Notes under the pieces: model-generated
The model's database searches: none
What the model was told of the DNA's origin: nothing
The model's input: only the letters and a program-made list of their open reading frames with translations
Source: a virus
Taxonomy: Duplodnaviria > Heunggongvirae > Uroviricota > Caudoviricetes
Virus record (IMG/VR): IMGVR_UViG_2540341091_000003
Coordinates: 1 to 43,247 of that record
Strand: one strand, 5' to 3'
DNA: 43,247 bases
Shown here: piece by piece, positions 1 to 43,247 of the stretch
Position numbering within the stretch: position 1 is the stretch's first letter
How the letters are laid out: each line of letters begins with the position of its first letter
Position numbers and translations under genes: made by a program

Positions 1-1254
1 ATGCTGGAACAAATGGGCATTGCCGCGAAGCAAGCCTCGTATAAATTAGCGCAACTCTCCAGCCGCGAAAAAAATCGCGTGCTGGAAAAAATCGCCGATG
101 AACTGGAAGCACAAAGCGAAATCATCCTCAACGCTAACGCCCAGGATGTTGCTGACGCGCGTGCCAATGGCCTTGGCGAAGCGATGCTTGACCGTCTGGC
201 ACTGACGCCCGCACGGCTGAAAGGCATTGCCGATGATGTGCGCCAGGTGTGTAACCTCGCCGATCCGGTGGGGCAGGTAATCGATGGCAGCGTACTGGAC
301 AGCGGCCTGCGTCTTGAGCGTCGTCGCGTACCGCTGGGGGTTATTGGCGTGATTTATGAAGCGCGCCCGAACGTGACGGTTGATGTCGCTTCGCTGTGCC
401 TGAAAACCGGTAACGCAGTGATTCTGCGTGGCGGTAAAGAAACCTGTCGCACTAACGCGGCAACGGTGGCGGTGATTCAGGACGCCCTGAAATCCTGTGG
501 CTTACCGGTGGGTGCCGTGCAGGCGATTGATAATCCTGACCGTGCGCTGGTCAGTGAAATGCTGCGTATGGATAAATACATCGACATGCTGATCCCGCGT
601 GGTGGCGCTGGTTTGCATAAACTGTGCCGCGAACAGTCGACGATCCCGGTGATCACAGGTGGTATAGGCGTATGCCATATTTATGTTGATGAAAGTGTAG
701 AGATTGCTGAAGCATTAAAAGTGATCGTCAACGCGAAAACTCAGCGTCCGAGCACATGTAATACGGTAGAAACGTTGCTGGTGAATAAAAACATCGCCGA
801 TAGCTTCCTGCCCGCATTAAGCAAACAAATGGAGGAAAGCGGCGTGGCATTACACGCAGATGCAGCTGCGCTGGCGCAGTTGCAGACAGGCCCCGCGAAG
901 GTGGTGGCTGTTAAAGCGGAAGAGTATGACGATGAGTTTCTGTCATTAGATTTGAACGTCAAAATCGTCAGTGATCTTGACGATGCCATCGCCCATATTC
1001 GTGAACACGGCACACAACACTCCGATGCGATCCTGACCCGCGATATGCGCAACGCCCAGCGTTTTGTTAACGAAGTGGATTCGTCCGCTGTTTACGTTAA
1101 CGCCTCTACGCGTTTTACCGACGGCGGCCAGTTTGGACTAGGTGCGGAAGTGGCGGTAAGCACACAAAAACTCCACGCGCGTGGCCCAATGGGGCTGGAA
1201 GCACTGACCACTTACAAGTGGATCGGTATTGGTGATTACACCATTCGTGCGTAA
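1..1254 (+). CDS. proA: gamma-glutamyl phosphate reductase (glutamate-5-semialdehyde dehydrogenase)
   Basis: 417-aa ORF whose whole sequence ([38 protein letters not shown]... ending ...GIGDYTIRA) I recognise as enterobacterial ProA; chromosomal GC-rich codon usage; followed by thrW as in E. coli. Confidence 0.97.
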
Positions 1255-1368
1255 ATAAAACCGGGTGATGCAAAAGTAGCCATTTGATTCACAAGGCCAT
1301 TGACGCATCGCCCGGTTAGTTTTAACCTTGTCCACCGTGATTCACGTTCGTGAACATGTCCTTTCAGG

Positions 1369-1444
1369 GCCGATATAGCTCAGTTGGTAGAGCAGCGCAT
1401 TCGTAATGCGAAGGTCGTAGGTTCGACTCCTATTATCGGCACCA
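1369..1444 (+). tRNA. thrW: tRNA-Thr (anticodon CGU)
   Basis: 76-nt sequence GCCGATATAGCTCAGTTGGTAGAGCAGCGCATTCGTAATGCGAAGGTCGTAGGTTCGACTCCTATTATCGGCACCA with canonical D and T arms, a CGT anticodon in the anticodon loop and a 3' CCA; sits downstream of proA as thrW does in E. coli. Confidence 0.93.
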
Positions 1445-1458
1445 TTTAAATCAATAAG

Positions 1459-2622
1459 TTACACATCATTAGTACCTTCCTTATTTTTTGACTGGGACAA
1501 ATTTGGGACCGATGGGTTCAGAATCGAGTCTATTTGCCGTGCGTGTTCGGTAAGGTGATTAGGCGCGAGGTGAGCATATCGACGAACCATTTCGATAGAC
1601 TCCCAGCCACCCATTTCCTGTAACACTGACAACGGGACTCCGGCTTGAACCAGCCAACTTGCCCAGGTGTGTCTCAAGTCGTGAAATCTGAAATCATCAA
1701 TACCAGCTCGTCTCAGCGCCGCTTTCCAGGCTGTGTTTGCGTCATACCGCATCTTCCTTACTGTTGGCGCTTTCGTTCCGTCTGGTTTGGTACAGCTTTC
1801 CTTGTACACAAATACCCAACGGTGATGATTCCCGATTTGTTTTTTCAAAACGCGACATGCAGTATCATTCAGCGCAACGCCGATTGCGCGGTTTGATTTA
1901 CTCTCTTCCGGGTTTATCCATGCCACCCGGCGCTGCATATCTATTTGTTGCCATTCAAGGTTGATGATGTTCGAGCGTCTTAAACCTGTTGCCAGTGCAA
2001 ATTCAACAACAGACTTTAATGGCTCCGGACATTCATCAATCAGCCTTTGTGCTTCATGGGGCTCCAGCCAGCGGATCCGTTTATTCTTTGGTTGAGGCAC
2101 TTTAATAATTGGTGCCTTATCCAGCATTTTCCATTCACGCTCTGCGGCTCTTAGTAGGGCCTTTATAAATGAAAGATGCGTAGCCTTCGTTGCAACGGAC
2201 GCTGGTTTTGGCGTGTATTCTGGAACAGGTTTCCCTTTTTTTCTGCATGCTTCTGCCCTGAGTTTCCAGTTTTCCTCATGACGCCGGTTCGTCATTTTCT
2301 GCATTGCTGAATAAATTTTTGATTCAGTAATGTCTCTTAGTTGCATTCCTGCGAAATGTTGAAGCCAGAATCCGATCCGGCTTTTGTCATCGTCCAGTGA
2401 TTTTTTATGTGCTTTCTCTTCAAGCCACCTGACACACGCTTCCTCGAACGTTATATCAGGTATTTCACCAAGTTTGCTGACCCGCCATGCTTCAGCCTTT
2501 AGCTTGTCATGGAGTTCTGTCGCCTGCCTTTTGTCCTTTGTTCCAAGAGACTGTTTAAATCTTTTACCGTTCGGCAATGTGAAACTGGCGTACCATATTT
2601 CACCTCTGCGGAAGAGTGACAT
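1459..2622 (-). CDS. Tyrosine-type site-specific integrase
   Basis: 387-aa ORF adjacent to the tRNA; C-terminal catalytic region ...[41 protein letters not shown]... (R, H-x-x-R and Y of tyrosine recombinases). Confidence 0.93.
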
Positions 2623-2849
2623 TTTCTTTCCTCTGTTATGCCATCACCCGCGCTCACCTGGACAGTATGCAGCGGAGACTGAAGAGCCGCAATGCAGGCT
2701 TGTCGTGTTGTGAGGTAAGGAGATTTATTCTTAGTGGGATCTTTGCGTGTTGCCTGAAGACGCCCTGTGCGTATCCAGTTAATGGCAGTCGGTCTGGATA
2801 TCTTGAGAAAATGACAGGCCTCATCGAGTGTGAGGCTGTATGGCTCCAT
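2499..2849 (-). CDS. Excisionase/AlpA-like small DNA-binding protein (start assumed at the internal Met of the 2499..2933 ORF)
   Basis: [37 protein letters not shown]... looks like a helix-turn-helix of the Xis/AlpA type directly upstream of int; the 3' part overlaps int by ~124 bp in another frame, so the C-terminal extent is uncertain. Confidence 0.5.
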
Positions 2850-3154
2850 TATTTCACCTCTTGCTGTGACATTGTTGAAAAATGGATACCAGCTCGTTGC
2901 TGCCAGACGATCCAACCGAGAGTCATATCCCATGCCATGTATTCGTTATCGCCGTTTTTTGCTCTCCGACGATCTACTAAGTCACCGAAACGCTTTTCCA
3001 TGAATAATTCATAAGCTTCGCGTTCATCTGGTTCTACTTCCAGAGATAGGAGTGCGATTTCATAAGCACGGCGCTCAATATCGTCTCGCACGTCAAGGCT
3101 GCTGATACGCTCTTTAATTTCTTTAATCAGTTCTTTGTCGGTAAAAGTGGTCAT
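2849..3154 (-). CDS. Phage early protein, hypothetical (101 aa; YfdT-like by position and size)
   Basis: ORF with ATGA-type overlaps to both neighbours in a co-directional early-left operon; acidic, no motif recognised. Confidence 0.6.
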   Translation of the reverse strand: MTTFTDKELIKEIKERISSLDVRDDIERRAYEIALLSLEVEPDEREAYELFMEKRFGDLVDRRRAKNGDNEYMAWDMTLGWIVWQQRAGIHFSTMSQQEVK

Positions 3155-3516
3155 TATGCTCCAGCCTCCGGTGCTTTTGGCATTACTGCCCAGTGAGTGA
3201 TATTGACGTTTTCAAGGTCCCCGACCTGAAATGTCCACTGCCATTCTCCGGTTTCTTTTTGTCCCCAGGTGTACCAGAGAGAACGCCAGCCAATTAGCCA
3301 GCCTTCTCCTTTAGCATCGAATAACAAAACACTTTCATTTGCTGGTGGCAGTTCAGTTGACACTGGTATTACTTTGTTTTCCTGTGCTGCACATTTAGCT
3401 TCAAGCGCATCGAATTTACGCACCAGGTATTCAGCATCTGTTTCATTTACTTTCAGATCTCGCGGTACACATCTCCCACGAAGAAACCCTTCCATTTCGA
3501 AAACATTCATGCGCAT
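3154..3516 (-). CDS. Phage early protein, hypothetical (120 aa; YfdS-like)
   Basis: ORF translationally coupled to flanking genes; Trp-rich C-terminal half reminiscent of small lambdoid early proteins. Confidence 0.6.
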   Translation of the reverse strand: MRMNVFEMEGFLRGRCVPRDLKVNETDAEYLVRKFDALEAKCAAQENKVIPVSTELPPANESVLLFDAKGEGWLIGWRSLWYTWGQKETGEWQWTFQVGDLENVNITHWAVMPKAPEAGA

Positions 3517-4070
3517 TTGCGTAACTCCGATAACTCGTTAAAGCGTTCCATAAACATCCCGTAGGCATGGCCCGGTGCCAGTGGAATCACGTTGAACATC
3601 TCTGTTGCCGGGATACCTTCCAGTACAGGCCAGAAAGAGCCATCATCAAGCCCGAGATCGCGCTGTTCGGTTGCCAGCATGATGAGATCGGCATATTTCA
3701 CGGGCGTACTCATAACTGGGGGTAACCCGTATTTCTCACGGATTACGGCGTCTATTTTTTCTTCCATTTGTTTATAGTCAGGAAGAAGGCGTTTCAGTGG
3801 TGCGGGAATGTCCTGGCAATACGCTTCTGTTGCATCATGCATTAACGCTTCAAAAGCAAATTCCTGCGGCACCAGCTGGCTGCAAAGAACCGCATGTTGG
3901 GCGACGCTGTAGAAGTGCGAAAGATGACCGGCAAAGCGACAGATATTTGAAAGGGAAACCGCGATATCGTTAATATCGATGTCGTCTTTATTTATCCTGT
4001 CATAATAAAAATGCTTCCCGGAAAAAGTTTTAATAAATGACATTTTGTTCTCCACGTATATGCGCTGCAC
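3507..4070 (-). CDS. HD-domain phosphohydrolase (YfdR-like)
   Basis: Motifs ...GHLSHFYSVAQHAVLCS... and ...LMHDATEAYCQDIP... match the H...HD...D metal-binding pattern of HD hydrolases. Confidence 0.7.
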   Translation of the reverse strand: MQRIYVENKMSFIKTFSGKHFYYDRINKDDIDINDIAVSLSNICRFAGHLSHFYSVAQHAVLCSQLVPQEFAFEALMHDATEAYCQDIPAPLKRLLPDYKQMEEKIDAVIREKYGLPPVMSTPVKYADLIMLATEQRDLGLDDGSFWPVLEGIPATEMFNVIPLAPGHAYGMFMERFNELSELRKCA

Positions 4071-4170
4071 CGCGCTGAATTCTGGTAAAAAGAATCCCTC
4101 ACCATCCTGCGATTATTGAGTAAATTACGTTTCCATAAATGCCCCCGCAGGGGCATTTGCAGTAATGAAA

Positions 4171-4995
4171 TCAGGCGGTGAAAGTACCAATAAAGGTTTC
4201 TACTTTGCTGTCCTTGAATTTCTCAACAAGCAGATCACGAAATTCGTTAGCCATTTCTTCCTGCACCGCCTCCAGCTGAATAATGCGCAGAACCAGTACA
4301 GGACGATCGCCAGTGATAATACTGAGGCGTAATTTAAACGGACGTTCTTTCAGACCTTCAAACGGAACGCATTTAAATTCAAATGCCACTGGCATAATGT
4401 CTTTGGTCTTCGCTTCGACAGACTCCATCAGGGAGCGTTTGCCGCTGAAGTCATTATCTTCAAAATCAGCGGTCTGGTTTGCTTCAATCGTGATTTTACG
4501 GACAGCCGCAGCCGCTTTTGTTGCCTGAATGGCGTCACCATTAGCATCAAAGCCCACAAGGTAGTCGGCCCAGTCTTCAATCCATTCTGCCAGTGACTTC
4601 TGGGAGTTACGCTCGCCGTTAACAGACAACAGAGCAGAGAACGGTGCTGTCTTTTTCAGTTTGAGAGTGGCGGTGTTATCTGCGTGACCTGGTTCATCAA
4701 TAGTACCCAGGTTAAGCACACTGACGGCACGCATATTATCGGCATCGATAAAGCAGCGGGTGCCTTCATCTGCAAGAACTTTAGAATAACGGGTAAAGTC
4801 ATCGATGCTGGCAGTGGAAAGCGCACCACGGAAACGGAAGCGATTTAAATTAAATTTTTCCAGATCATGAATGCGGAAATTCTCAGGCAATGCCACAGCA
4901 TCGGCACCAATCTTACTGATAATTTCATTAACACCCTGAGCAGAAATAAGGGCATGGATTTGATTAATTGCGGTTGCGTCTAAGTTCTGAGACAT
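4171..4995 (-). CDS. DUF2303-family phage protein (YfdQ-like, 274 aa)
   Basis: Size and position match YfdQ of the CPS-53 early region; the family call is from memory and unverified. Confidence 0.65.
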
Positions 4996-5059
4996 AATAA
5001 GTCCTCACTATATAAAGATATTCAGTGATGAGATAAATAATCAGTTTATTAGAACGATA

Positions 5060-5422
5060 TTAACGACCTGCTGCGCGGAGTTTTCCGTCAGGTTCACCGG
5101 CAAGAGTCAGTAATTGTCCCTGGTCTTCCTGCAGAATAGTCAGGCGACCACCGCGATTGACATACATCGGCGTTTCGGTGGTGTCTTCTTCGGAAATTTT
5201 CCCGCGGTTAGTCGGGCGAACATATGAGAGTTTGTGTTTGATTTTCACTCGGTTCTCATCAAACGGTTCGATTTCCAGGTTGAGCGAGACCTTACCTTTG
5301 GTTTTCGTGTTCATCACACCGGAAGCGACTTCACTGAGAACTGCGCCGATTTTGGTTTCAAATACGCCGCCGTCCAGCTCCCCGATAAATGCCTGCACAT
5401 CAGTACTGCGTTCGCTAGCCAT
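5060..5422 (-). CDS. Small phage early protein (YfdP-like, 120 aa; start at internal ATG 5420-5422 preceded by GAGGAG)
   Basis: The 226-aa ORF in the track has a Pro/Arg-rich, non-protein-like N-terminal extension; the Met at 5422 has a strong RBS and gives a 120-aa product MASERSTDVQAFIGELDGG.... Confidence 0.6.
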   Translation of the reverse strand: MASERSTDVQAFIGELDGGVFETKIGAVLSEVASGVMNTKTKGKVSLNLEIEPFDENRVKIKHKLSYVRPTNRGKISEEDTTETPMYVNRGGRLTILQEDQGQLLTLAGEPDGKLRAAGR

Positions 5423-5890
5423 TTTGCTGCTCCTCATCATATCGACCCTGCAAGGTCGGTTAGTTTCTCCACAAAACAGAGAAGAACACCTGCGGTGACT
5501 GCCGCCCGGATGGATTGGGTTATGAGCCCGTCGTCCGGTGATGCTCTTCTCTGTTTTGTAAAAAGGACGGTACCAGCCGGAAGCAAGGGTACAAGCTGGT
5601 ACCGCCAAGACTACACACAGCATAAAGTTGTGGTGCCGGGTGCCTCCCGGTGCCTGGCGAAGGTTGCACACCAGGCGGGTGGGTATCCACAGAAGGTCGA
5701 CTGTCAGCCTCAACCTTAACCCGCGTGCGCTGAGCCGCATTCACCACAACGCTAAGGATTCTCTCTGGTTGAAAATACTTAGCTGTTATGTGCCTGCTTT
5801 TAGCCACATCAGGCGAGGTGGACCTAGTTATTCCCCAACAACAAGGATTCGGTTAATCTGGTTATCCCCAACAACGCAAAAGGAAAAGAA

Positions 5891-6325
5891 ATGTCCGGTA
5901 ATATCTATACGCTGTACAAATCCCACTGTGAAAATGTTGGAAAGTATCGGGGCATTGAAATCAGTGGGGTAGTGTCATCAGTCGAAATAAGCAAAGTTGA
6001 ATCAAGGGCAACATTACTTACTCTTTTGGACCTTGTCTTACATGAGCACCGGAAGAAATTCGGCACTCCCTATAATCAGTTGAATGGGAAAAAGGCTCTG
6101 GTTCACCTTATTCTGATGAAGCATCACTGGATGCCAAAACAGATTAATGAGATGAAATTTGATGAACTTCTTCTTTCAATTCAGGATGAACTCACACTTG
6201 ATAAAATAAGCGTAACCGCCCAGAAATTTTTAGATTATCGAGACTGGAGATCACAAATTCATCACTTTGATGATTTTGACGAAAATGAATGGGATCCTAA
6301 TTTGTCTGCACAATATCTAAAGTAA
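5891..6325 (+). CDS. Hypothetical protein, 144 aa, AT-rich orphan gene antisense to the early-left operon
   Basis: ORF with AAGGA RBS 6-8 nt upstream; markedly AT-rich compared with neighbours; no motif recognised. Confidence 0.55.
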   Translation: MSGNIYTLYKSHCENVGKYRGIEISGVVSSVEISKVESRATLLTLLDLVLHEHRKKFGTPYNQLNGKKALVHLILMKHHWMPKQINEMKFDELLLSIQDELTLDKISVTAQKFLDYRDWRSQIHHFDDFDENEWDPNLSAQYLK

Positions 6326-6518
6326 CATCCTGTGATAAAACCGTGATTTCCTGATCCAGTTTTTTTAAGGAGTCTATTGTTTCCTGTCGATAAGACAGCA
6401 CTTCACGAAGCTGGTTTATAGCTGCCAGCTTCTTTGTCATCCACTCATAAATTTCCTCATCTGTGTAGCCAGGCGCGACGATTTTGGGTTCTGTTTTGTG
6501 CATTTCACACCTCCTCAA
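6297..6518 (-). CDS. Hypothetical small protein (73 aa), first gene downstream of the putative pL
   Basis: ORF with GAGGAGG RBS (6531-6537 on the minus strand); occupies the position of N in lambda but has no arginine-rich motif. Confidence 0.45.
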   Translation of the reverse strand: MRRCEMHKTEPKIVAPGYTDEEIYEWMTKKLAAINQLREVLSYRQETIDSLKKLDQEITVLSQDVTLDIVQTN

Positions 6519-6659
6519 GTTATCAGTTACTTGTTGATGGGGACCAGATTGTTAAAGAGCTAAGCGTCCTGTAGGGCGCTTTTTTGTTGCTAACGAATCA
6601 CCCTAGACTTTATATGCCCCAGGCGGCTACTTCGTGGGCGTCCTGCCTGTTCGTTATCT

Positions 6660-6740
6660 TTGATATAAAATCTAACTTAACTTAGTTATTATGGCAAGAG
6701 AAAACACCAAACTTTTCTTAGTTCGGTGCCTTAGTTAGAG
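6660..6740. promoter_or_regulatory. Putative left operator/promoter (OL/pL) region
   Basis: Repeated CTTAG-containing half-sites (CTAACTTAACTTAG at 6672-6685; CTTAGTT at 6718-6724 and 6730-6736) matching the palindromes found between cI and cro. Confidence 0.45.
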
Positions 6741-6750
6741 AAGAGAGGTC

Positions 6751-7377
6751 TTAGAGTTCGTATTGAACTCCTTTGACTACACCAATGATAAGGCAATTAC
6801 CATTGATAGGGATGTTGGGATACCGAGGATTTAAAGGCACTAAAAACTTTTGAGGGCCATCGATGACTAATTTTTTTACTGTAGCTTCGTTTGTTCCATC
6901 AAGTCGAGCGATGACTATTTTTCCATGACGAGGTTCTGCATCTGGATCTACAATCACTGTTGCGCCTTCTGGTATTGTTGGGAGGCCATTAGGGTTAGTC
7001 ATGGAGTCACCTTTAACCTCTAATGCAAATGAGTTATCACCAATCTTTAATGATGTATCTACCCACTTGTCCACTTCACTAAACACTTCTGCTGCCCTGC
7101 ACTCAGTAAACTGCCCAGCCTGAACCCACGATATTACAGGAACTCTGCGCATGTTTGTGACGAGTTTGCCTTCAAACTCAGCACCATAAAGAATGTAATC
7201 TATTGACGTATTGAAGAACTTCGCTAATTTCGAAAGTGCCTCCCCACCAGGGGTATTGATGTCTTTCTCCCAGTACCCCACAGCAACGTCGCTTACTCCA
7301 CAAAATTTACCCAATTCTTTCTGGGACGTTCCGGTAACTCTTCTCAGAGCTTTTATACGCTGACCAACCGTTTCCAT
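6751..7377 (-). CDS. CI-like repressor (HTH + S24 LexA-type autopeptidase domain)
   Basis: N-terminal HTH (QKELGKFCGVSDVAVGYWEKDINTPG), C-terminal ...ALEVKGDSMTNPNG... Ser-protease motif and downstream Lys; divergent from cro. Confidence 0.9.
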   Translation of the reverse strand: METVGQRIKALRRVTGTSQKELGKFCGVSDVAVGYWEKDINTPGGEALSKLAKFFNTSIDYILYGAEFEGKLVTNMRRVPVISWVQAGQFTECRAAEVFSEVDKWVDTSLKIGDNSFALEVKGDSMTNPNGLPTIPEGATVIVDPDAEPRHGKIVIARLDGTNEATVKKLVIDGPQKFLVPLNPRYPNIPINGNCLIIGVVKGVQYEL

Positions 7378-7394
7378 AGGAGCACCATTTCTTG

Positions 7395-7470
7395 AATTGC
7401 TAAGTAATCTTAGTTTTTATTGACCAAAGATAGATTTGTAATTAGCATCTAATAAAACTTAGTTTGGAGG
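7395..7470. promoter_or_regulatory. Right operator/promoter region (OR, pRM/pR) between cI and cro
   Basis: Palindromes CTAAGTAATCTTAG (7400-7413), ATTAGCATCTAAT (7441-7453) and AAACTTAGTTT (7455-7465) in the 97-bp divergent intergenic region; TTGACC at 7420-7425. Confidence 0.6.
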
Positions 7471-7474
7471 GCGT

Positions 7475-7675
7475 ATGACAACTGACGATATCGAAAGCTA
7501 CTTCGGCAGTATTGAGAAAGTTGCTGCTTTTTTCGGCATAACAACTGAAGCCGTTTATCAGTGGCGAAACCGTCCGGGCCAGTTAATTCCAAAAGGACGT
7601 GCAGCAGAAGCTGCATATAGAACTTGCGGACGGTTGCCATTTAAACCTGAGCTTTATGAAAAATCTAATGGATAA
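7475..7675 (+). CDS. Cro-like HTH regulator
   Basis: 66-aa ORF divergent from cI; ...FGITTEAVYQWRNRPGQLIP... HTH. Confidence 0.8.
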   Translation: MTTDDIESYFGSIEKVAAFFGITTEAVYQWRNRPGQLIPKGRAAEAAYRTCGRLPFKPELYEKSNG

Positions 7676-8264
7676 ATCGATTAACAGAAACCACAGAACG
7701 ATGAGGCTAACCGTGGGTAAGCATCACTGGAAAGTAGAAAAACAGCCTGAGTGGTACGTGAAAGCTGTCAGAAAAACTATCGCAGCGTTGCCGGGTGGTT
7801 ACGCTGAAGCAGCTGACTGGCTGGATGTAACAGAAAACGCATTATTTAACCGCCTTCGTGCCGATGGCGATCAGATTTTCCCGCTGGGATGGGCAATGAT
7901 TTTGCAACGTGCTGGTGGAACTCACTTCATTGCTGACGCTGTGGCGCAGTCTGCAAATGGCGTCTTTGTGTCTCTTCCTGACGTCGAGGATGTGGACAAC
8001 GCCGATATTAACCAGCGCCTGCTGGAAGTCATTGAACAGATTGGCAGTTATTCCAGACAGATTCGTTCGGCAATCGAAGACGGTGTGGTGGAACCGCATG
8101 AGAAGACAGCAATTAACGACGAGCTGTATCTCTCAATTTCGAAGCTGCAGGAGCATGCAGCACTGGTCTACAAAATCTTTTGCATTTCAGAAAGTAATGA
8201 CGCCCGCGAGTGTGCAGCTCCGGGCGCCGTGGCGTGTCGTGACTGTGGAGAAACTAACGCATGA
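7656..8264 (+). CDS. CII-like / early regulatory protein (start uncertain: 7656 or 7668)
   Basis: ORF directly after cro in the cII position; overlaps the cro stop; no motif assigned with certainty. Confidence 0.5.
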
Positions 8265-8619
8265 ACAGTTTAACAACACACTACCGTCGCTCGCAACTGA
8301 TTGCGCTTCCTGTACCGGGTGGAAAAGCGAAGGTGGAGTATTGCTATGCAGTTAATGTACCAGGTGACAGGGAAATTGTAACCCACAGCTTTGCTGAGTG
8401 GGCTGTGGGTGATTTCAACCGGCAGAAGGAGACAGTCCTTTGCGACAAGTTAACCGCTGGTTCAAAGATCACTACGGAGTGCCCGTCAGAGTCATTCGTT
8501 GGGAGCCGGAAACACAACGAGTTATCTACCTCCGCGAAGGCTATGAGCATGAGTGCTTCAGCCCGCTCGAACAGTTTCGTCGTAAATTCAGGGAAATAGA
8601 GGTCGGTCATGAGCACTAA
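8261..8619 (+). pseudogene. Hypothetical early gene apparently interrupted by a frameshift (N-terminal part in the 8261 frame, C-terminal part in the frame ending 8617-8619)
   Basis: The frame starting at 8261 degenerates into low-complexity sequence after ~aa 65, while a second frame open from 8413 to 8619 reads protein-like (...[54 protein letters not shown]) and ends exactly where the next gene starts. Confidence 0.4.
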
Positions 8620-9550
8620 ATTAACCGGCTATGTATGGGATGGTTGCGCTGCATCAGGCATGAAATTATCCAGCGTGGCAATTATGGCCCGCCTGGCTGA
8701 TTTCAGTAATGACGAAGGTGTGTGCTGGCCATCAATTGAAACCATTGCCCGCCAGATTGGCGCGGGGATGAGTACCGTCAGAACGGCTATCGCACGGCTG
8801 GAAGCAGAAGGCTGGTTAACGCGTAAGGCGCGTCGCCAGGGTAACCGCAATGCGTCGAATGTTTATCAGCTTAACGTTGCGAAGCTTCAGGCAGCGGCAT
8901 TTTCTCAACTGTCAGATTCTGACCCGTCAAAATCTGACGCATCAAAATCTGACCCGTCAAAATTTGATGCGTCGAAATCTGGCAAAAAAGCGGGTTTTCA
9001 CCCGTCAGAATCTGGCGGGGATCCGTCAGTAAAATCAAAACATGATCCGTCAGATAAAAAACCTTCTCGTCCGGATGCTTCGCAACCGGACACGCAGACG
9101 GCTGAACAGTATTTTTTAACTCGCCATCCTGATGCGGTTGTATTCAGCCCTAAAAAGCGCCAGTGGGGGACGCAGGATGATTTGACCTGCGCACAGTGGC
9201 TCTGGAAAAAAATCATCGCCCTGTACGAGCAGGCCGCCGAATGTGACGGCGAGGTGGTTCGTCCCAAAGAACCGAACTGGACAGCCTGGGCAAACGAAAT
9301 TCGCCTGATGTGTGTGCAGGATGGTCGTACTCACAAACAAATCTGCGAGATGTACAGCCGCGTCAGCCGCGATCCGTTCTGGTGCCGTAACGTGCTCAGC
9401 CCGTCGAAGCTGCGGGAAAAATGGGATGAGCTTTCCCTGCGCTTATCGCCGTCCATCAGCACATACACAGAAAAACGCGAAGACCCGTATTTCAAATCCA
9501 GTTACGACAACGTGGACTACAGCCAGATCCCGGCAGGATTCAGGGGGTGA
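8609..9550 (+). CDS. Replication initiation protein (lambda O-like, N-terminal winged-helix) carrying the origin iterons
   Basis: N-terminal ...WPSIETIARQIGAGMSTVRTAIARLEAEGWL... HTH; internal low-complexity linker SDSDPSKSDASKSDPSKFDASKSGKK is encoded by tandem DNA repeats, as in lambda O/ori. Confidence 0.75.
   Translation: MSTKLTGYVWDGCAASGMKLSSVAIMARLADFSNDEGVCWPSIETIARQIGAGMSTVRTAIARLEAEGWLTRKARRQGNRNASNVYQLNVAKLQAAAFSQLSDSDPSKSDASKSDPSKFDASKSGKKAGFHPSESGGDPSVKSKHDPSDKKPSRPDASQPDTQTAEQYFLTRHPDAVVFSPKKRQWGTQDDLTCAQWLWKKIIALYEQAAECDGEVVRPKEPNWTAWANEIRLMCVQDGRTHKQICEMYSRVSRDPFWCRNVLSPSKLREKWDELSLRLSPSISTYTEKREDPYFKSSYDNVDYSQIPAGFRG
8911..9070 (+). repeat. Iteron array (putative phage replication origin) inside the initiator gene
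   Basis: Direct repeats of ~15 bp (ATCTGACCCGTCAAAA at 8916-8933 and 8946-8963, then degenerate copies containing CCGTCAG) followed by an A-rich stretch. Confidence 0.6.
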
Positions 9551-10041
9551 GCATGAGTCTTTTGAATGAAGTTCAGAAATTCATTGAAGCCCATCCGGGC
9601 TGTACTTCCGGAGACATTGCGGATGCTTTTGCAGGTTACTCACGGCAGCGCGTTCTGCAGTCAGCAAGCAAGTTACGTCAGAGTGGGCGTGTGGCTCACC
9701 GTTGTGAAGGGGATACACGCAGACATTTCCCGCGCCTGACTGAGAGAGCGCAGGAGCCGGAACCACAACCAGTTCGTGAAACCAGACCTGTGCGCAATTT
9801 CTATGTCGGCACTAACGATCCACGGGTGATTTTGTGCCTGACCCGCCAGGCTGAAGAACTGGAGTCCAGGGGCCTATACCGTCGTGCTGCAACGGTGTGG
9901 ATGGCGGCATTCCGTGAAAGCCACTCCCAGCCAGAACGAAACAATTTTCTGGCGCGTCGTGAGCAGTGCTTACAGAAAAGCAGCAAGCGCGCTGCATCGG
10001 GTGAAGAGTGGTATCTGTCAGGGAATTACGTGGGGGCTTAA
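9547..10041 (+). CDS. PerC-family-like transcriptional regulator
   Basis: C-terminal half ...LTRQAEELESRGLYRRAATVWMAAFRESHSQPERNNFLARREQCLQ... resembles the PerC/Pch motif as I remember it; unverified. Confidence 0.45.
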   Translation: MSMSLLNEVQKFIEAHPGCTSGDIADAFAGYSRQRVLQSASKLRQSGRVAHRCEGDTRRHFPRLTERAQEPEPQPVRETRPVRNFYVGTNDPRVILCLTRQAEELESRGLYRRAATVWMAAFRESHSQPERNNFLARREQCLQKSSKRAASGEEWYLSGNYVGA

Positions 10042-10694
10042 TGAGTAATAAATATTGCCAGGCGCTGGTGGAACTGCGGAACAAACCAGCCCATGAACTG
10101 AAGGAAGTGGGCGATCAGTGGCGCACGCCGGACAACATTTTCTGGGGAATTAACACCCTGTTTGGCCCGTTTGTTCTGGATCTGTTCACTGACGGTGATA
10201 ACGCCAAATGTGCTGCGTATTACACGGCGGAAGACAACGCGCTGGCGCATGACTGGTCAGAACGTCTTGCGGAGCTAAAAGGTGCTGCCTTTGGTAATCC
10301 CCCATACAGCCGCGCCAGTCAGCATGAGGGGCAATACATCACCGGCATGCGTTACATCATGAAACATGCCAGTGCCATGCGTGATAAGGGCGGGCGCTAT
10401 GTTTTCCTGATCAAAGCTGCCACCAGCGAAGTGTGGTGGCCGGAAGATGCAGATCATATTGCTTTTATTCGCGGGCGTATTGGTTTTGAACTGCCTGCCT
10501 GGTTTATCCCGAAGGATGAGAAGCAGGTGCCGACAGGCGCTTTCTTCGCTGGTGCTATTGCTGTTTTCGACAAGACCTGGAAGGGACCGGCAATCAGCTA
10601 CATCGGGCGCGATGAACTTGAGGCATGTGGTGAGGCGTTTCTGGAGCAGGTTCGTCAGCAGGCGGAAAAACTGGTCAGGGAGATGGCGGCATGA
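10041..10694 (+). CDS. Phage N6-adenine DNA methyltransferase (Dam-like, orphan)
   Basis: ...AAFGNPPYSRA... (NPPY motif IV) in a ~217-aa protein; start ATG 10041 overlaps the upstream stop (TAATG). The track ORF begins at an upstream alternative start (10008). Confidence 0.8.
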   Translation: MSNKYCQALVELRNKPAHELKEVGDQWRTPDNIFWGINTLFGPFVLDLFTDGDNAKCAAYYTAEDNALAHDWSERLAELKGAAFGNPPYSRASQHEGQYITGMRYIMKHASAMRDKGGRYVFLIKAATSEVWWPEDADHIAFIRGRIGFELPAWFIPKDEKQVPTGAFFAGAIAVFDKTWKGPAISYIGRDELEACGEAFLEQVRQQAEKLVREMAA

Positions 10695-11017
10695 CGACGT
10701 TAACTCAATGCCAGCAGCAGGTGCTGGATATGCTGATTTCTTATCAGAAAGAACGTGGTTTCCCGCCAACCAATCAGGAGGTGGCAACCATGCTGGGATA
10801 CCGTTCGGTGAATGCAGCGGTGGAGCATCTTCGTGCGCTGGAGAAAAAAGGCGTCATCACGATAAAGCGTGGCGTGGCCCGGGGGATAACGCTTCATACC
10901 GCGGTGAAGGACGACGACAGCGAGGCGGTCGGGATTATCCGCTCACTGCTTGCCGGTGAGGAAAACGCCAGGCTGCGTGCAGCCCACTGGTTACATGAGA
11001 GGGGCCTGAAAGTATGA
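10691..11017 (+). CDS. Small DNA-binding protein with LexA-type N-terminal winged-helix
   Basis: ...LTQCQQQVLDMLISYQKERGFPPTNQEVATMLGYRSVNAAVEHLRALEKKGVI... resembles the LexA N-terminal DNA-binding domain; no peptidase domain. Confidence 0.5.
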   Translation: MTTLTQCQQQVLDMLISYQKERGFPPTNQEVATMLGYRSVNAAVEHLRALEKKGVITIKRGVARGITLHTAVKDDDSEAVGIIRSLLAGEENARLRAAHWLHERGLKV

Positions 11018-11403
11018 AGCTGATTCTGCCTTTTCCGCCCAGCGTGAACACGTACTGGCGACACCCCAACAAAGGGGCGTTTGCTGGTAAGAGCCTGATA
11101 AGCGCGGCGGGGCGAAAATTCCAGAGTGCGGCGTGCGCAGCAATAGTTGAGCAGTTACGTCGTCTGCCGAAACCAACGTCGGCACCTGCTTCAGTGGAGA
11201 TCGTGTTGTTTCCTCCGGATAACCGGATCCGCGATCTGGACAACTATAACAAGGCGCTGTTTGACGCCCTGACCCACGCGGGGGTGTGGGAAGACGACAG
11301 TCAGGTGAAAAGAATGCTGGTGGAGTGGGGACCGGTTATCCCGGAAGGGAAGGTCGAGATCACTATCAGTAAGTACGAGAAAACGGCGGGTGCAGCCGCC
11401 TGA
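11014..11403 (+). CDS. RusA-type Holliday junction resolvase
   Basis: MKLILPFPPSVNTYWRH... N-terminus and ...DLDNYNKALFDALTHAGVWEDDSQV... acidic catalytic region typical of RusA. Confidence 0.85.
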   Translation: MKLILPFPPSVNTYWRHPNKGAFAGKSLISAAGRKFQSAACAAIVEQLRRLPKPTSAPASVEIVLFPPDNRIRDLDNYNKALFDALTHAGVWEDDSQVKRMLVEWGPVIPEGKVEITISKYEKTAGAAA

Positions 11404-11422
11404 GCAAAAGGAGAAACGAAGT

Positions 11423-12232
11423 ATGAATAATCTGATGGTCATTGATGGTATTGAAGTTCGTCGTGATGCTTATGGGCGTTACAGCCTGAACGATCTGCAT
11501 CGCGCAGCAGTAGCATCTGGTGCAAATGCCAGAACCAAGGAGCCAGGAAAGTTTCTTTCCAGCCAACAAACTGTTGAACTTGTTCATGAATTGACCAACA
11601 CCCAGAATTTGGGTGTTGACCCGGTGAGTGTGATTCATGGGGGAAATGAACGGGGAACTTATGTCTGCAAGGAACTGGTGTATGCCTATGCAATGTGGAT
11701 CAGCCCGTCATTCCATCTGAAGGTGATCCGTACTTTCGATATGGTAACCAGCGCACCGGAAAAATTATCCGGGCAGGCTGCTGACAAGATGCAGGCTGGA
11801 GTGATTCTGCTGGACTTTATGCGCAGGGAGTTAAACCTGTCTAACTCTTCAGTGCTTGGGGCCTGTCAGAAACTCCAGGAGGCTGTTGGCTTACCGAATC
11901 TGGCACCGCGCTATGCCATTGATGCTCCTGCTGACGCGCCTGATGGCTCAAGCCGCCCCACGCTGTCACTGAGTGCATTGCTGAAGCAGTATGGTATCCG
12001 CCTGACAGCTAATCAGGCATATCACCAGATGGTGAAGCTGGGGATCGTCGAGCAGCGCGAACGATACAGCCGTACCGCGATTAACAACATCAAAAAATTC
12101 TGGTCACTGACAGCGAAAGGCTGCATGTTCGGCAAGAACATCACCAGTCCCGCAAATCCGCGCGAGACGCAGCCGCATTTCTTCGAATCCCGATTCCCTG
12201 AGCTGTTAAAGCTGCTCGATACCGTACATTGA
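11423..12232 (+). CDS. KilA-N domain protein (antirepressor-like)
   Basis: MNNLMVIDGIEVRRDAYGRYSLNDLHRAA... matches the KilA-N DNA-binding domain; start set at the ATG with AAGGAGA RBS (11408-11414). Confidence 0.7.
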   Translation: MNNLMVIDGIEVRRDAYGRYSLNDLHRAAVASGANARTKEPGKFLSSQQTVELVHELTNTQNLGVDPVSVIHGGNERGTYVCKELVYAYAMWISPSFHLKVIRTFDMVTSAPEKLSGQAADKMQAGVILLDFMRRELNLSNSSVLGACQKLQEAVGLPNLAPRYAIDAPADAPDGSSRPTLSLSALLKQYGIRLTANQAYHQMVKLGIVEQRERYSRTAINNIKKFWSLTAKGCMFGKNITSPANPRETQPHFFESRFPELLKLLDTVH

Positions 12233-12233
12233 G

Positions 12234-13229
12234 GTGACCGTGAGAGCACTACTGACCCCTGAAATTGCCCCGCGTATGGGGATCGTATTGTTCAGACCTG
12301 GTTCAGAGCTGATGCCCCTGTTTATGCAGGGGCGTGTCCTGCTGGAGCCTGAGCCGGAACGTTATTCATCTTTTGCCAGTGGTGCCGTTCCGGCGGCATC
12401 ACAACCGCTGGCGGATGATCCTGTCGTTCGGGCCGTGTTCCGCAATGAGGCAGTGATCCGTCGTGCTGGTGGCGTGGAATGTCTTGAAAGCTGGTTACTT
12501 CGTGAAAAAGGCTGCCAGTGGCCTCATTCCGACTGGCACAGCGAGAACATGACAACAATGCGACACGCGCCGGGCGCAATCCGTCTGTGCTGGCACTGCG
12601 ATAACCAGCTGCGCGATCAGTTCACGGAACGGCTGGAATCAATGGCAACGGATAACTGTGCCCGCTGGGTGTTGTCTGTTGTGCGTCGGGATCTCGGTTT
12701 TGATGACAGTCACGTTGTGACAATGCCGGAACTGTGCTGGTGGCTGATTCGTAATGACCTGGCGGATGCCTTACCGGAAAGTGCAGCCCGTAAGGCACTG
12801 AGATTACCGAAGCCTGTTGTGCCGTCTGTCACCCGGGAAAGTGACCTTGTGCCTTCGGTTCCTGCCACCAGCATCATCCAGGATAAGGCGAAAAAGGTGC
12901 TGGCGCTGAAAGTGGATCCGGAGTCGCCGGAGTCTTTTATGTTACGCCCAAAACGTCGCCGCTGGGTTAATGAAAAGTACACGCGCTGGGTTAAGACACA
13001 GCCGTGTGCATGTTGTGGAAAGCCCGCTGATGATCCCCACCACCTGATAGGTTACGGTCAGGGTGGAATGGGAACAAAAGCGCATGACCTTTTTGTGTTG
13101 CCTTTGTGCAGAAAGCATCACGACGAGCTGCATGCGGATACCGTGGTATTTGAAGAAAAGTATGGCTCTCAGTTGGAGCTGATATTTCGTTTTATCGATC
13201 GTGCGCTGGCAATTGGCGTGCTGGCCTGA
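12234..13229 (+). CDS. Phage protein with C-terminal Cys/His-rich (HNH/DUF968-like) domain
   Basis: ...CACCGKPADDPHHLIGYGQGGMGTKAHDLFVLPLCRKHHDELH... metal-binding motif; GTG start. Confidence 0.5.
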   Translation: MTVRALLTPEIAPRMGIVLFRPGSELMPLFMQGRVLLEPEPERYSSFASGAVPAASQPLADDPVVRAVFRNEAVIRRAGGVECLESWLLREKGCQWPHSDWHSENMTTMRHAPGAIRLCWHCDNQLRDQFTERLESMATDNCARWVLSVVRRDLGFDDSHVVTMPELCWWLIRNDLADALPESAARKALRLPKPVVPSVTRESDLVPSVPATSIIQDKAKKVLALKVDPESPESFMLRPKRRRWVNEKYTRWVKTQPCACCGKPADDPHHLIGYGQGGMGTKAHDLFVLPLCRKHHDELHADTVVFEEKYGSQLELIFRFIDRALAIGVLA

Positions 13230-13231
13230 TT

Positions 13232-13612
13232 TTGTGGAGAAAGTTGATGCGTGATATTCAAATGGTTCTGGATCGTTGGGGAGCATGGGCGGCGAGTGAT
13301 AGTTCAGGAGTAGACTATTCTCCTATAGCTGCTGGGTTTAAAGGGCTTCTTCCCTACACAAGCAAAACACGTCAGGCTTGTTCAGATAGTGATGCATTAA
13401 TTATTGAAGGTTGTCTTGCTCGTCTAAAGCAAAAAAAGCCAGATGAGCACTCGCTGCTTGTGGCACATTATTTATACAGAATATCCAAGCGTAAGATTGC
13501 AAAGGTGCGTGGAAAGGATGAAAAATTGGTACGCATAGAAATACAACTAGCCGAAGGATTTATTGATGGTTGCCTTTCAATGTTGGATGTTAACCTTGAA
13601 ATGGACGCTTAG
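13232..13612 (+). CDS. Late-gene antiterminator Q-like protein
   Basis: 126-aa protein at the end of the early-right operon, immediately upstream of the lysis/late region; family call by position and general resemblance only. Confidence 0.5.
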   Translation: MWRKLMRDIQMVLDRWGAWAASDSSGVDYSPIAAGFKGLLPYTSKTRQACSDSDALIIEGCLARLKQKKPDEHSLLVAHYLYRISKRKIAKVRGKDEKLVRIEIQLAEGFIDGCLSMLDVNLEMDA

Positions 13613-13647
13613 GGTTGCACAGGTTGGCCCCATATGAGGCCAACCTG

Positions 13648-14109
13648 TCACAAGTGGGGGAAGATTTTTCGTAACACTAACCAACACCTTCCGAAGGTAT
13701 ATAGCGAAATTATAAGGGAGGATAAGCCTAACAGTATGAATAGGAAATCAATAGGTTTGCCCGCAACAATAACATCATCTGGTAGAAACATCGCTATCAA
13801 TGGAAATATACATGCGACGATGAGAGTTAACCCTGTTGAAAGTAATCGATTTACCAGAGTTGGTAACACGTTGTTTTGCTTAAGGGCATTAATTGCTCCT
13901 TCCTTATCGCTGTTTGCACTACTAAATATAGATATTGCAGCCAGAACAAAACCAAACAGGATGCCTGATATAGTCGAGAGCACCCCCGCTGTTGTGAGTA
14001 CGTCAGCATGCTTCATCGGTTTAAACAGTTTTGTCGCTGCATAGGTCAACAGAATCCAGAGGACGCATTTCCAGAGAAAAGTGGCTAATTCTCTCATTGT
14101 GTCCTCCAT
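13648..14109 (-). CDS. Small integral membrane protein, four predicted TM helices (likely start at internal ATG 14095-14097 preceded by GGAGGA)
   Basis: Four hydrophobic segments (LWKCVLWILLTYAATKLF; VLTTAGVLSTISGILFGFVLAAISIF; LSTGLTLIVACIFPLIAMFL; IDFLFILLGLSSLIISLYTF); 9-bp gap to the upstream gene; AT-rich. Confidence 0.7.
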   Translation of the reverse strand: MEDTMRELATFLWKCVLWILLTYAATKLFKPMKHADVLTTAGVLSTISGILFGFVLAAISIFSSANSDKEGAINALKQNNVLPTLVNRLLSTGLTLIVACIFPLIAMFLPDDVIVAGKPIDFLFILLGLSSLIISLYTFGRCWLVLRKIFPHL

Positions 14110-14118
14110 GCTTGGTTA

Positions 14119-15060
14119 TTAGTCTCTGCTAGCGAGCTCATACTGTGCAAGATAGTTCGCGTTATCAATTTTAGCAGATATCATCGCCGTTCTGATATCA
14201 GAATCGGATGGATAACCGCTTTTGACAATGATTGTCTTTGTACTGACCAATACTTGGTCAAGTAGACTTTTGGGCGTTCTATTGGATGGCTCGGTTACAT
14301 CAATTTTTTTAATTTTTAGACCTCCAGAACCTTTTGGAAAAAGTTCAAGTAGTTCCTTAATAGCATCGGTGACAGAAGTTTTTAGATAGTTAAAACCTTG
14401 TTTTTTCGGGCGAATCCGACCTCGCATATTTAATCTTAGATGCGACCCGCCCATACCAACAACCATGTCAATAATTTCATTAGCTAAAGGGTTTTTAATC
14501 TTATAATTAGCTTTGTTAAAGTTTCTTGGAGCAGCAACTATAAGATCGAAACTACGTAGGATATTTCCGTCCTCAAGCAGTTCCTTCATGCTCTCTTGTT
14601 TCCAAATGGCTTCAAAAGTCACGCTTTTTAAATCAGTTTTGTTATACAAAATGAATGCCAGATCATTTACTTTGGGCCCTATATGGTTGAGGGTCATAGC
14701 TAATAAATCCGTTTCGTAGTAATAGATAAAATATGTTCTTTCAACTACAGAATCTTTATCATTTAAAGGAATTGTTCTCTCACTACCTGTAGCATCCTCG
14801 ATGAACGGTAGTAGGCATTCCCTTCTCCACGATACGTAACCAAAGTAACATTGCAGTGTGGTATCTTTTTGAAGAATAACTAACTTTAACCCTCGATTTG
14901 GGGTGTCTGTTGTGTAAGTTATTGGAAAAGTTACAGTATCTGCTGTGGTCATTTGCTCAAAGGCTAGTTTTGCAGCAGATGTGCCATCTTTTTTGCTTCC
15001 ATTACCAGTGAAAAAACCAACTCTCACTCGCCTAGTTTTATTCTTATTTTCTGTACTCAT
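14119..15060 (-). CDS. Hypothetical soluble protein, 313 aa, no recognisable family
   Basis: Long uninterrupted ORF on the strand opposite to all flanking phage genes; low GC; basic C-terminal half; no Walker A or nuclease motif found by eye. Confidence 0.75.
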   Translation of the reverse strand: MSTENKNKTRRVRVGFFTGNGSKKDGTSAAKLAFEQMTTADTVTFPITYTTDTPNRGLKLVILQKDTTLQCYFGYVSWRRECLLPFIEDATGSERTIPLNDKDSVVERTYFIYYYETDLLAMTLNHIGPKVNDLAFILYNKTDLKSVTFEAIWKQESMKELLEDGNILRSFDLIVAAPRNFNKANYKIKNPLANEIIDMVVGMGGSHLRLNMRGRIRPKKQGFNYLKTSVTDAIKELLELFPKGSGGLKIKKIDVTEPSNRTPKSLLDQVLVSTKTIIVKSGYPSDSDIRTAMISAKIDNANYLAQYELASRD

Positions 15061-15327
15061 TATCGATCCGAAATAATTTTAGCAACCGTGTGAAAAATAC
15101 AACAAAAAAAGAGGAAATCATTAGCGCGGTCCGCAAAAAACATTGTAATCTGTTAAGAGTGGTTACTTCGCCACACAACTTAAACCCGCCGCTGAGCGGT
15201 TTTTTTGTACCTGTAAACCTGGTGCAGTACAGTAAACACGCTGGTGGTCGTGAATACTGGCTTTTTATCTTGCTGGCTTTTTAGACAAGAGTTATTGGTA
15301 TGTCATGTTAACCAGAAGGGAAAAAAC

Positions 15328-15531
15328 ATGCTAAAACAGCAAGATATGACAGAAACCGCCGCCGCAGTCCTTCATTTCTTACCTGCTGACAAGTGGGTAA
15401 CGCCACGCATGATGACGAGAACTACCGGAGTAAGCGAAGCCCGGTGCCAGTTAATACTGACTCAGTTAGTTCTGGCGGGTCTGGCGAAGGATAACGGCGG
15501 GTACGGGAATAAATTCAGACGCTGCCAGTAA
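15328..15531 (+). CDS. Small putative DNA-binding protein (67 aa) upstream of the methyltransferase
   Basis: ORF with AAGGG RBS; MLKQQDMTETAAAVLHFLPADKWVTPRMMTRTTGVSEARCQLILTQLVLAGLAKDNGGYG resembles a winged-helix fold; the track ORF starts further upstream at 15244. Confidence 0.45.
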   Translation: MLKQQDMTETAAAVLHFLPADKWVTPRMMTRTTGVSEARCQLILTQLVLAGLAKDNGGYGNKFRRCQ

Positions 15532-15681
15532 TGGCGGTTTCCTGCTGTGAAAATGGGCGGCTGGTGGGTGTTGGTAGCACCTGCCAGCCATTCGCTCATG
15601 CCTACTGGTCACAAGCGAACCACGGCCCACTGCTTTAGCGCAAAAGCAGAGTGAGCCTACCAGAGTTACGCTTACTGATCC

Positions 15682-16734
15682 ATGAAAAATACTGTAAAAA
15701 TAAACAGTGTTGATTTAATCAACGCTGATTGCCTGCATTTTATTCAGTCCCTGCCTGATGATTCCATTGACCTGATTGTTACCGATCCGCCTTACTTCAA
15801 AGTGAAACCTAACGGTTGGGACAATCAGTGGAAAGGGGACGAAGATTACCTTAAGTGGCTGGACCACTGTCTGGCCCAGTTCTGGCGGGTGTTAAAACCT
15901 GCCGGAAGCCTTTACCTGTTCTGTGGGCATCGCCTGGCATCTGATATTGAGATCATGATGCGTGAACGTTTCAACGTGCTTAACCATATCATCTGGGCGA
16001 AGCCGTCCGGACGTTGGAATGGGTGTAATAAAGAAAGTCTGCGCGCATATTTTCCTGCCACAGAGCGCGTTCTGTTTGCTGAACATTACCAGGGGCCATA
16101 TCGCGGCAAAAGTGACGACTATGCGGCAAAAGAAAGGGAACTCAAACAGCACATAATGGCACCGCTGATATCGTATTTCAGGGATGCTCGTGCCGAACTG
16201 GGTATAACGGCAAAACAAATTGCCGAAGCCACAGGTAAGAAAAATATGGTTTCCCACTGGTTTGGTGCCAGTCAGTGGCAGTTGCCGAATGAGGCTGACT
16301 ATCGGAAGTTACAGGCACTGTTTTCCCGTATAGCGGCAGAGAAGTTTCAGGAACAACAACTGGAACAACCACACCACCAGCTGGTGGCATCTTATGATTC
16401 ACTGAATCGCAAATATTCTGAATTGCTGGATGAGTTTAAATCTCTCCGGCGCTATTTCTCCGTATCAGTCTCCGTGCCTTATACCGATGTCTGGACGCAT
16501 AAGCCCGTTCAGTTCTACCCGGGTAAACATCCGTGCGAGAAACCGGCGGATATGCTCCGGCAAATAATCAATGCCAGTAGTCGACCTGGTGATCTGGTTG
16601 CTGATTTCTTTATGGGATCCGGTTCCACAATAAAAGCAGCAATGGCGCTGGGGCGTCGGGCGTTAGGTGTTGAACTTGAGTCAGAGCGGTTTAATCAGAC
16701 GGTGAAAGAGGTAAGTGAACTGGTGGGGAAATAA
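15682..16734 (+). CDS. DNA methyltransferase, beta-class N6A/N4C (DPPY motif), orphan
   Basis: ...DLIVTDPPYFKV... (motif IV) near the N-terminus and ...DLVADFFMGSGSTIKAA... (SAM-binding motif I) near the C-terminus; no adjacent restriction endonuclease gene recognised. Confidence 0.85.
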   Translation: MKNTVKINSVDLINADCLHFIQSLPDDSIDLIVTDPPYFKVKPNGWDNQWKGDEDYLKWLDHCLAQFWRVLKPAGSLYLFCGHRLASDIEIMMRERFNVLNHIIWAKPSGRWNGCNKESLRAYFPATERVLFAEHYQGPYRGKSDDYAAKERELKQHIMAPLISYFRDARAELGITAKQIAEATGKKNMVSHWFGASQWQLPNEADYRKLQALFSRIAAEKFQEQQLEQPHHQLVASYDSLNRKYSELLDEFKSLRRYFSVSVSVPYTDVWTHKPVQFYPGKHPCEKPADMLRQIINASSRPGDLVADFFMGSGSTIKAAMALGRRALGVELESERFNQTVKEVSELVGK

Positions 16735-16810
16735 TTCTGGTGGCCACGTTGCGTGGCCTTTTTATTTCCAACACAGCACCCGCAAATATCGCGAGGTGAG
16801 AGATGACGAA

Positions 16811-17137
16811 ATGCCTCATAACCCAAATACCTGGCTGGACTTGGTCCAGAGCTGGTGGCGTGGAGACACACCGCTGGGTGCAGTGATTATGTCGATTGTT
16901 ATGGCTGGTTTACGTATCGCCTATTTTGGCGGTGGTGGCGGCTGGAAGCGAAAAACACTCGAAATTCTACTCTGTGGCGCTCTGACGCTGACTTTTGCAT
17001 CCGCTCTTGAGTATGTCGGATGGCCTAAATCACTATCTGTTGCCATTGGTGGTGGGGTGGGGCTGATCGGTGTCGATGCTATTCGTGGGGCTGCAATGCG
17101 AGTAATCGGTAACAAATTTGGTGGCTCTAAGGAGTAA
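16811..17137 (+). CDS. Holin (lambda S-like, class I)
   Basis: Start set at internal ATG 16811; 108-aa product with hydrophobic segments and a charged C-terminus, immediately upstream of the endolysin. Confidence 0.65.
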   Translation: MPHNPNTWLDLVQSWWRGDTPLGAVIMSIVMAGLRIAYFGGGGGWKRKTLEILLCGALTLTFASALEYVGWPKSLSVAIGGGVGLIGVDAIRGAAMRVIGNKFGGSKE

Positions 17138-17140
17138 TTT

Positions 17141-17617
17141 ATGCAGGTACTAAATTCCCAGCGTAAAGCTTTCCTTGATATGGTGGCTTGGTCAGAAGGA
17201 ACGGATAACGGACGACAACCGACACGTAACCACGGTTATGACGTTATTGTCGGTGGTGAACTCTTCACTGATTACTCCGATCACCCTCGCAAACTTGTCA
17301 CGCTAAACCCGAAACTCAAGTCAACAGCCGCCGGACGTTACCAGCTTCTTTCACGCTGGTGGGATGCTTACCGTAAACAGCTTGGCCTGAAAGATTTTTC
17401 TCCAGAAAGCCAGGACGCTGTAGCTCTGCAGCAGATTAAAGAGCGTGGCGCTTTACCGATGATTGACCGTGGCAATATTCGTCAGGCAATCGACCGTTGC
17501 AGCAATATCTGGGCGTCATTACCTGGTGCAGGTTACGGTCAGTATGAACATAAAATCGGTGACCTGATTGCACGGTTTGAAGAGGCTGGTGGGGTGATAA
17601 ATGAAGTTGAGCTATAA
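17141..17617 (+). CDS. Endolysin, lambda R-type lytic transglycosylase
   Basis: ...NSQRKAFLDMVAWSEGTDNGRQPTRNHGYDVIVGGELFTDYSDHPRKLVTLNPKLKSTAAGRYQLLSRWWDAYRKQLGLKDF... is near-identical to lambda R as I recall it. Confidence 0.9.
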   Translation: MQVLNSQRKAFLDMVAWSEGTDNGRQPTRNHGYDVIVGGELFTDYSDHPRKLVTLNPKLKSTAAGRYQLLSRWWDAYRKQLGLKDFSPESQDAVALQQIKERGALPMIDRGNIRQAIDRCSNIWASLPGAGYGQYEHKIGDLIARFEEAGGVINEVEL

Positions 17618-17981
17618 GCTGGTTATCGCTGCTTTCTTCGTTACTGTCATTGGTTCTTTCATCTGGTCAGCCAACCACTACTACAGCAAATATCAGTACG
17701 AAAAGAAACGTGCTGATGAGGCTGAACGAAATGCTGGATCAGCAACAGCCATTACCAATAACGTCCTGCAATCACTGCAAATCGTCAATACAGTACTGGA
17801 GGCTAACCAGCATGCAAAACAGCAGATCGCACTGGAGTCACAGAGAACCCAGGAAGATATCAAAATGGCTGTTGCGGATGATGATTGTGCTTCACGTGCT
17901 GTGCCTGCTGCCGCTGCTGACCGGTTGCGGAAGTACGCGGACAGTTTACGTGAGCACTCCGGTTACACCACTACCAACTAG
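17601..17981 (+). CDS. Rz-like inner-membrane spanin
   Basis: N-terminal TM (LVIAAFFVTVIGSFIW) followed by a coiled-coil-like region; directly after the endolysin. Confidence 0.7.
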   Translation: MKLSYKLVIAAFFVTVIGSFIWSANHYYSKYQYEKKRADEAERNAGSATAITNNVLQSLQIVNTVLEANQHAKQQIALESQRTQEDIKMAVADDDCASRAVPAAAADRLRKYADSLREHSGYTTTN

Positions 17982-18132
17982 TCTGACTTCTGAATCACCT
18001 GTGCCGCTCATACCAGAGCCCCTGACGTATGGTGCCAGCCTAGAGTTGAATGTTAATCTGTTGTCAGCGTTAGGGCAATGTAATCGGGATAAAGTCGACA
18101 TTCGCCGAATTGAGAAGCAGAGGATGAAATGA
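17878..18132 (+). CDS. Rz1-like outer-membrane lipoprotein spanin (overlapping Rz in the +1 frame and extending past it)
   Basis: MMIVLHVLCLLPLLTGCGS... signal peptide with lipobox LLTGC, then a proline-rich segment. Confidence 0.55.
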   Translation: MMIVLHVLCLLPLLTGCGSTRTVYVSTPVTPLPTSLTSESPVPLIPEPLTYGASLELNVNLLSALGQCNRDKVDIRRIEKQRMK

Positions 18133-18244
18133 GGCTATTATATTCGCTGATTAAATGCAGTATTAGTTAGAAAGTGAATACAGGGAAAATAGAATAACGT
18201 CAGATAAATAATAGCGTTTGGCATATACCAAACGCCAATTCACA

Positions 18245-18427
18245 TTAATACTGTTCGTCTCGATATTCTTTTAAAGAGGCTCCGCTGAAGTATGTTCGCT
18301 CAACGTTTTCTTTATTAAACCATTCACAGAGGTACTGTTCTCGTTCATCATCAAAATGACTAACAGTCATAAGAGGGCTGCCAGATTTAAGTTGAACAAC
18401 AGTTCCGTCAGAAAAACGTACAGACAT
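18245..18427 (-). CDS. Small conserved hypothetical protein (60 aa)
   Basis: MSVRFSDGTVVQLKSGSPLMTVSHFDDEREQYLCEWFN...; followed on its strand by a hairpin (GCGTTTGG-N6-CCAAACGC at ~18213-18234). Confidence 0.5.
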   Translation of the reverse strand: MSVRFSDGTVVQLKSGSPLMTVSHFDDEREQYLCEWFNKENVERTYFSGASLKEYRDEQY

Positions 18428-18706
18428 GTATATATCTCATCTAAAAAGTAAGGGAAAAGGCATTCATCAACCAGCGAGAGATGCTTGGCGAGAATGCTAC
18501 TTTGGTATCAATACCATGTAAGCGGTTGTTTAAGAGAAGCATAAAATCAATATTACTAACCGCACAATTTTTGAGATGTTTTCCAAAAAATGATGTCCAA
18601 TCAAAGGTCGCTTAATCTTAAGTGCAATGCAATAACCTAATTATTGCATATGTGATCTTCATCATGAATTGTTGATGAAATGTTGCATTAGTTTGAGAGA
18701 TAAATA

Positions 18707-19057
18707 ATGCCCCTACGAACCCCAAAAGCCTGCCGTGTTCGCGGCTGCCGCCATACCACAACTGACCCGTCAGGCTATTGCGAAAGCCACAAAAGCGAGG
18801 GCTGGAAGCAATACAAGCCAGGACAATCCCGTCATCAGCGCGGTTATGGTTCGAAATGGGATGCTATCCGTGAACGTGTGCTGAAGCGTGACAAAGGCCT
18901 GTGTCAGTTATGTCTGCGTGCTGGTGTGGTGCGTGAGGCGAAAACCGTTGACCACATCATCCCTAAAGCGCATGGCGGCACAGATGCCGACAGTAATCTG
19001 CAGAGCCTGTGCTGGCCGTGTCATAAGGCGAAGACGGCCCGTGAACGGCTGAGGTGA
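18707..19057 (+). CDS. HNH endonuclease (terminase-associated)
   Basis: ...CQLCLRAGVVREAKTVDHIIPKAHGGTDADSNLQSLCWPCHKAKT... HNH motif; located just upstream of the small terminase. Confidence 0.85.
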   Translation: MPLRTPKACRVRGCRHTTTDPSGYCESHKSEGWKQYKPGQSRHQRGYGSKWDAIRERVLKRDKGLCQLCLRAGVVREAKTVDHIIPKAHGGTDADSNLQSLCWPCHKAKTARERLR

Positions 19058-19173
19058 GAACCAGTTCCCACTGCCAGAGGGGAGGGGCGGGTCAAATCCC
19101 TGTGACCTGACGTCTTCCGGACTGCCCGCCCCATCGTTTTTTTATACCCGCGAAAAATGAAATTTAACCAGGA

Positions 19174-19677
19174 GTGCCGCATATGGCTGGAACGGCGGGG
19201 CGTTCCGGGCGTCGCCCCAAGCCAACGGCGCGCAAGGCGCTGGCCGGAAACCCCGGCAAGCGAGCCCTGAACAAAGATGAACCTGTTTTTACGCCCATCA
19301 AAGGTGTTGAGCCACCGGAGTGGTTCGCAGAAGAAGATCTCCCTCTCGCCACGATCATGTGGCAACTGACAACCAAAGAACTCTGCGGTCAGGGCCTGCT
19401 GTGCGTGACTGACCTGGCGGTACTTGAGCGGTGGTGCGTGGCCTATGAGTTCTGGCGACGTGCCGTGAAAAATATTGCCAGCCAGGGCAACACCATCACC
19501 GGCGCAATGGGCGGCAGGGTCAAAAACCCGGAGCTGACCGCCAAGAAAGAACAGGAGTCCGAGATGAGCAGCACGGGGGCAATGCTCGGACTCGACCCCA
19601 GCAGCCGCCAGCGTCTGATAGGCCTGGCGGGGCAGAAGAAAGCCACTAACCCGTTTCTGAAAATCATCGAATCATGA
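19174..19677 (+). CDS. Terminase small subunit (P27-like)
   Basis: Basic N-terminus ([29 protein letters not shown]), ~165 aa, immediately upstream of and overlapping the large terminase. Confidence 0.75.
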
Positions 19678-21407
19678 GCCGGAAATCTTACCCCAACGTA
19701 AATGCTGCCAATCAGTATGCCCGTGATGTCGTGCGGGGAAAGATTGTGGCCTGCCAGTTTGTGATTCAGGCCTGCCAGCGCCATCTTGATGACCTGATGG
19801 CGGAAAAAAGTAAGTCGTTTCGTTACCGCTTCGACAAGGACCTGGCTGAACGGGCCGCCAAATTTATTCAGCTGTTGCCGCACACCAAGGGTGAGTGGGC
19901 ATTTAAGAGGATGCCCATCACGCTGGAGCCGTGGCAGCTCTTTGTGATCTGCTGCGCGTTTGGCTGGGTCAATAAAGGCTCCCGGCTGCGCCGCTTCCGT
20001 GAGGTGTATACCGAAATCCCCCGTAAGAACGGCAAATCGGCAATCTCTGCCGGTGTCGCCCTGTATTGTTTTGCCTGTGATAACGAGTTTGGCGCGGAAG
20101 TGTATTCCGGTGCCACGACAGAGAAACAGGCGTGGGAAGTCTTTCGCCCGGCGCGACTGATGTGTAAACGCACACCCATGCTGACGGAAGCGTTCGGGAT
20201 TGAGGTTAACGCCTCAAACATGAACCGTCCGGAGGATGGCGCGCGGTTTGAACCGCTGATCGGTAACCCCGGTGATGGATCATCACCCCACTGTGCGGTG
20301 GTGGATGAATATCACGAGCACGCCACCGATGCGCTTTACACCACGATGCTTACCGGGATGGGGGCGCGACGTCAGCCACTGATGTGGGCCATTACTACTG
20401 CCGGGTACAACATTGAGGGGCCGTGCTACGACAAACGGCGGGAAGTCATCGAGATGCTCAACGGCTCGGTGCCTAACGATGAACTGTTCGGGATCATCTA
20501 TACCGTTGATGAAGGTGACGACTGGACCGACCCGCAGGTGCTGGAAAAAGCCAATCCAAATATTGGCGTGTCGGTTTATCGCGAATTTTTGTTAAGTCAG
20601 CAGCAGCGTGCGAAAAATAACGCCCGTCTGGCAAACGTCTTTAAAACAAAACACCTCAATATCTGGGTGTCGGCACGTTCGGCGTATTTCAACCTGGTGA
20701 GCTGGCAGAGCTGCGAGGATAAATCACTGACCCTTGAGCAGTTCGAGGGGCAGCCGTGCATTCTGGCCTTTGACCTGGCGCGTAAGCTGGATATGAACAG
20801 CATGGCGCGACTTTATACCCGCGAGATTGACGGTAAAACGCATTACTACAGTGTAGCCCCGCGTTTCTGGGTACCGTATGACACGGTGTACAGCGTCGAG
20901 AAAAATGAAGATCGCCGGACAGCCGAACGCTTTCAGAAATGGGTGGAAATGGGCGTTCTGACTGTTACCGCTGGTGCGGAGGTGGATTATCGCTACATCC
21001 TCGAGGAGGCCAAAGCGGCGAACAAAATCAGCCCGGTCAGTGAGTCACCCATCGACCCCTTCGGGGCGACCGGGTTGTCACATGACCTTGCTGATGAAGA
21101 CCTGAACCCCATCACTATCATTCAGAACTACACCAACATGTCCGACCCGATGAAAGAGCTGGAAGCGGCAATTGAATCGGGGCGCTTTCATCATGATGGC
21201 AATCCCATCATGACCTGGTGTATCGGCAACGTGGTCGGCAAAACCATTCCGGGTAACGATGATGTGGTGAAGCCCGTCAAAGAGCAGGCGGAAAACAAAA
21301 TCGATGGTGCAGTTGCGCTGATTATGGCGGTTGGCAGAGCCATGCTGTACGAGAAAGAAGACACGCTGTCTGACCACATTGAGTCCTATGGGATCCGCTC
21401 GCTTTAA
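19674..21407 (+). CDS. Terminase large subunit
   Basis: 577 aa in the packaging position; ...PRKNGKS... P-loop-like motif and an acidic ...[10 protein letters not shown]... Walker-B-like segment. Confidence 0.92.
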
Positions 21408-21418
21408 CTGAGGTAATT

Positions 21419-21601
21419 ATGATCATGCTGATTCTCGCGCCTCTGGTGGGCGTGCTGGGGGCGCTTTTGCTGGCGTATGGTGCCTGGCTGATTTATCCCC
21501 CGGCGGGGTTTGTTGTTGCCGGGGCGTTGTGTCTGTTCTGGTCGTGGCTGGTGGCGCGATATCTCGACCGTACACAGTCGTCTGTCGGCGGAGGTAAATA
21601 G
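21419..21601 (+). CDS. Small hydrophobic protein (60 aa)
   Basis: Two hydrophobic segments; between terminase and portal. Confidence 0.4.
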
Positions 21602-22842
21602 TGTTCTTTTCGGGATTATTTCAACGAAAAAGTGACGCACCGGTGACCACGCCAGCAGAGCTGGCGGATGCTATCGGGCTGTCATACGACACCTATACCG
21701 GAAAGCAGATCAGCAGCCAGAGGGCCATGCGACTGACGGCGGTTTTTTCCTGCGTCAGGGTGCTGGCGGAGTCGGTCGGGATGTTGCCCTGCAACCTGTA
21801 TCACCTGAACGGCAGCCTGAAGCAGAGAGCCACTGGCGAACGTCTGCATAAGCTGATCTCCACGCATCCCAATGGCTATATGACGCCGCAGGAGTTCTGG
21901 GAGCTGGTGGTCACCTGTCTGTGCCTGCGGGGAAACTTTTACGCCTACAAAGTGAAAGCATTTGGCGAAGTGGCTGAACTGCTGCCCGTCGATCCCGGCT
22001 GTGTGGTACCGAAGCTTAACAGTAGCTGGGAGCCGGTCTATCAGGTCACATTCCCGGATGGCTCCACGGATGTACTGAGCCAGGAGGATATCTGGCATGT
22101 GCGCACGCTAACGCTGGACGGACTGGTGGGGCTGAATCCCATCGCCTATGCCCGCGAGGCAATATCGCTGGCGGCAGCGACCGAAGAGCACGGGGCCAGA
22201 CTGTTCAGCAATGGCGCGGTGACGTCGGGTGTGTTGCGTACAGAGCAGACGCTGTCAGATCAGGCTTATGAGCGCCTGAAGAAAGATTTTGAGGAGCGTC
22301 ACACCGGGCTTGGCAATGCTCACCGCCCGATGATCCTTGAGATGGGGCTGGACTGGAAGTCGATGGCGCTGAACGCCGAGGACAGCCAGTTCCTGGAAAC
22401 CCGCAAGTTTCAGCTTGAAGAAATCTGTCGTCTGTTCCGGGTACCGTTGCACATGGTGCAGAACACCGATCGCGCCACCTTCAACAATATCGAAGAACTG
22501 GGGCTCGGATTTATCAACTATTCACTGGTGCCGTATCTGACCCGCATCGAACAGCGGATCAACACCGGACTGGTACGAAAAAGTAAGCAGGGCGTTTATT
22601 ACGCCAAATTTAACGCCGGGGCGTTACTGCGCGGGGATATGAAGTCCCGTTTTGAAGCCTACGCCACCGGGATTAACTGGGGAATTTACTCTCCCAATGA
22701 CTGCCGCGACCTGGAAGATATGAATCCGCGTCCCGGTGGTGATGTCTATCTCACACCGATGAACATGACCACGAAACCCTCCGATGGCAGTAAGGCCGGT
22801 AAGCAGAAGGATAACGCCAATGCAGACGAAACAACGTCTTGA
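21601..22842 (+). CDS. Portal protein (HK97 family)
   Basis: 413 aa following the terminase; GTG start per the ORF track. Confidence 0.88.
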   Translation: MFFSGLFQRKSDAPVTTPAELADAIGLSYDTYTGKQISSQRAMRLTAVFSCVRVLAESVGMLPCNLYHLNGSLKQRATGERLHKLISTHPNGYMTPQEFWELVVTCLCLRGNFYAYKVKAFGEVAELLPVDPGCVVPKLNSSWEPVYQVTFPDGSTDVLSQEDIWHVRTLTLDGLVGLNPIAYAREAISLAAATEEHGARLFSNGAVTSGVLRTEQTLSDQAYERLKKDFEERHTGLGNAHRPMILEMGLDWKSMALNAEDSQFLETRKFQLEEICRLFRVPLHMVQNTDRATFNNIEELGLGFINYSLVPYLTRIEQRINTGLVRKSKQGVYYAKFNAGALLRGDMKSRFEAYATGINWGIYSPNDCRDLEDMNPRPGGDVYLTPMNMTTKPSDGSKAGKQKDNANADETTS

Positions 22843-23470
22843 TGTACCGCTGAGTCTGAAATCTGTCAGTGACTCCGGTGAGTTTGAAGGGTATGGCTCC
22901 GTCTTTGGTGTAAAGGACAGCCACGATGATGTGGTGATGTCCGGGGCATTTGCTGCTTCCCTGCGGGCGTGGAGTGACAGAAAAGCGTTACCTGCGCTGC
23001 TCTGGCAGCACCGCATGGATGAACCCATCGGTGTTTACACCGAAATGAAGGAAGACGATGTCGGGCTTTACGTCAGGGGACGGTTGCTTATTGATGATGA
23101 TCCCCTGGCAAAACGCGCACATGCACACATGAAGGCCGGTTCGTTAACCGGCCTTTCTATTGGGTACGTCCTGAAAGACTGGGAATACGACCGGACGAAA
23201 GAAGCCTTTTTGCTGAAAGAAATCGACCTCTGGGAAGTCAGTCTGGTGACGTTTCCGTCTAACGACGAGGCGCGGATCAGCGACGTCAAGAACGCGCTGG
23301 CCCGCGGGGAAATCCCTGAACAGAAAAAAATCGAAAGAGTCCTGCGTGATGTCGGACTCTCCCGTACCCAGGCCAAAGCATTCATGGCCGGGGGCTATGG
23401 CGCACTGTCCCTGCGCGACGCTGAGGATGTGGGCTCTGCACTGAATGCACTGAAAAATCTGAACTTCTAA
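22820..23470 (+). CDS. Prohead serine protease (HK97 family)
   Basis: ~216 aa between portal and major capsid; ...GYGSVFGVKDSHDDVVMSGAF... start set at internal ATG 22820. Confidence 0.8.
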   Translation: MQTKQRLDVPLSLKSVSDSGEFEGYGSVFGVKDSHDDVVMSGAFAASLRAWSDRKALPALLWQHRMDEPIGVYTEMKEDDVGLYVRGRLLIDDDPLAKRAHAHMKAGSLTGLSIGYVLKDWEYDRTKEAFLLKEIDLWEVSLVTFPSNDEARISDVKNALARGEIPEQKKIERVLRDVGLSRTQAKAFMAGGYGALSLRDAEDVGSALNALKNLNF

Positions 23471-23484
23471 TCAGGAGAAATACG

Positions 23485-24690
23485 ATGGCGGTTGATATTA
23501 AAGATGTGGAACAGGTCGCGCAGGAGCTGCAGCAGAAGTTTGACGACTTCAAGGCAAAGAACGACAAGCGCGTGGATGCGATTGAGCAGGAAAAAGGCAA
23601 ACTTGCCGGGCAGGTGGAAACCCTGAACGGGAAACTCAGCGAGCTGGAAAATCTCAAAAGCGACCTTGAAAAAGAGCTGCTTGAGCTGAAACGTCCGGCA
23701 GGTGGTGTGCAAAATAAACTGGCCACTGAGCATAAAGAAGCGTTTGTGGGCTTTCTGCGTAAAGGCCGTGAAGACGGTCTGCGCGATCTGGAGCGCAAGG
23801 CATTACAGGTGGGCACCGATGAAGACGGTGGCTATGCCGTGCCGGAAGCACTGGATCGCAACATTCTCACCCTGCTGAAAGATGAAGTGGTGATGCGCCA
23901 GGAAGCCACGGTGATCACTGTTGGCGGTTCCGACTACAAAAAACTGGTGAATCTGGGCGGCACGGCTTCCGGATGGGTGGGCGAGACTGACGCGCGCTCC
24001 CAGACTGCCACCTCAAAACTGGGGCTGATTGAACCTTTCATGGGGGAAATCTACGGTAACCCGCAGGCCACTCAGAAAATGCTGGATGATGCCTTCTTCA
24101 ACGTGGAGGCCTGGATCAACAGCGAGCTGGCGACCGAATTTGCTGAACAGGAAGAAATTGCCTTTACCACCGGTGATGGCACCAAGAAGCCAAAAGGGTT
24201 CCTGGCGTATGAATCCACCGATGAAACCGATAAGGTTCGTGCGTTCGGTAAACTTCAGCATATTGTATCCGGTGAAGCGACGACGGTGACCGCAGACGCC
24301 ATTATCAAACTGATTTACACGCTGCGTAAGGCACACCGCACTGGCGCGAAGTTCATGATGAACAACAACAGCCTGTTTGCCATCCGTCTGTTGAAAGACA
24401 CCGAGGGTAACTATCTGTGGCGTCCGGGGCTGGAGCTGGGGCAACCGTCCTCTCTGGCGGGTTACGGTATCGCTGAAAACGAACAGATGCCGGATATCGC
24501 CGCTGATGCGAAAGCTATTGCATTTGGTAACTTCAAGCGGGGTTACACCATCGTTGACCGTATCGGTACCCGCATTCTGCGTGATCCGTACACCAATAAA
24601 CCATTTGTCGGTTTTTATACCACCAAGCGCACCGGCGGCATGCTGGTCGATTCGCAGGCCATCAAACTGCTGAAGATTGCAGCGGCGTAA
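23485..24690 (+). CDS. Major capsid protein (HK97 fold)
   Basis: 401 aa with an N-terminal coiled-coil delta-like domain (LQQKFDDFKAKNDKRVDAIEQEKGKLAGQVETLNGKLSELENLKSDLEKELLELKRP), after the protease. Confidence 0.9.
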   Translation: MAVDIKDVEQVAQELQQKFDDFKAKNDKRVDAIEQEKGKLAGQVETLNGKLSELENLKSDLEKELLELKRPAGGVQNKLATEHKEAFVGFLRKGREDGLRDLERKALQVGTDEDGGYAVPEALDRNILTLLKDEVVMRQEATVITVGGSDYKKLVNLGGTASGWVGETDARSQTATSKLGLIEPFMGEIYGNPQATQKMLDDAFFNVEAWINSELATEFAEQEEIAFTTGDGTKKPKGFLAYESTDETDKVRAFGKLQHIVSGEATTVTADAIIKLIYTLRKAHRTGAKFMMNNNSLFAIRLLKDTEGNYLWRPGLELGQPSSLAGYGIAENEQMPDIAADAKAIAFGNFKRGYTIVDRIGTRILRDPYTNKPFVGFYTTKRTGGMLVDSQAIKLLKIAAA

Positions 24691-24739
24691 TCATTCATGG
24701 GCGCGGAACCGCGCCCCCTGTTCTGACGGGTGAAGAATC

Positions 24740-24940
24740 ATGATCCTGAAACAAGATCTGAAATGGTCACCGGACGGTATGCGTGTTGAGGTCATTCGGG
24801 CCGGTGAGTATGACGACGGGGCGCTTCCTGCCCGTGTGCAGGAGATTGCACTTCAGGCCGGGTTAGCAGAGCGCGGAATCAGTGCAAAAAGCAGTAAAGC
24901 GGCAAAAGAGAAAAAAGCCACGACCAGTAAAGAGGGCTGA
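24740..24940 (+). CDS. Small hypothetical head-module protein (66 aa)
   Basis: ORF between capsid and connector genes; lysine-rich C-terminus. Confidence 0.4.
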   Translation: MILKQDLKWSPDGMRVEVIRAGEYDDGALPARVQEIALQAGLAERGISAKSSKAAKEKKATTSKEG

Positions 24941-24942
24941 GC

Positions 24943-25266
24943 ATGCTTCTGACAATGGAAGAGATTAAAGCCCAACTCCGGCTGGATGAGGATTTCGATA
25001 CTGATGACCGCCATCTGCAACTGCTGGCCTGTGCGGCACAAAAGCGGACGGAAACGTATCTGAACCGGAAGCTCTATGCACCGCATGAAACCATTCCGGA
25101 CAGCGATCCGGACGGGCTGCACCTGCCGGATGATATTCGTCTGGGGATGCTGATGCTTATCAGCCATTTTTACGAAAACCGCTCGTCGGTTACGGAAGTG
25201 GAGAAACTCGACATGCCGCAGAGTTTTGGCTGGCTTGTCGGCCCGTACAGGTACTTTCCGCAATGA
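24943..25266 (+). CDS. Head-tail connector protein (gp6-like)
   Basis: MLLTMEEIKAQLRLDEDFDTDDRHLQLL... typical N-terminus of this family. Confidence 0.7.
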   Translation: MLLTMEEIKAQLRLDEDFDTDDRHLQLLACAAQKRTETYLNRKLYAPHETIPDSDPDGLHLPDDIRLGMLMLISHFYENRSSVTEVEKLDMPQSFGWLVGPYRYFPQ

Positions 25267-25673
25267 AAATTCGTCAGGCGCAGACCAGCGCAACCTACAT
25301 TCTGCCGGACCCCGGTGAACTGAATAAACGCGTCCTGATCCGCCAGCGGGTGGATATGCCCGCGGATAACTTTGGCGTGGAGTCTCAATACCCGGTTACG
25401 TTCCGGACATGGGCGAAGGTTATCCAGACCAGTGCCACCACCTGGCAGGAAACCGCGCAGACCGGGGACGCCATCACCCATTACATCACCATTCGCTACC
25501 GCCGGGGGATCACCGCTGATTATGAGGTGGTCTGCGGTGACAGTGTGTACCGGGTGAAACGTCAGCGCGATCTGAACGGGGCGCGGCGCTTTCTGCTGCT
25601 GGAGTGTACGGAACTGGGCGAATTTACGCAGAGTCACGGAGGCAGCAATGGCGACTTCCTTTTTTCACGTTGA
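25263..25673 (+). CDS. Head closure / head-tail adaptor protein
   Basis: 136-aa ORF translationally coupled in the head-tail joining block. Confidence 0.6.
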   Translation: MKIRQAQTSATYILPDPGELNKRVLIRQRVDMPADNFGVESQYPVTFRTWAKVIQTSATTWQETAQTGDAITHYITIRYRRGITADYEVVCGDSVYRVKRQRDLNGARRFLLLECTELGEFTQSHGGSNGDFLFSR

Positions 25674-26154
25674 TTTTCAGCAGCCCGCCGAGATGCGCTT
25701 TAACCGCGCCCGTGTCCGGCGGGCGTTTGTCACGATTGGGCAGCGTCATATGCGTGATGCCCGTCGGCTGGTGATGCGCCGTGCGCGGTCGGCACCAGGT
25801 GAAAACCCCGGTTATCAGACCGGACGCCTGGCTCGTTCGATTGGTTACATGGTGCCGAGAGCCAGTAAAAAGCGAGCCGGTTTTATGACACGCATTGCCC
25901 CTAACCAGCGCAACGGGAGGGGGAACCGGATGATCTCTGGTGACTTCTATCCGGCGTTTCTGTTTTTTGGTGTCCGGGGAGGAGCAAAACGTCGTCGCAG
26001 TCATCATCGTGGTGCATCCGGTGGCAGCGGCTGGCGACTGGCTCCACGTAATAACTTCATGGTGGAAACTCTTGAAAAGAACCGCAGCTGGACACGCTAT
26101 TTTCTGGCGCGGGAATTGCGTAAATCACTGAAGCCGGAGCGACGACACAGATGA
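25648..26154 (+). CDS. Neck/tail component (HK97 gp10-like), basic
   Basis: Arg-rich 168-aa ORF in the conserved position. Confidence 0.5.
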   Translation: MATSFFHVDFQQPAEMRFNRARVRRAFVTIGQRHMRDARRLVMRRARSAPGENPGYQTGRLARSIGYMVPRASKKRAGFMTRIAPNQRNGRGNRMISGDFYPAFLFFGVRGGAKRRRSHHRGASGGSGWRLAPRNNFMVETLEKNRSWTRYFLARELRKSLKPERRHR

Positions 26155-26711
26155 AACTGACGCCTGTTATTGCTGCGCTGCGTGCCCGCTGCCCGTATTT
26201 TGAAAACCGGGTGGCAGGCGCGGCACAGTTCAAAAATCTGCCGGAGGTCGGAAAGCTGAGACTCCCGGCGGCGTATGTGGTACCGGGGGATGATTCTCCG
26301 GGAGAAAACAAAAGCCAGACCGACTACTGGCAGGAGCTGAAAGAGGGCTTCTCCGTGGTTGTCATACTGAGTAACGGGCGTGATGAGCGCGGTCAGTTTG
26401 CTTCGTATGATGTGGTGGACGATGTCCGGCAGATGCTCTTTAAGGCCCTGCTGGGCTGGAACCCGGAAGAGTGCGGTAACCCGATTAACTATGACGGCGG
26501 CACGCTGCTGGATCTGAATCGTCATGAGCTGATTTATCAGTTCGATTTTTCGATCATCAGCGAGCTGACTGAAGACGATACCCGCCAGCAGGATGACCTG
26601 AACAGTCTGGATGAACTGCGAACGCTGGCGATTGATGTTGATTATCTCGATCCCGGTAACGGGCCTGACGGCGATATCGAACATCACACCGAAATAACCC
26701 TTCCTTCCTGA
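26151..26711 (+). CDS. Tail completion / sheath-stabiliser-like protein
   Basis: 186-aa ORF immediately upstream of the sheath gene. Confidence 0.5.
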   Translation: MKLTPVIAALRARCPYFENRVAGAAQFKNLPEVGKLRLPAAYVVPGDDSPGENKSQTDYWQELKEGFSVVVILSNGRDERGQFASYDVVDDVRQMLFKALLGWNPEECGNPINYDGGTLLDLNRHELIYQFDFSIISELTEDDTRQQDDLNSLDELRTLAIDVDYLDPGNGPDGDIEHHTEITLPS

Positions 26712-26719
26712 GAATCTTC

Positions 26720-26890
26720 ATGTTTGTGAAACCTGTTAAAGGGCGGTCAGTGCCTGACCCTGCCCGCGGTGACCTTTTGCCCGCCGAAGGGCGAAATGTT
26801 GACGAGAACAACTACTGGCTGCGCCGTGAAGCTGCGGGTGATATCCGGCGCGTGAATAAAAAGGTGAACACCGATGACGATAAGCTTTAA
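26720..26890 (+). CDS. Small protein (56 aa) upstream of the tail sheath; not in the supplied ORF track
   Basis: ATG 26720 to TAA 26888-26890 gives MFVKPVKGRSVPDPARGDLLPAEGRNVDENNYWLRREAAGDIRRVNKKVNTDDDKL; overlaps the sheath start. Confidence 0.4.
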   Translation: MFVKPVKGRSVPDPARGDLLPAEGRNVDENNYWLRREAAGDIRRVNKKVNTDDDKL

Positions 26891-28370
26891 CACCATTCCG
26901 TCGAATACGCTGGTTCCGCTGTTTTATGCGGAAATGGATAACCAGGCGGCGAATACTGCACAGGACAGCGGAGCATCGCTGCTGATTGGTCATGCCAATA
27001 ACGGTGCAGAGATTGTTGCCAACAGTCTGGTGCTGATGCCGTCGGCAGACTATGCACGCCAGATTTGTGGTGCGGGAAGTCAGTTGGCGCGTATGGTCGA
27101 GGCTTATCGCCAGACCGACCCGTTTGGTGAGCTGTATGTGATTGCCGTTCCGGAAGCCACAGGCGCGGCGGCAACGGTTACGCTGACGGTGACCGGGGAA
27201 GCAACCGAAAGCGGCACGGTGAATGTCTATGTGGGACGTACTCGCGTGCAGGCTCCGGTGACCAACGGCGATAACGTCACGACGATTGCCAGCAGTATCC
27301 AGGATGCCATCAATGCCGTTCCGACTCTGCCGTTTACAGCTTCATCTTCGGCTGGTGTTGTCACGCTGACCGCGCGTCATAAGGGGCTTTGCGGGAATGA
27401 AATTCCTGTCAGCCTCAATTACTACGGCTTTGGTGGGGGCGAAGTGCTGCCTGCGGGCGTACAGATTGCCGTGGCGACGGGGACCGCCGGAACGGGCTCT
27501 CCTGTTCTCACCGGCGCGGTGGCTGCAATGGCGGATGAGCCGTTTGATTATATCGGCCTGCCGTTCAACGACACGGCCTCCGTTAACACACTGGTGACCG
27601 AGATGAACGATACCAGCGGTCGCTGGAGCTATGCGCGTCAGCTGTATGGTCATGTGTATACGGCAAAGATCGGCACGCTGTCAGAACTGGTGACCGCAGG
27701 TGACCAGTTTAACCAGCAGCACATTACCCTGGCGGGGTACGAAAAAGAGACACAGACGCCTGCCGACGAGCTGGCGGCAAGCCGTACCGCCCGCGCAGCG
27801 GTGTTTATCCGCAACGATCCGGCACGTCCCACGCAGACCGGTGAGCTGGTGGGTATGCTGCCTGCGCCGAAGGGGAAACGGTTCACGATGACCGAGCAGC
27901 AGACCCTGCTGTCTCATGGCGTGGCAACGGCGTATGTCGAAAGCGGGGTGCTGCGCATTCAGCGTGATGTCACCACGTACAGGAAAAACGCTTACGGGGT
28001 TGCGGATAACAGCTACCTCGACAGCGAGACGCTGCATACCAGTGCGTATGTACTGCGCAAACTGAAATCCGTCATTACCAGTAAGTACGGGCGTCACAAG
28101 CTTGCCAGCGACGGTACCCGCTTTGGTCCCGGTCAGGCGATTGTCACCCCGGCGGTGATCAAAGGGGAACTGCTGGCAACCTACCGTCAGCTCGAGCGTG
28201 CGGGGATCGTGGAAAACTACGAACTGTTCAAGCAGTACCTGGTTGTGGAGCGTGATGCCAGCGATCCAAATCGCCTGAACACGCTGTTCCCGCCTGACTA
28301 TGTTAACCAGCTGCGTGTCTTTGCCGTGGTTAACCAGTTCCGTCTTCAGTATTCAGAGGAGTCCGCATAA
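26874..28370 (+). CDS. Contractile tail sheath protein (Mu gpL-like)
   Basis: 498 aa followed directly by tube, chaperone and tape-measure genes. Confidence 0.8.
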   Translation: MTISFNTIPSNTLVPLFYAEMDNQAANTAQDSGASLLIGHANNGAEIVANSLVLMPSADYARQICGAGSQLARMVEAYRQTDPFGELYVIAVPEATGAAATVTLTVTGEATESGTVNVYVGRTRVQAPVTNGDNVTTIASSIQDAINAVPTLPFTASSSAGVVTLTARHKGLCGNEIPVSLNYYGFGGGEVLPAGVQIAVATGTAGTGSPVLTGAVAAMADEPFDYIGLPFNDTASVNTLVTEMNDTSGRWSYARQLYGHVYTAKIGTLSELVTAGDQFNQQHITLAGYEKETQTPADELAASRTARAAVFIRNDPARPTQTGELVGMLPAPKGKRFTMTEQQTLLSHGVATAYVESGVLRIQRDVTTYRKNAYGVADNSYLDSETLHTSAYVLRKLKSVITSKYGRHKLASDGTRFGPGQAIVTPAVIKGELLATYRQLERAGIVENYELFKQYLVVERDASDPNRLNTLFPPDYVNQLRVFAVVNQFRLQYSEESA

Positions 28371-28726
28371 TGGCCCGTATCGGGGGAACCTGTTATTTCA
28401 AAATTGACGGTCAGCAGCTATCGCTGACCGGCGGCATTGAGGTGCCCATGAACAGGACGGTCAATGATGACATCATCGGCCTGGACGGTTCAGTGGACCG
28501 CAAGGAAACTCACCGTGCGCCTTATGTCAAAGGGACCTTCAAGGTGCCGAAGAATTTTCCGGTGAGCAAAATCACCTCGTCTGATGAGATGACCATCACT
28601 GCCGAGCTGGCGAACGGTCAGGTCTATGTATTGTCGTCAGCCTGGCTGCACGGTGAAGCGAACCATAATGCCGAAGAAGGCACGGTCGATATTGAATTTC
28701 ACGGTGAAGAAGGGGATTACCAGTAA
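28370..28726 (+). CDS. Tail tube protein (Mu gpM-like)
   Basis: 118-aa ORF immediately after the sheath with an ATGA overlap. Confidence 0.7.
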   Translation: MARIGGTCYFKIDGQQLSLTGGIEVPMNRTVNDDIIGLDGSVDRKETHRAPYVKGTFKVPKNFPVSKITSSDEMTITAELANGQVYVLSSAWLHGEANHNAEEGTVDIEFHGEEGDYQ

Positions 28727-29144
28727 TGAAAGAGCTTGAGTTAAAGAAACCGATTATCGCTCATGGTGAGACACTCTCCGTACTGGAGTTTGATGAACCC
28801 ACCGGGAAGGATGTCCGCGAGCTGGGGTATCCCTACCAGATGAATCAGGATGAGTCCGTCAGACTTCTGGCGCATGTGGTGTCGAAATACATTGTGCGGC
28901 TGGCGAAAGTGCCGCAAAGCTCTGTCGACCAGATGTCTCCGGCAGACCTGAATGCAGCGGCGTGGCTTGTGGCTGGTTTTTTCCTCCAGGCCTGACGGCT
29001 GAATACCTCACTGATCGCTTCTTTGACTGCGCCAGCTACTGGCGCATTAATCCCTTCGAATTGCTGAATATGCCGATCAGTGAAATTCCCTTGCTGGTCA
29101 GTCAGGCAAACAGGATAGAGCAGGAGAAACGCACACATGGCTGA
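28726..29144 (+). CDS. Tail assembly chaperone pair produced by a -1 programmed frameshift (short form 28726..28995; fusion continues to 29144)
   Basis: Two overlapping ORFs upstream of the tape measure; slippery heptamer T_TTT_TTC at 28977-28983 in the zero frame; the -1 frame continues FFPPGLTAEY... to 29144. Confidence 0.6.
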
Positions 29145-30972
29145 ATTTGAGCTTAAGGCGTTGATCACCGGTGTCGACAGGCTTTCTCCCGCGCTGTCGA
29201 AAATGCAAAAGAAAATCCGGGGATTTAAACGCCAGGCGGAAGAAGCGTCACAGGGTGGGCTGGCGCTTGGTGGCGGACTGGCTGCGGGTCTGACGCTTTC
29301 CCTGAAATCTTATGCCGATCAGGAAAACGCCGCCACCGGGCTGAAAGTTGCCATGATGGATGCGAACGGTGAGGTCGGAAAGAGCTTTCAGGACATCAAT
29401 AAACTGGCTATTGGCCTGGGTAACCAGCTACCCGGTACAACGGCTGATTTCCAGAACATGATGCAGATGCTGGTGCGTCAGGGGATCCCGGCAGAAAACA
29501 TTCTGGGTGGTGTGGGTAAAGCGACAGCTTATCTTGCGGTACAACTGAAAAAAACACCGGAAGCGGCTGCCGAGTTTGCCGCAAAGATGCAGGATGCTAC
29601 CGGAACGGCCTCAGAAGACATGATGGGGCTGTTCGACACAATTCAGAAGGCGTTTTATCTGGGCGTTGACGACACCAACATGCTGTCATTCTTCACTAAA
29701 ACCAGCTCTGTTCTGAAGATGGTGAATAAGGACGGTCTTCAGGCTGCACAGAGTCTTGCCCCCATCAGTGTCATGATGGATCAGATGGGGATGAACGGGG
29801 AGTCGGCAGGTAATGCCCTGCGAAAAGTTATCCAGTCCGGATTAAGCGTTAAGAAAATCAGGGACGTCAATAAAATCATGGCCCGCCAGAAACTCGGGGT
29901 ACAGCTCGATTTTACTGATGGCAAAGGGAGTTTTGGCGGTCTTGATAACATGTTCAGGCAACTGGCAAAGCTGCGAAAACTGACCGACGTTAAGCGAACC
30001 GGTGTACTTAAGGCAATATTTGGTGATGATGCCGAAACCCTTCAGGTGGTCAATGCTCTGATCGATAAAGGAAAGGATGGTTACGATCAGATCCAGCAGA
30101 AGATGCATAAACAGGCCAGCCTGAATAAACGTGTTCAGGCACAGCTTGGTACGCTGTCCAACCTGTGGGAGGCAATGACGGGGACCGCAACTAACGGTCT
30201 TGCAGCTATTGGCGGCGCATTTTCTGGTGACGCTAAAAATATCACGCAATGGCTGGGGGAGTTGGGGGAAAAATTCACGAAGTTTGCGGATGAAAATCCC
30301 CGGGTTATTCGCGGCGTCGTCGGGCTTGCTGCCGGTCTTGCGATTCTGAAACTGGGATTGATGGGCGTGGGCAGTGCCATCAGCATTGTCAGCAGGATCA
30401 TGTCGATGACGCCGATTGGCATGATTGCGACGGCGATAGCCCTGGCTGCGGGATTAATTATCACTAACTGGGATGTTGTCGGACCTTATTTCAAGAAGCT
30501 CTGGGAAACCATTGGTCCTTATTTTGAGGCTGGCTGGGAACTCCTTAAGAAAGTTTTTGCCTGGTCGCCGCTGGGGATGGTGATCAATAACTGGGGGCCG
30601 GTTGTTAAGTGGTTTCAGGATATGTGGGACAAGCTGAAGCCAATTATTGAGTGGTTTACCGACAGTTCCGGAGACACGGTCGATGCCATTAACTCTGCGC
30701 AGTGGGGCGCGGGTGCTTATGATGCTTATGGGACGGGAATACCGGCACGGGGATACACACCTTATCCGGCAGTAGATCTGGCTCAGTCAAACAACGCCTC
30801 CGATGCCACAGGCCCGAATCCCTTCATGATTAATAAAGCTACTGCGCCAAAAGTTGATGGTGAGATCAAGGTCTCTTTTGTGAATTCGCCTCCGGGTATG
30901 CGGGTTATGGAAACGCGATCCAGCGGTTTTGATGTCAGCCATGATGTTGGCTATACGCGCTTTGGCAGGTAA
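29137..30972 (+). CDS. Tail tape measure protein
   Basis: 611 aa, Ala/Gly-rich and helical, with a C-terminal hydrophobic/Trp-rich segment; conserved position. Confidence 0.85.
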   Translation: MAEFELKALITGVDRLSPALSKMQKKIRGFKRQAEEASQGGLALGGGLAAGLTLSLKSYADQENAATGLKVAMMDANGEVGKSFQDINKLAIGLGNQLPGTTADFQNMMQMLVRQGIPAENILGGVGKATAYLAVQLKKTPEAAAEFAAKMQDATGTASEDMMGLFDTIQKAFYLGVDDTNMLSFFTKTSSVLKMVNKDGLQAAQSLAPISVMMDQMGMNGESAGNALRKVIQSGLSVKKIRDVNKIMARQKLGVQLDFTDGKGSFGGLDNMFRQLAKLRKLTDVKRTGVLKAIFGDDAETLQVVNALIDKGKDGYDQIQQKMHKQASLNKRVQAQLGTLSNLWEAMTGTATNGLAAIGGAFSGDAKNITQWLGELGEKFTKFADENPRVIRGVVGLAAGLAILKLGLMGVGSAISIVSRIMSMTPIGMIATAIALAAGLIITNWDVVGPYFKKLWETIGPYFEAGWELLKKVFAWSPLGMVINNWGPVVKWFQDMWDKLKPIIEWFTDSSGDTVDAINSAQWGAGAYDAYGTGIPARGYTPYPAVDLAQSNNASDATGPNPFMINKATAPKVDGEIKVSFVNSPPGMRVMETRSSGFDVSHDVGYTRFGR

Positions 30973-31032
30973 TGAAAAATTAATCTGTTAATGAGTCCCA
31001 CTCCGGTGGGATTTTTTATGTACGGAGTTTAT

Positions 31033-32361
31033 ATGACGTGGAAAGACAGACTTCAGGACGCGTCATTTCGCGGTGTGCCGTTTAAGGTTGAAGAAGAAAG
31101 TGCGGGAACCGGTCGTCGTGTGGAAACGCACGAATACCCGAACCGCGACAAACCCTATACTGAAGACCTGGGGAAAATCACTTTCCGCCCGTCCATCACG
31201 GCTTATGTAGTGGGAGATGACTGCTTTGACCAGCGCGATCGCCTGATTGACGCGCTGAATAAACCCGGTCCCGGCACGCTTGTCCATCCGACTTACGGTG
31301 AGCTGAAAGTCTGTGTTGACGGAGAGGTTCGGGTCAGCACATCGAAGAGTGAAGGGCGTATTGTCCGCTTTGACCTGAAGTTTGTCGAAGCGGGAGAACT
31401 CTCTTACCCCACATCAGGTGCGGCGACGGCGCAGACGCTGATGTCATCCTGTTCTGCACTGGATGACTGCATCAGTGACAGCTTCAGCGGTTTCAGTATC
31501 GATGGCGTGGCGGATTTTGTGCAGAACGACGTCGTCGGTAATGCCAGCACAATGCTTGGGTATGTTTCTGATGCGATGAAAGTGGTGGATTCTGCCGTAT
31601 CGGATGCTGCCAGGCTGTTGCAGGGGGATATCTCGGTACTTCTGCCGCCACCATCGTCAGGCAAAAATTTCGTTGAGCAGGTGCAGAAAATGTGGCGTAC
31701 CGGGAAACGCCTTTATGGTAACGCCAGCGACCTGGTCACCATGATCAAAACGCTTTCCGGTGTCAGCCTCGGCAGCGATCTGCAACCGCGCGGCGTCTGG
31801 AAAACGGACAGTAAAACCACCGCCACGGCGACGCATCAGCGTAACGAGGTTGCCAGTACCCTTCGTACGACCGCAATCAGCGAAGCGGCGTATGCCGTCA
31901 CCCGATTGCCTGCGCCAACAACTTCCGCGGTGATGCAGAATGCCGCAGTGGGGCAGTCAACAACACCTGCGCAGAGCACTGGCTGGCCTTCCGTCACGCA
32001 TCCGGCACTGAACAATGCACCGGCGGTGAAAAACACGGTTGACCTGCCAACGTGGGAAGAACTGACTGACATTCGCGACACACTGAATACGGCAATTGAT
32101 AAGGAGTTGTCCCGTACAACCAGTGATGCGCTGTTTCTGGCACTGCGCCGGGTGAAAGCAGATCTGAATGCGGATATCAACACGCGCCTTGAACAGTCTG
32201 CACGGATCATTCAGCGCACACCGGATGAGGTTTTACCCGCGCTGGTGCTGGCGGCGACCTGGTTTGATAACGCGGCGCGTGATGCGGACATTATCCGGCG
32301 TAATACCATTACGCATCCCGGCTTTGTGCCGGTGATCCCTCTGAAGGTGCCAGTGCAATGA
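31033..32361 (+). CDS. DNA circularisation protein (Mu N/gp43-like)
   Basis: N-terminus MTWKDRLQDASFRGVPFKVEEESAGTGRRVETHEYPNRDKPYTEDLGK matches the Mu N-type motif as I recall it. Confidence 0.7.
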   Translation: MTWKDRLQDASFRGVPFKVEEESAGTGRRVETHEYPNRDKPYTEDLGKITFRPSITAYVVGDDCFDQRDRLIDALNKPGPGTLVHPTYGELKVCVDGEVRVSTSKSEGRIVRFDLKFVEAGELSYPTSGAATAQTLMSSCSALDDCISDSFSGFSIDGVADFVQNDVVGNASTMLGYVSDAMKVVDSAVSDAARLLQGDISVLLPPPSSGKNFVEQVQKMWRTGKRLYGNASDLVTMIKTLSGVSLGSDLQPRGVWKTDSKTTATATHQRNEVASTLRTTAISEAAYAVTRLPAPTTSAVMQNAAVGQSTTPAQSTGWPSVTHPALNNAPAVKNTVDLPTWEELTDIRDTLNTAIDKELSRTTSDALFLALRRVKADLNADINTRLEQSARIIQRTPDEVLPALVLAATWFDNAARDADIIRRNTITHPGFVPVIPLKVPVQ

Positions 32362-33437
32362 ACGACAATGTCACGCTACGGGTAAATGGCCGGGAGTGGA
32401 ATGGCTGGACATCGGTGCGCATCGGTGCCGGTGTTGAACGACTGGCGCGGGATTTCAGTGTGGAGATCACCCGCCAGTGGCCGGGTGATGAGGGTATCAC
32501 CACGCTTCAGCCGCGCATTAAAAACGGTTCAAAAGTGGAGGTGCTGATTGGTGATGAGCTGGTGATCACCGGCTGGGTGGAGGCGACGCCCGTTCGTTAC
32601 GATGCCCGTTCGGTCAGCACCGGTATTGCCGGACGCAGTCTGACCGCTGACCTGATTGATTGTGCAGCTGAACCGACACAGTTTAACGGACGATCACTGG
32701 TACAGATTGCGCAGGCGCTTGCTGCGCCCTTCGGCATTGAGGTGGTGAACAGCGGTGCGCCGTCGGGTGTTATTCCTGATGTCCAGCCTGATCACGGTGA
32801 AACGGTGATCGAGGTGATTAACAAAATACTCGGTCAGCAGCAGGCGCTGGCTTATGACGACCCGCACGGCAGGCTGGTGATTGGCGGTATTGGCTCAACG
32901 CGGGCACATACCGCGCTGGTACTCGGGGAAAACATCCTTTCCTGCGATACGGAGAAGAGTATCCGGGAGCGGTTTTCTGTTTACCAGGTGGCGGGGCAGC
33001 GTGCCGGAAACGACGATGATTTCGGTGAGGCCACCACAACTGCGCTGCGGGCCCGCACAGAGGACGCATTTATTGCCCGTTACCGTCCGATGTATATCAG
33101 GCAGACAGGGCAGGCTACGGGGGCAGGCTGTATTGCGCGTGCTGACTTTGAAGCCCGACAACGGGCGGCGCGGACGGATGAAACCACCTATGTGGTGCAG
33201 GGCTGGCGACAGGGTAACGGTACGCTGTGGCAGCCCAACCAGCGGGTGATTGTCTTCGATCCGGTCTGTGGTTTCGACAATACCGAACTGCTTGTCTCGG
33301 AAGTCACGTTTACTCAGGACCAGAATGGCACCCTGACGGAAATCCGTGTCGGCCCACCTGATGCTTATCTGCCTGAACCCGAAGCCCCCGGCGCGCGGAA
33401 AAAGAAAAAAGCCAGAGTACAGGAGGACCCGTTCTGA
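32358..33437 (+). CDS. Baseplate hub protein (Mu P/gp44-like)
   Basis: 359 aa in conserved Mu-type order. Confidence 0.7.
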   Translation: MNDNVTLRVNGREWNGWTSVRIGAGVERLARDFSVEITRQWPGDEGITTLQPRIKNGSKVEVLIGDELVITGWVEATPVRYDARSVSTGIAGRSLTADLIDCAAEPTQFNGRSLVQIAQALAAPFGIEVVNSGAPSGVIPDVQPDHGETVIEVINKILGQQQALAYDDPHGRLVIGGIGSTRAHTALVLGENILSCDTEKSIRERFSVYQVAGQRAGNDDDFGEATTTALRARTEDAFIARYRPMYIRQTGQATGAGCIARADFEARQRAARTDETTYVVQGWRQGNGTLWQPNQRVIVFDPVCGFDNTELLVSEVTFTQDQNGTLTEIRVGPPDAYLPEPEAPGARKKKKARVQEDPF

Positions 33438-33985
33438 TGAAGGCGATTGAAGCCATGCAGCGACAACTCCTCGGCCTGATTGGGCGGGCGGTGGTGAAAA
33501 GCATCAGTGCCGCCACGAAATGTCAGACCGTGGATGTGTCCCTGATTGCCGGTGAACCCAAAGCCGGGGTTGAACATCTTGAACCCTACGGTTTTACCGC
33601 AAGGGCAAACAGCGGTGCGGAAGCGGTGGTGTTGTTTCCGGATGGTGACCGTTCTCATGCGGTGGTTGTTACGGTGTCGGACCGGCGCTACCGCCTGAAA
33701 GGGCTGCAGACGGGTGAGGTGGCTGTCTATGACGATCAGGGGCAGTCCGTGACGCTGACCCGGGAGGGGATCGTGGTGGACGGTGCAGGTAAAACGATCA
33801 CGTTTCGCAATTCACCTAAAGCACGTTTTGAAATGGACCTGGAAGTGACAGGACAGGTGAAAGACCTGTGCGACTCCAGCGGCACCACCATGTCAGCGAT
33901 GCGGCTTGCCTATAACGGGCATCGTCACAGAGAGAACGGTCAGGGCAGTAACACCGACAAACCTGATAAATCGATGGAGGCATGA
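33437..33985 (+). CDS. Baseplate spike / assembly protein V (Mu gp45-like)
   Basis: 182 aa with ATGA coupling in the conserved position. Confidence 0.7.
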   Translation: MKAIEAMQRQLLGLIGRAVVKSISAATKCQTVDVSLIAGEPKAGVEHLEPYGFTARANSGAEAVVLFPDGDRSHAVVVTVSDRRYRLKGLQTGEVAVYDDQGQSVTLTREGIVVDGAGKTITFRNSPKARFEMDLEVTGQVKDLCDSSGTTMSAMRLAYNGHRHRENGQGSNTDKPDKSMEA

Positions 33986-34410
33986 TGGAACTGTGGCTGA
34001 CGGTGAACGGTAAACGCACCTGCGCCAGCGCACCGCTGGATCCGCTGACCCGCGCCGTGGTGATTTCCCTGTTTACCTGGCGGCGGGCGGAGCCTGATGA
34101 CAACGCCGACGTCCCGATGGGATGGTGGGGGGATACCTGGCCTGCGGTACAGAATGACCGTTACGGCTCCCGACTGTGGCTGCTTCAGCGCAGCAAACTG
34201 ACCAATCAGCTGGTGCTGACGGTAAGGGGGTATATCCGCGAATGCCTGCAATGGATGATTGATGACGGCGTGGTGTCCCGTATTGATCTGGATATCCACC
34301 GCACCGGGATTAATGAACTGGGTAACAGTATCACTCTCTGGCGTCGTGACGGACCGGTAATGATTTCTTTTGATGATCTGTGGAGTGCGATAACGCATGG
34401 CGGACAGTGA
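33982..34410 (+). CDS. Baseplate protein (GP46 family)
   Basis: 142 aa; position and size. Confidence 0.65.
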   Translation: MMELWLTVNGKRTCASAPLDPLTRAVVISLFTWRRAEPDDNADVPMGWWGDTWPAVQNDRYGSRLWLLQRSKLTNQLVLTVRGYIRECLQWMIDDGVVSRIDLDIHRTGINELGNSITLWRRDGPVMISFDDLWSAITHGGQ

Positions 34411-35455
34411 ATTTCAGCGCCCGACGCTGGCAGAAAATATCAGTATGCTCCGTAACGATTTATTCGCCAGGCTGGACGTCAGCGACACGCTCCGGCGCAT
34501 GGATGAAGACGTGCGGGCAAAGGTGTATGCGGCGGCGCTGCATACGGTTTACGGGTACATCGATTATCTGGCAATGAACATGCTGCCTGACCTGTGCGAT
34601 GAGTCCTGGCTGGCGCGACATGCTGCGATGAAACGGTGTCCGCGCAAGGGGGCCACGGCTGCCAGCGGGTATATGCGCTGGGAAGGTGTCAGCGATGGCC
34701 TGAAGGTGACCGCCGGGAGTGTTATTCAGCGCGATGACCTGGTTCAGTACACGGCAACTGCCGATGCAACCAGCTCCGGTGGTGTCCTGCGCGTGCCGAT
34801 CGCCTGCTCAAGTGCAGGCGCGGTCGGTAACGCTGACGACGGTACGTCATTAATCCTGGTCACGCCGGTTAATGGTCTGCCGTCTTCCGGCGTGGCAGAT
34901 ACCCTGACAGGTGGATTTGATACTGAAGAGCTGGAAACGTGGCGTGCCCGCGTCATTGAGCGGTATTACTGGACGCCTCAGGGCGGGGCTGACGGGGACT
35001 ATGTCGTCTGGGCTAAAGAAGTGCCCGGCATTACCCGCGCATGGACATACCGTCACTGGATGGGAACGGGAACTGTCGGTGTGATGATTGCCAGCAGTGA
35101 CCTGATTAATCCCATTCCGGAAGAATCAACGGAAACGGCAGCAAGACAACATATCGGGCCACTGGCCCCGGTGGCAGGCTCTGATTTGTATGTATTCAGG
35201 CCGGTGGCACATACGGTGGATTTTCATATCCGCGTGACGCCGGACACACCGGAAATACGGGCTGCCATTACCGCGGAGTTGCGTTCGTTCCTGCTGCGTG
35301 ATGGTTATCCGCAGGGAGAACTGAAGGTATCGCGTATCAGTGAGGCGATTTCCGGTGCGAACGGGGAATACAGCCATCAGTTGCTTGCACCGGTGGACAA
35401 TATCTCCATTGCGAAAAACGAACTGGCGGTACTGGGGACGATTTCATGGACGTGA
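34397..35455 (+). CDS. Baseplate J-like wedge protein (Mu gp47-like)
   Basis: 352 aa; conserved order. Confidence 0.8.
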
Positions 35456-36030
35456 CAAACGATGATTACATCCGCCTGTTATCGGCACTGTTGCCGCCCG
35501 GTCCGGCGTGGTCAGCCAGCGATCCGGCGATTGCCGGTGCGGCACCGTCATTAACCCGTGTTCATCAGCGTGCGGATGCCCTGATGCGGGAGCTGGATCC
35601 GCGCACCACCACTGAACTGATAAACCGCTGGGAGCGTCTGTGCGGTCTGCCGGATGAATGTATTCCGGCGGGAACGCAGACCCTTCGCCAGCGTCAGCAA
35701 CGGCTGGATGCGAAGGTTAACCTGGCGGGCGGCATCAACGAGGATTTTTATCTTGCACAGCTTGCTGCCCTGGGCAGACCAGATGCCACCATCACGCGAT
35801 ACGACAAAAGCACGTTCACCTGCTCATCGGCCTGTACTGACGCGGTGAATGCGCCGGAATGGCGGTATTACTGGCAGGTCAACATGCCAACCACCACCAA
35901 CACCACCTGGATGACATGTGGCGATCCCTGTGATTCCGCACTGCGTATCTGGGGTGACACCGTTGTCGAGTGTGTGCTTAACAAACTCTGCCCGTCGCAT
36001 ACCTACGTAATTTTTAAATATCCGGAGTAA
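35446..36030 (+). CDS. Baseplate/tail protein (Mu gp48-like)
   Basis: 194 aa upstream of the tail fibre gene. Confidence 0.65.
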
Positions 36031-36033
36031 TCC

Positions 36034-36795
36034 ATGCATCGTATAGACACGAAAACCGCGCAGAAGGATAAGTTCGGCGCGGGTAAGAACGGTTTTACCC
36101 GTGGTAACCCCCAGACTGGCACGCCTGCCACCGATCTGGATGATGACTACTTTGATATGTTGCAGGAAGAACTCTGCAGCGTGGTGGAGGCATCCGGTGC
36201 CAGCCTGGAGAAGGCGCGGCACGACCAGTTGCTTACCGCGCTTCGTGCGCTGCTGTTAAGCCGCAAGAATCCGTTTGGCGATATCAAATCGGATGGCACG
36301 GTGAAAACAGCTCTCGAAAACCTTGGTTTGGGAGAAGGCTCTGCATTACCGGTTGGTGTGCCTGTTCCGTGGCCTTCAGCCACTCCGCCAACGGGGTGGC
36401 TAAAATGTAACGGAGCAGTATTTTCTTCTGAAAAGTACCCAAATCTGGCAAAGGCTTACCCAACATTAAAATTACCAGATTTACGCGGGGAATTTATTCG
36501 TGGCTGGGATGATGGGCGCGGGATTGACTCTGGTCGTAACTTATTATCTGCACAGAATGATGCAATTCAGAATATTGTTGGTTCTTTTGGGCGTACCCAG
36601 CTTTTTAGAGACGTACTTAGTTCAGGGCCATTTAGTCAACATGGGAAAGTATTATCTACAGGTCTAAAGGAAGCCGAAATTATTGATGGTTATGGCGCTT
36701 ATAACTGGACATTCGACGCATCTCGCTCAGTTCGCACAGCATCTGAAACCCGCTCCCGTAACATCGCCTTTAATTATATTGTGAGGGCTGCATGA
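36034..36795 (+). CDS. Tail fibre protein: constant N-terminus (to ~36322) fused to a variable C-terminal cassette inside the invertible segment
   Basis: The gene crosses the left recombination site (36311-36336); the C-terminal 155 aa are duplicated, inverted, at 37961..38433. Confidence 0.8.
36311..36336. promoter_or_regulatory. Left crossover site of the invertible segment (gix/hix/pix-like 26-bp site)
   Basis: CTCTCGAAAACCTTGGTTTGGGAGAA; the inner half-site TTCTCCCAAACC (read on the minus strand) is shared with the right site, centre dinucleotide TT versus AA. Confidence 0.65.
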
Positions 36796-37279
36796 TAAGT
36801 AAAGCTGTATTAAATAATGAACTCATCGCCACAAAGGCCGGAGACATTACCGTTTATAATTATGATGGTGAAACACGGGAATATATTTCCACATCAACTG
36901 AATATCTTGCTGTGGGTGTCGGTATCCCGGCATATTCCTGTTTAGATGCCCCAGGCGCATACAAAGCTGGTTATGCAATCTGCCGATCTGCAGATTTTAA
37001 CTCATGGGAATATGTGCCAGACCATCGCGGTGAAATCGTCTTTAGCACCGAAACAGGAGAATCAAAAGAAATCACAGTTCCGGGTGATTACCCTGATAAT
37101 ACAACCACTATCGCCCCGTTAACGCCATACGATAAATGGGATGGTGAGAAATGGGTGACGGATACCGAGGCACAGCATAGCGCCGCAGTAGACGCGGCAG
37201 AAGCACAACGTCAGTCACTGATTGATACTGCAATGGCTTCCATTAGTCTGATTCAACTGAAATTGCAGGCCGGACGGAA
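36323..37279 (+). repeat. Left arm of a 957-bp perfect inverted repeat
   Basis: Every region I spot-checked by reverse-complementing 37477..38433 (both ends and two internal stretches) is identical to the corresponding part of 36323..37279. Confidence 0.85.
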
Positions 37280-37397
37280 ACTGACGCAGGCAGAAACAAC
37301 CCGACTTAACGCCGTGCTGGATTACATTGACGCGGTGACGGTAACAGATACCAGCACCGCGCCGGATATCATCTGGCCTGAACTGCCGGAGGCGTAG
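36792..37397 (+). CDS. Tail fibre assembly chaperone (Tfa)
   Basis: 201-aa ORF immediately after the fibre gene; N-terminal 163 aa are duplicated, inverted, at 37477..37964. Confidence 0.8.
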
Positions 37398-37476
37398 GCC
37401 ATTCAATATCTGGCGCACTGGAAGTATCGACCAGCTCCAGTGCGTCCAGATAATCCAGCCACAAATTATATTGAAC

Positions 37477-37964
37477 TTCCGTCCGGCCTGCAATTTCAGT
37501 TGAATCAGACTAATGGAAGCCATTGCAGTATCAATCAGTGACTGACGTTGTGCTTCTGCCGCGTCTACTGCGGCGCTATGCTGTGCCTCGGTATCCGTCA
37601 CCCATTTCTCACCATCCCATTTATCGTATGGCGTTAACGGGGCGATAGTGGTTGTATTATCAGGGTAATCACCCGGAACTGTGATTTCTTTTGATTCTCC
37701 TGTTTCGGTGCTAAAGACGATTTCACCGCGATGGTCTGGCACATATTCCCATGAGTTAAAATCTGCAGATCGGCAGATTGCATAACCAGCTTTGTATGCG
37801 CCTGGGGCATCTAAACAGGAATATGCCGGGATACCGACACCCACAGCAAGATATTCAGTTGATGTGGAAATATATTCCCGTGTTTCACCATCATAATTAT
37901 AAACGGTAATGTCTCCGGCCTTTGTGGCGATGAGTTCATTATTTAATACAGCTTTACTTATCAT
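37477..37964 (-). pseudogene. Inverted second copy of the tfa 5' region (163 codons), which then reads antisense into the 3' end of the plus-strand tfa
   Basis: The track ORF 37215..37964 is identical to Tfa for 163 aa and then becomes W/C-rich nonsense that is the reverse complement of the genuine Tfa C-terminus. Confidence 0.6.
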
Positions 37965-38433
37965 GCAGCCCTCACAATATAATTAAAGGCGATGTTACGG
38001 GAGCGGGTTTCAGATGCTGTGCGAACTGAGCGAGATGCGTCGAATGTCCAGTTATAAGCGCCATAACCATCAATAATTTCGGCTTCCTTTAGACCTGTAG
38101 ATAATACTTTCCCATGTTGACTAAATGGCCCTGAACTAAGTACGTCTCTAAAAAGCTGGGTACGCCCAAAAGAACCAACAATATTCTGAATTGCATCATT
38201 CTGTGCAGATAATAAGTTACGACCAGAGTCAATCCCGCGCCCATCATCCCAGCCACGAATAAATTCCCCGCGTAAATCTGGTAATTTTAATGTTGGGTAA
38301 GCCTTTGCCAGATTTGGGTACTTTTCAGAAGAAAATACTGCTCCGTTACATTTTAGCCACCCCGTTGGCGGAGTGGCTGAAGGCCACGGAACAGGCACAC
38401 CAACCGGTAATGCAGAGCCTTCTCCCAAACCAA
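37961..38433 (-). other. Silent inverted tail-fibre C-terminal cassette (identical to the expressed one)
   Basis: 155 codons identical to the C-terminus of the 36034..36795 fibre; no independent start; the upstream part of the track ORF crosses the crossover site. Confidence 0.7.
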
Positions 38434-38445
38434 CGTTTATGAAAA
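38420..38445. promoter_or_regulatory. Right crossover site of the invertible segment
   Basis: TTCTCCCAAACCAACGTTTATGAAAA, ~55 bp upstream of the invertase start. Confidence 0.65.
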
Positions 38446-38499
38446 TGCAGAAATAACGAGCAAATGGCATCATTCCTGCTTTTGTCAGGGGGATCTACC

Positions 38500-39054
38500 A
38501 TGCTTATTGGCTATGTACGCGTATCAACAAATGACCAGAACACAGATCTACAACGTAATGCGCTGAACTGTGCAGGATGCGAGCTGATTTTTGAAGACAA
38601 GGTAAGCGGTACAAAGTCCGAAAGGCCGGGACTGAAAAAACTGCTCAGGACATTATCGGCAGGTGACACTCTGGTTGTCTGGAAGCTGGATCGGCTGGGA
38701 CGTAGTATGCGGCATCTGGTCATTCTGGTTGAGGAGTTGCGCGAACGTGGCGTTAATTTTCGCAGCCTGACGGATGCTATTGATACCAGCACACCGATGG
38801 GGCGTTTTTTCTTTCATGTGATGGGTGCCCTGGCTGAAATGGAACGAGAACTGATTGTTGAACGAACAAAAGCTGGACTGGAAGCTGCTCGCGCACAGGG
38901 ACGAATTGGTGGACGTCGTCCCAAACTTACACCAGAACAATGGGCGCAGGCCGGGCGATTAATTGCATCAGGCGTTCCTCGCCAGAAGGTGGCTATTATC
39001 TATGATGTTGGTGTGTCAACTTTGTATAAGAGGTTTCCAGCCAGGGTTATATAA
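38500..39054 (+). CDS. Serine DNA invertase (Pin/Gin/Hin family)
   Basis: MLIGYVRVSTNDQNTDLQRNAL... with catalytic Ser in VRVST, plus a C-terminal HTH; adjacent to the invertible tail-fibre segment. Confidence 0.92.
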   Translation: MLIGYVRVSTNDQNTDLQRNALNCAGCELIFEDKVSGTKSERPGLKKLLRTLSAGDTLVVWKLDRLGRSMRHLVILVEELRERGVNFRSLTDAIDTSTPMGRFFFHVMGALAEMERELIVERTKAGLEAARAQGRIGGRRPKLTPEQWAQAGRLIASGVPRQKVAIIYDVGVSTLYKRFPARVI

Positions 39055-39396
39055 AACCGCAGACATGTCGTATGCAGGAGGTGTCGCGGTTGGCTGGTGA
39101 ACTTTTGATAGTGCGAGTATTGAATGATTTCCAGCCGTTACTGATTTTACGCATTTTTGTATGAGAGGGTTTGCACCTCCTTCCACCGATTCTCCATGAC
39201 TTTACGCCACTGTCTCTAGAACTGCTATGTGCCAACAGCAGACATTCATAGCACACAGTTTTGTTAACAACTAGAAATAAGTTTAGGAATAGTCGCGATA
39301 TATCTATTAAAGATACAATCATTCAAATAAATGAGACATTTTCGGCATGCTGGGAAAAGTAATTAAAAATGGTGAAAGCCAATTGTTTTTTATTAA

Positions 39397-39903
39397 TCAA
39401 CTTTTAAACCATAAGTCATCTCGATAGAGTAGACTAATTTTCGTTGCATCTTTTGATGCTAGAGTCGTACACTCTCCTTTATCAAACTCATCTAGACTCA
39501 CAAATGTAAATTCGTCACCATTTTTTTCTTTCGGAAACACCATAAAGACTACTTCGAAAGTACAATCACTATACACATTTTTTAAGAATTGCTGAAGTGC
39601 TCTATACTTTCCTATTTCACAATCAGTAAGTGTAAAGGAGGTACACCCATCTGTTGAGTGATACTTCGCATCTAAAAGAATATAAGAGGATTCGTCAGCG
39701 TCAATAATGAAATCGGGGCGTTTCCCCCCATATGATTTCAAGTTTGCAGATAAGGTATTTATTCCTTGCTCAACATGTTCAAATTTCCACTTGGATTTTT
39801 CCAGCCATCTACTAGCATATTTCTCACCATCTTGACCAGCCGTTATAGAGTATTGTTTTCTTAATGCGCTGCACATTTCGTCTAAATTTAACATAAATTC
39901 CAT
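39397..39903 (-). CDS. Small AT-rich protein with a PD-(D/E)xK-like nuclease motif (start 39903 or 39894)
   Basis: ...GGKRPDFIIDADESSYILLDAKYH... fits the D...(D/E)xK pattern of restriction-endonuclease-fold nucleases; AAGGA RBS; low GC. Confidence 0.55.
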   Translation of the reverse strand: MEFMLNLDEMCSALRKQYSITAGQDGEKYASRWLEKSKWKFEHVEQGINTLSANLKSYGGKRPDFIIDADESSYILLDAKYHSTDGCTSFTLTDCEIGKYRALQQFLKNVYSDCTFEVVFMVFPKEKNGDEFTFVSLDEFDKGECTTLASKDATKISLLYRDDLWFKS

Positions 39904-40149
39904 GTTCCTTTTTTTTAGTATAATTATTAACATCGGCAGTATTTAATAATTCTTTAAAAATAAATTTTCAGGCTCATACCAATTATATCTTCAAGCATTA
40001 TTATCAAGCATATTCGAGACCTCTGCAATTCGCTCACAGCGGATCTCGCCTAGCGAGCAGGTCTGCTCAGTGCCATAATTAGTCTCATCAGCAGACTATA
40101 GTTGTGCTCAATCGGAGACATGTGGCAAACATGAGGAACATTATGTCCG

Positions 40150-40386
40150 TCAAAGAGTTTTCGTAGCTTAGGCATTTCGATGCTGGCAACGGGTCAGTGT
40201 AACGCTTACTATATCGGTCCACTTTAGTCTTAAGGGTTCAATATGGCGTTGCACCTATTGTCCGCTGACCAAGAATCTTCGGGTGATTCAACTTCTGTTG
40301 GGTCATAAGAAACTGGAAAGCACATTCCGTTATCTGGGCATTGAAGTCGATGATGCGTTAGAGATCTCTGAATCGATTGAAGTCTA
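40150..40386 (+). pseudogene. Remnant of a tyrosine recombinase gene (C-terminal catalytic region only, with frame disruptions)
   Basis: The frame ending at TAA 40384-40386 reads ...LTKNLRVIQLLLGHKKLESTFRYLGIEVDDALEISESIEV, i.e. the LGH...RY region carrying the catalytic Tyr; the upstream reading frame is broken. Confidence 0.5.
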
Positions 40387-40493
40387 AGGTTGTCAGGGCT
40401 GCAACAGCAGCCCTGTGCCAGGAGCAGACGTTAACGACCAAGCATTGGCGGCAATTGAGCTCAGCGCAATTGCCGTTCAAGTGCAACTCCGTT

Positions 40494-43247
40494 CTATTTG
40501 ATTGCTGCATTGATTCGTTTATATCTTTGGGTAAAGGCCTCTTTGCCACCTTCCATCACTCGGCATATCTCATCGCGTATGGAAGGTTCTTGAAGACCCC
40601 CTTGCGCCACAATTCTGGTTTGACCAGACCGAATATCAAGGGCAATGACGTTTTCCGCGTCACCATTCACGACGATGTTAGCGTTGTGCGTGACTACTAA
40701 AACCTGCCGTTTTTGTTTGATCTCACGCAATTGCGTCACGATAAGATCATAGATTAAGTGGTTATCAAGATCATCCTCAGGCTGATCAAGTATAAGAGGC
40801 TCATTGCCATATGAAAGGATAAATGCAAGGAGAGCCGCCGTTTTTTGCCCCGGAGATCCTTGCTCTACGGGTTTGAAACTCTCGCCGTTCTTGAGGCTAT
40901 ATCTGATATCCAGAGAATCGCCTGGAAACCAGCACTGAATTCGATCTATCTGTTCCGGAGTTAGCCCCTGAATGAGGGATACAAAACGTCGATCTTTGCA
41001 GGATTCCACCGCCATAGTATCGTTTTCATGGATTGCAAGTAGCGATGATTTTATTTTCTCAATTTTATCATCCATAGTATTGGATTGGTCTTGCGTTAAA
41101 TAAGCCAGCAAGCCCTCATCCCCGTCAACAACTCCAATGTCGCGGTCAAATCCGCCACCACTGCGGCCGATCAGGTTACGGAATTCTTCCTCAACCGTAA
41201 TCTTGTTTCCAAACGGAATGACATTGATCTGTACATATGAATTGCCGACGAGAGTATCCTTGAGAAAGTCCTCACGAAGTTTGGTTATCAATGCTCGATG
41301 CTCATGGAGTTTGACCAAGTATTCTTCCGCGCTCTTCTGATGCTGCGCAAGAGTTTCTCTCTTTTTGTCGAATCCCTTGAGCTTATCTTCGAAATCTTGT
41401 CGCTGCTTAACCAGAACACCATATGCAGATGGATCACCTGCGTCTGCTGCGCTGAGTTGACCGAGGAGGGCGTTGTATTCATGGCTCGCCGCTGTAATTC
41501 TTTTCGATATTCCCAAGTCTGATCGAGTTTGATTCCATGAGTTCTTCACATCATCAATCCGCTGCGCGATCGAGTTCATCTCTGTCTGAAGCTTCTCAAA
41601 CGTCGCACGGATGTCCTTGATGGTATCGAAGAGTTCTTTGTCATCCGCATTCCCAATGTCGAAATATTGTAAATCCAATTCTGCTGGCAGTAGGCTTCCA
41701 GAAATATCTCGGACCTGTTCGGCGGAATCCTCCCAAGTCGTTACCCAGGAGTCCATAGCCTTACTCTGGTTCTGTCTGAGTTGGTAAGCCTTAAGGACAT
41801 CCGCGTGGCCCGCCTTTTCAAAAACATCGAGTTTGCGTTTGACGTCTTCAAGCTGACCTTTGGTTACCGATTCTTCCTGAAGCCCAGCCTGAACTTCACG
41901 CTCTTGGGCGCGAAGCGAGAGATATTTGGAAACCAGTTCATCCCACTTAAGCTGCCAATCACGATGATTGACCTCCGGGGCATCATCGACAACCTGCAAG
42001 AGTGCTTGGGGATGCTTTGCCAATTCGAATATCTGTTTCTGGCTGTAAATCCTGACAGGAAATCGTTGTGCTATGTCTCCCTCGGAATCACACCAGACTC
42101 CGGGAGCGGTCTCTTCCTCGATGCTGTATATGTCGTCGGTATTAGACCAGGTGATTCGGAAACGGCCACCGTCTTTTCGAAAGCCTACAGTTATTTTCGT
42201 GGAATCTTTTAACAGCCCTTCATCTTGGCGGTCTTTCGAAGTTTGACTGTATTTGGTAAATTCCTTTTCAAGGCTCTTGGGGATTTCTCCCTTTCGTTTA
42301 AGAGCAATCCGCAGGAATTCCAACGAAGTCGATTTCCCAGTGCCTCGTCCACCAATGATAGTGTTGAGCCAGGGGTTCAGTTGACAAGTTAAAGATTGCC
42401 CTCGTCCTAAGTACTTCGCATCATCAACCACGATACTTTCGATGGCAAGTTGTCCATGGATATTTGGGTCACCAGTGAAGTTGTCCGACCGCTTCAGTGA
42501 AAGAGCACCATCAACGAGCGCCAGCCGTAATCCGTCATAAGATGGCTCCGACATTTTTACCCAAGTGAAATGGCTACCCGGGTAGCGTTGATTTCCGGTA
42601 CCGGACGGATGATGGGAATCGGTTCCAAGAATCTCTGCCCAATTCAAATTCTTGCCAATATAGAGCTGCGGTTTTGCTTTAGCAAGGTCCGTTACCTCCA
42701 TAGCAAAAACACATTTGTTGTCAAGCACCTGCTCTAGTGTGTTGCCCGTACAGACCGTAAAAAGTCCGCTAGCCTGATCTACATGAGCAGGTATTGCAAG
42801 TCCTCCTGACCTAGCAATTTCGTCGATCACCTCAACTGCTGAGCATTCAGAGCAGCCGTCGCTCTTTCCTTTGGTGCCGCGATACCTGACCGCACCAAGC
42901 AGTGAGTCGATATCAGAGGTTGTCTTGTCTTCGCCGAAAATGGCCAGAATATGGATATTCCCCTGAACAGTAAGCTCAACACCTGGGAATAAGTAGAGTG
43001 GTCGATAATCTTCATGACTCTCAGATGCCAGTTCCTTGAGTGCCTGCTTGAGCGGATCAATCCAAGCGCCTGAATTATGGTCCGTGACAGCGACACAATC
43101 GATGCCTTGTCGCATGTAGTTGAGCAGCCAATCTTTATGAGTGATCTGCATATACTGGGCCTGATTAGGGCCTTTTCCATAATCGTCCGATGCCGGAGTG
43201 TGATTATGGAAGTCGAATTTCCACCACCGAGAACCAATCCAGTTCAT
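40494..43247 (-). CDS. PHP-domain phosphoesterase fused to an SMC/RecN-like ABC ATPase (917 aa); architecture resembles Ppl-type single-gene antiphage proteins
   Basis: N-terminal PHP motifs (WWKFDFHNHTPAS; VAVTDHN; GVELTV...IHILAIF; AIPAHVD; LGTDSHHP), Walker A GGRGTGKST (~aa 299-307), long coiled-coil-like insert, signature-like QGSPGQKTAALLAFIL, Walker B LILDQPEDDLD and VVTHN H-loop. The window ends exactly at its start codon. Confidence 0.8.
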   Translation of the reverse strand: MNWIGSRWWKFDFHNHTPASDDYGKGPNQAQYMQITHKDWLLNYMRQGIDCVAVTDHNSGAWIDPLKQALKELASESHEDYRPLYLFPGVELTVQGNIHILAIFGEDKTTSDIDSLLGAVRYRGTKGKSDGCSECSAVEVIDEIARSGGLAIPAHVDQASGLFTVCTGNTLEQVLDNKCVFAMEVTDLAKAKPQLYIGKNLNWAEILGTDSHHPSGTGNQRYPGSHFTWVKMSEPSYDGLRLALVDGALSLKRSDNFTGDPNIHGQLAIESIVVDDAKYLGRGQSLTCQLNPWLNTIIGGRGTGKSTSLEFLRIALKRKGEIPKSLEKEFTKYSQTSKDRQDEGLLKDSTKITVGFRKDGGRFRITWSNTDDIYSIEEETAPGVWCDSEGDIAQRFPVRIYSQKQIFELAKHPQALLQVVDDAPEVNHRDWQLKWDELVSKYLSLRAQEREVQAGLQEESVTKGQLEDVKRKLDVFEKAGHADVLKAYQLRQNQSKAMDSWVTTWEDSAEQVRDISGSLLPAELDLQYFDIGNADDKELFDTIKDIRATFEKLQTEMNSIAQRIDDVKNSWNQTRSDLGISKRITAASHEYNALLGQLSAADAGDPSAYGVLVKQRQDFEDKLKGFDKKRETLAQHQKSAEEYLVKLHEHRALITKLREDFLKDTLVGNSYVQINVIPFGNKITVEEEFRNLIGRSGGGFDRDIGVVDGDEGLLAYLTQDQSNTMDDKIEKIKSSLLAIHENDTMAVESCKDRRFVSLIQGLTPEQIDRIQCWFPGDSLDIRYSLKNGESFKPVEQGSPGQKTAALLAFILSYGNEPLILDQPEDDLDNHLIYDLIVTQLREIKQKRQVLVVTHNANIVVNGDAENVIALDIRSGQTRIVAQGGLQEPSIRDEICRVMEGGKEAFTQRYKRINAAIK

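What the first reader, a model, noticed from the sequence alone, without database searches (positions are those of the whole stretch)
5423..5890. GC-rich, inverted-repeat-dense noncoding interval in the early-left region
Seen in sequence: ~470 bp with no convincing ORF but several strong stems: ACAAAACAGAGAAGA (5471-5485) pairing with TCTTCTCTGTTTTGT (5535-5549) around a nested CCGG-rich hairpin; a perfect 9-bp stem GGTACCAGC...GCTGGTACC (5569-5603); CCGGG/CCCGG stems near 5634-5660; then two direct repeats TTAT(T)CCCCAACAAC (5828-5843 and 5863-5877) just upstream of the 5891 ORF. GC content is clearly above the flanking genes. Inference: a structured RNA (processing or antitermination element, or sRNA) or a cluster of protein-binding sites controlling the adjacent orphan ORF; I could not match it to any RNA family I know.
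Basis: seen in the sequence. Interest (0 to 1): 0.5.

Follow-up and report, generated by a model that had tools for sequence, protein, structure and literature searches.

The report
Prophage early-operon leader small RNA
The GC-rich "noncoding" stretch is real structured RNA, read from the opposite strand to the neighbouring orphan gene: it is a divergent copy of a known prophage small-RNA family (STnc100/PasD) followed by a terminator, sitting in the leader of the phage's repressor-controlled early-left operon, and E. coli K-12 annotates its own copy as a protein gene (ymfH).

Summary
The stems, repeats and GC rise are all present, apart from a 10-nt coordinate slip in one stem arm. They resolve into one minus-strand leader RNA.

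In 5'->3' order on the minus strand it contains:
- a five-branch core (5750->5627);
- a conserved single-stranded linker (5626->5605);
- an intrinsic terminator (5604->5560);
- an 89-nt long hairpin (5559->5471);
- a small hairpin (5460->5441);
- the yfdP ribosome-binding site.

The 5780->5557 stretch matches Rfam STnc100 over the full model. It scores 43.4 bits with E = 9e-8, just under the 47-bit curated threshold. It carries the family's invariant GGUGAAU and ACCGGGAGGCACCCGGCACC motifs. Across 46 relatives the core helices are 97.7% paired, against 84% in shuffles, and 8 of 19 pairs show compensatory changes.

No reading frame is conserved. The "ymfH" frame runs from 7 to 226 aa among relatives.

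The window is an SfV/e14-type prophage. I found no dedicated promoter, so the RNA is probably read from the leftward early promoter (PL, 6697-6669). The e14 copy is SOS-induced in K-12.

The CCCCAACAAC direct repeats belong to a separate inserted gene module, not to the RNA.

Most likely function: an Hfq-type sRNA released by termination, which also attenuates the early-left genes. A cis-acting antitermination role is not excluded.

Verdict: a new, divergent member of a known family; moderate interest.

The parts
5751..5783 (-). 5' hairpin of the RNA (arms 5783-5771 and 5763-5751). It corresponds to the first ~30 positions of the STnc100 model.
   Evidence: Inverted repeat I3; Rfam alignment starts at 5780; this hairpin forms in the minus-strand MFE and centroid folds.
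5627..5750 (-). STnc100-type core, a five-branch junction:
- P1 closing helix: GUUGUGGUG (5750-5742) with CACCACAAC (5635-5627);
- junction AAU: 5741-5739;
- hairpin 1: GCGGC-UCAGC-GC-A-CGC (5738-5723);
- P3: GGG (5722-5720) with CCC (about 5679-5677), enclosing variable hairpins 5717-5693 and 5690-5679;
- hairpin 4: 5676-5652;
- invariant hairpin P5: CCGGG-AGGCA-CCCGG (5650-5636).
   Evidence: Rfam RF02076, 43.4 bits, E = 9.4e-8. Family alignment A3 and consensus fold. Covariation counts: 97.7% of cells paired against 83.7% in shuffles, 8 of 19 pairs with double changes. Only 3 variable sites in 39 close relatives.
5605..5626 (-). Single-stranded linker UUUAUGCUGUGUGUAGUCUUGG. It is a candidate base-pairing seed or Hfq/RNase E site.
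   Evidence: GCUGUGUGUAGUCUU is kept in the window, e14, ST64B, phiES15 and phiNP although the terminators that follow are three unrelated sequences, and phiNP has a different core.
5560..5604 (-). Intrinsic terminator: 10-bp stem CGGUACCAGC/GCUGGUACCG (5604-5595 and 5577-5568), then UCC and U5 (5564-5560).
   Evidence: Inverted repeat I4; Rfam model positions 165-206; MFE fold. A hairpin plus U-run is kept with different sequences in ST64B and phiES15. The U-run exists on the minus strand only.
5471..5559 (-). Long hairpin: a duplex of about 20 bp (ACAAAACAGAGAAGAGCAUC / GGUGUUCUUCUCUGUUUUGU) with a branched tip. Inferred to be a second attenuator and/or an RNase III-type processing site.
   Evidence: Inverted repeat I1; MFE and centroid folds. 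Conserved in e14, ST64B, cdtI, phiNP and many IMG/VR prophages, with the compensatory change GAGAAG/CUUCUC -> GAAAAG/CUUUUC in the ST64B type.
5420..5460 (-). Small hairpin ACCGACCUUGCAGGGUCGAU (5460-5441), then the Shine-Dalgarno GAGGAG (5435-5430) and the AUG of yfdP (5422-5420).
   Evidence: The hairpin is replaced by a different hairpin sequence at the same place in ST64B and phiNP.
5060..5422 (-). yfdP, the first gene downstream of the leader. It is followed leftwards by yfdQ (4171-4995) and an HD-domain yfdR-like gene (3507-4070).
   Evidence: Its variable sites fall 2/5/27 by codon position, a true coding signature.
5828..5875 (+). Two direct repeats, TTATTCCCCAACAAC (5828-5842) and TTATCCCCAACAAC (5862-5875). 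They are a separate motif and not part of the RNA. A third copy lies on the minus strand at 6531-6542, upstream of orf68.
   Evidence: 3 matches against 0.05 expected. Homology with e14/SfV stops at about 5821 and with PhiR29-type phages at 5875.
5891..6325 (+). Orphan ORF (144 aa, ECs1072 family). It is oppositely oriented and inserted between the leftward early promoter (PL) and the RNA, and it converges on orf68 (6297-6503, minus strand).
   Evidence: NCBIfam NF033230, E = 1.7e-46; phrog_5286; annotation in strain 1428.
6669..6737 (-). Candidate leftward early promoter PL (TTGCCA-17-TAGATT, 6697-6669) embedded in operator-like CTAAG..CTTAG repeats (6670-6737). It is the likely source of transcription across the RNA.
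   Evidence: Promoter scan. The repeat family is shared with the cI/cro intergenic region at 7400-7465. The start of the leader (about 6655-6615) is homologous to the start of the ST64B and phiNP leaders.

Best explanation
The interval is the promoter-distal part of the untranslated leader of the prophage's repressor-controlled early-left (PL) operon, and it is read on the minus strand.

It encodes a ~225-nt RNA of the STnc100/PasD family of prophage Hfq-associated small RNAs. This copy belongs to a divergent subtype in which hairpin 1 is GCGGC...GC-A-CGC instead of CCCCC...GG-N-GGG. The RNA comprises a five-branch core closed by GUUGUGGUG/CACCACAAC, a conserved single-stranded G/U-rich linker, and an intrinsic terminator with a short U5 tail. 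A long duplex hairpin of about 20 bp and a small hairpin follow, just before the yfdP ribosome-binding site.

Proposed mechanism:
1. When the S24-type repressor is cleaved (SOS response), RNA polymerase starting at PL (6697-6669) runs leftwards through orf68 and antisense to the orphan ORF, and transcribes the core.
2. A fraction of transcripts ends at the terminator. This releases a stable, structured sRNA whose linker plus U-tail is the Hfq/base-pairing module.
3. The remaining transcripts read through the weak U5 terminator and the long hairpin to express yfdP-yfdQ-yfdR and the genes beyond. The element therefore also attenuates the early-left genes.
4. The long perfect duplex probably separates the sRNA from the mRNA by RNase III-type processing.

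Shown here: family homology, strand, structure with covariation, the terminator, the absence of a conserved ORF, and the position in the operon.
Inferred: Hfq binding, trans-acting targets, the read-through fraction, and RNase III cleavage.
For: Family and strand:
- Rfam STnc100 matches the full model on the minus strand, 43.4 bits, E = 9.4e-8.
- The family-invariant motifs GGUGAAU and ACCGGGAGGCACCCGGCACC are present exactly.
- P1, hairpin 1, P3 and P5 are 97.7% paired across 46 sequences, against 83.7% in shuffles and 36-53% when partners are slid. The covariation score is 0.342 against 0.105.
- The minus strand folds better: z = -6.0 against -3.7.
- The U-run follows the hairpin only on the minus strand.
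- Three unrelated terminator hairpins follow the same conserved linker in relatives.

Behaviour of typical family members:
- They are self-contained sRNA genes with their own sigma-70 promoter and terminator.
- They pass Rfam's threshold at 68-104 bits, whereas the window's subtype scores 32-48 bits.
- Published work shows members are Hfq-bound and Hfq-stabilised sRNAs (PasD: PMC8550237; EcOnc27/STnc100: PMC7873438, PMC12711010; bioRxiv 10.64898/2026.05.13.724894).

Not coding:
- The ymfH frame ranges from 7 to 226 aa among relatives.
- Variable sites fall 8/8/15 by codon position in the leader against 2/5/27 in yfdP.
- There are no Pfam, NCBIfam or PHROG hits.
- PGAP calls it a frameshifted pseudogene in the strain that matches 5440-5890 at 100% identity.

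Operon position:
- The element lies between the cI-type repressor and the first early-left gene in the window, SfV, e14, ST64B and phiES15. In phiES15 kil and gam follow it.
- PL with operator repeats sits at 6669-6737.
- The K-12 copy ('ymfH', 90% identical) is induced by DNA damage together with xisE and intE (PMC11228462) and sits in the same iModulon (PMC12132413).
Against: - The Rfam score is below the curated gathering threshold (43.4 against 47).
- No acceptable sigma-70 promoter lies directly upstream of the RNA. It may therefore never exist as a discrete primary transcript, and in a quiet lysogen it may not be made at all.
- The U-tail is only 5 U, which from general knowledge is short for a strong Hfq-dependent sRNA.
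- No target was identified. A test against the ftsZ leader, prompted by a weak DicF resemblance, was not significant, and the window holds no complementary site.
- Some family members have no terminator and sit 25-45 nt upstream of a co-oriented ORF (P1 tciA), or 8 nt upstream of what reads as a tRNA gene (by eye, not scanned). That fits a cis role better than an sRNA gene.
- The extreme conservation of a multi-helix core is unusual for a purely base-pairing sRNA.
Confidence: 0.6

Rival explanations
1. The core is a cis-acting leader element, comparable to the processive antiterminator RNAs HK022 put or Bacillus EAR, or to a riboswitch-like aptamer. It would modify the transcribing polymerase or sense a signal so that the early-left operon is read through the tandem terminators in a lambdoid phage with no recognisable N protein.
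For: - The element always lies in the sense direction within long phage operons, upstream of an intrinsic terminator or directly upstream of a gene start.
- SfV, ST64B and the window show a further terminator-like hairpin or hairpins in the leftward leader beyond the one after the core (SfV: annotated terminators; ST64B: read by eye; window: the long hairpin). No N-like protein was found among the first PL genes (orf68, SfV orf33, e14 ymfJ are all PHROGs of unknown function) or in the PR-side ORFs scanned with Pfam.
- Invariant junction and loop nucleotides across Enterobacterales suggest recognition by a conserved host machine.
- In P1 the core sits inside the ban operon without a terminator.
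Against: - There is no similarity to HK022 putL or putR, and only one copy exists in the window.
- Typical family members are stand-alone genes with their own promoter and terminator. They accumulate as short, terminated, Hfq-bound RNAs (PMC8550237, PMC7873438), so termination right after the core is efficient.
- In ST64B a terminator-like hairpin lies upstream of the core.
- I found no conserved alternative pairing (antiterminator or Shine-Dalgarno sequestration) among members (by inspection).
- cdtI- and phiNP-type phages carry a different domain without P5 at the same position.
Confidence: 0.15
2. The core is an RNA processing or stability module. It would be a tRNA-like five-way junction used as a punctuation mark (RNase P/E/III) that gives downstream mRNAs or tRNAs a defined, protected 5' end, with no trans-acting role.
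For: - The architecture has P1 stacked on a 5-bp P5 with no linker, a short 3-nt junction to a small first hairpin, and variable middle arms.
- Members lie between cistrons without a promoter or terminator (L189, L190, L222, P1). Others lie next to phage tRNA genes: L088 is 8 nt upstream of what reads as a tRNA gene (by eye, not scanned), L143 has tRNAs about 110 nt upstream, and the P1 copy lies between tRNA genes.
- A long perfect duplex follows in the window.
Against: - ARAGORN finds no tRNA-like gene here.
- The P5 loop has 5 nt, not the 7 nt of a T-loop.
- No CCA or discriminator context is present.
- Published members behave as Hfq-dependent sRNAs with many RIL-seq partners (PMC8550237).
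Confidence: 0.1
3. The interval is DNA-level regulatory sequence (protein-binding sites or a promoter region), or a plus-strand RNA, that controls the adjacent orphan ORF at 5891.
For: - The CCCCAACAAC repeats lie 14-60 nt upstream of that ORF, in sense orientation. A third copy lies upstream of the convergent orf68.
- The plus strand also folds better than shuffles, z = -3.7.
- Published 'dyads' of sense/antisense sRNAs exist at STnc100-type loci (PMC7873438).
Against: - The conserved block 5440-5821 occurs in e14, SfV, ST64B and phiES15 without that ORF.
- There is no plus-strand promoter or terminator match inside 5423-5890 apart from a weak, T-poor hairpin.
- There are no AsxR or AgvB hits on the plus strand.
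- The terminator works on the minus strand only.

This reading may still hold for the 5822-5890 sub-interval alone.
Confidence: 0.05
4. The interval is a real or decaying protein-coding gene (YmfH-like), as annotated in E. coli K-12 and as a frameshifted CDS elsewhere.
For: - K-12 annotates a 103-aa CDS, ymfH, on the 90%-identical e14 copy.
- Many close relatives keep an open frame of 226 aa that fuses with yfdP.
- Over-expressing the 'ymfH' clone gives a phenotype: it triggers a retron toxin (bioRxiv 10.1101/2020.06.22.160242).
Against: - The putative AUG lies inside the family-invariant GGUGAAUG.
- The frame ends after 7-75 aa in ST64B, phiES15, P1-type and many E. coli variants.
- There is no excess of third-position changes: 8/8/15 against 2/5/27 in yfdP.
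- K-12 has a 1-nt deletion in the P5 loop relative to the window.
- No protein family matches.
- The CCCC subtype lacks the AUG altogether.
Confidence: 0.03

Closest known systems
STnc100 (Rfam RF02076) / PasD1-PasD2 / EcOnc27 (sRNA103): prophage-encoded Hfq-associated sRNAs of Salmonella and pathogenic E. coli
   Same: - Same core architecture and invariant motifs: GGUGAAU, ACCGGGAGGCACCCGGCACC, and P1 closing a multi-hairpin junction.
- An intrinsic terminator follows the core.
- Encoded by a lambdoid prophage.
- Full-length, significant Rfam alignment.
   Different: - Hairpin 1 carries three compensatory base-pair swaps (GCGGC/GC-A-CGC against CCCCC/GG-N-GGG), so this subtype scores below Rfam's gathering threshold.
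- It sits in the leader of the early-left operon, not between the late promoter or stx genes and the lysis genes.
- No promoter of its own was found, whereas typical members have one.
- It is followed by an extra long hairpin.
DicF (Qin prophage; Rfam RF00039)
   Same: - An sRNA embedded in an immunity-repressor-controlled prophage operon, upstream of early or kil-type genes.
- In phiES15 the homologous RNA sits directly upstream of kil.
- The linker-plus-terminator segment UUGGCGGUACCAG resembles DicF's UUGGCGGUAUCAG. P1 carries both a 'dicF-like region' and an STnc100-type core in its ban operon.
   Different: - The DicF model scores only 19.4 bits, E = 0.26 (28.5 bits for e14), against a threshold of 48.
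- DicF has no large 5' core.
- No significant complementarity to the ftsZ leader was found.
HK022 putL/putR and Bacillus EAR (cis-acting processive antiterminator RNAs)
   Same: A structured RNA downstream of an early phage promoter, upstream of terminators, in a phage without a recognisable N protein.
   Different: - No sequence or model similarity.
- About 125 nt and five branches, against about 70 nt and two stem-loops.
- A single copy.
- Family members terminate efficiently right after the element.
Lambda PR' 6S RNA / StxS (short promoter-proximal transcripts ended by a terminator that is later overridden)
   Same: A leader RNA that ends at a terminator placed in front of an operon which must be read through during lytic growth. 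The terminated product can act as an sRNA (StxS: PMC7873438).
   Different: - Those RNAs start at the late promoter and are overridden by Q. Here the operon is the early-left one, and no overriding factor is known.
- The Klebsiella locus L198 shows the two are distinct: a short promoter/terminator unit comes first, and a separate STnc100 gene follows.

Membership tests
STnc100 (Rfam RF02076) | Covariance-model score at or above the curated gathering score (47 bits) | tested here: not met
   43.4 bits, E = 9.4e-8, model positions 1-206 of 206, minus strand 5780-5557. The same subtype scores 31.9-47.8 bits elsewhere, while CCCC-type members score 68-104 bits.
STnc100 (Rfam RF02076) | Closing helix ending in GGUG...CACC with the junction AAU after the 5' strand | tested here: met
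   GUUGUGGUG-AAU at 5750-5739 and CACCACAAC at 5635-5627. These columns are invariant in 46 sequences, and the outer pairs covary (UA/CG/AU, GC/AU/CG).
STnc100 (Rfam RF02076) | Invariant 3' hairpin ACCGGG-AGGCA-CCCGG stacked directly on the 3' strand of the closing helix | tested here: met
   Exact match at 5650-5636. The five stem pairs are identical in 46 of 46 sequences; a few relatives differ in the loop.
STnc100 (Rfam RF02076) | First hairpin CCCCC-loop-GG-N-GGG after the AAU junction | tested here: inconclusive
   The sequence differs (GCGGC-UCAGC-GC-A-CGC, 5738-5723), but the helix is kept by double changes at three pairs: 22 sequences of each type, 100% of cells paired. The feature is structurally met and not met in sequence.
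STnc100 (Rfam RF02076) | Intrinsic terminator at the 3' end | tested here: met
   10-bp stem at 5604-5568 plus U5 at 5564-5560, aligned to model positions 165-206.
STnc100 (Rfam RF02076) | Discrete, Hfq-bound small transcript | not testable with these tools
   Only indirect evidence exists: the e14 homologue ('ymfH') is SOS-induced in K-12 RNA-seq (PMC11228462). Hfq dependence is shown only for PasD and EcOnc27 (PMC8550237, PMC7873438).
STnc100 (Rfam RF02076) | Own sigma-70 promoter immediately 5' of the RNA (seen in typical members) | tested here: not met
   No promoter-like site on the minus strand between 5780 and 6100. The nearest are at 6137-6110 and at PL, 6697-6669. Typical members L198 and L154 have one.
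HK022 put RNA | Sequence or structure similarity to putL/putR (two stem-loops, about 70 nt) | tested here: not met
   No alignment beyond 9-14-nt chance words between window 5400-6720 and the HK022 immunity region. No shared Rfam hit.
HK022 put RNA | One copy downstream of each early promoter (PL and PR) | tested here: not met
   There is a single STnc100-type hit in the 43-kb window at E <= 1.
HK022 put RNA | Terminator read-through in cis that depends on the beta' zinc-binding domain | not testable with these tools
   This needs in vitro or in vivo transcription assays.
DicF (Rfam RF00039) | Covariance-model score at or above the gathering score (48 bits) | tested here: not met
   19.4 bits, E = 0.26 in the window; 28.5 bits for the e14 copy.
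Protein YmfH (K-12 annotation) | Conserved open reading frame with a coding substitution pattern | tested here: not met
   The frame ranges from 7 to 226 aa. Variable sites fall 8/8/15 by codon position against 2/5/27 in yfdP. No family hit.
Riboswitch-type leader | Conserved aptamer plus a conserved alternative pairing that overlaps the terminator or the Shine-Dalgarno sequence | tested here: inconclusive
   The conserved core is followed either by a terminator or by a gene start 25-45 nt away. By inspection I found no alternative pairing conserved across members. No ligand can be tested here.

The most novel reading that the evidence does not exclude
The STnc100-type core is not primarily a base-pairing sRNA. 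It is a cis-acting RNA that acts on the transcribing polymerase, or on a host factor, to let N-less lambdoid phages (the SfV, e14 and ST64B group) and P1-type elements read through the tandem terminators of their repressor-controlled operons. The terminated, Hfq-bound 'sRNA' seen in lysogens would then be the off-state by-product.
Probability: 0.15. Interest if true: 0.75.

Novelty: new member of a known kind. Interest (0 to 1): 0.4.

Why it matters
1. It explains a conspicuous structured interval as a known type of prophage RNA. Standard annotation misses it because this subtype scores just under Rfam's threshold.

2. It implies that the E. coli K-12 'gene' ymfH (e14), and the many 'frameshifted hypothetical protein' calls at this locus, are an RNA and not a protein. 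At least 80% of the 5440-5890 query is found in 1,812 of 5,426 complete E. coli genomes. Phenotypes assigned to ymfH clones, such as triggering a retron toxin, should be re-read as possible RNA effects.

3. It places an STnc100-family RNA in the leader of the SOS-induced early-left operon. Members of this family, whose function is still unknown, are usually found in the late region.

4. It raises a testable question: how do these N-less phages pass the terminators in that leader?

Tried and rejected
- **tRNA/tmRNA scan of 5300-6000:** nothing found.
- **HK022 put comparison:** neither the Rfam scan of the HK022 immunity region nor short-word BLAST against the window leader showed similarity.
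- **DicF-like targeting of ftsZ:** duplex energies of the window and e14 3' segments against the ftsZ leader were no better than shuffles (fraction 0.16-0.20). The method also over-extends duplexes, so it is uninformative.
- **Phage-internal targets of the linker:** a search of the window for sites complementary to the linker found only the locus itself.
- **Dedicated promoter for the RNA:** none passes the scan. By eye the best candidate is CATAAC with a poor -35.
- **Alternative pairings:** manual searches for antiterminator or anti-Shine-Dalgarno pairings found only a P1-specific hairpin over the tciA Shine-Dalgarno, which is not conserved in the other members.
- **Genome-collection scan:** the degenerate 3' motif returned many chance hits in GC-rich Actinomycetota. 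I filtered them out by requiring GGUGAAU upstream.
- **Literature on e14:** the e14 genome analysis paper (PMC331406) is not held.
Full report
**1. Observation.**
- The long inverted repeat has arms at 5471-5495 and 5535-5559.
- The perfect stem lies at 5568-5577 and 5595-5604.
- The CCGGG/CCCGG hairpin lies at 5636-5650.
- The direct repeats lie at 5828-5842 and 5862-5875.
- GC content reaches 0.53-0.585, against 0.36-0.50 in the flanks.

The interval folds far better than dinucleotide shuffles, and better on the minus strand (z = -6.0) than on the plus strand (z = -3.7).

**2. Genomic setting.** The window is an SfV/SfIV/e14-type lambdoid prophage. It is 98-100% identical to phages Kati, SfIV and SfV over this region. 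Reading leftwards on the minus strand, the layout is:
- a LexA/S24-type repressor at 6751-7377;
- a promoter-like site, TTGCCA-17-TAGATT, at 6697-6669. It is embedded in operator-like CTAAG..CTTAG repeats that also occur between the repressor and cro. I take this to be the leftward early promoter, PL;
- orf68 at 6503-6297;
- the antisense of a plus-strand orphan gene at 5891-6325 (ECs1072 family);
- the interval in question;
- yfdP, yfdQ and an HD-domain gene.

In SfV, e14, ST64B, phiES15, cdtI and phiNP, a long GC-rich noncoding leader of 470-1000 nt occupies the same position between the repressor side and the first early-left gene.

**3. What the interval is.** Read 5'->3' on the minus strand, the features form one leader RNA:
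- a 5' hairpin (5783-5751);
- a five-branch core closed by GUUGUGGUG/CACCACAAC (5750-5627);
- a single-stranded linker, UUUAUGCUGUGUGUAGUCUUGG (5626-5605);
- an intrinsic terminator: a 10-bp stem at 5604-5568, then UCC and U5 (5564-5560);
- an 89-nt hairpin with a duplex of about 20 bp (5559-5471);
- a small hairpin (5460-5441);
- the GAGGAG Shine-Dalgarno sequence and the AUG of yfdP.

An E-value Rfam scan matches 5780-5557 (minus strand) to RF02076 STnc100 over the whole model. The score is 43.4 bits with E = 9.4e-8, against a gathering score of 47. That is why the default Rfam run reports only the tRNA.

**4. Homologues and structure.** I collected relatives in two ways. A scan of IMG/VR used the 5' motif. 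A scan of one genome per species used the 3' motif, and I filtered its hits for an upstream GGUGAAU.

The 46-sequence alignment shows:
- invariant GGUGAAU and (C/U)ACCGGGAGGCACCCGGCACC;
- variable middle arms;
- two subtypes of hairpin 1: CCCCC...GG-N-GGG and GCGGC...GC-A-CGC (the window's subtype). They differ by compensatory swaps at three base pairs.

RNAalifold recovers P1, hairpin 1, P3 and P5. Counting gives 97.7% of cells paired, against 83.7% in column shuffles and 36-53% for slid partners. Eight of 19 pairs show changes on both sides, and the covariation score is 0.342 against 0.105.

CCCC-type members pass Rfam's threshold at 68-104 bits. The window's subtype scores 32-48 bits, so annotation pipelines miss it systematically.

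The same subtype occurs in P1 and P1-like phage-plasmids, in the upl-tciA spacer of the C1-controlled ban operon.

**5. Not a gene.** E. coli K-12 annotates the 90%-identical e14 copy as the CDS ymfH. In the strain that matches 5440-5890 at 100% identity, PGAP calls it a frameshifted hypothetical protein.
- The putative AUG lies inside the invariant GGUGAAUG.
- The frame runs from 7 to 226 aa among relatives.
- Variable sites fall 8/8/15 by codon position, against 2/5/27 in yfdP.
- No Pfam, NCBIfam or PHROG family matches.
- The core is more conserved than the neighbouring gene: 3 variable sites in 142 nt, against 34 in 360 nt.

**6. The direct repeats are a separate thing.** Homology with e14 and SfV ends at about 5821, and with PhiR29-type phages at 5875. 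The motif CCCCAWCAAC has a third copy on the opposite strand, upstream of orf68 (6531-6542); that is three matches against 0.05 expected. The repeats therefore belong to the inserted orf68/ORF144 module. Their function is unknown.

**7. How it most likely works.**

*What published work shows.* Family members (PasD1/2, EcOnc27 = sRNA103, STnc100) are Hfq-bound and Hfq-stabilised sRNAs of lambdoid prophages. Their targets are still unclear (PMC8550237, PMC7873438, PMC12711010, bioRxiv 10.64898/2026.05.13.724894).

*What I found in typical members.* In Klebsiella and Atlantibacter loci, typical members have their own sigma-70 promoter a few nucleotides upstream of P1 and their own terminator.

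*What differs in the window.* The window copy has no such promoter, so it is most simply transcribed from PL when the repressor is cleaved. Consistent with this, the K-12 homologue is induced by DNA damage together with xisE and intE (PMC11228462) and lies in the same iModulon (PMC12132413).

*Evidence for a functional linker.* The linker GCUGUGUGUAGUCUU is conserved in front of three unrelated terminator hairpins, and even behind a different core in phiNP. That pattern is expected for a seed or an Hfq/RNase E site.

*Proposed mechanism.* Termination at 5604-5560 releases a structured sRNA. The weak U5 tract allows read-through into yfdP and the genes beyond. The terminator together with the long duplex therefore attenuates the early-left genes and probably serves as an RNase III-type processing site. 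Hfq binding, targets and processing are inferences.

**8. Rivals.**
- **Cis-acting antitermination or riboswitch-like role.** This reading is attractive for three reasons. These phages lack a recognisable N protein (Q is present at 13232-13612). A further terminator-like hairpin or hairpins lie in the leftward leader beyond the one after the core. And some members lack a terminator and sit 25-45 nt upstream of a gene start, or 8 nt upstream of what reads as a tRNA gene (by eye, not scanned). Against it: there is no similarity to HK022 put, only one copy exists, typical members are stand-alone terminated genes, and I found no conserved alternative pairing.
- **tRNA-like processing module.** This remains possible but is unsupported by ARAGORN.
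- **Control of the orphan ORF, or a plus-strand RNA.** The modular distribution of the conserved block argues against both.
- **Protein coding.** The frame analysis argues against it.

**9. Verdict.** It is a divergent member of the STnc100/PasD family in an unusual operon position. A useful by-product is that K-12 ymfH should be re-annotated as an RNA. Interest is moderate.

Noticed in passing
window 5833-5844 (+), 5866-5877 (+), 6531-6542 (-): The motif CCCCAWCAAC occurs three times (0.05 expected). Each copy lies in sense orientation within about 15-60 nt upstream of the start of one of the two convergent genes, ORF144 and orf68. It may be a shared translational or sRNA-target site, or a protein-binding site of this inserted module.
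   Followed up: partly
L001 3495-3806 (E. coli K-12 e14, 'ymfH'): The K-12 CDS ymfH overlies a 90%-identical copy of this RNA, and its AUG is part of the invariant GGUGAAUG. Over-expression of the ymfH clone was reported to trigger the retron-Sen2 toxin RcaT (bioRxiv 10.1101/2020.06.22.160242). That effect may be due to the RNA.
   Followed up: partly
L004 2504-2623 (phage P1, 70.08-70.20 kb): P1 and P1-like phage-plasmids (SJ46, RCS47, JL22) carry the same GCG-subtype core in the ban operon, without a terminator, 37 nt upstream of tciA. A P1-specific hairpin, AACCUUAUU/AAUGAGGUU, covers the tciA Shine-Dalgarno sequence. The predicted upl promoters read antisense through the core.
   Followed up: partly
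L008 2360-2500 (phage cdtI) and L009 2320-2500 (phage phiNP): These phages share the terminator, the long hairpin and yfdP with the window, but they carry different structured domains in the same position. cdtI keeps GUUGUGGU-AAU-hairpin and ACCACAAC but lacks the P5 hairpin. There is a mosaic joint at window 5608.
   Followed up: partly
L230 (8-kb genome locus), minus strand: Two full STnc100-type cores and one partial copy (3' motif only) lie within about 4 kb on the same strand of one prophage region. L249 has a second GGUGAAUCCCCC start about 45 nt after the first core.
   Followed up: no
L088 about 4330-4240 (-), L143 5491-5638: Family members lie next to phage tRNA genes. In L088 the core appears to be 8 nt upstream of a tRNA gene (read by eye, not scanned with a tRNA tool). 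In L143 two tRNAs lie about 110 nt upstream of it.
   Followed up: no
L198 3869-4054: In a Klebsiella grimontii prophage, a separate short promoter-plus-terminator unit (resembling lambda 6S or StxS) lies between a 213-aa ORF that I judged Q-like by eye (not checked against Pfam) and the STnc100 gene. The two kinds of late-region small RNA are therefore distinct.
   Followed up: partly
window 1369-1441 (+): A tRNA (71.8 bits) lies near the left end of the window. This is consistent with the prophage being integrated next to a tRNA gene, as is known for SfV-type phages (from my own knowledge: thrW).
   Followed up: no
L006 21-97 (-), L008 27-103 (-): IsrK-family sRNA hits above the gathering score (64 and 60 bits) lie in the rightward early regions of ST64B and cdtI. 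No such hit occurs in the window.
   Followed up: no
window 6562-6581 (+) and 6407-6432 (+): Two plus-strand terminator-like hairpins face PL. The orphan ORF144 and PL are therefore set up for convergent transcription, a possible source of transcriptional interference between the inserted gene and the lytic early-left operon.
   Followed up: no

What the first reader, a model, noticed from the sequence alone, without database searches (positions are those of the whole stretch)
5891..6325. AT-rich orphan ORF antisense to the early-left operon, in the rex-equivalent position
Seen in sequence: a 144-aa ORF with a good RBS, compositionally distinct (AT-rich) and on the opposite strand to its neighbours; its 3' end overlaps the 3' end of the convergent 73-aa gene by 29 bp; it is preceded by the paired CCCCAACAAC direct repeats. 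Established knowledge: the region between cI/pL and the recombination genes is where lambda carries rexAB and where other lambdoid phages carry exclusion morons. Inference: a candidate single-gene exclusion or anti-defence moron.
Basis: partly seen in the sequence, partly recalled or inferred. Interest (0 to 1): 0.45.

Follow-up and report, generated by a model that had tools for sequence, protein, structure and literature searches.

The report
Prophage-expressed gene paired with convergent partner
The ORF is a real gene from a widespread but uncharacterised prophage family (ECs1072 family) that always sits backwards inside a lytic operon, almost always tail-to-tail with a small partner gene, and is probably switched on in the dormant prophage; its biochemical job is still unknown.

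Summary
There is a 144-aa ORF at 5891-6325 (+) with a Shine-Dalgarno sequence and 38% GC against 51% for the window. It lies antisense to the early-left operon, overlaps a convergent gene by 29 bp, and is preceded by two TCCCCAACAAC copies.

Three parts of the reading need correction.
- It is not an orphan. It belongs to NCBIfam NF033230 (ECs1072 family) and phrog_5286, and occurs in 420 of 5426 complete E. coli genomes. Relatives occur in Yersinia, Pectobacterium, Proteus, Pantoea, Salmonella and Klebsiella prophages.
- It is not in the rex position. It lies downstream of pL, convergent with the first pL gene, which is the topology of lambda sieB and N.
- It is not a single gene. In 12 of 13 contexts it is paired with a convergent, 3'-overlapping gene for a small single-helix protein.

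The ST64B homologue is STMMW_20121, which published RNA-seq shows is transcribed from its own promoter in lysogens. No known domain, fold or defence family matches. The cassette sits in a conserved slot, bounded by co-varying inverted repeats, that holds at least four alternative cargos.

Verdict: a lysogen-expressed accessory (moron) module, probably exclusion or defence. Function is untested.

The parts
5891..6325 (+). ORF144, an ECs1072-family phage-associated protein (all-alpha, about 145 aa)
   Evidence: ORF found. phrog_5286 E 1.5e-90. NF033230 scores 157.8 bits against a cutoff of 70. AF2 pLDDT 94.7. 76 representative clusters.
5880..5886 (+). Shine-Dalgarno-like AAGGAAA upstream of the ORF144 ATG
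   Evidence: Read directly from the sequence.
6297..6503 (-). Convergent partner gene, 68 aa from the ATG at 6503 (mechanical 73-aa ORF runs to 6518). phrog_1744. It has an N-terminal P-x14-W motif followed by one long helix, and is the first ORF of the pL operon.
   Evidence: Leave-one-group-out HMM E 2.2e-7 against the next-best ORF at 0.58. AF2 gives a helix at residues 15-58, pLDDT 86.
5855..5875 (+). Left arm of the cassette's terminal inverted repeat (AATCTGGTTATCCCCAACAAC). It contains the second CCCCAACAAC copy.
6531..6550 (+). Right arm of the terminal inverted repeat (TTGTTGATGGGGACCAGATT)
   Evidence: I2. Arm duplex dG is -23.6 against a shuffled mean of -10.0, sd 2.8. The arms close the MFE fold of the whole cassette RNA on both strands.
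5826..5842 (+). Outer direct copy GGTTATTCCCCAACAAC, in the constant left flank shared by all cassette types
6562..6587 (+). Intrinsic-terminator-like hairpin plus T-run for rightward transcripts, in the constant right flank. A second such site lies at 6407-6432, inside the partner gene.
   Evidence: The U.G pair makes the stem complete only on the + strand (read from the sequence).
6549..6560 (-). Perfect rrn/P22-type boxA (GCTCTTTAACAA) in the pL leader, directly before the right repeat arm
   Evidence: The only exact match in the window. Identifying it as boxA rests on established knowledge of boxA.
6669..6697 (-). pL-like promoter (TTGCCA-17-TAGATT), overlapped by operator-like CTAA-N6-CTTAG repeats at 6672-6685 and 6707-6720. 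The same repeats occur at oR (7400-7413, 7449-7462).
5557..5780 (-). STnc100-like sRNA with its own terminator, in the early-left operon between the cassette and yfdP
   Evidence: Rfam RF02076, 43.4 bits (gathering score 47), E 3e-8, full-length match to the model.
6751..7377 (-). cI-type repressor (HTH_3 plus Peptidase_S24)

Best explanation
ORF144 is the prophage-side half of a conserved, mobile two-gene accessory (moron) module.

Shown:
- It encodes a soluble, all-helical protein of about 145 aa from the ECs1072 family.
- In every context examined, the gene points against the lytic operon that hosts it. These are pL here, pR in Sakai Sp4, the pR'-holin interval in ST64B and a Klebsiella phage, and the early operon in P2-like prophages.
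- In 12 of 13 contexts its 3' end overlaps a convergent gene. That gene encodes a small protein with a conserved N-terminal P-x14-W peptide and one long helix.
- The ST64B member is transcribed from its own start site at 60-270 TPM in lysogens, in 16 of 17 conditions, while neighbouring lytic genes are silent.

Inferred for this prophage:
- ORF144 is made in the lysogen while cI keeps pL off. Its transcript would end at the + strand terminators at 6432 or 6581.
- After induction or infection, pL transcription runs through the partner gene and then antisense through ORF144. That would shut ORF144 down at the RNA level and produce the partner protein, which probably binds or antagonises ORF144 protein.

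Most likely role (inference only): a cytoplasmic superinfection-exclusion or anti-phage function of the lysogen, with the partner as the resident phage's off-switch or self-immunity factor.

Probabilities: about 0.7 that it is a lysogen-expressed accessory gene working with the partner, and about 0.35 that the activity is phage exclusion or defence.
For: - Family membership and reality of the gene.
- Antisense orientation next to immunity or lytic promoters in independent phage backgrounds.
- pL and its operators lie upstream of the partner gene.
- The topology matches lambda N and sieB. A SieB-domain gene sits directly downstream on the same strand in Yersinia locus L085.
- Conserved partner: in each of 8 loci the convergent overlapping ORF is the best hit, or in L094 one of the two best hits, of a leave-one-group-out HMM among all six-frame ORFs. 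E-values run from 1.5e-11 to 6e-4, against 0.19-4 for the best unrelated ORF. Four further loci are positive with the full model, which is not a leave-one-out test. L093 and the alternative cassettes score at noise level.
- Lysogenic transcription of the homologue: ST64B ORF 2845..3279 (144 aa, 71-bp overlap with sb50) matches STMMW_20121 (435 bp, 71-bp overlap with STMMW_20131). [quoted passage not shown]
- ECs1072 itself gave a regulated signal in uninduced Sakai cultures (PMC2241611).
- AT-rich composition and exchangeable cargo at the same slot fit horizontally acquired accessory genes.
Against: - No expression data exist for this prophage, and no consensus sigma-70 promoter was found upstream of ORF144.
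- In ST64B the partner is also expressed in lysogens (22-258 TPM). It appears to lie in a constitutively transcribed pR'-tR' leader, so a strictly lytic-only antidote does not fit all contexts.
- One close relative (L093, 56% identity) has no partner.
- The conserved H53-R54 and H72 residues are missing in the Sakai namesake, which argues against a shared catalytic site.
Confidence: 0.5

Rival explanations
1. Lysogeny safeguard or regulatory module. The partner would be a small early protein harmful to the host, in the manner of Kil or DicB, or a regulator. ORF144 would exist to neutralise leaky expression of the partner, or of the pL leader and boxA. It would do this by convergent transcription and antisense pairing, and perhaps as a protein antagonist. 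The result would be a more stable prophage rather than defence against other phages.
For: - The module always sits within the first few hundred nucleotides after a lytic promoter or an antitermination signal: pL and boxA here, pR' in ST64B and Klebsiella, after cII in Sp4.
- The rightward transcript would be complementary to the partner mRNA and, if it reads to 6581, to boxA.
- Both genes are expressed at similar levels in ST64B lysogens, as expected for an antagonist pair.
- Owen et al. list the homologue as 'accessory or regulatory'.
Against: - A purely RNA-level role would not need a well-conserved 145-aa folded protein.
- L093 keeps the gene without the partner.
- Neither product has any toxicity data.
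Confidence: 0.25
2. Anti-defence (counter-defence) or host-modulating cargo. ORF144 would inhibit a host or competing defence system, or alter host physiology, with no exclusion activity of its own.
For: It is small, soluble, of unknown fold, variable between phages, and sits in a hotspot near the early genes. Lambda carries ral in the equivalent neighbourhood.
Against: Anti-defence genes are normally co-oriented with early lytic operons so that they are made on infection. This family is consistently antisense, and its ST64B member is expressed in the lysogen. It is not acidic like DNA mimics (pI 6.4).
Confidence: 0.12
3. Ordinary lytic-cycle function, or a non-functional or spurious ORF.
For: No function is known and no promoter was detected.
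Against: - Full-length conservation holds down to 20-30% identity across genera, with invariant W134 and conserved motifs.
- The AF2 model is confident.
- PGAP annotates the gene in hundreds of genomes.
- The orientation is opposite to the lytic operons in all contexts.
Confidence: 0.05

Closest known systems
Lambda and P22 sieB (superinfection exclusion B), convergent with N or gene 24
   Same: Same topology. It is a rightward gene embedded antisense in the pL operon, tail-to-tail with the first pL gene; lambda sieB is at 34482-35036 (+) and N at 35037-35438 (-). From general knowledge, not tested here: sieB is prophage-expressed, and P22 encodes its own escape (esc and sas). In Yersinia locus L085 an ECs1072 homologue is followed by a SieB-domain gene on the same strand.
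   Different: There is no sequence similarity and no PF14163 hit. ORF144 is soluble and all-helical with no membrane segments, and its partner is not N-like.
STMMW_20121 of Salmonella prophage ST64B (Owen et al. 2020, PMC7067206)
   Same: It is a homologue: tblastn gives 32% identity over residues 52-143. It has the same length (144 aa), the same convergent overlapping partner (sb50/STMMW_20131), and lies antisense to lytic genes. It is published as transcribed from its own promoter in almost all conditions and proposed as an accessory or regulatory gene.
   Different: It sits between the Q-like gene and the holin rather than after pL. Its partner is expressed in the lysogen there. Function is unknown in that case too.
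Lambda rexAB
   Same: Both are prophage accessory genes beside the immunity region.
   Different: rexAB lies between cI and oL and is co-transcribed with cI from pRM. ORF144 lies beyond pL on the opposite strand, and there is no sequence similarity.
BstA/aba and Tha/Ith: prophage defence with cognate self-immunity (PMC8585504, PMC11087260)
   Same: The logic proposed here is the same: a lysogen-expressed protein, plus a phage-encoded element made or exposed during the phage's own lytic cycle that cancels it.
   Different: There is no homology, and defence activity has not been shown for ORF144. BstA is co-oriented with cI.
rrn-operon leader (boxB-boxA-boxC plus long-range RNase III stalk) and lambda sib retroregulation
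   Same: In the pL transcript a perfect boxA is followed at once by an arm that pairs with a distal arm 0.55-0.8 kb away, looping out the whole cassette.
   Different: Cleavage and function are untested. The repeat could equally act in the rightward mRNA or at the DNA level.

Membership tests
ECs1072 family phage-associated protein (NCBIfam NF033230) / phrog_5286 | Whole-protein HMM score above the curated cutoff, with a full-length match | tested here: met
   157.8 bits against a cutoff of 70, residues 4-144 on profile positions 2-142. phrog_5286 E 1.5e-90, 1-144 of 144. The namesake ECs_5703 aligns to the family profile with hhalign probability 97%, E 2.9e-11.
Moron (autonomous accessory unit in a prophage) | Composition distinct from the neighbours, and presence or absence varying between otherwise similar phages | tested here: met
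   GC 0.379 against 0.508. SfV, PhiR29_1 and other prophages carry different cargo between the same flanks.
Moron (autonomous accessory unit in a prophage) | Own terminator | tested here: met
   Terminator-like hairpins with T-runs on the + strand at 6407-6432 and 6562-6581. This is a pattern match only.
Moron (autonomous accessory unit in a prophage) | Own promoter | tested here: inconclusive
   No + strand sigma-70-like site lies between 5300 and 5890. The ST64B homologue has its own mapped start site (PMC7067206).
Moron (autonomous accessory unit in a prophage) | Expression from the repressed prophage | not testable with these tools
   Only indirect evidence exists: STMMW_20121 at 60-270 TPM in ST64B lysogens, and ECs1072 detected in uninduced Sakai.
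RexA/RexB | Sequence homology, and location between cI and oL co-transcribed with cI | tested here: not met
   No Pfam or PADLOC hit. The gene lies downstream of pL on the opposite strand.
SieB (PF14163) | Match to the SieB domain | tested here: not met
   No Pfam family at E <= 0.1. Only the genomic topology is shared.
Known anti-phage defence systems (PADLOC-DB 2.0) | HMM match to any component | tested here: not met
   No family at E <= 1 for ORF144, its partner or the alternative cargo proteins.
HD / HDOD / HD-GYP superfamily | HD fold with the H...HD...D metal-binding residues | tested here: not met
Type II toxin-antitoxin pair | Two small adjacent genes co-transcribed as an operon, with recognisable toxin and antitoxin folds | tested here: not met
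   The genes are convergent, not operonic. Neither has a Pfam or PDB match.

The most novel reading that the evidence does not exclude
The locus may be a plug-in expression socket for lysogen-expressed cargo inside the early-left operon. It would consist of a constant left flank, a constant right flank carrying a rightward terminator and the pL boxA, and exchangeable cassettes of 0.55-0.8 kb. The ends of each cassette form a co-varying long-range stem of 14-21 bp. That stem would loop the antisense cargo out of the antiterminated pL transcript, for example for RNase III processing as in rrn operons, or would pair the 5' and 3' ends of the cargo mRNA. The ECs1072-partner pair would be one such cargo and a previously unrecognised two-component exclusion system with built-in self-immunity.
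Probability: 0.2. Interest if true: 0.7.

Novelty: new member of a known kind. Interest (0 to 1): 0.45.

Why it matters
The gene sits in about 8% of complete E. coli genomes and in prophages of many Enterobacterales, and a homologue is among the few prophage genes constitutively transcribed in Salmonella lysogens. Even so, nobody knows what it does. Three things make it directly testable:
- the strict antisense orientation;
- the conserved convergent partner;
- a defined slot with alternative cargo.

Together they define a candidate new prophage exclusion or self-immunity pair and a compact set of constructs for testing it. The repeat-bounded slot next to boxA may also show how temperate phages tolerate backwards-facing cargo inside essential operons.

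Tried and rejected
Searches that gave nothing:
- Pfam, PADLOC and a PDB sequence search with the 47-sequence profile.
- Foldseek against PDB and BFVD: nothing at E <= 0.001, TM below 0.3. A few HEPN chains appeared at probability below 0.1. I rejected them because the family has no Rx4-6H motif.
- The afdb50 library was not available.
- The search for related loci with the broad alignment failed for lack of a conserved stretch. With the narrow alignment it returned only loci 100% identical to the query.
- blastn in distant mode on E. coli genomes found no diverged copies. The Sakai namesake had to be found by coordinates. It is undetectable by BLASTP but clear by profile comparison.
- Literature searches for ECs1072, SfIV orf36, yfdP/CPS-53 and ECOR13 found no functional study.

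Ideas considered and rejected:
- Invertible segment. All 80 IMG/VR loci carry the module in the same orientation relative to the flanks.
- DNA mimic. The pI is 6.4.
- The partner as an N-like antiterminator. It has no Arg-rich N-terminus, and it occurs after Q and after cII in other phages.

Not attempted: a fused-chain complex prediction.

Full report
**The window**

The window is E. coli chromosome. proA and tRNA-Thr(CGT) at 1369-1444 are followed by a prophage integrated there. The prophage is of the SfIV/SfV/CPS-53 type. Kati, vB_EcoS-569R4, vB_EcoM-689R6 and SfIV match 5400-6700 at 98.5-99.5% identity.

The early-left genes run on the - strand: the yfdT and HD-phosphohydrolase genes, yfdQ (DUF2303, 4171-4995) and yfdP (5060-5422). 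The cI-type repressor is at 6751-7377 (-) and cro at 7475-7675 (+).

**Checking the observation**

- The ORF is at 5891-6325 (+), 144 aa, with AAGGA 7-11 nt before the ATG.
- GC is 0.379 against 0.508 for the window, in the lowest 4.3% of 435-bp windows.
- The overlap with the convergent ORF 6297-6518 is 29 bp.
- Two exact TCCCCAACAAC copies lie at 5832 and 5865.
- The motif has a third, inverted copy at 6533-6543. These three are its only occurrences in 43 kb, where 0.79 is expected by chance.
- The convergent gene is better read as 68 aa from the ATG at 6503, which follows a GGAGG. Most database copies are annotated that way.

**Not an orphan**

- The protein matches phrog_5286 end to end (E 1.5e-90) and NCBIfam NF033230, 'ECs1072 family phage-associated protein' (157.8 bits, cutoff 70).
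- The gene is present at 95% identity or more in 420 of 5426 complete E. coli genomes, and PGAP annotates it under that name.
- An exhaustive profile search found 76 representative clusters at 50% identity.
- A 47-sequence alignment shows invariant W134 and near-invariant L50, R54, L64, G66, A69 and H72.
- AlphaFold2 gives a confident all-helical model (pLDDT 94.7, pTM 0.89).

The gene is real. No function is attached to either family name.

**Where it sits**

- A pL-like promoter (TTGCCA-17-TAGATT, 6697-6669, - strand) lies just downstream of cI.
- It is overlapped by CTAA-N6-CTTAG repeats (6672-6685, 6707-6720) that recur between cI and cro (7400-7413, 7449-7462).
- This segment (6656-7688) is swapped as a unit among otherwise near-identical prophages, as expected for an immunity region.
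- About 100 nt into the leftward transcript lies a perfect rrn/P22-type boxA (GCTCTTTAACAA, 6560-6549), the only exact copy in the window. The 68-aa gene follows, then the antisense of ORF144, then an STnc100-like sRNA (5780-5557; 43.4 bits against a gathering score of 47, E 3e-8), then yfdP.

ORF144 is therefore inside the pL operon, backwards and tail-to-tail with its first gene. In lambda, that is the arrangement of sieB (34482-35036, +) against N (35037-35438, -). rexAB instead lies between cI and oL on the cI strand. The position is sieB-equivalent, not rex-equivalent.

**Comparative contexts**

I recovered contexts for homologues at 20-72% identity.

| Host / element | Position of the gene | Calls |
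|---|---|---|
| Yersinia, Pectobacterium, Proteus, Morganella, E. albertii prophages | between yfdP or rdgC and the repressor | 41-43, 49, 97, 99 |
| Rac-like prophage with exonuclease VIII | in the early-left (pL-side) region | 48 |
| P2-like prophages of Pantoea and Erwiniaceae | between cox and gpA | 47, 98 |
| Sakai prophage Sp4 (family namesake, now ECs_5703) | between the cII-like gene and O | 61; profile match probability 97%, |
| ST64B and Klebsiella phage KPP5665-2 | between the Q-like gene and the holin | 12, 80 |

In every one, the gene is on the strand opposite to the surrounding lytic operon. In one Yersinia prophage a SieB-domain gene follows it on the same strand.

**A conserved partner**

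- In nearly all these places a small gene converges on it and overlaps its 3' end. The products share an N-terminal (E)P-x-[IFL]-x2-G-x2-[TSD]-x2-[ED]-[LIV]-x2-W-[LM] motif followed by a long helix.
- I tested this without choosing by eye. I built an HMM from the partners of all other groups and scanned every six-frame ORF of each locus.
- In seven of the eight loci the convergent overlapping ORF was the top hit. In L094 it ranked second (E 6e-4), behind a second partner-like ORF (E 2.9e-5). E-values ran from 1.5e-11 to 6e-4, against 0.19-4 for the best unrelated ORF.
- Four further loci were positive with the full model, which is not a leave-one-out test. L093 and the two alternative cassettes (SfV, PhiR29_1) scored at noise level.
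- That makes 12 of 13 contexts with a partner.
- The partner family has 157 clusters, all annotated as hypothetical.
- Its AlphaFold2 model is an extended N-terminal peptide plus one helix at residues 15-58 (pLDDT 86).

**Expression**

- The ST64B member is a 144-aa ORF (L004 2845-3279) that overlaps sb50 by 71 bp.
- In S. Typhimurium D23580 this geometry is exactly STMMW_20121 (2090066-2090500, 435 bp) and STMMW_20131 (2090430-2090789), lying between the holin and the Q-like gene.
- Their table gives 60-270 TPM in 16 of 17 conditions. The holin is at 0.3-33 TPM and the Q-like gene at 1.5-7 TPM.
- The partner is also at 22-258 TPM there. It appears to lie in a pR'-tR' type leader: a promoter-like site at 3602-3575 and a terminator at 2760-2741 on the - strand.
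- ECs1072 itself gave a growth-phase-regulated microarray signal in uninduced Sakai (PMC2241611).
- For the present prophage there are no data, and I found no consensus promoter upstream of the ORF.

**Biochemistry**

**The slot and its inverted repeats**

Among IMG/VR prophages sharing the right flank, four unrelated inserts lie between the same left and right flanks.

| Insert length | Loci | Cargo |
|---|---|---|
| 771 bp | 78 | this cassette |
| 655 bp | 18 | phrog_1244 CxxC protein |
| 664 bp | 4 | phrog_1244 CxxC protein |
| 782 bp | 4 | phrog_3983 protein |

- Each insert has a + strand ORF starting shortly after the left boundary. SfV has yet another insert, with different boundaries.
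- Every insert is bounded by an inverted repeat of about 20 bp, and the two arms change together:
  - AATCTGGTTATCCCCAACAAC / GTTGATGGGGACCAGATT
  - AATCTGGATATCCCCAACAAC / TGTTGTGGATATCCAGATT
  - AATCTTGATACCCCCAATAAC / GTTACGGGGATACTAAGATT
- The two-sided changes include G>T paired with C>A, and CAAC>TAAC paired with GTTG>GTTA.
- The same design occurs in Edwardsiella, Buttiauxella and another enterobacterial genome, and around the 56%-identical gene in the Rac-like prophage.
- Arm duplexes have 14-21 pairs and dG of -16 to -27 kcal/mol. Shuffled arms give a mean of -7 to -10. In 7 of 8 variants the real value beats all 200 shuffles.
- The minimum-free-energy fold of the whole 0.6-0.75-kb cassette RNA closes with this stem on either strand, in all four types.
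The inner copy is the left arm.
- The rightward terminator (6562-6581) and boxA belong to the constant right flank.
- I could not decide whether the stem acts in the pL transcript, in the cargo mRNA or on DNA. Only one pair is strand-informative, a G.U on the + strand.

**Interpretation**

The best-supported reading is that ORF144 is the lysogen-expressed half of a conserved convergent two-gene accessory module.
- *Shown:* family membership, strict antisense orientation, partner linkage, and lysogenic transcription of a homologue.
- *Inferred:* the gene is expressed in this lysogen; induction silences it by convergent pL transcription; the partner protein antagonises it; and the activity is exclusion or defence.
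- *Main rival:* a safeguard or regulatory pair, in which ORF144 restrains a potentially harmful early protein or the boxA leader. This fits the ST64B co-expression somewhat better.
- *Less likely:* anti-defence cargo, because of the orientation and the lysogenic expression.

**Novelty**

The protein family is already named, and one member has been flagged in the literature as a candidate accessory gene, so the ORF itself is a new member of a known kind. I found no prior description of the conserved partner or the repeat-bounded slot in the papers I could search. That is absence of evidence, not proof of novelty.

Noticed in passing
window 5826-5875 and 6531-6550; also L003, L093, L217-L219 and IMG/VR loci L095-L211: The cassette is bounded by terminal inverted repeats of about 20 bp that co-vary with the cargo, across at least four unrelated cassettes in the same slot and in other genera. 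The arms are predicted to close a long-range stem over the whole 0.55-0.8-kb insert.
   Followed up: partly
window 6549-6560 (-), with hairpin 6562-6581: A perfect rrn/P22-type boxA (GCTCTTTAACAA) lies about 100 nt downstream of the pL-like promoter and is the only exact copy in the window. No N-like protein or boxA was seen on the pR side, so early-left antitermination may be of the rrn type. The adjacent hairpin is complete only on the + strand, where it looks like the terminator for rightward cargo transcripts.
   Followed up: partly
window 5557-5780 (-): An STnc100-like sRNA (Rfam RF02076, 43.4 bits against a gathering score of 47, E 3e-8, full-length match) with its own terminator lies between the cassette and yfdP. 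A weak DicF-like match lies at its 3' end. This stretch is conserved in many lambdoid and Stx phages.
   Followed up: partly
L002 (SfV) 3461-3706 (+) and 3624-3920 (-): SfV carries, in the same slot, an unannotated 81-aa + strand ORF (phrog_3311) that converges on and overlaps the annotated orf33 (phrog_3195). This is a second convergent overlapping pair of unknown function.
   Followed up: no
L085 5827-6321 (+): In a Yersinia prophage the ECs1072 homologue is followed on the same strand by a SieB-domain gene (PF14163), so two backward-facing accessory genes are stacked next to the repressor.
   Followed up: no
L090 5849-6070 and L094 6139-6282 (-): Proteus and Morganella prophages carry two partner-like genes: a short ORF73-like one, and a longer one that overlaps the ECs1072 homologue.
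   Followed up: no
L004 (ST64B) 3575-3602 and 2741-2760 (-): In ST64B the whole module lies between a promoter-like site just after the Q-like gene and a - strand terminator before the holin. That is the equivalent of lambda's constitutive pR'-tR' leader, and it may explain why the partner is expressed in lysogens.
   Followed up: partly
window 1-1444: The window starts in chromosomal proA followed by tRNA-Thr(CGT). The prophage is integrated at this tRNA, as for the SfIV/SfV group.
   Followed up: yes
window 5060-5740 (-) and SfIV annotation L001 3661-4341: The mechanical 226-aa ORF, annotated as a 226-aa CDS in SfIV, is almost certainly an over-extension of the 120-aa yfdP gene (5060-5422) across the sRNA region. 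SfIV_35 (345 nt, +) is likewise a doubtful call over the same non-coding stretch.
   Followed up: partly

Follow-up and report, generated by a model that had tools for sequence, protein, structure and literature searches.

The trigger and the effector chemistry of the lambda Rex system are still debated some 70 years after its discovery. In phage lambda, rexA and rexB (PF15969/PF15968; PDB 8TWQ) belong to the immunity operon, and RexA has a globular domain that is split by the insertion of a four-stranded dimerisation domain (PMC11077077). According to a recent account (PMC12894663), both the trigger and true channel activity of lambda Rex are unsettled, and only five Rex-like systems had been described by its 2026 count. 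The same account presents the experimentally validated pair RexABpp (PP_5643/PP_5644) of P. putida prophage P1, which is located downstream of a CI-like repressor. Further pairs stem from phages of Actinobacteria, namely gp30/gp31 of mycobacteriophage Sbash and gp44/gp43 of the Gordonia phage CarolAnn. In both, the first protein is soluble and about 370 aa long, the second is a four-helix membrane protein whose central cytoplasmic loop matters for function, and the triggers are specific phage proteins. Sbash gp31 is a validated RexB-like effector (PMC6426596). The Sbash pair lies just past the lysis cassette, away from the repressor; placement in the immunity region is thus not universal among the described Rex-like systems.

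Two other systems share parts with these pairs. Kiwa (KwaA/KwaB) combines a four-helix membrane protein with a non-specifically DNA-binding partner of about 315 aa, encoded in the order kwaA, kwaB, and KwaB has an architecture of an N-terminal Rossmann-like domain plus DUF4868 (PMC11785009). RdgC (PDB 2OWL) is a stand-alone housekeeping protein that forms rings, carries an extra tip domain and has no membrane partner.

Here we analyse a two-gene module (genes A and B) in a prophage sequence of 43,247 nucleotides, which as a whole is referred to as the window (IMG/VR record IMGVR_UViG_2540341091_000003). The module is predicted, with reasonable though not high confidence, to be a prophage-carried exclusion or abortive-infection module of the RexAB type, a defence function deduced from homology and context.

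Results

Genes and boundaries of the module

The features of the locus and the neighbouring genes that matter for its interpretation are as follows:

13613..15119, no strand: variable cargo slot from the end of Q to the conserved late-promoter-like block; AT-rich
13615..13653, minus strand: strong hairpin at the 3′ end of gene B, RNA fold −27.3 kcal/mol
13648..14097, minus strand: gene B, 149 aa, predicted four-helix membrane protein (ORF as first listed 13648..14109, 153 aa)
14103..14107, minus strand: Shine-Dalgarno GGAGG of gene B, within the 21-nt spacer past the TAA stop of gene A; read from the sequence
14119..15060, minus strand: gene A, 313 aa, predicted cytoplasmic RexA-like protein of the DUF6731 clade
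15076..15105, minus strand: candidate module promoter, TTGTTG, 18 nt, TGcTAAAAT (extended −10); weak
15120..15207, plus strand: late-promoter-like backbone block including GCGGTCCGC and a terminator
6751-7377: repressor-like gene of the prophage
15244-15531: 95-aa ORF between the module and the holin gene
15682-16734: DNA methyltransferase gene between the module and the holin gene
21601-22842: the prophage's own portal gene

A sequence-only reading of the window had proposed two tightly linked minus-strand ORFs (14119..15060, 313 aa, and 13648..14109, 153 aa), which run opposite to the flanking phage genes and are AT-richer than the backbone. Indeed, both ORFs are present and are the sole annotated minus-strand genes in 7475-18132, and GC content is 0.36-0.43 over 13600-15200 compared to 0.48-0.59 upstream and 0.47-0.51 downstream. 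The linkage holds as well, but the gap of 9 bp given for it had to be corrected. The likeliest start of gene B is the second ATG at 14097, with GGAGG (14107-14103) 5 nt upstream of it, and this start is used by PGAP and by nearly all of 82 homologues. The gap is therefore 21 nt, and the Shine-Dalgarno sequence in the spacer after the gene A stop is consistent with a two-gene operon. Low pN/pS values (0.084/0.68 for gene A and 0.071/0.43 for gene B, each against a homologue of 85% identity), together with homologues in 168 clusters (50% identity), show that A and B are both real genes under purifying selection. In E. coli APEC O78, RefSeq labels both as hypothetical proteins. The module had further been placed between Q and the lysis genes, which is correct, but the holin gene is not its direct neighbour because the 95-aa ORF and the DNA methyltransferase gene intervene.

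For the transcription of the module, a promoter-like string TTGTTG-18-TAAAAT had been suggested at 15084-15113. The string exists, but at 15105..15076, and the promoter claim is weak. It agrees with the consensus at only 8 of 12 positions, although a TG before TAAAAT provides an extended −10. In a promoter scan, which reported fewer sites than in shuffled sequences, it stayed below the threshold, and the candidate −10 is not kept among variant modules. We regard it as a plausible candidate promoter of the module.

At the other end of the module a hairpin (13615-13653; z −4.6, with none of 200 shuffles folding equally well) starts at the gene B stop codon, inside the 35-bp gap between the convergent genes Q and B. 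It lacks a U tract and is likely a 3′-end or transcription barrier element. The block 15120-15207 is conserved together with this type of Q, with an intrinsic terminator at 15188-15200 and a T run. It is kept across module variants of 56-100% protein identity and in 72 of 76 loci, and is missing from the shared segment of phage mEp460, whose Q differs. Probably it comprises the Q-dependent late promoter, the Q-binding site and tR′. The block is outside the module and marks its right boundary.

The slot downstream of Q

Comparison with sister phages supports the suggestion that the module is accessory cargo, carried in a variable slot after Q. On either side of the slot, identity to phages cdtI, PhiR40_1 and mEp460 is 92-99%; homology ends at about 13605 on the left and resumes at 15120-15183 on the right. 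In these phages the same slot holds other cargo, either lipoproteins or a 45%-identical variant of the A-B pair. As unrelated cargo occupies the slot in sister phages, the module is not needed by the phage. No specific account of a defence hotspot downstream of Q in lambdoid phages was found in the literature searched.

Because the module is close to the holin and endolysin genes, and because an A homologue in vB_EcoS-733R5 is labelled 'portal (connector) protein', a role as lysis accessory (holin, antiholin or spanin-like) or in phage structure was also weighed. We consider it highly improbable. Both genes run against the direction of the late operon and lie upstream of the promoter-terminator block of that operon, and the module is missing from sister phages that share the same lysis genes. 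Elsewhere the pair occurs far from lysis genes, there is no match to a portal or holin family, and the prophage has its own portal gene.

Linkage and distribution of the gene pair

The two genes are conserved together. In 79 of 80 IMG/VR viral loci a B-type gene follows A at a distance of 2-28 nt, and the linkage was also found in five of five distant relatives. The A-type gene is always paired with a membrane-protein gene and located on mobile elements. Named members come from Enterobacterales, Aeromonas, Vibrio, Shewanella and Pseudoalteromonas, and many more are metagenomic; the named clusters of distant A matches contain no Pseudomonas entry.

In the window the module lies outside the immunity region, antisense after Q and 6 kb away from the repressor-like gene. 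Unlike rexAB in the lambda immunity operon, it is situated between Q and the late promoter in antisense orientation and is thus not co-transcribed with the repressor. Placement in the immunity region was seen in one Aeromonas relative, where cI is followed by A and then B, co-oriented and divergent from cro, as rexAB in lambda. The pair also occurs next to an integrase gene (PM2-like prophage of Vibrio) and next to sopE (P2-like prophage).

Among Enterobacterales the module is convergent with Q in 74 of 78 loci and adjoins the late-promoter-like block back to back in 72 of 76. This arrangement would suit a Rex-like pair that serves mainly the prophage's own biology and not exclusion: A could bias the lysis-lysogeny or late-gene decision, or B could modulate proteolysis or lysis timing. 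A precedent is lambda RexA, which according to PMC11077077 acts on the bistable CI/Cro switch independently of RexB. Nevertheless, we judge this explanation rather unlikely, since the Aeromonas, Vibrio and P2-like pairs are away from any Q, sister phages carry unrelated cargo in the slot, and the strict A-B linkage agrees with two-component exclusion systems.

Relationship of protein A to RexA

No pairwise sequence similarity was detectable between the lambda RexA/RexB proteins and A/B, and A is 34 residues longer than lambda RexA. In the AlphaFold model of A (pLDDT 80, pTM 0.79), the order of secondary-structure elements equals that of the split globular domain and the four-stranded dimerisation domain of RexA, and the best Foldseek match of the model is RdgC. 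The predicted structure of A thus has the RexA fold, which is of the RdgC type. A stand-alone RdgC was considered and rejected: A has no Pfam match to it, the similarity is at the fold level only and weaker than that to RexA, and the gene is always paired with a membrane-protein gene.

Profile comparison with hhalign points in the same direction. The DUF6731 profile aligned to RexA with an E value of 1.2e-3 over 250 collinear columns, and after addition of four divergent Pfam-confirmed RexA members the probability was 87% (E 3.7e-6, score 48.4, 253 collinear columns), whereas reversed or shuffled controls scored at most 25.1. For A as well as for B, the first of these comparisons, with shallower profiles, gave only about 19% probability. 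Alignment of a shallow A profile with lambda RexA as a single sequence fell short of significance but nonetheless picked out a shared GP-x3-DL segment, and no PDB sequence was matched when all of them were searched with an HMM of A. A therefore appears to be a remote sequence homologue of RexA, at the profile-profile level only.

The module had been called unclassifiable, and this did not hold. A itself has no reportable match to the Pfam model of DUF6731 (PF20505), an entry without function, but its homologues at 45-61% identity reach 31-45 bits against this model (cut-off 27). Furthermore, searching with a profile built from the window's clade brings up DUF6731 proteins, PF20505 matches 72 of the 83 members in the broad alignment, and RefSeq names the cdtI-type A variant 'DUF6731 family protein'. 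The predicted membership of A in DUF6731 is transitive, via these relatives. Neither the accessions of the two proteins nor DUF6731/PF20505 are mentioned in the main text of the searched literature. In the DefensePredictor supplement, PF20505 DUF6731 is the partner assigned to a cluster that carries the label 'RexAB~RexA' (HHsearch probability 99.8), by which the family is tied to DefenseFinder's RexA label.

A is the larger and more conserved of the two proteins and has many invariant polar residues. This would fit a reversal of roles as in gp30/gp31 of mycobacteriophage Butters, a Rex-like pair for which PMC12894663 documents such an arrangement; A would then be a toxic effector that B sequesters until infection. 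Searches of A revealed no motif of a nuclease or of any other enzyme, and the same account has the membrane protein as effector in four of the five described Rex-like systems. We hold such a reversal to be unlikely here.

Relationship of protein B to RexB

The downstream protein had been described as having four hydrophobic helices, and hydrophobic segments and AlphaFold helices agree on this (2-24, 30-60, 77-104 and 116-145, with a further short helix in the central loop). Spacing and size of the helices are as in RexB. RexBpp is longer than B (149 aa), with substitutions up to residue 181 reported in PMC12894663. The first comparison of the B profile with RexB (hhalign) gave an E value of 1.3e-3, and the improved one a probability of 80% (E 1.4e-5, 90 columns in register, score 37.6) with controls scoring at most 18.2. 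The second-best BFVD match of the B model is a 165-aa Sbash protein (probability 0.99), the length of which equals that of Sbash gene 31. These data argue with moderate strength for homology of B to RexB, less strongly than in the case of A, since composition is biased in membrane proteins and the four-helix bundle is a widespread fold.

With a four-helix membrane protein and a partner of similar size to the non-specific DNA binder of about 315 aa, the pair has the same parts as Kiwa (PMC11785009), and RexA-like proteins have been modelled as DNA clamps. B might accordingly sense membrane stress at the entry site, and A might bind the incoming DNA and block replication and late transcription, without depolarisation. 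This mode of action is very unlikely in our view. Membership in Kiwa was rejected, in line with an earlier doubt: PADLOC and Pfam models do not match, the order is reversed, and the A model shows antiparallel sheets in RexA topology, unlike the description of KwaB. The literature searched yielded nothing relevant on KwaB in connection with RdgC.

Searches with curated models

The Pfam models of RexA and RexB (PF15969/PF15968) and the PADLOC models PDLC02339/02340 gave no match to A and B at E ≤ 1. The same models match lambda RexA at E values of 1e-97 to 9e-110 and RexB at 8.5e-92 to 8.6e-61, and they also miss the validated Sbash pair. Direct searches of A and B against Pfam, NCBIfam and PADLOC returned nothing usable, and in PHROGs only the 'unknown function' families 7651 and 8552 were matched. 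Comparison of A and B with the single sequences of Sbash gp30 and gp31 (hhalign) was not significant, and tblastn with lambda RexA against the phage collection retrieved close RexA only.

Discussion

The direct support for a RexAB-type module consists of fold and profile homology to RexA and RexB, strict linkage and gene order, purifying selection, and the occurrence in cargo slots of temperate phages of several kinds. An exclusion module of a soluble and a membrane protein, laid out like RexA/RexB, had already been proposed from the layout of the genes. The layout, which is also that of the Sbash and CarolAnn pairs, was upheld and is joined by homology, and the family can now be named. The resemblance to RexAB is supported as a remote homology of both proteins, beyond layout alone.

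Dimerisation, DNA binding, sensing, channel activity and protection are inferred by analogy with lambda Rex, Sbash gp30/31, CarolAnn gp44/43 and P. putida RexABpp. For lambda RexA and RexApp, toxicity has been seen to depend on the B-type partner. On this basis, A would be a cytoplasmic protein with RdgC-type fold, expected to dimerise and to clamp DNA non-specifically. B, made from the same transcript, would be a RexB-like protein of the inner membrane whose two termini and conserved central loop face the cytoplasm. The lysogen would contain low amounts of A and B, expressed from a promoter of the module itself and without dependence on the phage late operon. Upon infection by another phage, A might sense a cue specific to phages, be it an intermediate of replication or recombination, a complex of DNA and protein, or one particular protein of the phage. 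A conformational change of A would then activate B, probably via the central cytoplasmic loop, and B would open as an ion channel or pore, so that the membrane is depolarised, ATP drops, growth is halted and the infection is aborted. After induction, head-on early transcription through Q may silence the module, as judged from the layout.

It is conceivable, but improbable in our opinion, that the placement in Enterobacterales is itself functional and ties the Rex-like pair to the step at which the prophage commits itself to expressing its late genes. The module may then be silenced by head-on early transcription, or a RexA-like clamp may act on the nearby late promoter. If so, the RexB-independent effect of lambda RexA on CI/Cro would extend to the Q/late-promoter step, and the module would be a combined device for self-regulation and exclusion and not simple cargo.

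Tables derived from DefenseFinder already imply that DUF6731 and RexA are linked, and the architecture is not new; the advance is incremental. The analysis would place DUF6731 and its unnamed four-helix partner family in the Rex superfamily, and it shows that antisense cargo is exchanged in the slot between Q and the late promoter. The module may serve as an E. coli-native, easily cloned and highly divergent comparator for Rex. What is conserved in spite of this divergence is conspicuous: the GP-x3-DL motif, a basic loop that follows the dimerisation strand, with R213/R215 in A, and the membrane protein's central loop, with an ALK motif in B. As it is not recognised by Pfam and PADLOC 2.0, Rex-type defences are probably under-counted in prophages.

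Organization of the module and its surroundings

E. coli APEC O78 carries the window as a prophage (100% identity to NC_020163) whose integration site adjoins proA and a tRNA-Thr gene. The prophage (1459-39054) is a mosaic: its early/Q/lysis region is lambdoid, its head of the HK97 type and its contractile tail Mu/P2-like. The tail part includes a pinE invertase and tail-fibre fragments in inverted form at 37369-38470. Apart from the module, the following features were recorded:

10041-10694, plus strand: second DNA methyltransferase of the prophage
15120-15207, plus strand: candidate late-promoter block, conserved alongside this type of Q and containing TGTAAT and the palindromic GCGGTCCGC
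within 15120-15207, plus strand: intrinsic terminator, GCCGCTGAGCGG plus T7
15682-16734, plus strand: DNA methyltransferase of the N6_N4 type, between module and holin
18245-18427, minus strand: small antisense gene of the YodC family, in an AT-rich patch (18000-18800, GC 0.37-0.40) just past the lysis cassette
40494-43247, minus strand: TrlF family AAA-like ATPase, 917 aa, on the right-hand edge of the prophage and cut by the window end

The YodC family gene is probably separate accessory cargo. The TrlF family ATPase matches the PADLOC defence protein Ppl over almost its full length (E 2.3e-157), and thus the prophage seems to bear a second, known defence gene.

The two minus-strand ORFs claimed in the sequence-only reading are both present, 14119..15060 (A, soluble, 313 aa) and 13648..14109 (B, its membrane partner, 153 aa); RefSeq lists them as "hypothetical proteins". 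The second ATG (14097) is the most likely start of B, which would yield 149 aa. This ATG is preceded by GGAGG at a distance of 5 nt, and it is the start used in the PGAP annotation and in almost all of 82 homologues. With this start, the gap between A and B is 21 nt and not 9 bp as first described. In line with the same reading, A and B are antisense (no other gene annotated from 7475 to 18132 points leftward) and AT-richer than their neighbourhood (GC 0.36-0.43 versus 0.48-0.59 upstream and 0.47-0.51 downstream). The promoter-like string reported for the module does exist, but at 15105..15076 instead of ~15084-15113. It agrees with 8/12 consensus positions and has a -10 extended by TG; a promoter scan did not report it, and the -10 is not kept in variant modules. 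The position between Q and the lysis cassette holds only broadly: the holin is not adjacent, as one small ORF and the gene of a DNA methyltransferase lie in between. Two related prophages (L116, L117) carry an Endonuclease_NS gene in place of the N6_N4 methyltransferase. A strong hairpin (13615-13653; -27.3 kcal/mol, z -4.6) lies between the convergent Q and B genes.

Both A and B are under purifying selection (pN/pS 0.084/0.68 and 0.071/0.43, respectively, against an 85%-identical homologue). Among 5,426 complete genomes of E. coli, 73 have the module variant of the window, every copy being at least 99% identical, and 25 have the variant of phage cdtI. An IS2 element interrupts the module region in E. 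coli NDM2 (NZ_CP083886 3654224-3657560), an example of natural inactivation.

The 15120-15207 block looks like a Q-binding site, a late promoter and tR'. Phages with the same Q have it in common; mEp460, whose Q differs, lacks it in the shared segment. Because the module is antisense and upstream of the putative Q-dependent late promoter and terminator, its expression cannot rely on Q. Head-on early transcription after induction could shut the module off.

Relationship of A to RexA and of B to RexB

Direct searches of Pfam, NCBIfam and PADLOC gave no significant match for A or B, and in PHROGs each falls in a family of unknown function. Pfam DUF6731 takes in homologues of A (45-61% identity) as weak members. 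A clade profile of A searched against 1.84 billion representative proteins retrieved only 168 clusters. Every one of these relatives has a single domain and a length of about 280-320 aa, those tested belong to DUF6731, and those with a name are from Enterobacterales, Aeromonas, Vibrio, Shewanella and Pseudoalteromonas.

The broad DUF6731 alignment (83 sequences) matched a RexA alignment collinearly in hhalign (250 columns, E 1.2e-3). After addition of four divergent RexA proteins from viral contigs, two of which were scanned against Pfam and confirmed as RexA members, the match reached a probability of 87% (E 3.7e-6, score 48.4, 253 columns; 14-295 against 2-271). As controls, reversed profiles scored ~14, and the highest score among 60 block-shuffled templates was 25.1. 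The most conserved motif of the A clade, NH-L-GPK-xx-DL, aligns with F-GPT-xx-DL of RexA. The AlphaFold model of A (pLDDT 80, pTM 0.79) shows an N-terminal antiparallel sheet flanked by helices, a central part of four strands and helices, and a C-terminal strand and helices rejoining the first domain. In lambda RexA, a dimerisation domain is inserted into a globular domain and splits it (PMC11077077), and the order predicted for A is the same. The top Foldseek match of the model in the PDB was RdgC.

The four hydrophobic helices noticed in B are borne out by its model (pLDDT 80), which has four long helices and a short one in the central loop. An alignment of B and its homologues matched RexB with E 1.3e-3; with the partners of four distant DUF6731 genes added, the probability was 80% (E 1.4e-5). 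The match covers 90 columns, stays in register from helix 2 to helix 4, central loop included, and scored 37.6, against at most 18.2 in controls. The distant partners have 'KKHGYY'-like loops resembling the invariant YGY of RexB. Among viral structures, a Sbash protein of 165 aa was second-best (probability 0.99), the same length as the product of Sbash gene 31, a RexB-like effector in which central-loop mutations abolish defence (PMC6426596). With DUF6731 retrieved and both profiles matching RexA/RexB, the label "unclassifiable" no longer applies.

A Kiwa system, doubted from the outset, was rejected: neither KwaA/KwaB nor DUF4868 was matched, the gene order is opposite, and the N-domain of KwaB is Rossmann-like, unlike the model of A.

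Linkage and genomic setting

The tight linkage of the two genes extends to IMG/VR: in 79 of 80 loci with A homologues (43-100% identity to A), a membrane protein of 145-157 aa with four to five hydrophobic segments follows 2-28 nt downstream, the only exception having a truncated A. The partner was also retained in 5/5 distant relatives examined. In Enterobacterales a PF06530-type Q gene nearly always converges with the pair (74/78 loci), and the conserved block with GCGGTCCGC precedes it in 72/76 loci.

On both flanks of the module, the window is 92-99% identical to the sister phages cdtI, PhiR40_1 and mEp460. Between ~13605 and 15120-15183, these phages hold either another form of the pair (45% identical) or a lipoprotein, in antisense or in sense orientation. 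Since near-identical flanks enclose different cargo, cassettes are swapped in the slot that separates Q from the late promoter. The lipoproteins are of 148 aa in PhiR40_1 (antisense; L122 2963-3409) and 139 aa in mEp460 (sense; L121 3007-3423).

In Aeromonas hydrophila, the pair directly follows a cI-type repressor (HTH_3 + Peptidase_S24), co-oriented with it and divergent from cro, which is the layout of lambda cI-rexA-rexB. A Vibrio copy adjoins the integrase of a PM2-like prophage, and another copy lies between tail and Arc/Bro genes. A 43%-identical pair in a P2-like prophage (L109 324-3565) adjoins genes for the type III effector SopE and tail fibres, a neighbourhood that ties the module to a classic virulence-cargo site.

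A lysis or structural role conflicts with the orientation of the pair, which is moreover missing from sister phages and also occurs far from lysis genes. The A homologue of vB_EcoS-733R5 (ON470608, L004 3977-4918) is labelled 'portal (connector) protein' in GenBank. This appears to be a mis-annotation, because family and fold searches give it no support and the window prophage has a separate portal gene.

Proposed mechanism and relation to known systems

What is established here concerns the fold and profile homology of the proteins, their linkage, the selection on them and the behaviour of the module as cargo; the steps of the mechanism we infer, with roles modelled on lambda RexAB, Sbash gp30/31, CarolAnn gp44/43 and P. 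putida RexABpp. By homology, A would be a dimeric, non-specific DNA-binding sensor and B a membrane effector that, when stimulated by A, would harm membrane integrity, so that growth would halt and the infection abort. The conserved central cytoplasmic loop of B would be the likely contact or gating site. Less probably, the roles of A and B may be reversed as in the Butters type, or the module may have a self-regulatory role.

The RexA/RexB models of PADLOC detect the lambda proteins and miss both the A/B pair and the validated Sbash pair. DUF6731 was not mentioned in the main texts of the literature searched. The DefensePredictor supplement (PMC13092281) contains a cluster labelled 'RexAB~RexA' with the Pfam assignment DUF6731 (probability 99.8), and the link between DUF6731 and RexA is therefore already implicit in DefenseFinder-derived data. 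Among the novel defence genes predicted in files 3 and 4 of this supplement is the one for WP_000654526.1, an unrelated hypothetical E. coli protein of 340 aa. The known relative closest to this protein is the same DUF6731 'RexAB~RexA' cluster (22% identity, probability 95.8), which hints at more Rex-like families in E. coli. Five Rex-like systems are described according to a 2026 P. putida paper (PMC12894663). The module is best filed as an additional, putative member of the RexAB kind, one that has diverged very far and occupies an unusual slot.

Follow-up and report, generated by a model that had tools for sequence, protein, structure and literature searches.

Classical Dam enzymes are site-specific, with GATC as their site. 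M.EcoGII is already in wide use for chromatin footprinting and for the labelling of both DNA and RNA. M.EcoGII and all of the reconstructed ancestors are reported to methylate both DNA and RNA at no particular site, while the closest relative with a defined site, M.PflMI, shows 27% identity (PMC11551740). M.EcoGI and M.EcoGII come from prophages of E. coli O104:H4 C227-11 and are reported to stay silent during lysogeny (Murray et al. 2018, PMC5778455). Mu-like prophages also carry non-specific adenine methyltransferases, which lie behind com homologues and proposed Com sites (PMC3299994), Com itself being a small RNA-binding translational activator of mom (PMC6483171). Our point of interest is the way in which lambdoid phages cope with a cell-toxic enzyme whose excess methylation is apparently harmful to DNA itself. 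The native locus of the much-used M.EcoGII includes a conserved partner gene and a covarying RNA leader, which are apparently not described in the M.EcoGII papers; in the passages of those papers that were searched, neither the small gene nor the leader came up.

We identified an allele of this locus in an E. coli lambdoid prophage, within a window of 43,247 nucleotides (the whole stretch of DNA analysed). A 67-aa ORF on the + strand (15328-15531; ATG start, with GAAGGG 7-8 nt 5' of the ATG) and a 350-aa methyltransferase gene on the same strand (15682-16734) are flanked by an antisense two-gene module and a holin gene, and both ORFs are confirmed at the positions where the initial annotation had placed them. 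Upstream, Q (13232-13612) precedes the antisense cargo (13648-15060, - strand), which comprises a 153-aa membrane protein (13648-14109) and its partner, a 313-aa DUF6731-like protein (14119-15060) whose homologues carry PF20505; this module is context and lies outside the methyltransferase cassette. Downstream is a lambda-family holin (PF05106; ORF 16715-17137), which in RefSeq is 336 bp long and accordingly starts at about 16802, and a lysozyme gene comes after it. The initial annotation was also right that this is the second methyltransferase of the window, the other being a Dam-family PF05869 gene at 10008-10694, in the early/nin region and outside the late operon. A tRNA search across the cassette region found none.

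The order of Q, terminator, cassette, terminator and holin is shared with SfV, and the same gene order is seen in loci of E. coli, Salmonella, and Citrobacter. About 1,450 of 5,426 complete E. coli genomes carry the cassette, always with a tR'-like terminator on one side and lysis genes on the other. Many of the E. coli copies share 95-100% identity, and alleles are mosaic in composition.

The methyltransferase gene itself is ordinary and very common in prophages. Its DPPY motif (motif IV) occupies residues 35-38 (nt 15784-15795) and its FMGSGST motif (motif I) residues 310-316 (nt 16609-16629), and these positions, together with a match to N6_N4_Mtase (PF01555) over residues 29-341 that is far beyond chance in a Pfam search (E 1.2e-42), bear out the earlier assignment to the beta class of N6A/N4C methyltransferases, with motif IV before motif I and the target-recognition region between them. 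The closest solved structures are likewise beta-class enzymes, namely M.RsrI, M.MboIIA, and CcrM. The protein shares 285 of 348 residues (82%, 63 substitutions) with the enzyme of the C227-11 prophage, which agrees with the M.EcoGII sequence published in the supplement of PMC11551740; against that published sequence, taken by OCR, the count is 282 of 349, and against the reconstructed ancestor Anc291 it is 309 of 348 (89%). With high full-length identity inside a clade that has assayed members and ancestors, the gene is a member of the M.EcoGII family of N6-adenine DNA methyltransferases. By homology, the present allele probably methylates adenine independently of sequence, although 18% of positions differ from M.EcoGII and its specificity may thus be altered. 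No Shine-Dalgarno sequence precedes the methyltransferase ATG.

We put a probability of about 0.75 on the reading that the region as a whole is a late-expressed, Q-dependent anti-restriction cassette of the M.EcoGII family, with a putatively regulatory RNA leader and independent of the neighboring antisense module. The methyltransferase gene has a late-region location in the prophage, and terminators flank its cassette. A putative late promoter pR', with the start of a short late transcript, may lie at 15120-15160 (+ strand), where a -10-like hexamer TGTAAT (15144-15149) is followed by TAAGAG. The stretch 15115-15180 is common to other prophages of this small Q type, C227-11 among them, whereas their upstream cargo differs, and the pattern of a -10-like hexamer, N4-5 and TAAGAG recurs in distant loci; a consensus promoter scan did not call the putative pR'. 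A terminator scan found a tR'-like intrinsic terminator at 15186-15207 (+), a GC-rich hairpin followed by T7, and a terminator-like hairpin with a T-run at 16742-16766 (+), in the gap that separates the methyltransferase and holin genes. At the tR'-like site, all loci aligned have a hairpin with a T-run; SfV carries a terminator annotation at the homologous site, N15 and phiKO2 have a late promoter and terminator annotated at the same relative place, and equivalents of the second hairpin are annotated in all three phages. A comparative paper on pR' (PMC6266700) does not mention the methyltransferase.

On our preferred reading, the region would be the first cassette of a Q-dependent late operon. 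During lysogeny, transcription from the constitutive late promoter would end at the tR'-like terminator and the self-toxic enzyme would stay silent. Upon induction, Q-modified RNA polymerase would pass the hairpins at 15186-15207, 15521-15538, and 16742-16766, and the small winged-helix protein and the methyltransferase would be produced along with the lysis and head proteins. Replicated phage DNA could then be heavily m6A-methylated before packaging and so be shielded from adenine-methylation-sensitive restriction in the next host. The RNA leader may set the amount or timing of methyltransferase translation, possibly together with the small protein, by analogy with the action of Mu Com on the mom leader. 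Toxic expression would thus be restrained by the terminators, a weak start site, the leader and possibly the small protein.

The small ORF is a real, conserved gene. Its product, a stand-alone protein, belongs to phrog_331 (PHROG match, E 4.6e-26) and has 150 homologues, several of them labelled "TrmB family transcriptional regulator". Across 60 alleles, 57 of which encode 62-67 aa, the stretch CQLILTQ..AGL carries a coding signature, with variable third positions and invariant first and second positions. Of 78 informative loci, 56 have a homologue directly 5' of the methyltransferase, ranging within the Enterobacterales from E. coli to Xenorhabdus and Providencia, and the methyltransferase also comes next after the roughly 50%-identical 63/64-aa alleles of E. 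coli and Salmonella. The two genes are therefore a conserved pair, which makes a functional link plausible. The small gene is absent from N15, phiKO2, and some 20-22 further loci that retain the methyltransferase and the RNA leader.

The initial annotation had described the small protein as wHTH-like, which the AlphaFold model (AF2, pLDDT 87.4) supports: the predicted elements (helices 4-17, 26-33 and 37-49; strands 53-55 and 63-65) follow the order H1-strand-H2-H3-beta-hairpin, with a single strand residue at position 24 where a full S1 strand is expected. Foldseek returned only generic winged-helix matches (TrmBL2, IclR, Rrf2, Zalpha), with TM up to 0.84 and E-values of 5e-3 or weaker. We rejected the likeness to Zalpha (TM 0.84) as a sign of Z-DNA or Z-RNA binding, given the weak E-values and the fact that small winged helices look alike. 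The only invariant cysteine is C40, a second, C-terminal one being variable.

The same annotation had proposed that the small protein is a controller of the methyltransferase. The conserved pairing speaks for such a functional link, but not in the restriction-modification sense: the protein has no Xre/HTH_3, Pfam or NCBIfam match, a repeat search of 15050-15720 found no C-box-like palindrome 5' of the small ORF, and no nuclease was found for it to control. That N15, phiKO2, and about 22 other loci lack the gene yet keep methyltransferase and leader also counts against the claim.

A conserved non-coding box, CTTGCTG-N10-12-CAAGAGTTATTGGTATG (15269-15302, +), lies 5' of the small ORF and is near-invariant from E. 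coli to Xenorhabdus and Providencia. The small winged-helix protein could be a DNA-binding transcription factor with C-protein-like logic that acts at this box to switch its own gene and the methyltransferase, an alternative that we regard as doubtful. Its fold and the TrmB label of its relatives are consistent with this role, as is the -35-like TTGCTG that the box places 25-60 nt 5' of the small gene across Enterobacterales, yet the box lacks palindromic symmetry, has a poor -10 and was not called by the promoter scan, the protein is without an Xre/HTH_3 match, and Q-modified polymerase would read through anyway. The sequence CMAGAGTTAY occurs once before each ORF, against 0.17 expected, but the motif was defined only after both sites had been seen and the second CAGAGTTA copy is lost in Providencia leaders; we rejected it as a repeated operator on the grounds of this after-the-fact definition and the lack of a conserved copy in the Providencia leaders.

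For the region leading into the small ORF (15208-15365), folding is no better than that of shuffled sequences (z -1.3). Positions 15266-15275 are complementary at 10 of 10 positions to 15337-15346 inside the small ORF; this complementarity shows one compensatory example and is lost in Xenorhabdus and Providencia.

The 150-nt spacer between the small ORF and the methyltransferase contains a five-helix RNA leader on the + strand (15554-15675; the model spans 15542-15684). Helix P1 (15554-15558/15625-15629) encloses P2 (15559-15570/15578-15589) and P3 (15591-15600/15610-15619) in a three-way junction with highly conserved unpaired nucleotides, and two hairpins then stand beside the start codon, P4 (15631-15637/15642-15648) and P5 (15651-15657/15669-15675). 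The folding z-score is -3.1. In a MAFFT alignment, compensatory change is seen at 21 pairs, and 84% of cells are paired, compared with 33-43% when the partners are slid. In a covariance-model alignment, 26 of 41 pairs are compensatory, and none of 500 shuffles reached the observed values, a control that yields no true probability because the sequences compared are related and mosaic. There is one + strand match per locus, which ends 6 nt before the methyltransferase ATG in every case, and in 107 of 110 IMG/VR contigs this ATG lies 130-136 nt after the start of the motif; the reverse strand scores at most 16 bits. A search of Rfam 15 gave no match in 15532-15681 (E up to 1 over 4.5 kb and up to 10 over 521 nt), and a literature search with the leader sequence found nothing.

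The leader and the small gene do not always travel together. Xenorhabdus and Photorhabdus retain the small gene with a shortened leader, while N15, phiKO2, and about 20 other loci have the leader without the small gene, so that the small protein, if it acts on the leader, is not essential to it. In Stx2a phages, the leader and the methyltransferase have been lost together. The start codon is already free of pairing in the minimum-free-energy fold, and the predicted structure therefore offers no obvious occluding switch.

Two further elements considered for the leader were rejected: a 33-codon uORF from a conserved AUG in P1, for which stops and frames are not conserved in 62 sequences, and a pseudoknot joining the P5 loop (AUCAG) to the tail before the start codon (CUGAU), for which the loop varies between U and C without compensation and which fits a single locus. 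A hairpin, P0 (15521-15538, +), has a loop that contains the small-ORF stop codon (15529-15531) and is terminator-like in some relatives. It folds in most loci, and changes in its arms fit pairing when alignments are inspected by eye, but P0 was rejected as part of the core motif, being absent in Providencia and in one Rosenbergiella locus.

Tentatively, the five-helix leader of roughly 125 nt, which precedes M.EcoGII-family genes across Enterobacterales, could be a cis-regulatory RNA of a new class that sets the dose of a self-toxic, promiscuous methyltransferase, though we consider this less likely than not. It could be the target of the co-encoded 67-aa winged-helix protein, giving Com/mom-like translational control built from unrelated parts. 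It could also sense a metabolite, SAM or SAH for example. As a third mode, the methyltransferase, known to act on RNA, could read it as an autoregulatory site or even m6A-methylate it.

The idea that the leader is a metabolite-sensing riboswitch for SAM or SAH, for example, tying methyltransferase synthesis to methyl-donor supply independently of any protein, seems unlikely to us. It draws on the position of a structured, covarying element in the 5' UTR of a SAM-dependent enzyme, on its persistence without the small gene, and on the three-way junction with highly conserved unpaired nucleotides and two hairpins near the start codon, but no known riboswitch class in Rfam 15 was matched even at E up to 10, an alternative terminator or anti-SD pairing is not evident, and the start codon is unpaired in the predicted fold. 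It is very improbable that the spacer is functionless and conserved through the recent horizontal spread of one mosaic module. While the near-identity of many E. coli copies (95-100%) and their mosaic alleles fit such a spread, compensatory changes maintain the helices in Lonsdalea, Ewingella, Hafnia, Yersinia, Providencia, N15, and phiKO2, whose methyltransferases are only 55-66% identical. In addition, G-U pairs indicate a strand-specific structure, as does the score of at most 16 bits on the reverse strand, and in a six-way alignment the spacer nucleotides are visibly better conserved than the central coding part of the small gene.

The description of the methyltransferase as an orphan with no recognisable cognate nuclease holds as far as tested. 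Its neighbors are Q, the DUF6731-like protein, the membrane protein, the holin and lysozyme, none of them a cognate restriction endonuclease, and no restriction-nuclease family or fold was found in either protein of the adjacent module. We rejected the DUF6731-like protein as a nuclease, its best PDB match being a weak one to RdgC (TM 0.32). Among the PADLOC models, the small protein and both module proteins had no match, and the methyltransferase matched generic methyltransferase models only. A homologue 47% identical to the 313-aa DUF6731-like protein has the same partner and the same place after Q; no literature on this protein was found.

The cassette is independent of the antisense module, which is exchangeable cargo in the slot after Q. 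The module occurs in 71 of 5,426 E. coli genomes, and the cassette is about 20 times commoner. In C227-11, an identical small gene and an 82%-identical methyltransferase stand behind a different, unrelated antisense pair, and the 63/64-aa small-gene allele with its 350-aa methyltransferase is preceded by an AAA ATPase in other E. coli, by a 139-aa ORF in Salmonella, and by nothing in SfV. Unrelated cargo or none thus occupies the slot across phages, and the functional link between methyltransferase and module that the initial annotation had suggested was not borne out (about 1,450 genomes with the cassette, 71 with the module). That the methyltransferase, paired with the DUF6731 and membrane proteins, supplies the protection in a restriction-like or toxin system, its loss being lethal, is scarcely credible and already close to refuted: the idea has in its favor physical adjacency only, in this window and 59 E. 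coli genomes, and a module with no assigned function, and against it the variable slot, the roughly 20-fold excess of cassette over module genomes, an antisense module probably 5' of the late promoter and without a nuclease family or fold (best PDB match RdgC, TM 0.32), and lysogen-silent M.EcoGII-family enzymes (PMC5778455) that could give no standing self-protection. As such silence is reported for M.EcoGI and M.EcoGII (PMC5778455) and Stx2a phage genomes have only the last ~35 codons of the methyltransferase gene left, deletion of the gene in a lysogen is unlikely to be informative. Identifying the gene as an M.EcoGII allele dispels the suggestion of a hidden restriction-like system. The stretch from Q to the late promoter serves as a slot for interchangeable cargo genes, most of them uncharacterised, and is a good hunting ground for prophage-borne defense functions.

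Of the described systems, M.EcoGII and M.EcoGI of C227-11 are of the same family, with 82% full-length identity and the same DPPY...FxGxG order (Murray et al. 2018, PMC5778455). The C227-11 locus likewise lies in a lambdoid prophage after Q and a terminator and has an identical 67-aa gene and the same leader RNA, but the cargo between Q and the cassette differs, and tRNA genes follow there whereas a holin follows here. Orphan phage adenine methyltransferases of the Dam type (PF05869) are similarly thought to counter restriction; they belong to another family with another motif order, and the window's own copy (10008-10694) is in the early/nin region rather than the late operon. As at lambda pR'-6S-tR' and StxS of Stx phages (PMC7547250), the locus appears to have a constitutive late promoter with a close intrinsic terminator that only Q-modified polymerase would pass, and, as in those phages, accessory genes lie between tR' and the lysis genes. 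In contrast to the promoter-proximal short RNAs of lambda and StxS, the leader here is downstream of tR' and tied to the methyltransferase.

The pairing of a small DNA-binding-type protein with an R-M-type gene encoded just 3' of it recalls the C proteins. C proteins, however, are Xre-type HTH dimers that use palindromic C-boxes and time a nuclease, whereas the present locus has a predicted winged helix and no HTH_3, C-box or nuclease. Closer in arrangement are com-mom of Mu and the com-hin1523, com-hia5 and com-nma1821 loci (PMC3299994, PMC6483171), where a small gene (~62-67 aa) and a structured 5' mRNA also precede a self-toxic late adenine-modifying gene, and in the Mu-like prophages the modifying enzyme is likewise a non-specific adenine methyltransferase. 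This likeness to Mu com-mom is a functional resemblance and not homology, as the leaders and methyltransferases are unrelated in sequence. Com of Mu is a Cys4 zinc-finger RNA-binding protein, while the protein here is a predicted winged helix without a Cys4 site, and the leader here, unlike that of com-mom, is also found without the small gene. If the leader or the winged-helix protein does control translation, this could account for the difficulty of expressing the enzyme, and the Mu com-mom solution would have evolved a second time here, independently.

The features of this locus that most merit follow-up are a structured RNA leader and, to a lesser degree, a small winged-helix gene, and searches of Rfam 15 and of the available literature turned up no description of either. 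The window is a lambdoid prophage of E. coli. The initial annotation described the sequence accurately, and both its gene order and its motif order were confirmed. A DUF968/HNH gene (12234-13229) and antiterminator Q (13232-13612; PF06530) are followed by two minus-strand module genes (153 aa, 13648-14109; 313 aa, 14119-15060), a tR'-like intrinsic terminator (15186-15207), a 67-aa small ORF (15328-15531), a 150-nt spacer, a 350-aa methyltransferase (15682-16734), and a second terminator-like hairpin (16742-16766), with holin, lysozyme, and Rz lying 3' of the latter. The other methyltransferase gene, the first of the window, is of the Dam family (10008-10694; PF05869); the next ORF, of 108 aa, encodes a LexA DNA-binding domain alone (PF01726), without the protease domain, and the two span 10008-11017.

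The methyltransferase itself is mostly ordinary, a very common member of a known family in its usual place and without a hidden restriction partner. It matches PF01555 (E 1.2e-42), with DPPY at residues 35-38 and FMGSGST at residues 310-316, and is 81% identical to M.EcoGII, as machine-read from the supplement of PMC11551740. Identity reaches 285 of 348 residues with the corresponding gene of the E. coli O104:H4 C227-11 chromosome, the source of M.EcoGII, and 89% with the reconstructed ancestor Anc291. PMC5778455 shows that M.EcoGII methylates adenine whatever the sequence context, be it in dsDNA, ssDNA, or RNA, and PMC11551740 reports that all reconstructed ancestors kept non-site-specific DNA and RNA activity and that the nearest site-specific relative of the family is just 27% identical. 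Because of these identities and the published activity of both proteins, we assign the window enzyme by sequence to the known, biochemically characterised M.EcoGII family; non-specificity of this particular allele is inferred from homology. An HNH endonuclease gene at 18707-19057 adjoins a P27-family small terminase subunit gene; it is of the kind commonly associated with packaging and is no restriction partner of the methyltransferase.

It had been suggested that the methyltransferase is functionally linked to the adjoining module, for example in self-protection. Comparison with four other loci (L004:2474-4211, L009:1964-4000, L015:3200-4000, and L002:2395-2643) indicates that the stretch between Q and the terminator (13613-15185) is a cargo slot with interchangeable contents. 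In the window it holds a DUF6731-like protein and a membrane protein; in C227-11 and mEp460_4F5, an unrelated antisense gene or pair (308 and 182 aa in C227-11, with no detectable similarity to the window module); in other E. coli, a 483-aa AAA_15/AAA_21 ATPase; in Salmonella, a plus-strand 139-aa ORF; and in SfV, nothing. Downstream of every one of these slot types come a small gene of the same family and a methyltransferase of 350 aa, and each search for the leader at these loci confirmed it. The C227-11 small protein is identical to that of the window at 67/67 residues, while the methyltransferase there is just 82% identical. With unrelated cargo or none in the slot, and with the module (at 80% coverage) in 71 genomes against 1,450 of 5,426 complete E. 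coli genomes for the block from terminator to methyltransferase end (up to eight copies per genome), the proposed link is not supported. A divergent member of DUF6731 (PF20505), the 313-aa protein is always partnered by a membrane protein of about 150 aa; neither a nuclease family nor a PADLOC model matched it, its AlphaFold2 model (pLDDT 79) gave RdgC as the only, weak match (E 9e-4, TM 0.32), and a literature search found nothing on it. The lack of a nuclease or PADLOC match, together with the loss of most of the methyltransferase gene from Stx2a phages, also speaks against self-protection. As a pair, the two proteins are uncharacterised candidates for an accessory or defence function of the prophage.

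The small ORF is a real gene, since its 60 distinct alleles show the pattern of coding sequence: the codons of CQLILTQ..AGL are invariant at first and second positions, with the third free to vary. When Enterobacterales were sampled at one genome per species, 56 of 78 informative loci had a homologue directly 5' of the methyltransferase; among informative IMG/VR contigs, 94 of 105 also have one upstream. The gene is not universal, and N15, phiKO2, and about 20 genomic loci carry terminator, leader, and methyltransferase without it. Its AlphaFold model is a compact winged helix (pLDDT 87, pTM 0.75) for which the Foldseek matches were all generic winged helices and weak in E-value (TrmBL2, IclR, Rrf2, the RNA-binding winged helix of SelB, and Zalpha, TM 0.84), and several database relatives are named TrmB family regulators. 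The earlier idea of a controller holds only loosely, in that the gene is a conserved companion; we rejected a C-protein identity because an HTH_3 match, a palindromic operator, and a nuclease are all absent. RefSeq starts the gene at GTG 15244 (95 aa; 15244-15531), but the conserved N-terminus MLKQQDMTE, a Shine-Dalgarno sequence, and allele lengths of almost always 62-67 aa point to ATG 15328 as the true start. Some alleles (P0052 and P0054, compared with P0093 and the window) join a 63-aa-type N-terminal half to a 67-aa-type C-terminal half, which points to recombination inside this 200-nt gene.

Several other elements surround the small ORF. A non-coding box upstream, CTTGCTG-N10-12-CAGAGTTAYCTGTRTG (15269-15302), is nearly invariant from E. 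coli to Xenorhabdus, and the first 11 codons are almost invariant at the nucleotide level. In E. coli-type loci, TATCTTGCTG (15266-15275) is complementary at 10/10 positions to codons 4-7 (15337-15346), a pairing that encloses the Shine-Dalgarno sequence and ATG, shows compensatory change in one comparison locus (L043), and is lost in distant genera. A hairpin at 15521-15538 holds the stop codon in its loop, with arm variation consistent with pairing, and in some relatives a T-run follows, so that it looks like a full terminator. As a ribosome terminating at this stop would melt the hairpin, the arrangement suggests possible translation-coupled read-through.

In a six-way alignment, the spacer is visibly better conserved than the middle of the small-ORF coding sequence, and it folds well, at -63.9 kcal/mol (z -3.1). 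Inspection by eye of 51 diverse sequences gave five helices (P1-P5, 15554-15675). P1, P2, and P3 meet in a three-way junction that P1 closes, the loop of P4 is of the GCGC type, and P5 ends 6 nt before the methyltransferase ATG. In a plain MAFFT alignment, 84% of cells were paired, against 33-43% with partners slid, and 21 pairs showed double changes, against 9-12 in the slid controls; none of 500 shuffles reached the observed values. This alignment was used to build a covariance model, and when 62 sequences were aligned with that model, 26 of 41 pairs showed compensatory change and 86% of cells paired. P2, for example, changes from GGCUGG/CCAGCC to GAUCGG/CCGAUC in Lonsdalea and GGCAGA/UCUGCC in Yersinia, and N15 and phiKO2, with methyltransferases just 56-60% identical, keep the hairpins with different sequences. 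Since G-U pairs are frequent, the structure is specific to the mRNA strand; the model scores at most 16 bits on the reverse strand.

The leader model occurs exactly once per locus and always ends at the methyltransferase ATG, with a single match in the window (15542-15684, 148 bits). We retrieved at least 120 IMG/VR contigs by a short exact motif from the leader 5' end, and of the 110 that extend far enough downstream, 107 have the methyltransferase ATG 130-136 nt past the motif; the exceptions are two chance matches inside coding sequence and one truncated leader. The latter (L134, contig 2865311109_000001) is cut after P3 and precedes an unrelated gene of 421 aa; no other true instance of the motif was found to lack the methyltransferase downstream. 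Xenorhabdus and Photorhabdus have a shortened leader. The leader is dedicated to the methyltransferase gene, and the two are lost together in Stx2a phages. No Rfam 15 family matched it, even at E up to 10, and a text search of the literature for its sequence found no paper. A 33-codon uORF in the leader was rejected as not conserved.

The block from terminator to methyltransferase end is also found in phages SfV (orf47/orf48), cdtI, mEp460, phiNP, and Stx2c phages. Terminators are annotated before orf47 and after orf48 in SfV, and the authors of the N15 and phiKO2 records annotated a late promoter and terminator directly 5' of the methyltransferase and another terminator 3' of it. The 65 nt before the terminator (15115-15180) are common to prophages that share the small Q type, irrespective of the sequence upstream. 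They contain a -10-like TGTAAT and, after it, TAAGAG, and distant relatives show this pattern again. A consensus promoter scan called no promoter here; we infer a putative pR' at this site, from which, as in lambda and Stx phages, a short transcript would start and be terminated. By this standard logic, which likely applies to the cassette, transcripts in the lysogen would end at tR', Q-modified polymerase would pass it after induction, and the methyltransferase would be made late, once its toxicity no longer matters, marking progeny DNA against restriction. In Stx2a phage genomes (F765, L220:3001-3105, and about 100 other Stx2a records), just the last ~35 methyltransferase codons are left, directly upstream of ileZ-argN-argO-stx2, and no leader remains; most of the cassette therefore appears to have given way to the stx region. 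Because only this remnant is retained, the gene appears dispensable for the phage.

The methyltransferase start lacks a Shine-Dalgarno sequence (GCUUACUGAUCCAUG), and P5 takes up the position of such a sequence; the predicted fold leaves the AUG and the A-rich first codons unpaired. We favour a role for the leader in controlling how the methyltransferase mRNA is translated or what becomes of it, in which the winged-helix protein may be a non-essential partner. Alternatively, the winged-helix protein may bind DNA, the leader RNA may sense a metabolite, or the methyltransferase may regulate itself. Leader control of translation or mRNA fate is favoured because the lambdoid cassette shares the layout of com-mom in phage Mu, where the small Com protein binds a structured mom leader and activates translation of a toxic DNA-adenine-modifying enzyme (PMC6483171). 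The place of mom behind com homologues is taken in Mu-like prophages by non-specific adenine methyltransferases, and Com sites have been proposed (PMC3299994). Mu com-mom is the closest functional precedent for the lambdoid cassette, with the same layout but unrelated parts.

Follow-up and report, generated by a model that had tools for sequence, protein, structure and literature searches.

An inverted duplication in the Pin-type tail-fibre segment of an Escherichia coli APEC O78 prophage, probably an assembly artefact

The invertible tail-fibre segment of a prophage in the deposited E. coli APEC O78 genome was found to consist of two identical inverted arms around a short unique core, with one fibre cassette present twice. 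The underlying system is well known, and the oddity is an artefact or a recent one-off rearrangement, most likely the former. The palindrome is probably a finishing error in the 2013 APEC O78 assembly, beneath which an ordinary e14/SfV-type Pin segment would lie. The stretch of DNA analysed here (43,247 nt; hereafter the window) is 100% identical to the APEC O78 genome sequence (CP004009.1) and contains a full-length SfV/SfIV-like phage located at proA-thrW.

Anatomy of the inverted segment

A single inverted repeat was detected (36318-37279 and 37477-38438; arms of 962 nt separated by 197 nt), which represents the sole repeat of at least 40 nt in the entire 43 kb window. The 962 nt arm alignment exhibits one mismatch, a C/G difference at 36322 that falls within the outer half-site, and exact arm identity begins at the central crossover dinucleotide. 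An earlier note on this DNA had described perfectly identical inverted arms of 957 bp, which was borne out by direct string comparison of 36323-37279 with the reverse complement of 37477-38433 (957/957 identical).

Two 26 bp crossover sites were identified in inverted orientation with matching central dinucleotides (TT/AA). The left site (36311-36336, plus strand; CTCTCGAAAACC TT GGTTTGGGAGAA) is located inside the fibre ORF, and the right site (38420-38445, minus strand) reads TTCTCCCAAACC AA CGTTTATGAAAA on the plus strand and TTTTCATAAACG TT GGTTTGGGAGAA as its reverse complement. Both are letter-for-letter the sites of the K-12 e14 P segment (left to left, right to right), and the pattern of the left site also matches the EC958 Phi2 sites (PMC4134206). 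The pin gene (38500-39054, plus strand) encodes a serine DNA invertase of 184 aa with Pfam Resolvase (PF00239; 5.9e-52) and HTH_7 (PF02796; 1.5e-13) domains; it shares 175 of its 184 residues with K-12 PinE, and the two genes are 99% identical over their initial 200 nt. These domains, together with the e14-identical sites, uphold the earlier assignment of the region to the Pin/e14-type invertible tail-fibre segments. A further hallmark of such segments is a Fis-dependent recombinational enhancer located towards the 5' end of the invertase gene. In the annotation of relatives, pin is designated pinE and tfaA is designated tfaE.

The tail-fibre gene (36034-36795, plus strand; 253 aa; AGC85718.1, annotated in APEC O78 as 'putative tail fiber/collar phage protein') crosses position 36323, where its constant N-terminus is fused to the facing cassette: the segment excludes the 96 codons of the constant N-terminus and includes the C-terminal cassette with its Collar domain (PF07484, residues 108-155), designated here as cassette A. 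It is followed by tfaA (36792-37397, plus strand; AGC85719.1), a complete tail-fibre assembly gene of 201 codons, the product of which matches positions 1-131 of the 131-position Pfam Caudo_TAP profile. The left arm (36323-37279, plus strand) thus comprises codons 97-253 of the fibre gene and codons 1-163 of tfaA, and the right arm (37477-38433, minus strand) comprises the inverted copy of cassette A with the same 163 codons; the deduced ORFs agree with what the earlier note had assigned to each arm. When judged against relatives, the right copy truly reaches 37474. The copy of cassette A on the right is silent, being present as a 169 aa ORF (37961-38470, minus strand) without the constant fibre N-terminus, and an identical 169 aa product is encoded by a close relative (L174) as its normal stored cassette. 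A convergent pair of differing cassettes, each with a complete tfa, is absent from the deposit, in which the second copy of tfaA stops at codon 163.

The unique core (37280-37476; 197 nt), the edge triplets of which are ACT (37280-37282) and AAC (37474-37476; GTT on the opposite strand), contains the final 38 codons of tfaA on the plus strand and, on the minus strand, the final 34 of a second tfa. The claim that this spacer encodes only the end of the plus-strand tfa was therefore correct as to the 38 codons, but not as to 'only'. The minus-strand sequence (tfaB; 37369-37473) represents the C-terminal 34 codons and stop codon of a convergent second tfa, shares 29 nt with the end of tfaA, an overlap that normal segments also have, and is collinear with tfaB of five relatives (L001, L002, L004, L005 and L007) up to 37473. 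This remnant is a relic of the normal second cassette.

Simulated inversion altered positions 37280-37476 alone, leaving the 253 aa fibre protein identical and converting Tfa from 201 aa to 249 aa with a frameshifted tail. The longer form corresponds to a chimeric ORF (37215-37964, minus strand) consisting of tfaA residues 1-163 and a frameshifted tail of 86 aa; it is the Tfa predicted to be expressed after inversion, and a look-up found it recorded nowhere as a called gene. As its match to the Caudo_TAP profile extends only to position 93 of 131, the profile comparison and the simulation concur with the earlier proposal that inversion keeps the fibre and trades the conserved Tfa C-terminus for nonsense sequence. 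Other long tfa variants were considered as counterparts and rejected: those of 250 and 310 aa extend beyond the normal Tfa C-terminus and that of 229 aa carries an internal duplication, all without the frameshifted tail of the window.

A novel joint between two orientation isomers

The lineage to which this prophage belongs was shown to hold the segment in both orientations, with the remaining DNA 99.9% identical. L174, which exhibits three mismatches in ~10.2 kb of flanking sequence, carries cassette A and a different cassette, B, in the flipped state (A adjoining pin), whereas L007, which is 99.85-99.98% identical, carries the same pair in the other orientation (A adjoining the constant fibre part). 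The window is exactly L007-like through 37473 and L174-like from 37474 on, positions 37474-43247 being collinear with L174 with a single mismatch in 5,774 nt. A search for a divergent second cassette in homologous prophages, as the earlier note had advised, was performed, and relatives do carry one: two different cassettes with complete tfa genes are present in L174, L007, L001 and K-12. In normal segments, the cassettes are homologous over ~200 bp beside the sites (85-87% identity) and in a conserved tfa C-terminal block.

The joint between 37473 and 37474 (37470-37480; ATATTG/AACTTCC, with CAAATTATATTGAACTTCCGTCCGG as its diagnostic sequence) fuses the C-terminal block of tfaB to the inverted tfaA at codon 164. 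It displays 0 nt of microhomology, departs from homologous register by 19 nt and disrupts the reading frame; it is an illegitimate joint rather than the end of a conversion tract. A search of 5,426 complete E. coli genomes did not recover this joint, and neither GTDB representatives nor IMG/VR nor the JGI metagenomes yielded an exact match to it. A query with cassette A retrieved 983 records with at least 80% coverage; among the best 40 of these 983 matches, 39 end at 37473 and one ends earlier, with none crossing the joint. The sole instance of the palindrome sits in an assembly of the short-read era. Among 116 Pin loci, the only other long inverted repeat of 100% identity was observed in an IMG/VR scaffold (L097), where a 618 nt inverted duplicate of a cassette adjoins pin. 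There, a single N marks the scaffold join and one copy lies at a contig end, whereas the deposited APEC O78 segment shows neither an N nor any other mark of joining.

The alleles at the arm edges differ, the left copy carrying ACT and the right copy GTT. GTT is found at this position in all close relatives of the prophage, and ACT is the allele carried by tfa in a second type of prophage (L013/L014), whose tfa region matches positions 37116-37473 with 100% identity. APEC O78 itself encodes a tfa protein of this second type (AGC85394.1), the gene for which lies ~325 genes upstream; the baseplate proteins of the window all differ from their counterparts in L013. The inverted copy stops 1 nt past the ACT/GTT polymorphism.

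Several origins of the joint were examined and rejected. Pin recombination at a quasi-site does not fit, as the surroundings of 37280 and 37474 are unlike the AAACC-NN-GGTTT core, and joining through microhomology is contradicted by the lack of shared bases, the nearby TTCC and 'L-T/A-Q' similarities failing to give the observed sequence. A mis-join made by a de Bruijn or overlap assembler at a shared k-mer was likewise discarded, the core and its own reverse complement sharing at most 9 exact nt. A Newbler contig boundary at 37473 caused by the second prophage found no support, the B cassettes of L007 and L013 being identical around that point.

Assembly error and rival explanations

CP004009.1 was built with Newbler, Velvet and manual closure from 454 reads averaging ~400 nt, 100 bp Illumina reads and 8 kb mate pairs (2013), and the 957 nt arm exceeds every reported read length (~400 nt on average for 454, 100 bp for Illumina). 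Under the favoured explanation of a finishing error, the true segment would hold two cassettes with convergent tfa genes, as in the near-clonal relatives: cassette A with its Collar-domain fibre tip and 201 aa Tfa, and cassette B with a gp53-like tip and a 139 aa Tfa. Pin would recombine the two 26 bp sites, exchanging the tip and its chaperone after the constant fibre N-terminus, and both orientations would be present in cultures. Finishers would then have linked the left half of one isomer (the left flank, cassette A, tfaA and the end of tfaB, ending at 37473) with the other isomer's right half (inverted tfaA, cassette A and the right flank, starting at 37474). Such a mis-join would use cassette A twice and drop ~665 bp of cassette B, and the joint itself presumably lacks read support. 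The earlier note had offered assembly collapse across a repeat as its second option; an assembly problem is indeed favoured here, but not a collapse, since a doubled cassette and the missing ~665 bp of cassette B are what an isomer mis-join would be expected to produce.

There is precedent for mixed orientations in sequenced cultures: ~50% of reads were in the alternative orientation for the EC958 Phi1 segment, contigs in alternative orientation were obtained for two further EC958 segments, and such contigs were cautioned to result in artefactual duplications within regions of phage DNA (Forde et al. 2014, PMC4134206). In addition, the end of the inverted copy 1 nt past the polymorphism fits sequence blocks that end at repeat differences better than a chromosomal break at random. 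Nevertheless, the artefact would need manual or gap-closing abutment, because normal reads should lack ATATTG/AACTTCC and assemblers of the overlap or de Bruijn kind cannot create such a joint. Moreover, 37473 is not demonstrable as a repeat or contig boundary, as the B cassette of the second prophage is nearly identical to that of the relatives and shows no difference at the position matching the joint. The APEC O78 authors state that the assembly was validated through PCR, Sanger sequencing and read pairs, which counts against an artefact, and a real palindrome would have given exactly the same assembly from the Newbler contig graph.

It is possible, if on balance doubtful, that the palindrome is instead real, recent and strain-specific, having arisen by illegitimate exchange between oppositely oriented segment copies on sister chromosomes or replicating phage genomes. 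Such an exchange would have placed tfaA and the end of tfaB against an inverted tfaA-A-pin arrangement, with cassette B lost and a 2.1 kb near-palindrome left that is tolerated by the E. coli chromosome. Pin, or RecA acting on the 957 bp arms, would then flip only the 197 nt core, and Tfa would toggle between the intact 201 aa form and a 249 aa form without the conserved C-terminal Caudo_TAP part; host range would stay fixed because the fibre tip stays fixed. Consistent with a real event, the deposit lacks an N or join sign and carries a joint that assemblers could not produce without reads; its outer junctions are ordinary, and a single novel joint suffices, as cassette A adjoining pin is the normal flipped state (seen in L174). 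The perfect identity of the arms suits a very recent event, and the ACT/GTT difference could stem from repair at the stem-loop boundary, templated by the tfa gene of the second prophage. A spacer of 197 nt may also render a palindrome tolerable in E. coli.

Several observations weigh in the opposite direction. No further instance was found among the 5,426 complete genomes, the best 40 of the 983 A-cassette matches or the 116 Pin loci, and the lone case comes from an assembly built of reads too short to span an arm. Illegitimate joints in E. coli usually show some microhomology, and the complete lack of it here argues against a real rearrangement. The breakpoint would also have had to land within 1 nt of the only polymorphism relative to the paralogous tfa, with a second conversion event in addition. 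Finally, the product would be disadvantageous, because half of the population would make defective Tfa.

The earlier note had given homogenisation by gene conversion, leaving the switch locked, as its main reading; one cassette would then have overwritten the other by way of homologous sequences common to both. Although the arms are identical and normal cassettes share homologous stretches at both ends, this explanation was judged very improbable, since the joint contradicts it: the inner boundary lies out of register with 19 nt deleted relative to the tfaA/tfaB alignment, shares no bases and shifts the frame, whereas conversion that terminated within the conserved C-terminal block of tfa would yield a hybrid tfa with its frame intact. 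No intermediate or partly converted relative was observed, with 37473 crossed by none of the best 40 A-cassette matches. Scarcely credible is a selected ON/OFF switch, in which a palindromic design would subject Tfa, and with it the assembly of fibres, rather than host range to phase variation: inversion does toggle intact and truncated Tfa, but the arrangement occurs in one genome only and is conserved nowhere in the collections searched, its OFF form results from frameshifted reading into antisense sequence, and the tfaB relic shows that the segment descended recently from a normal one with two cassettes.

Relation to known invertible segments and significance

The closest known system is the e14 P segment (PinE; stfE/tfaE and stfP/tfaP), with which the deposit shares the order ymfQ, fibre gene, tfa, convergent tfa, stored cassette and pin. 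However, e14 and all relatives examined possess two dissimilar cassettes together with a convergent pair of complete tfa genes, whereas the deposit carries cassette A twice and 34 codons of the second tfa; in addition, e14 is defective, unlike the full-length SfV/SfIV-like prophage in the window. The P1 C segment with Cin and the Mu G segment with Gin similarly represent serine-invertase switches of tail-fibre C-termini with convergent tfa-type genes. The P1 C segment contains inverted repeats of ~0.6 kb, so that part of its variable region is the same in both orientations, and these repeats flank ~3 kb of different sequence. In the deposited segment, unlike in P1, the repeats make up 91% of the total and no alternative cassette is left. 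In the EC958 artefacts, contigs of both isomers are obtained from mixed cultures, and their integration duplicates a cassette in inverted orientation (Forde et al. 2014, PMC4134206); the APEC O78 joint differs from such artefactual duplications in lying inside the segment and not at a crossover site.

If the palindrome is an artefact, the 'complete' reference of a widely used APEC strain misstates the host-range switch of a prophage, missing cassette B, doubling cassette A and adding a spurious truncated tfa. The case would then show how invertible segments with paralogous copies elsewhere in the genome can lead short-read finishing astray. A real palindrome would instead be a natural example of orientation isomers of a site-specific inversion system recombining illegitimately, of modest interest for DNA inversion and palindrome stability but no novel class of system. 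In that case, the edge difference between ACT and GTT would record hairpin-provoked repair from a paralogous prophage gene. The alternative cassette would have been destroyed, a long palindrome with a 197 nt spacer would persist in a wild E. coli chromosome, and a host-range switch would have been turned into an on/off switch of a fibre chaperone.

Architecture of the invertible segment

A repeat search of the 43-kb window identified a single long inverted repeat (36318-37279 and 37477-38438, with 197 nt separating the arms) and no other repeat of at least 40 nt. String comparison of the arm at 36323-37279 with the reverse complement of 37477-38433 revealed 957 identities across 957 positions, in agreement with the identical inverted arms described in an earlier note on this sequence. 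Each end of the repeat is marked by a 26-bp site, at 36311-36336 (CTCTCGAAAACC TT GGTTTGGGAGAA) and 38420-38445 (reverse complement: TTTTCATAAACG TT GGTTTGGGAGAA), with exact arm identity starting at the central dinucleotide. The ORFs found in the window also matched the earlier description, and comprise a 253-aa fibre gene spanning the left site, a 201-aa tfa gene (tfaA), an inverted, silent copy of this cassette and the invertase gene pin (38500-39054, plus strand), whose 184-aa product is a serine recombinase containing Resolvase and HTH_7 domains. Inversion in silico altered the sequence at 37280-37476 only, with an identical fibre and a 249-aa Tfa whose Caudo_TAP profile match ends at position 93 of 131, upholding the claim that inversion leaves the fibre unchanged and swaps the Tfa C-terminus.

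The core between the arms (37280-37476) had been held to encode only the end of the plus-strand tfa; however, its minus strand was shown to encode, at 37369-37473, 34 residues that form the conserved C-terminal block specified by another tfa gene (tfaB) convergent with tfaA; the ends of the two genes share 29 nt, as in normal segments. This relic indicates that an ordinary two-cassette segment was either the ancestor of the locus or the material from which it was assembled. In the P segment of K-12 e14, both crossover sites are letter-for-letter the same as those of the window, and PinE is identical to the window Pin at 175 of 184 aa. The surrounding prophage, integrated beside proA, is SfV/SfIV-like and has a Mu-type baseplate, and the window is 100% identical to Escherichia coli APEC O78 (CP004009.1).

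Just past pin, at the prophage end, the minus strand (40494-43247) encodes a 917-aa TrlF-family/Ppl-like anti-phage ATPase (PADLOC Ppl, 2.3e-157; NCBIfam TrlF, 4e-195). This slot is occupied by Avs2 in Z0117EC0040, by McrA in K-12 e14, and in strain R12 by a hypothetical protein and, after it, a DNA cytosine methyltransferase, and thus resembles a site of variable defence cargo. A 178-aa ORF (39397-39933, minus strand), annotated in relatives as a 165-aa hypothetical protein (WP_015364431.1), separates pin from the Ppl-like gene. It gave no match in PADLOC or NCBIfam and is a possible partner of the defence gene; the sequence at its 5' end (39909-39964) is AT-rich and includes an imperfect inverted repeat of 22 nt.

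Comparison with two-cassette relatives

Every relative examined, K-12 e14 among them, has a pair of different cassettes along with two complete tfa genes in convergent arrangement, thus providing the divergent second cassette that the earlier note had proposed to seek in homologous prophages. Z0117EC0040 carries the same cassette A (Collar-domain tip and tfaA) at 97% identity, and the two-cassette segments of S163-2 and OkiPb01716 are accompanied by the same pin and cargo genes as in the window. The near-identical E. coli relative L007 (GCA_019367315.1) is collinear with window 32000-37473 (8 mismatches) and from 38419 onward (1 mismatch), the intervening sequence carrying a 139-aa tfaB and the gp53-like cassette B. 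In a second such relative, L174 (GCA_019592505.1), the segment lies in the opposite orientation; this genome differs from the window at 1 of 5,774 nt across 37474-43247 and at 2 of 4,431 nt across 31907-36337. The window therefore corresponds to an L007-form left part up to 37473, followed by an L174-form right part from 37474. Compared with a normal segment, ~665 bp of cassette B is absent and 960 nt of cassette A is duplicated.

On the minus strand, the joint at 37473/37474 reads GGACGGAAGTT directly followed by CAATATAAT, compared with GGACGGAAGTT followed by GACGCAGG at the matching site in tfaA of the relatives, and GAACTGGCG followed by CAATATAAT in their tfaB. It displays zero shared bases, lacks 19 nt relative to the tfaA/tfaB alignment and shifts the frame, which rules out homologous gene conversion as its origin; the homogenisation by conversion suggested previously is not compatible with such an out-of-register joint. 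An assembler tracking a shared k-mer was excluded as the source of the joint, as no exact match longer than 9 nt exists between the core and its own reverse complement.

The inverted copy is in reality 960 nt long, reaching GTT, which is shared by all close relatives, while the left copy has ACT at 37280-37282; Lys-Leu is encoded in either case. The ACT allele occurs naturally, in the tfa gene of a second prophage type (L013 and L014; 4 complete genomes from chickens), whose tfa region matches window 37116-37473 at 100% identity. The exact protein encoded by this gene is AGC85394.1, an APEC O78 accession ~325 genes before that of the window tfaA (AGC85719.1), indicating at the protein level that a paralogous tfa is encoded elsewhere in APEC O78. 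The breakpoint of the inverted copy lies 1 nt past the only difference between the two paralogues, with one allele per copy. At the position corresponding to 37473/37474, the B cassettes of the second prophage and of the relatives of this prophage do not differ, so that no repeat boundary is evident at 37473.

The GT-to-AC change (window 37280-37281 compared with L007 5489-5490 and L013) converts AAGTTG to AAACTG with Lys-Leu kept, is equivalent to swapping AGTT for its own reverse complement and, by hand alignment, raises complementarity to the convergent tfaB CAGTT motif from 6 to 8 of 10 positions. Judging from sequence, the ACT allele may have arisen by quasi-palindrome template-switch mutation, of which this pattern is the expected trace. 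L013 (E. coli APEC E19025) carries a truncated recombinase gene (4996-5515) beside an otherwise normal two-cassette segment, inversion of which would need Pin in trans from another prophage; trans-supplied Pin was proposed by Forde et al. for the EC958 Phi4 prophage (PMC4134206).

Rarity of the joint and its possible origins

A 201-nt query across the joint showed it to be absent from 5,426 complete E. coli genomes, strain R12, the one record to reach 80% coverage, being arranged differently. A query of arm plus core retrieved 983 records at or above this coverage; among the 40 matches listed, 39 end at 37473 and one ends earlier, with none crossing. The exact sequence of the joint had no match in GTDB species representatives, IMG/VR or JGI metagenomes, and no high-identity whole-segment palindrome was found among 116 Pin-family loci (GTDB representatives and IMG/VR) whose upstream sequence extended for 2 kb or more. 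The sole other 100%-identical long inverted repeat in this survey, a 618-nt inverted duplicate of a fibre cassette beside pin (IMGVR_UViG_2693429713_000022, 1-2964), was created by a scaffold join with a single N (2346) and is clearly an artefact of scaffolding at a locus of this type. In the segment next to pin in strain R12 (2073-3615), several partial tfa fragments (three annotated pseudogene pieces) lie between the cassettes, which suggests that segments of this kind have undergone rearrangements in the past, here in a genome submitted as complete.

CP004009.1 is a 2013 assembly produced with Newbler, Velvet and manual closure from 454 reads averaging ~400 nt, 8-kb mate pairs and 100-bp Illumina data; at read lengths of ~400 nt and 100 bp, no read spans a 957-nt arm. 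On balance, we lean towards an assembly artefact as the source of the palindrome, since the only instance known here occurs in an assembly with such short reads, near-clonal relatives are normal and represent both orientations, the joint is blunt and a paralogue polymorphism coincides with the arm edge, one allele on each side. Precedents are documented at exactly such loci: Forde et al. 2014 (PMC4134206) found ~50% of reads to support the alternative orientation at one EC958 segment and alternative-orientation contigs for two further segments, and warned that integrating such contigs gives rise to spurious duplications within phage regions. The breakpoint and allele pattern is one that might be expected if the blocks came from reads of two paralogous copies. 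Conversely, an artefact requires manual or gap-closing abutment at the joint without read support, the authors of CP004009.1 state that they verified their assembly using PCR, Sanger sequencing and read pairs, and a real palindrome would yield precisely the same assembly.

The latter points lend some weight to a real, very recent illegitimate exchange between two orientation isomers, an origin that we consider possible but doubtful, as the breakpoint beside the paralogue difference would then be a coincidence of roughly 1 in 100 and an extra conversion event would be needed to place one allele in each copy. Homologous gene conversion and a selected ON/OFF design are both very improbable.

Predicted behaviour of the segment

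If the deposit is wrong, the locus would work like those of e14, Mu G and P1 C. Pin, aided by a putative enhancer within the 5' portion of pin itself (predicted from 99% identity with pinE), would invert a 1.8-kb segment, and the Collar-type tip with its 201-aa chaperone would alternate with the gp53-like tip and a 139-aa chaperone. Should the deposit be right, only the 197-nt core would be flipped, either by Pin or by RecA via the 957-bp arms, in which case the fibre would be fixed and Tfa would toggle between intact and defective forms. Under either reading, the system is a member of a long-known family; its unusual trait is probably not biological and, if it were, would represent a one-off degenerate derivative.

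What the first reader, a model, noticed from the sequence alone, without database searches (positions are those of the whole stretch)
39397..39933. Small AT-rich PD-(D/E)xK-like protein beside the PHP-ATPase gene
Seen in sequence: a ~170-aa ORF with RPDFIIDADESSYILLDAKYH, fitting the D...(D/E)xK nuclease core, strongly AT-rich, on the same strand as the 917-aa gene and ~560 bp downstream of it. Inference: either an independent minimal nuclease (restriction-like or abortive-infection effector) or an accessory partner of the PHP-ATPase; Ppl is described as single-gene, so a conserved partner would be new. The motif call is by eye and could be coincidental.
Basis: inference. Interest (0 to 1): 0.6.

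Follow-up and report, generated by a model that had tools for sequence, protein, structure and literature searches.

The report
Stand-alone small nuclease gene cassette
The small AT-rich gene encodes a real but uncharacterised 165-residue nuclease-fold protein that travels as its own one-gene cassette through prophage defence hotspots, and it is not a partner of the neighbouring Ppl-like gene.

Summary

It is not a Ppl partner. Homologues sit in about 17 different contexts and only this E. coli prophage lineage has the PHP-ATPase beside it. Of 457 plasmid records with a full-length Ppl/TrlF-like gene, one carries the small gene, and that one is this same element. The gene and its flanks (about 39238-40043) move as a unit, separately from the Ppl cassette (from 40414).

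Its neighbours elsewhere are often defence genes: a Septu-like pair, a retron I-C, and type III R-M. The slot after pinE holds McrA or PD-T4-3 in other strains. My best reading is a stand-alone candidate anti-phage endonuclease, but the function is inferred.

Side observation: both cassettes are bracketed by 24-bp palindromes (GTCYGCT-N10-AGCRGAC) that delimit low-GC cargo in hundreds of viral contigs.

The parts
39397..39894 (-). Coding sequence of the 165-aa Hjc-like PD-(D/E)xK protein (RefSeq WP_015364431.1). The catalytic candidates are E24, D61, D75 and K77.
39895..39933 (-). N-terminal extension of the longest ORF (MLIIILKKRNMEF). It is probably untranslated 5' leader and contains the AAGGAA ribosome-binding site at 39905-39910.
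   Evidence: The upstream ATGs are not conserved in the other cassettes, while the AAGGA box is.
39982..39987 (-). Conserved TATAAT-like box about 88 nt upstream of the start codon. It is a candidate -10 element of the gene's own promoter (inferred).
   Evidence: ATATAAT/ATATATT/ATATACT is kept in all six aligned cassettes. The generic promoter scan did not call it because no good -35 is present.
39220..39243 (.). Type A 24-bp palindromic site (AACTGCT-ATGTGCCAAC-AGCAGAC, left arm degenerate). This is the 3' boundary of the small-gene cassette.
   Evidence: Backbone homology with strain GF3-3 ends at 39243 and cassette homology with the Rahnella locus starts at 39238. Motif scans.
40021..40044 (.). 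Type B 24-bp palindromic site (CTCTGCA-ATTCGCTCAC-AGCGGAT). This is the 5' boundary of the small-gene cassette.
   Evidence: Cassette homology with the Rahnella and Citrobacter loci ends at 40020 and 40043. The same motif lies at about -150 in the other cassettes. The coordinates are read.
40061..40096 (.). Degenerate type A-like site (GTCTGCT-CAGTGCCATA...AGCAGAC). With the preceding type B site it forms the B-A tandem junction typical of these arrays.
   Evidence: Sequence; 11-nt repeat; B-A tandems are the rule in IMG/VR loci, 25 of 28.
40268..40387 (+). Remnant (3' end) of a gene for a 200-aa tyrosine recombinase. It is followed by a 9-bp-stem hairpin (40394-40415) and a type A half-site (40414-40429).
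   Evidence: The stretch is 94-97% identical to the ends of 'site-specific integrase' genes in about 870 E. coli genomes. The full-length gene carries a Phage_integrase domain. Sequences.
40494..43247 (-). Neighbouring 917-aa PHP + ABC-type ATPase protein (Ppl homologue, TrlF family) on its own cassette, which begins at 40414.
   Evidence: PADLOC Ppl E 2e-157; NCBIfam TrlF 651 bits; 98% identical cassette on plasmid L002 without the small gene.
38464..39054 (+). pinE, a small serine DNA invertase. It is the last backbone gene of the prophage before the cargo region.
   Evidence: RefSeq annotation. The slot downstream of pinE is variable in other strains.

Best explanation
The gene encodes a compact (165 aa), probably dimeric, metal-dependent DNA endonuclease with an Hjc-like PD-(D/E)xK core and a short C-terminal beta-strand extension. 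It is a self-contained one-gene cassette of about 0.8 kb, with its own leader and a promoter-like box. It sits in the cargo region between the pin invertase and attR of an e14/lambdoid-type prophage integrated at thrW. It functions independently of the adjacent Ppl-like gene.

Its most likely role is a prophage-carried, stand-alone anti-phage nuclease that cuts incoming or replicating phage DNA. The fold suggests branched or otherwise phage-specific DNA structures, or modified DNA, as the substrate, with the host chromosome spared.

What is shown: the gene is real, it has the fold with conserved catalytic residues, it is independent of Ppl, and it lives in defence hotspots. What is inferred: nuclease activity, dimer state, substrate and the defence phenotype.
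For: - **Real gene.** dN/dS is 0.15-0.30. 225 cluster representatives match, nearly all 160-200 aa and single-domain.
- **Independence from Ppl.** The cassette 39238-40043 is about 80% identical, flanks included, in a Rahnella P2-like prophage and in Citrobacter, while the Ppl cassette starts at 40414. Homologues occupy about 17 distinct contexts with no shared neighbour. 457 plasmid records hold a full-length Ppl/TrlF-like gene and only one holds the small gene. Ppl is described as a single-gene system (PMC12904381; PMC11482910).
- **Defence context.** Immediate neighbours elsewhere are a PDC-M01/PtuAB-like pair (E 3e-210), a type III REase plus PDC-S06, a retron I-C RT-Toprim (E 7e-221), and a type III REase plus a NucS-like protein. 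The same pinE-downstream slot carries mcrA in K-12 e14, PD-T4-3, an FRG/PDC-S15 protein, or a NucC-like nuclease in other strains. Small serine recombinases have been published as markers of adjacent defence genes (PMC13552941).
- **Not the phage's own resolvase.** The prophage already encodes RusA in its nin region.
Against: - No phenotype or biochemistry exists for any family member.
- There is no match to any PADLOC v2 model, and no literature was found under the accessions.
- A 165-aa protein has little room for a sensor or a modified-base reader, so how it would discriminate self from non-self is unexplained.
- No immunity gene or methyltransferase travels with it.
- Several contexts have no recognisable defence neighbour (Citrobacter, Enterobacter, Pseudoalteromonas, L054). 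Four lie next to SOS-type cargo (umuDC, SRAP, dinI), which may point elsewhere.
- tblastn found no copy in 50,697 GenBank phage records.
- The family is rare: 15 of 5,426 complete E. coli genomes.
Confidence: 0.5

Rival explanations
1. The small nuclease is an accessory partner of the Ppl-like PHP-ATPase, for example by making nicks whose 3'-OH ends the exonuclease then uses, so the two form a two-gene system.
For: The genes are adjacent and on the same strand in this lineage. All 12 E. coli chromosomes carrying this Ppl allele in the prophage also carry the small gene. A review states that E. coli Ppl is a 3'-5' exonuclease activated by 3'-OH ends made by endonucleases (PMC12904381). In two other contexts the family also sits beside an ABC-type ATPase defence gene, PDC-M01A and PDC-S06.
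Against: The 12 genomes are 99-100% identical across the region, so they count as one lineage. The same Ppl allele (98%) occurs on plasmids without the small gene. Of 457 plasmid records with a full-length homologue, 456 lack it. About 16 of 17 family contexts lack Ppl. The 560-bp gap contains cassette boundaries and a recombinase-gene remnant, not an operon junction. In the other two ATPase contexts the genes are convergent.
Confidence: 0.04
2. It is a selfish element: either a free-standing homing-type endonuclease or an addiction nuclease. Its activity promotes the spread or retention of its own cassette rather than host defence.
Against: Closely related copies (80-92% identity) lie at many unrelated sites, whereas homing predicts one cognate site. 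The same palindromic boundary sites flank hundreds of unrelated cargo genes, so mobility does not need this protein. No antitoxin-like neighbour is conserved.
Confidence: 0.15
3. It is a DNA-repair or recombination accessory: a junction- or fork-cleaving resolvase-like enzyme carried as a fitness moron alongside SOS-type cargo.
For: The best structural matches are the Holliday-junction resolvases Hjc and RecU. Four contexts place it within one to three genes of umuDC, SRAP or dinI.
Against: The prophage already has RusA in the expected module. The gene lies in cargo slots rather than replication or recombination modules. It has no profile match to the Hjc family. umuDC/SRAP/dinI are themselves common edge cargo of prophages, so the co-location may be passive.
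Confidence: 0.12
4. It is an inactive or non-nuclease member of the fold, for example a DNA-binding regulator or an anti-defence protein.
For: The PD-(D/E)xK fold has been recruited for non-catalytic roles. No activity data exist for this family.
Against: All four canonical catalytic residues, plus the K58-R59 pair next to D61, are invariant across the family, and the gene is under purifying selection.
Confidence: 0.05

Closest known systems
Archaeal Holliday-junction resolvase Hjc (PDB 2wcw, 1gef, 1ob8)
   Different: Sequence identity is only 9-14% and there is no Hjc Pfam or PDB sequence hit. This protein has an extra insert at residues 41-57 and a C-terminal beta extension of about 40 residues. 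It is bacterial and prophage-borne, and it sits in cargo slots rather than recombination modules.
Restriction-type PD-(D/E)xK cores (McrC, HsdR N-terminal domain, RmuC)
   Same: There are weak sequence matches centred on the RPDF...LDAKY core: RmuC E 0.01, McrC E 0.54, and HsdR_N E 2e-4 for a distant family member.
   Different: All matches are below family thresholds. There is no GTPase, helicase or methylase partner, and the protein is single-domain.
Single-gene nuclease defences that occupy the same prophage slot (McrA of e14, PD-T4-3 GIY-YIG)
   Same: They occupy the same position downstream of pinE at the prophage end, and they are single-gene nucleases.
   Different: They have unrelated folds (HNH, GIY-YIG). 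Their phenotypes are established, whereas this gene's is not.
Ppl (Gao et al. 2020 system; PADLOC ppl)
   Same: It is the physical neighbour here, and both are nucleases found in defence islands.
   Different: Ppl is a single-gene system. There is no conserved linkage with this family.
Integron cassettes and pdif modules (for the cassette architecture only)
   Same: Short imperfect palindromes of fixed polarity bracket one- or two-gene, low-GC cargo units arranged in arrays. The cargo is often defence genes.
   Different: The site sequence (GTCYGCT-N10-AGCRGAC, with centres TGTGCCA or TCGCTCA) is unlike attC or dif. The sites lie in temperate-phage hotspots and on plasmids. No cognate recombinase has been identified and recombination has not been demonstrated.

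Membership tests
PD-(D/E)xK nuclease superfamily | Core alpha-beta-beta-beta-alpha-beta fold | tested here: met
PD-(D/E)xK nuclease superfamily | Conserved acidic and lysine catalytic residues (E ... PD ... (D/E)xK) at canonical positions | tested here: met
   E24, P60-D61, D75 and K77 are invariant in 26 sequences. They lie in helix 1, at the start of strand 2 and in strand 3.
PD-(D/E)xK nuclease superfamily | Metal-dependent phosphodiester cleavage | not testable with these tools
   Requires biochemistry.
Hjc resolvase family (Pfam PF01870) | Match to the family sequence profile | tested here: not met
   No Hjc hit at E<=1 in Pfam. A profile search against PDB sequences found only a marginal McrC match.
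Hjc resolvase family (Pfam PF01870) | Role and location as the element's junction resolvase | tested here: not met
   The prophage encodes RusA in its nin region. The gene lies in cargo slots in all contexts.
Hjc resolvase family (Pfam PF01870) | Homodimer that cleaves four-way junctions | not testable with these tools
   No multimer prediction or assay was available.
Ppl/TrlF defence system (as a second component) | Conserved co-occurrence with the PHP-ATPase gene | tested here: not met
   One of about 17 family contexts has the PHP-ATPase. Of 457 plasmid records with a full-length Ppl/TrlF-like gene, one has the small gene.
Ppl/TrlF defence system (as a second component) | Shared transcription unit or shared mobile unit | tested here: not met
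   The homology blocks are separate, 39238-40043 and 40414-43247. A recombinase-gene remnant and hairpin lie between them.
Type II restriction-modification endonuclease | Adjacent cognate methyltransferase | tested here: not met
   There is none next to the gene here, and none is conserved across contexts. The prophage's two methyltransferases are 16-23 kb away.
Known or candidate defence systems in PADLOC v2.0 | Profile match to a catalogued defence protein | tested here: not met
   0 families at E<=1.
Defence-island gene (guilt by association) | Recurrent placement next to known defence genes in unrelated contexts | tested here: met
   Neighbours are Ppl-like, PDC-M01/PtuAB-like, type III R-M plus PDC-S06, retron I-C, and type III R-M plus NucS-like. 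The slot is shared with McrA and PD-T4-3. No formal enrichment statistic was computed.
Free-standing homing endonuclease | Closely related copies occupy one cognate target site | tested here: not met
   Copies at 80-92% identity lie in different loci: after pinE, between gpV and gpS, next to SRAP, and after a retron.
Toxin-antitoxin toxin | Conserved adjacent antitoxin gene | tested here: not met
   No neighbour cluster is shared across contexts. A cis-antisense RNA was not excluded.

The most novel reading that the evidence does not exclude
The small nuclease is a new single-gene anti-phage system. In addition, it and the Ppl-like gene are cassettes of a cassette-exchange platform that, as far as I could check, has not been described. 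In this platform 24-bp palindromes of two classes (A: GTCYGCT..TGTGCCA..AGCRGAC; B: ..TCGCTCA..), arranged with fixed A...B polarity, would be recombination sites that shuffle defence genes between the hotspots of unrelated temperate phages (the P2 tail-fibre-assembly/tail-sheath slot, the lambdoid P/nin slot, the e14 pin/attR slot) and plasmids. That would answer the open question of how these hotspots turn over so fast.
Probability: 0.2. Interest if true: 0.75.

Novelty: new member of a known kind. Interest (0 to 1): 0.45.

Why it matters
If it protects against phage, this would be one of the smallest stand-alone nuclease defences. It would then raise the question of how a 165-aa enzyme with no sensor domain tells phage DNA from host DNA. 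The family currently has no Pfam, NCBIfam or PADLOC model, so defence-annotation pipelines that rely on those libraries will miss it.

The negative result also matters. The Ppl-like gene here does not need a partner, which is consistent with published single-gene Ppl data.

The palindromic cassette boundaries seen in passing could explain how defence genes are exchanged at prophage hotspots, a mechanism that Rousset et al. describe as unresolved.

Tried and rejected
- tblastn of the protein against 50,697 GenBank phage records found no match.
- Rfam found nothing at E<=1 across 38400-43247. Neither of the two cassette 3' flanks searched (L032, L013) gave a tRNA or other credible Rfam hit.
- The generic promoter/terminator scan gave no more hits than shuffled sequence.
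- The afdb50 fold library was unavailable.
- The context of the Vibrio homologue P0026 was not on record.
- The 918-aa gene near the Acinetobacter homologue looked like a second Ppl by length. It is a type III restriction enzyme.
- The flanking DNA is conserved at about the same level as third codon positions, so I did not pursue an antisense RNA or extra-element claim.
- The 11-nt triple repeat CAWCAGCAGMC is largely accounted for: two copies overlap the right arm of a palindromic site (39220-39243 and 40061-40096), and the third lies in the terminator hairpin of the recombinase-gene remnant.
- The thrW attR repeat is not in the window. It lies about 385 bp beyond the Ppl-like start codon, so both genes are inside the att-bounded element.
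- Literature searches on TrlF and on the protein accessions returned nothing useful.
- Nilsson et al. 2004, a possible precedent for the repeats, could not be read.

Full report
**Observation**

The longest ORF at 39397..39933 (- strand, 178 aa) contains RPDFIIDADESSYILLDAKYH. The region is AT-rich, with GC 0.33-0.36 against 0.44-0.50 in the 917-aa gene and 0.53-0.62 in the phage structural genes. It lies 560 bp downstream of, and on the same strand as, the 917-aa gene at 40494..43247. Six diverged copies of the gene with their flanks share only the ATG at 39894 (MLNLDEM), preceded by AAGGAA; the two upstream ATGs are not conserved. Homologues are almost all 164-168 aa, and RefSeq annotates 165 aa as WP_015364431.1. 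Pairwise dN/dS is 0.15-0.30, so this is a real gene under purifying selection.

**What the protein is**

- Family libraries: Pfam gives only a sub-threshold RmuC match (E 0.01). PADLOC and NCBIfam give nothing. PHROGs gives phrog_28481, of unknown function.
- Family size: a word-indexed search found 31 clusters, all in Gammaproteobacteria. An exhaustive profile search found 225 cluster representatives (85 at E<=1e-10), nearly all 160-200 aa and single-domain. Sampled distant members carry no Pfam domain apart from weak RmuC and HsdR_N matches.
- Conserved residues: in the 26-sequence alignment G23, E24, G56, G57, K58, R59, P60, D61, D75, K77, E93 and Y97 are invariant.
- Structure: the AlphaFold2 model is confident (pLDDT 89.5, pTM 0.84) and has the helix-strand-strand-strand-helix-strand order. 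E24 is in helix 1, D61 at the start of strand 2, and D75/K77 in strand 3. Residues 41-57 form an insert and the last ~40 residues form a beta-strand extension.

Sequence-profile membership in Hjc itself is not met.

**Setting**

The window is an e14/lambdoid-type prophage with an HK97-type head and a contractile tail. It is integrated at tRNA-Thr (thrW) between proA and the pao operon. The attR copy of the tRNA 3' end lies about 385 bp beyond the Ppl-like start codon, so both genes are inside the element. The gene order at the right end is:

1. the invertible tail-fibre segment
2. pinE
3. the small gene
4. a remnant of a gene for a 200-aa tyrosine recombinase (40268-40387)
5. the Ppl-like gene
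6. attR

 The prophage has its own RusA resolvase and two methyltransferases in the usual lambdoid positions.

**Is it a Ppl partner? No.**

- The full 38400-43247 arrangement is in 12 of 5,426 complete E. coli genomes at 99.5-100% identity, which is one lineage.
- The same Ppl allele (98%) sits on plasmids without the small gene, next to a recombinase and an R-M system.
- Of 457 plasmid records with a full-length Ppl/TrlF-like gene, only one has the small gene. That record is a 41.5-kb copy of this same element.
- In the other direction, homologues occupy about 17 distinct contexts and only this one has Ppl.
- blastn shows two separate mobile blocks. Window 39238-40020/40043 is about 80% identical, flanks included, to a Rahnella P2-like prophage (between gpV and gpS) and to a Citrobacter locus. 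The Ppl block starts at 40414.
- Published work treats Ppl as a single-gene system (PMC11482910; PMC12904381).
- The 917-aa protein is a Ppl homologue (PADLOC E 2e-157). By NCBIfam it is a TrlF-family member (651 bits, cut-off 350) rather than the Ppl equivalog (631 bits, cut-off 1000), and it is about 30% identical to plasmid ppl genes.

**What it probably does**

The family repeatedly sits beside defence genes:

| Context | Neighbouring genes |
|---|---|
| e14-like prophage at icd, between intE and icd | PDC-M01/PtuAB-like ATPase + HNH pair (E 3e-210 and 2e-107) |
| Acinetobacter (L023) | type III R-M and PDC-S06 |
| L042/L043 | retron I-C RT-Toprim (E 7e-221) |
| L051 | type III REase plus a NucS-like protein |
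| L028/L034 | DUF3800 gene immediately downstream in two flanking contexts |

The slot after pinE holds different cargo in other strains:

| Strain | Cargo after pinE |
|---|---|
| K-12 e14 | mcrA |
| CT02 | PD-T4-3 |
| WP4-S18-ESBL-09 | FRG/PDC-S15 protein |
| HZ13 | NucC-like nuclease |
| GF3-3 | DUF4365 protein |

A 2026 paper reports that small serine recombinases such as Gin/Pin are markers of adjacent defence genes (PMC13552941). On this basis I favour a stand-alone anti-phage endonuclease, with confidence about 0.5.

Several points count against that reading:
- There are no functional data for any member.
- The protein has no evident sensor.
- No immunity partner travels with it.
- Several contexts have no defence neighbour.
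- Four contexts sit next to umuDC, SRAP or dinI.

The rivals are a selfish or homing-type nuclease (0.15), a repair or junction-processing accessory (0.12), an inactive fold member (0.05) and a Ppl partner (0.04).

**Noticed in passing: palindromic cassette boundaries**

Both cassettes are bracketed by 24-bp imperfect palindromes, GTCYGCT-N10-AGCRGAC, with two centre classes: A (TGTGCCA) and B (TCGCTCA). In the window:

- type A at 39220-39243
- type B at 40021-40044
- a degenerate A-like site at 40061-40096
- an A half-site at 40414-40429
- a type B site about 90 nt beyond the window end, upstream of the Ppl-like gene

The same sites flank Ppl on the plasmid, the DUF4365 and DUF6602 cargo in other strains, and cassettes in a Rac/Qin-type prophage.

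By my own estimate from the pattern degeneracy, under one match is expected by chance. Across 199 loci there are 377 sites, and the arm positions are 90-98% conserved apart from the two degenerate Y/R positions. The 138 inter-site segments mostly hold one gene (75) or two genes (33). They have 39.6% GC against 47.7% in the flanks and carry 164 distinct protein clusters. Of 107 single-orientation segments, 89 are bounded by one A and one B, and 25 of 28 closely spaced site pairs are B followed by A in the same polarity.

Backbone genes next to the sites are tail-fibre assembly and tail sheath (the P2 Z/fun slot), lambda P, DUF977 and DUF968 (the lambdoid nin region), and YdaT. Cargo includes ThsB, PD-T7-1, PD-T7-5, PD-T4-2_A, NsnA, LmuA and several PDC candidates.

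This looks like a site-specific cassette system, but no recombinase has been assigned and no recombination has been shown. From memory, Nilsson et al. 2004 (PMID 12949155) may have described such repeats for P2; I could not read the paper. Rousset et al. state that the exchange mechanism at these hotspots is unresolved.

**Verdict**

The gene is a new, uncatalogued member of a known kind: a small PD-(D/E)xK nuclease in defence islands. It is independent of Ppl, and its defence role is plausible but unproven.

Noticed in passing
window 39220-39243, 40021-40044, 40061-40096, 40414-40429; L001 10938-10962; L002 3992-4017 and 6924-6949; IMG/VR loci L058-L253: 24-bp palindromes GTCYGCT-N10-AGCRGAC come in two centre classes, A (TGTGCCA) and B (TCGCTCA). 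They bracket one- or two-gene, low-GC cargo units with fixed A...B polarity. They occur in hotspots of P2-like, lambdoid and e14-like prophages and on plasmids. Type A is in at least 120 viral contigs and type B in 83. The cargo is very diverse and includes known defence genes. This may be a site-specific cassette-exchange system. No recombinase has been assigned, and prior description (Nilsson et al. 2004) could not be checked.
   Followed up: partly
window 40268-40387 (+), hairpin 40394-40415: Remnant of the 3' end of a gene for a 200-aa tyrosine recombinase (catalytic domain only). Intact copies, in about 870 E. coli genomes, sit among variable cargo genes in Rac/Qin-like prophages. This is a candidate recombinase for the palindromic sites.
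   Followed up: partly
window 36318-37279 and 37477-38438: A 962-nt, 100% identical inverted repeat with a 197-nt spacer lies in the Pin-invertible tail-fibre segment, so both orientations encode the same fibre tip and assembly protein. A close RefSeq relative (L001) has two different alternatives here. This could be gene conversion or an assembly artefact.
   Followed up: no
L020 (E. coli EC06) 7001-8135; E. coli X14-3 (hits H40, H43): Two of the three complete E. coli genomes carrying the icd-context allele of the small gene have it interrupted by IS1 at different positions. This is a possible sign of a fitness cost, but the sample is very small.
   Followed up: no
L013, L017, L030, L032 (homologue contexts): In four unrelated contexts the homologue lies within one to three genes of umuDC, an SRAP (YedK-like) gene or dinI. 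In L013 and L032 a tRNA-3'-end-like sequence (GGAGGTTCAAATCCTCTCGT.CCGACCA) follows the cassette although no full tRNA gene is present, which suggests a position at the very edge of an integrated element.
   Followed up: partly
L028 8001-9912 and L034 7001-8913: Nearly identical copies (dS 0.02) of the small gene plus a downstream DUF3800 gene occur in two different flanking contexts. In this lineage the mobile unit is therefore a two-gene pair.
   Followed up: no
window 40494-43247: The PHP-ATPase is a TrlF-family protein below NCBI's Ppl equivalog cut-off and only about 30% identical to plasmid-borne ppl genes. Published Ppl phenotypes may not transfer directly to this allele.
   Followed up: partly
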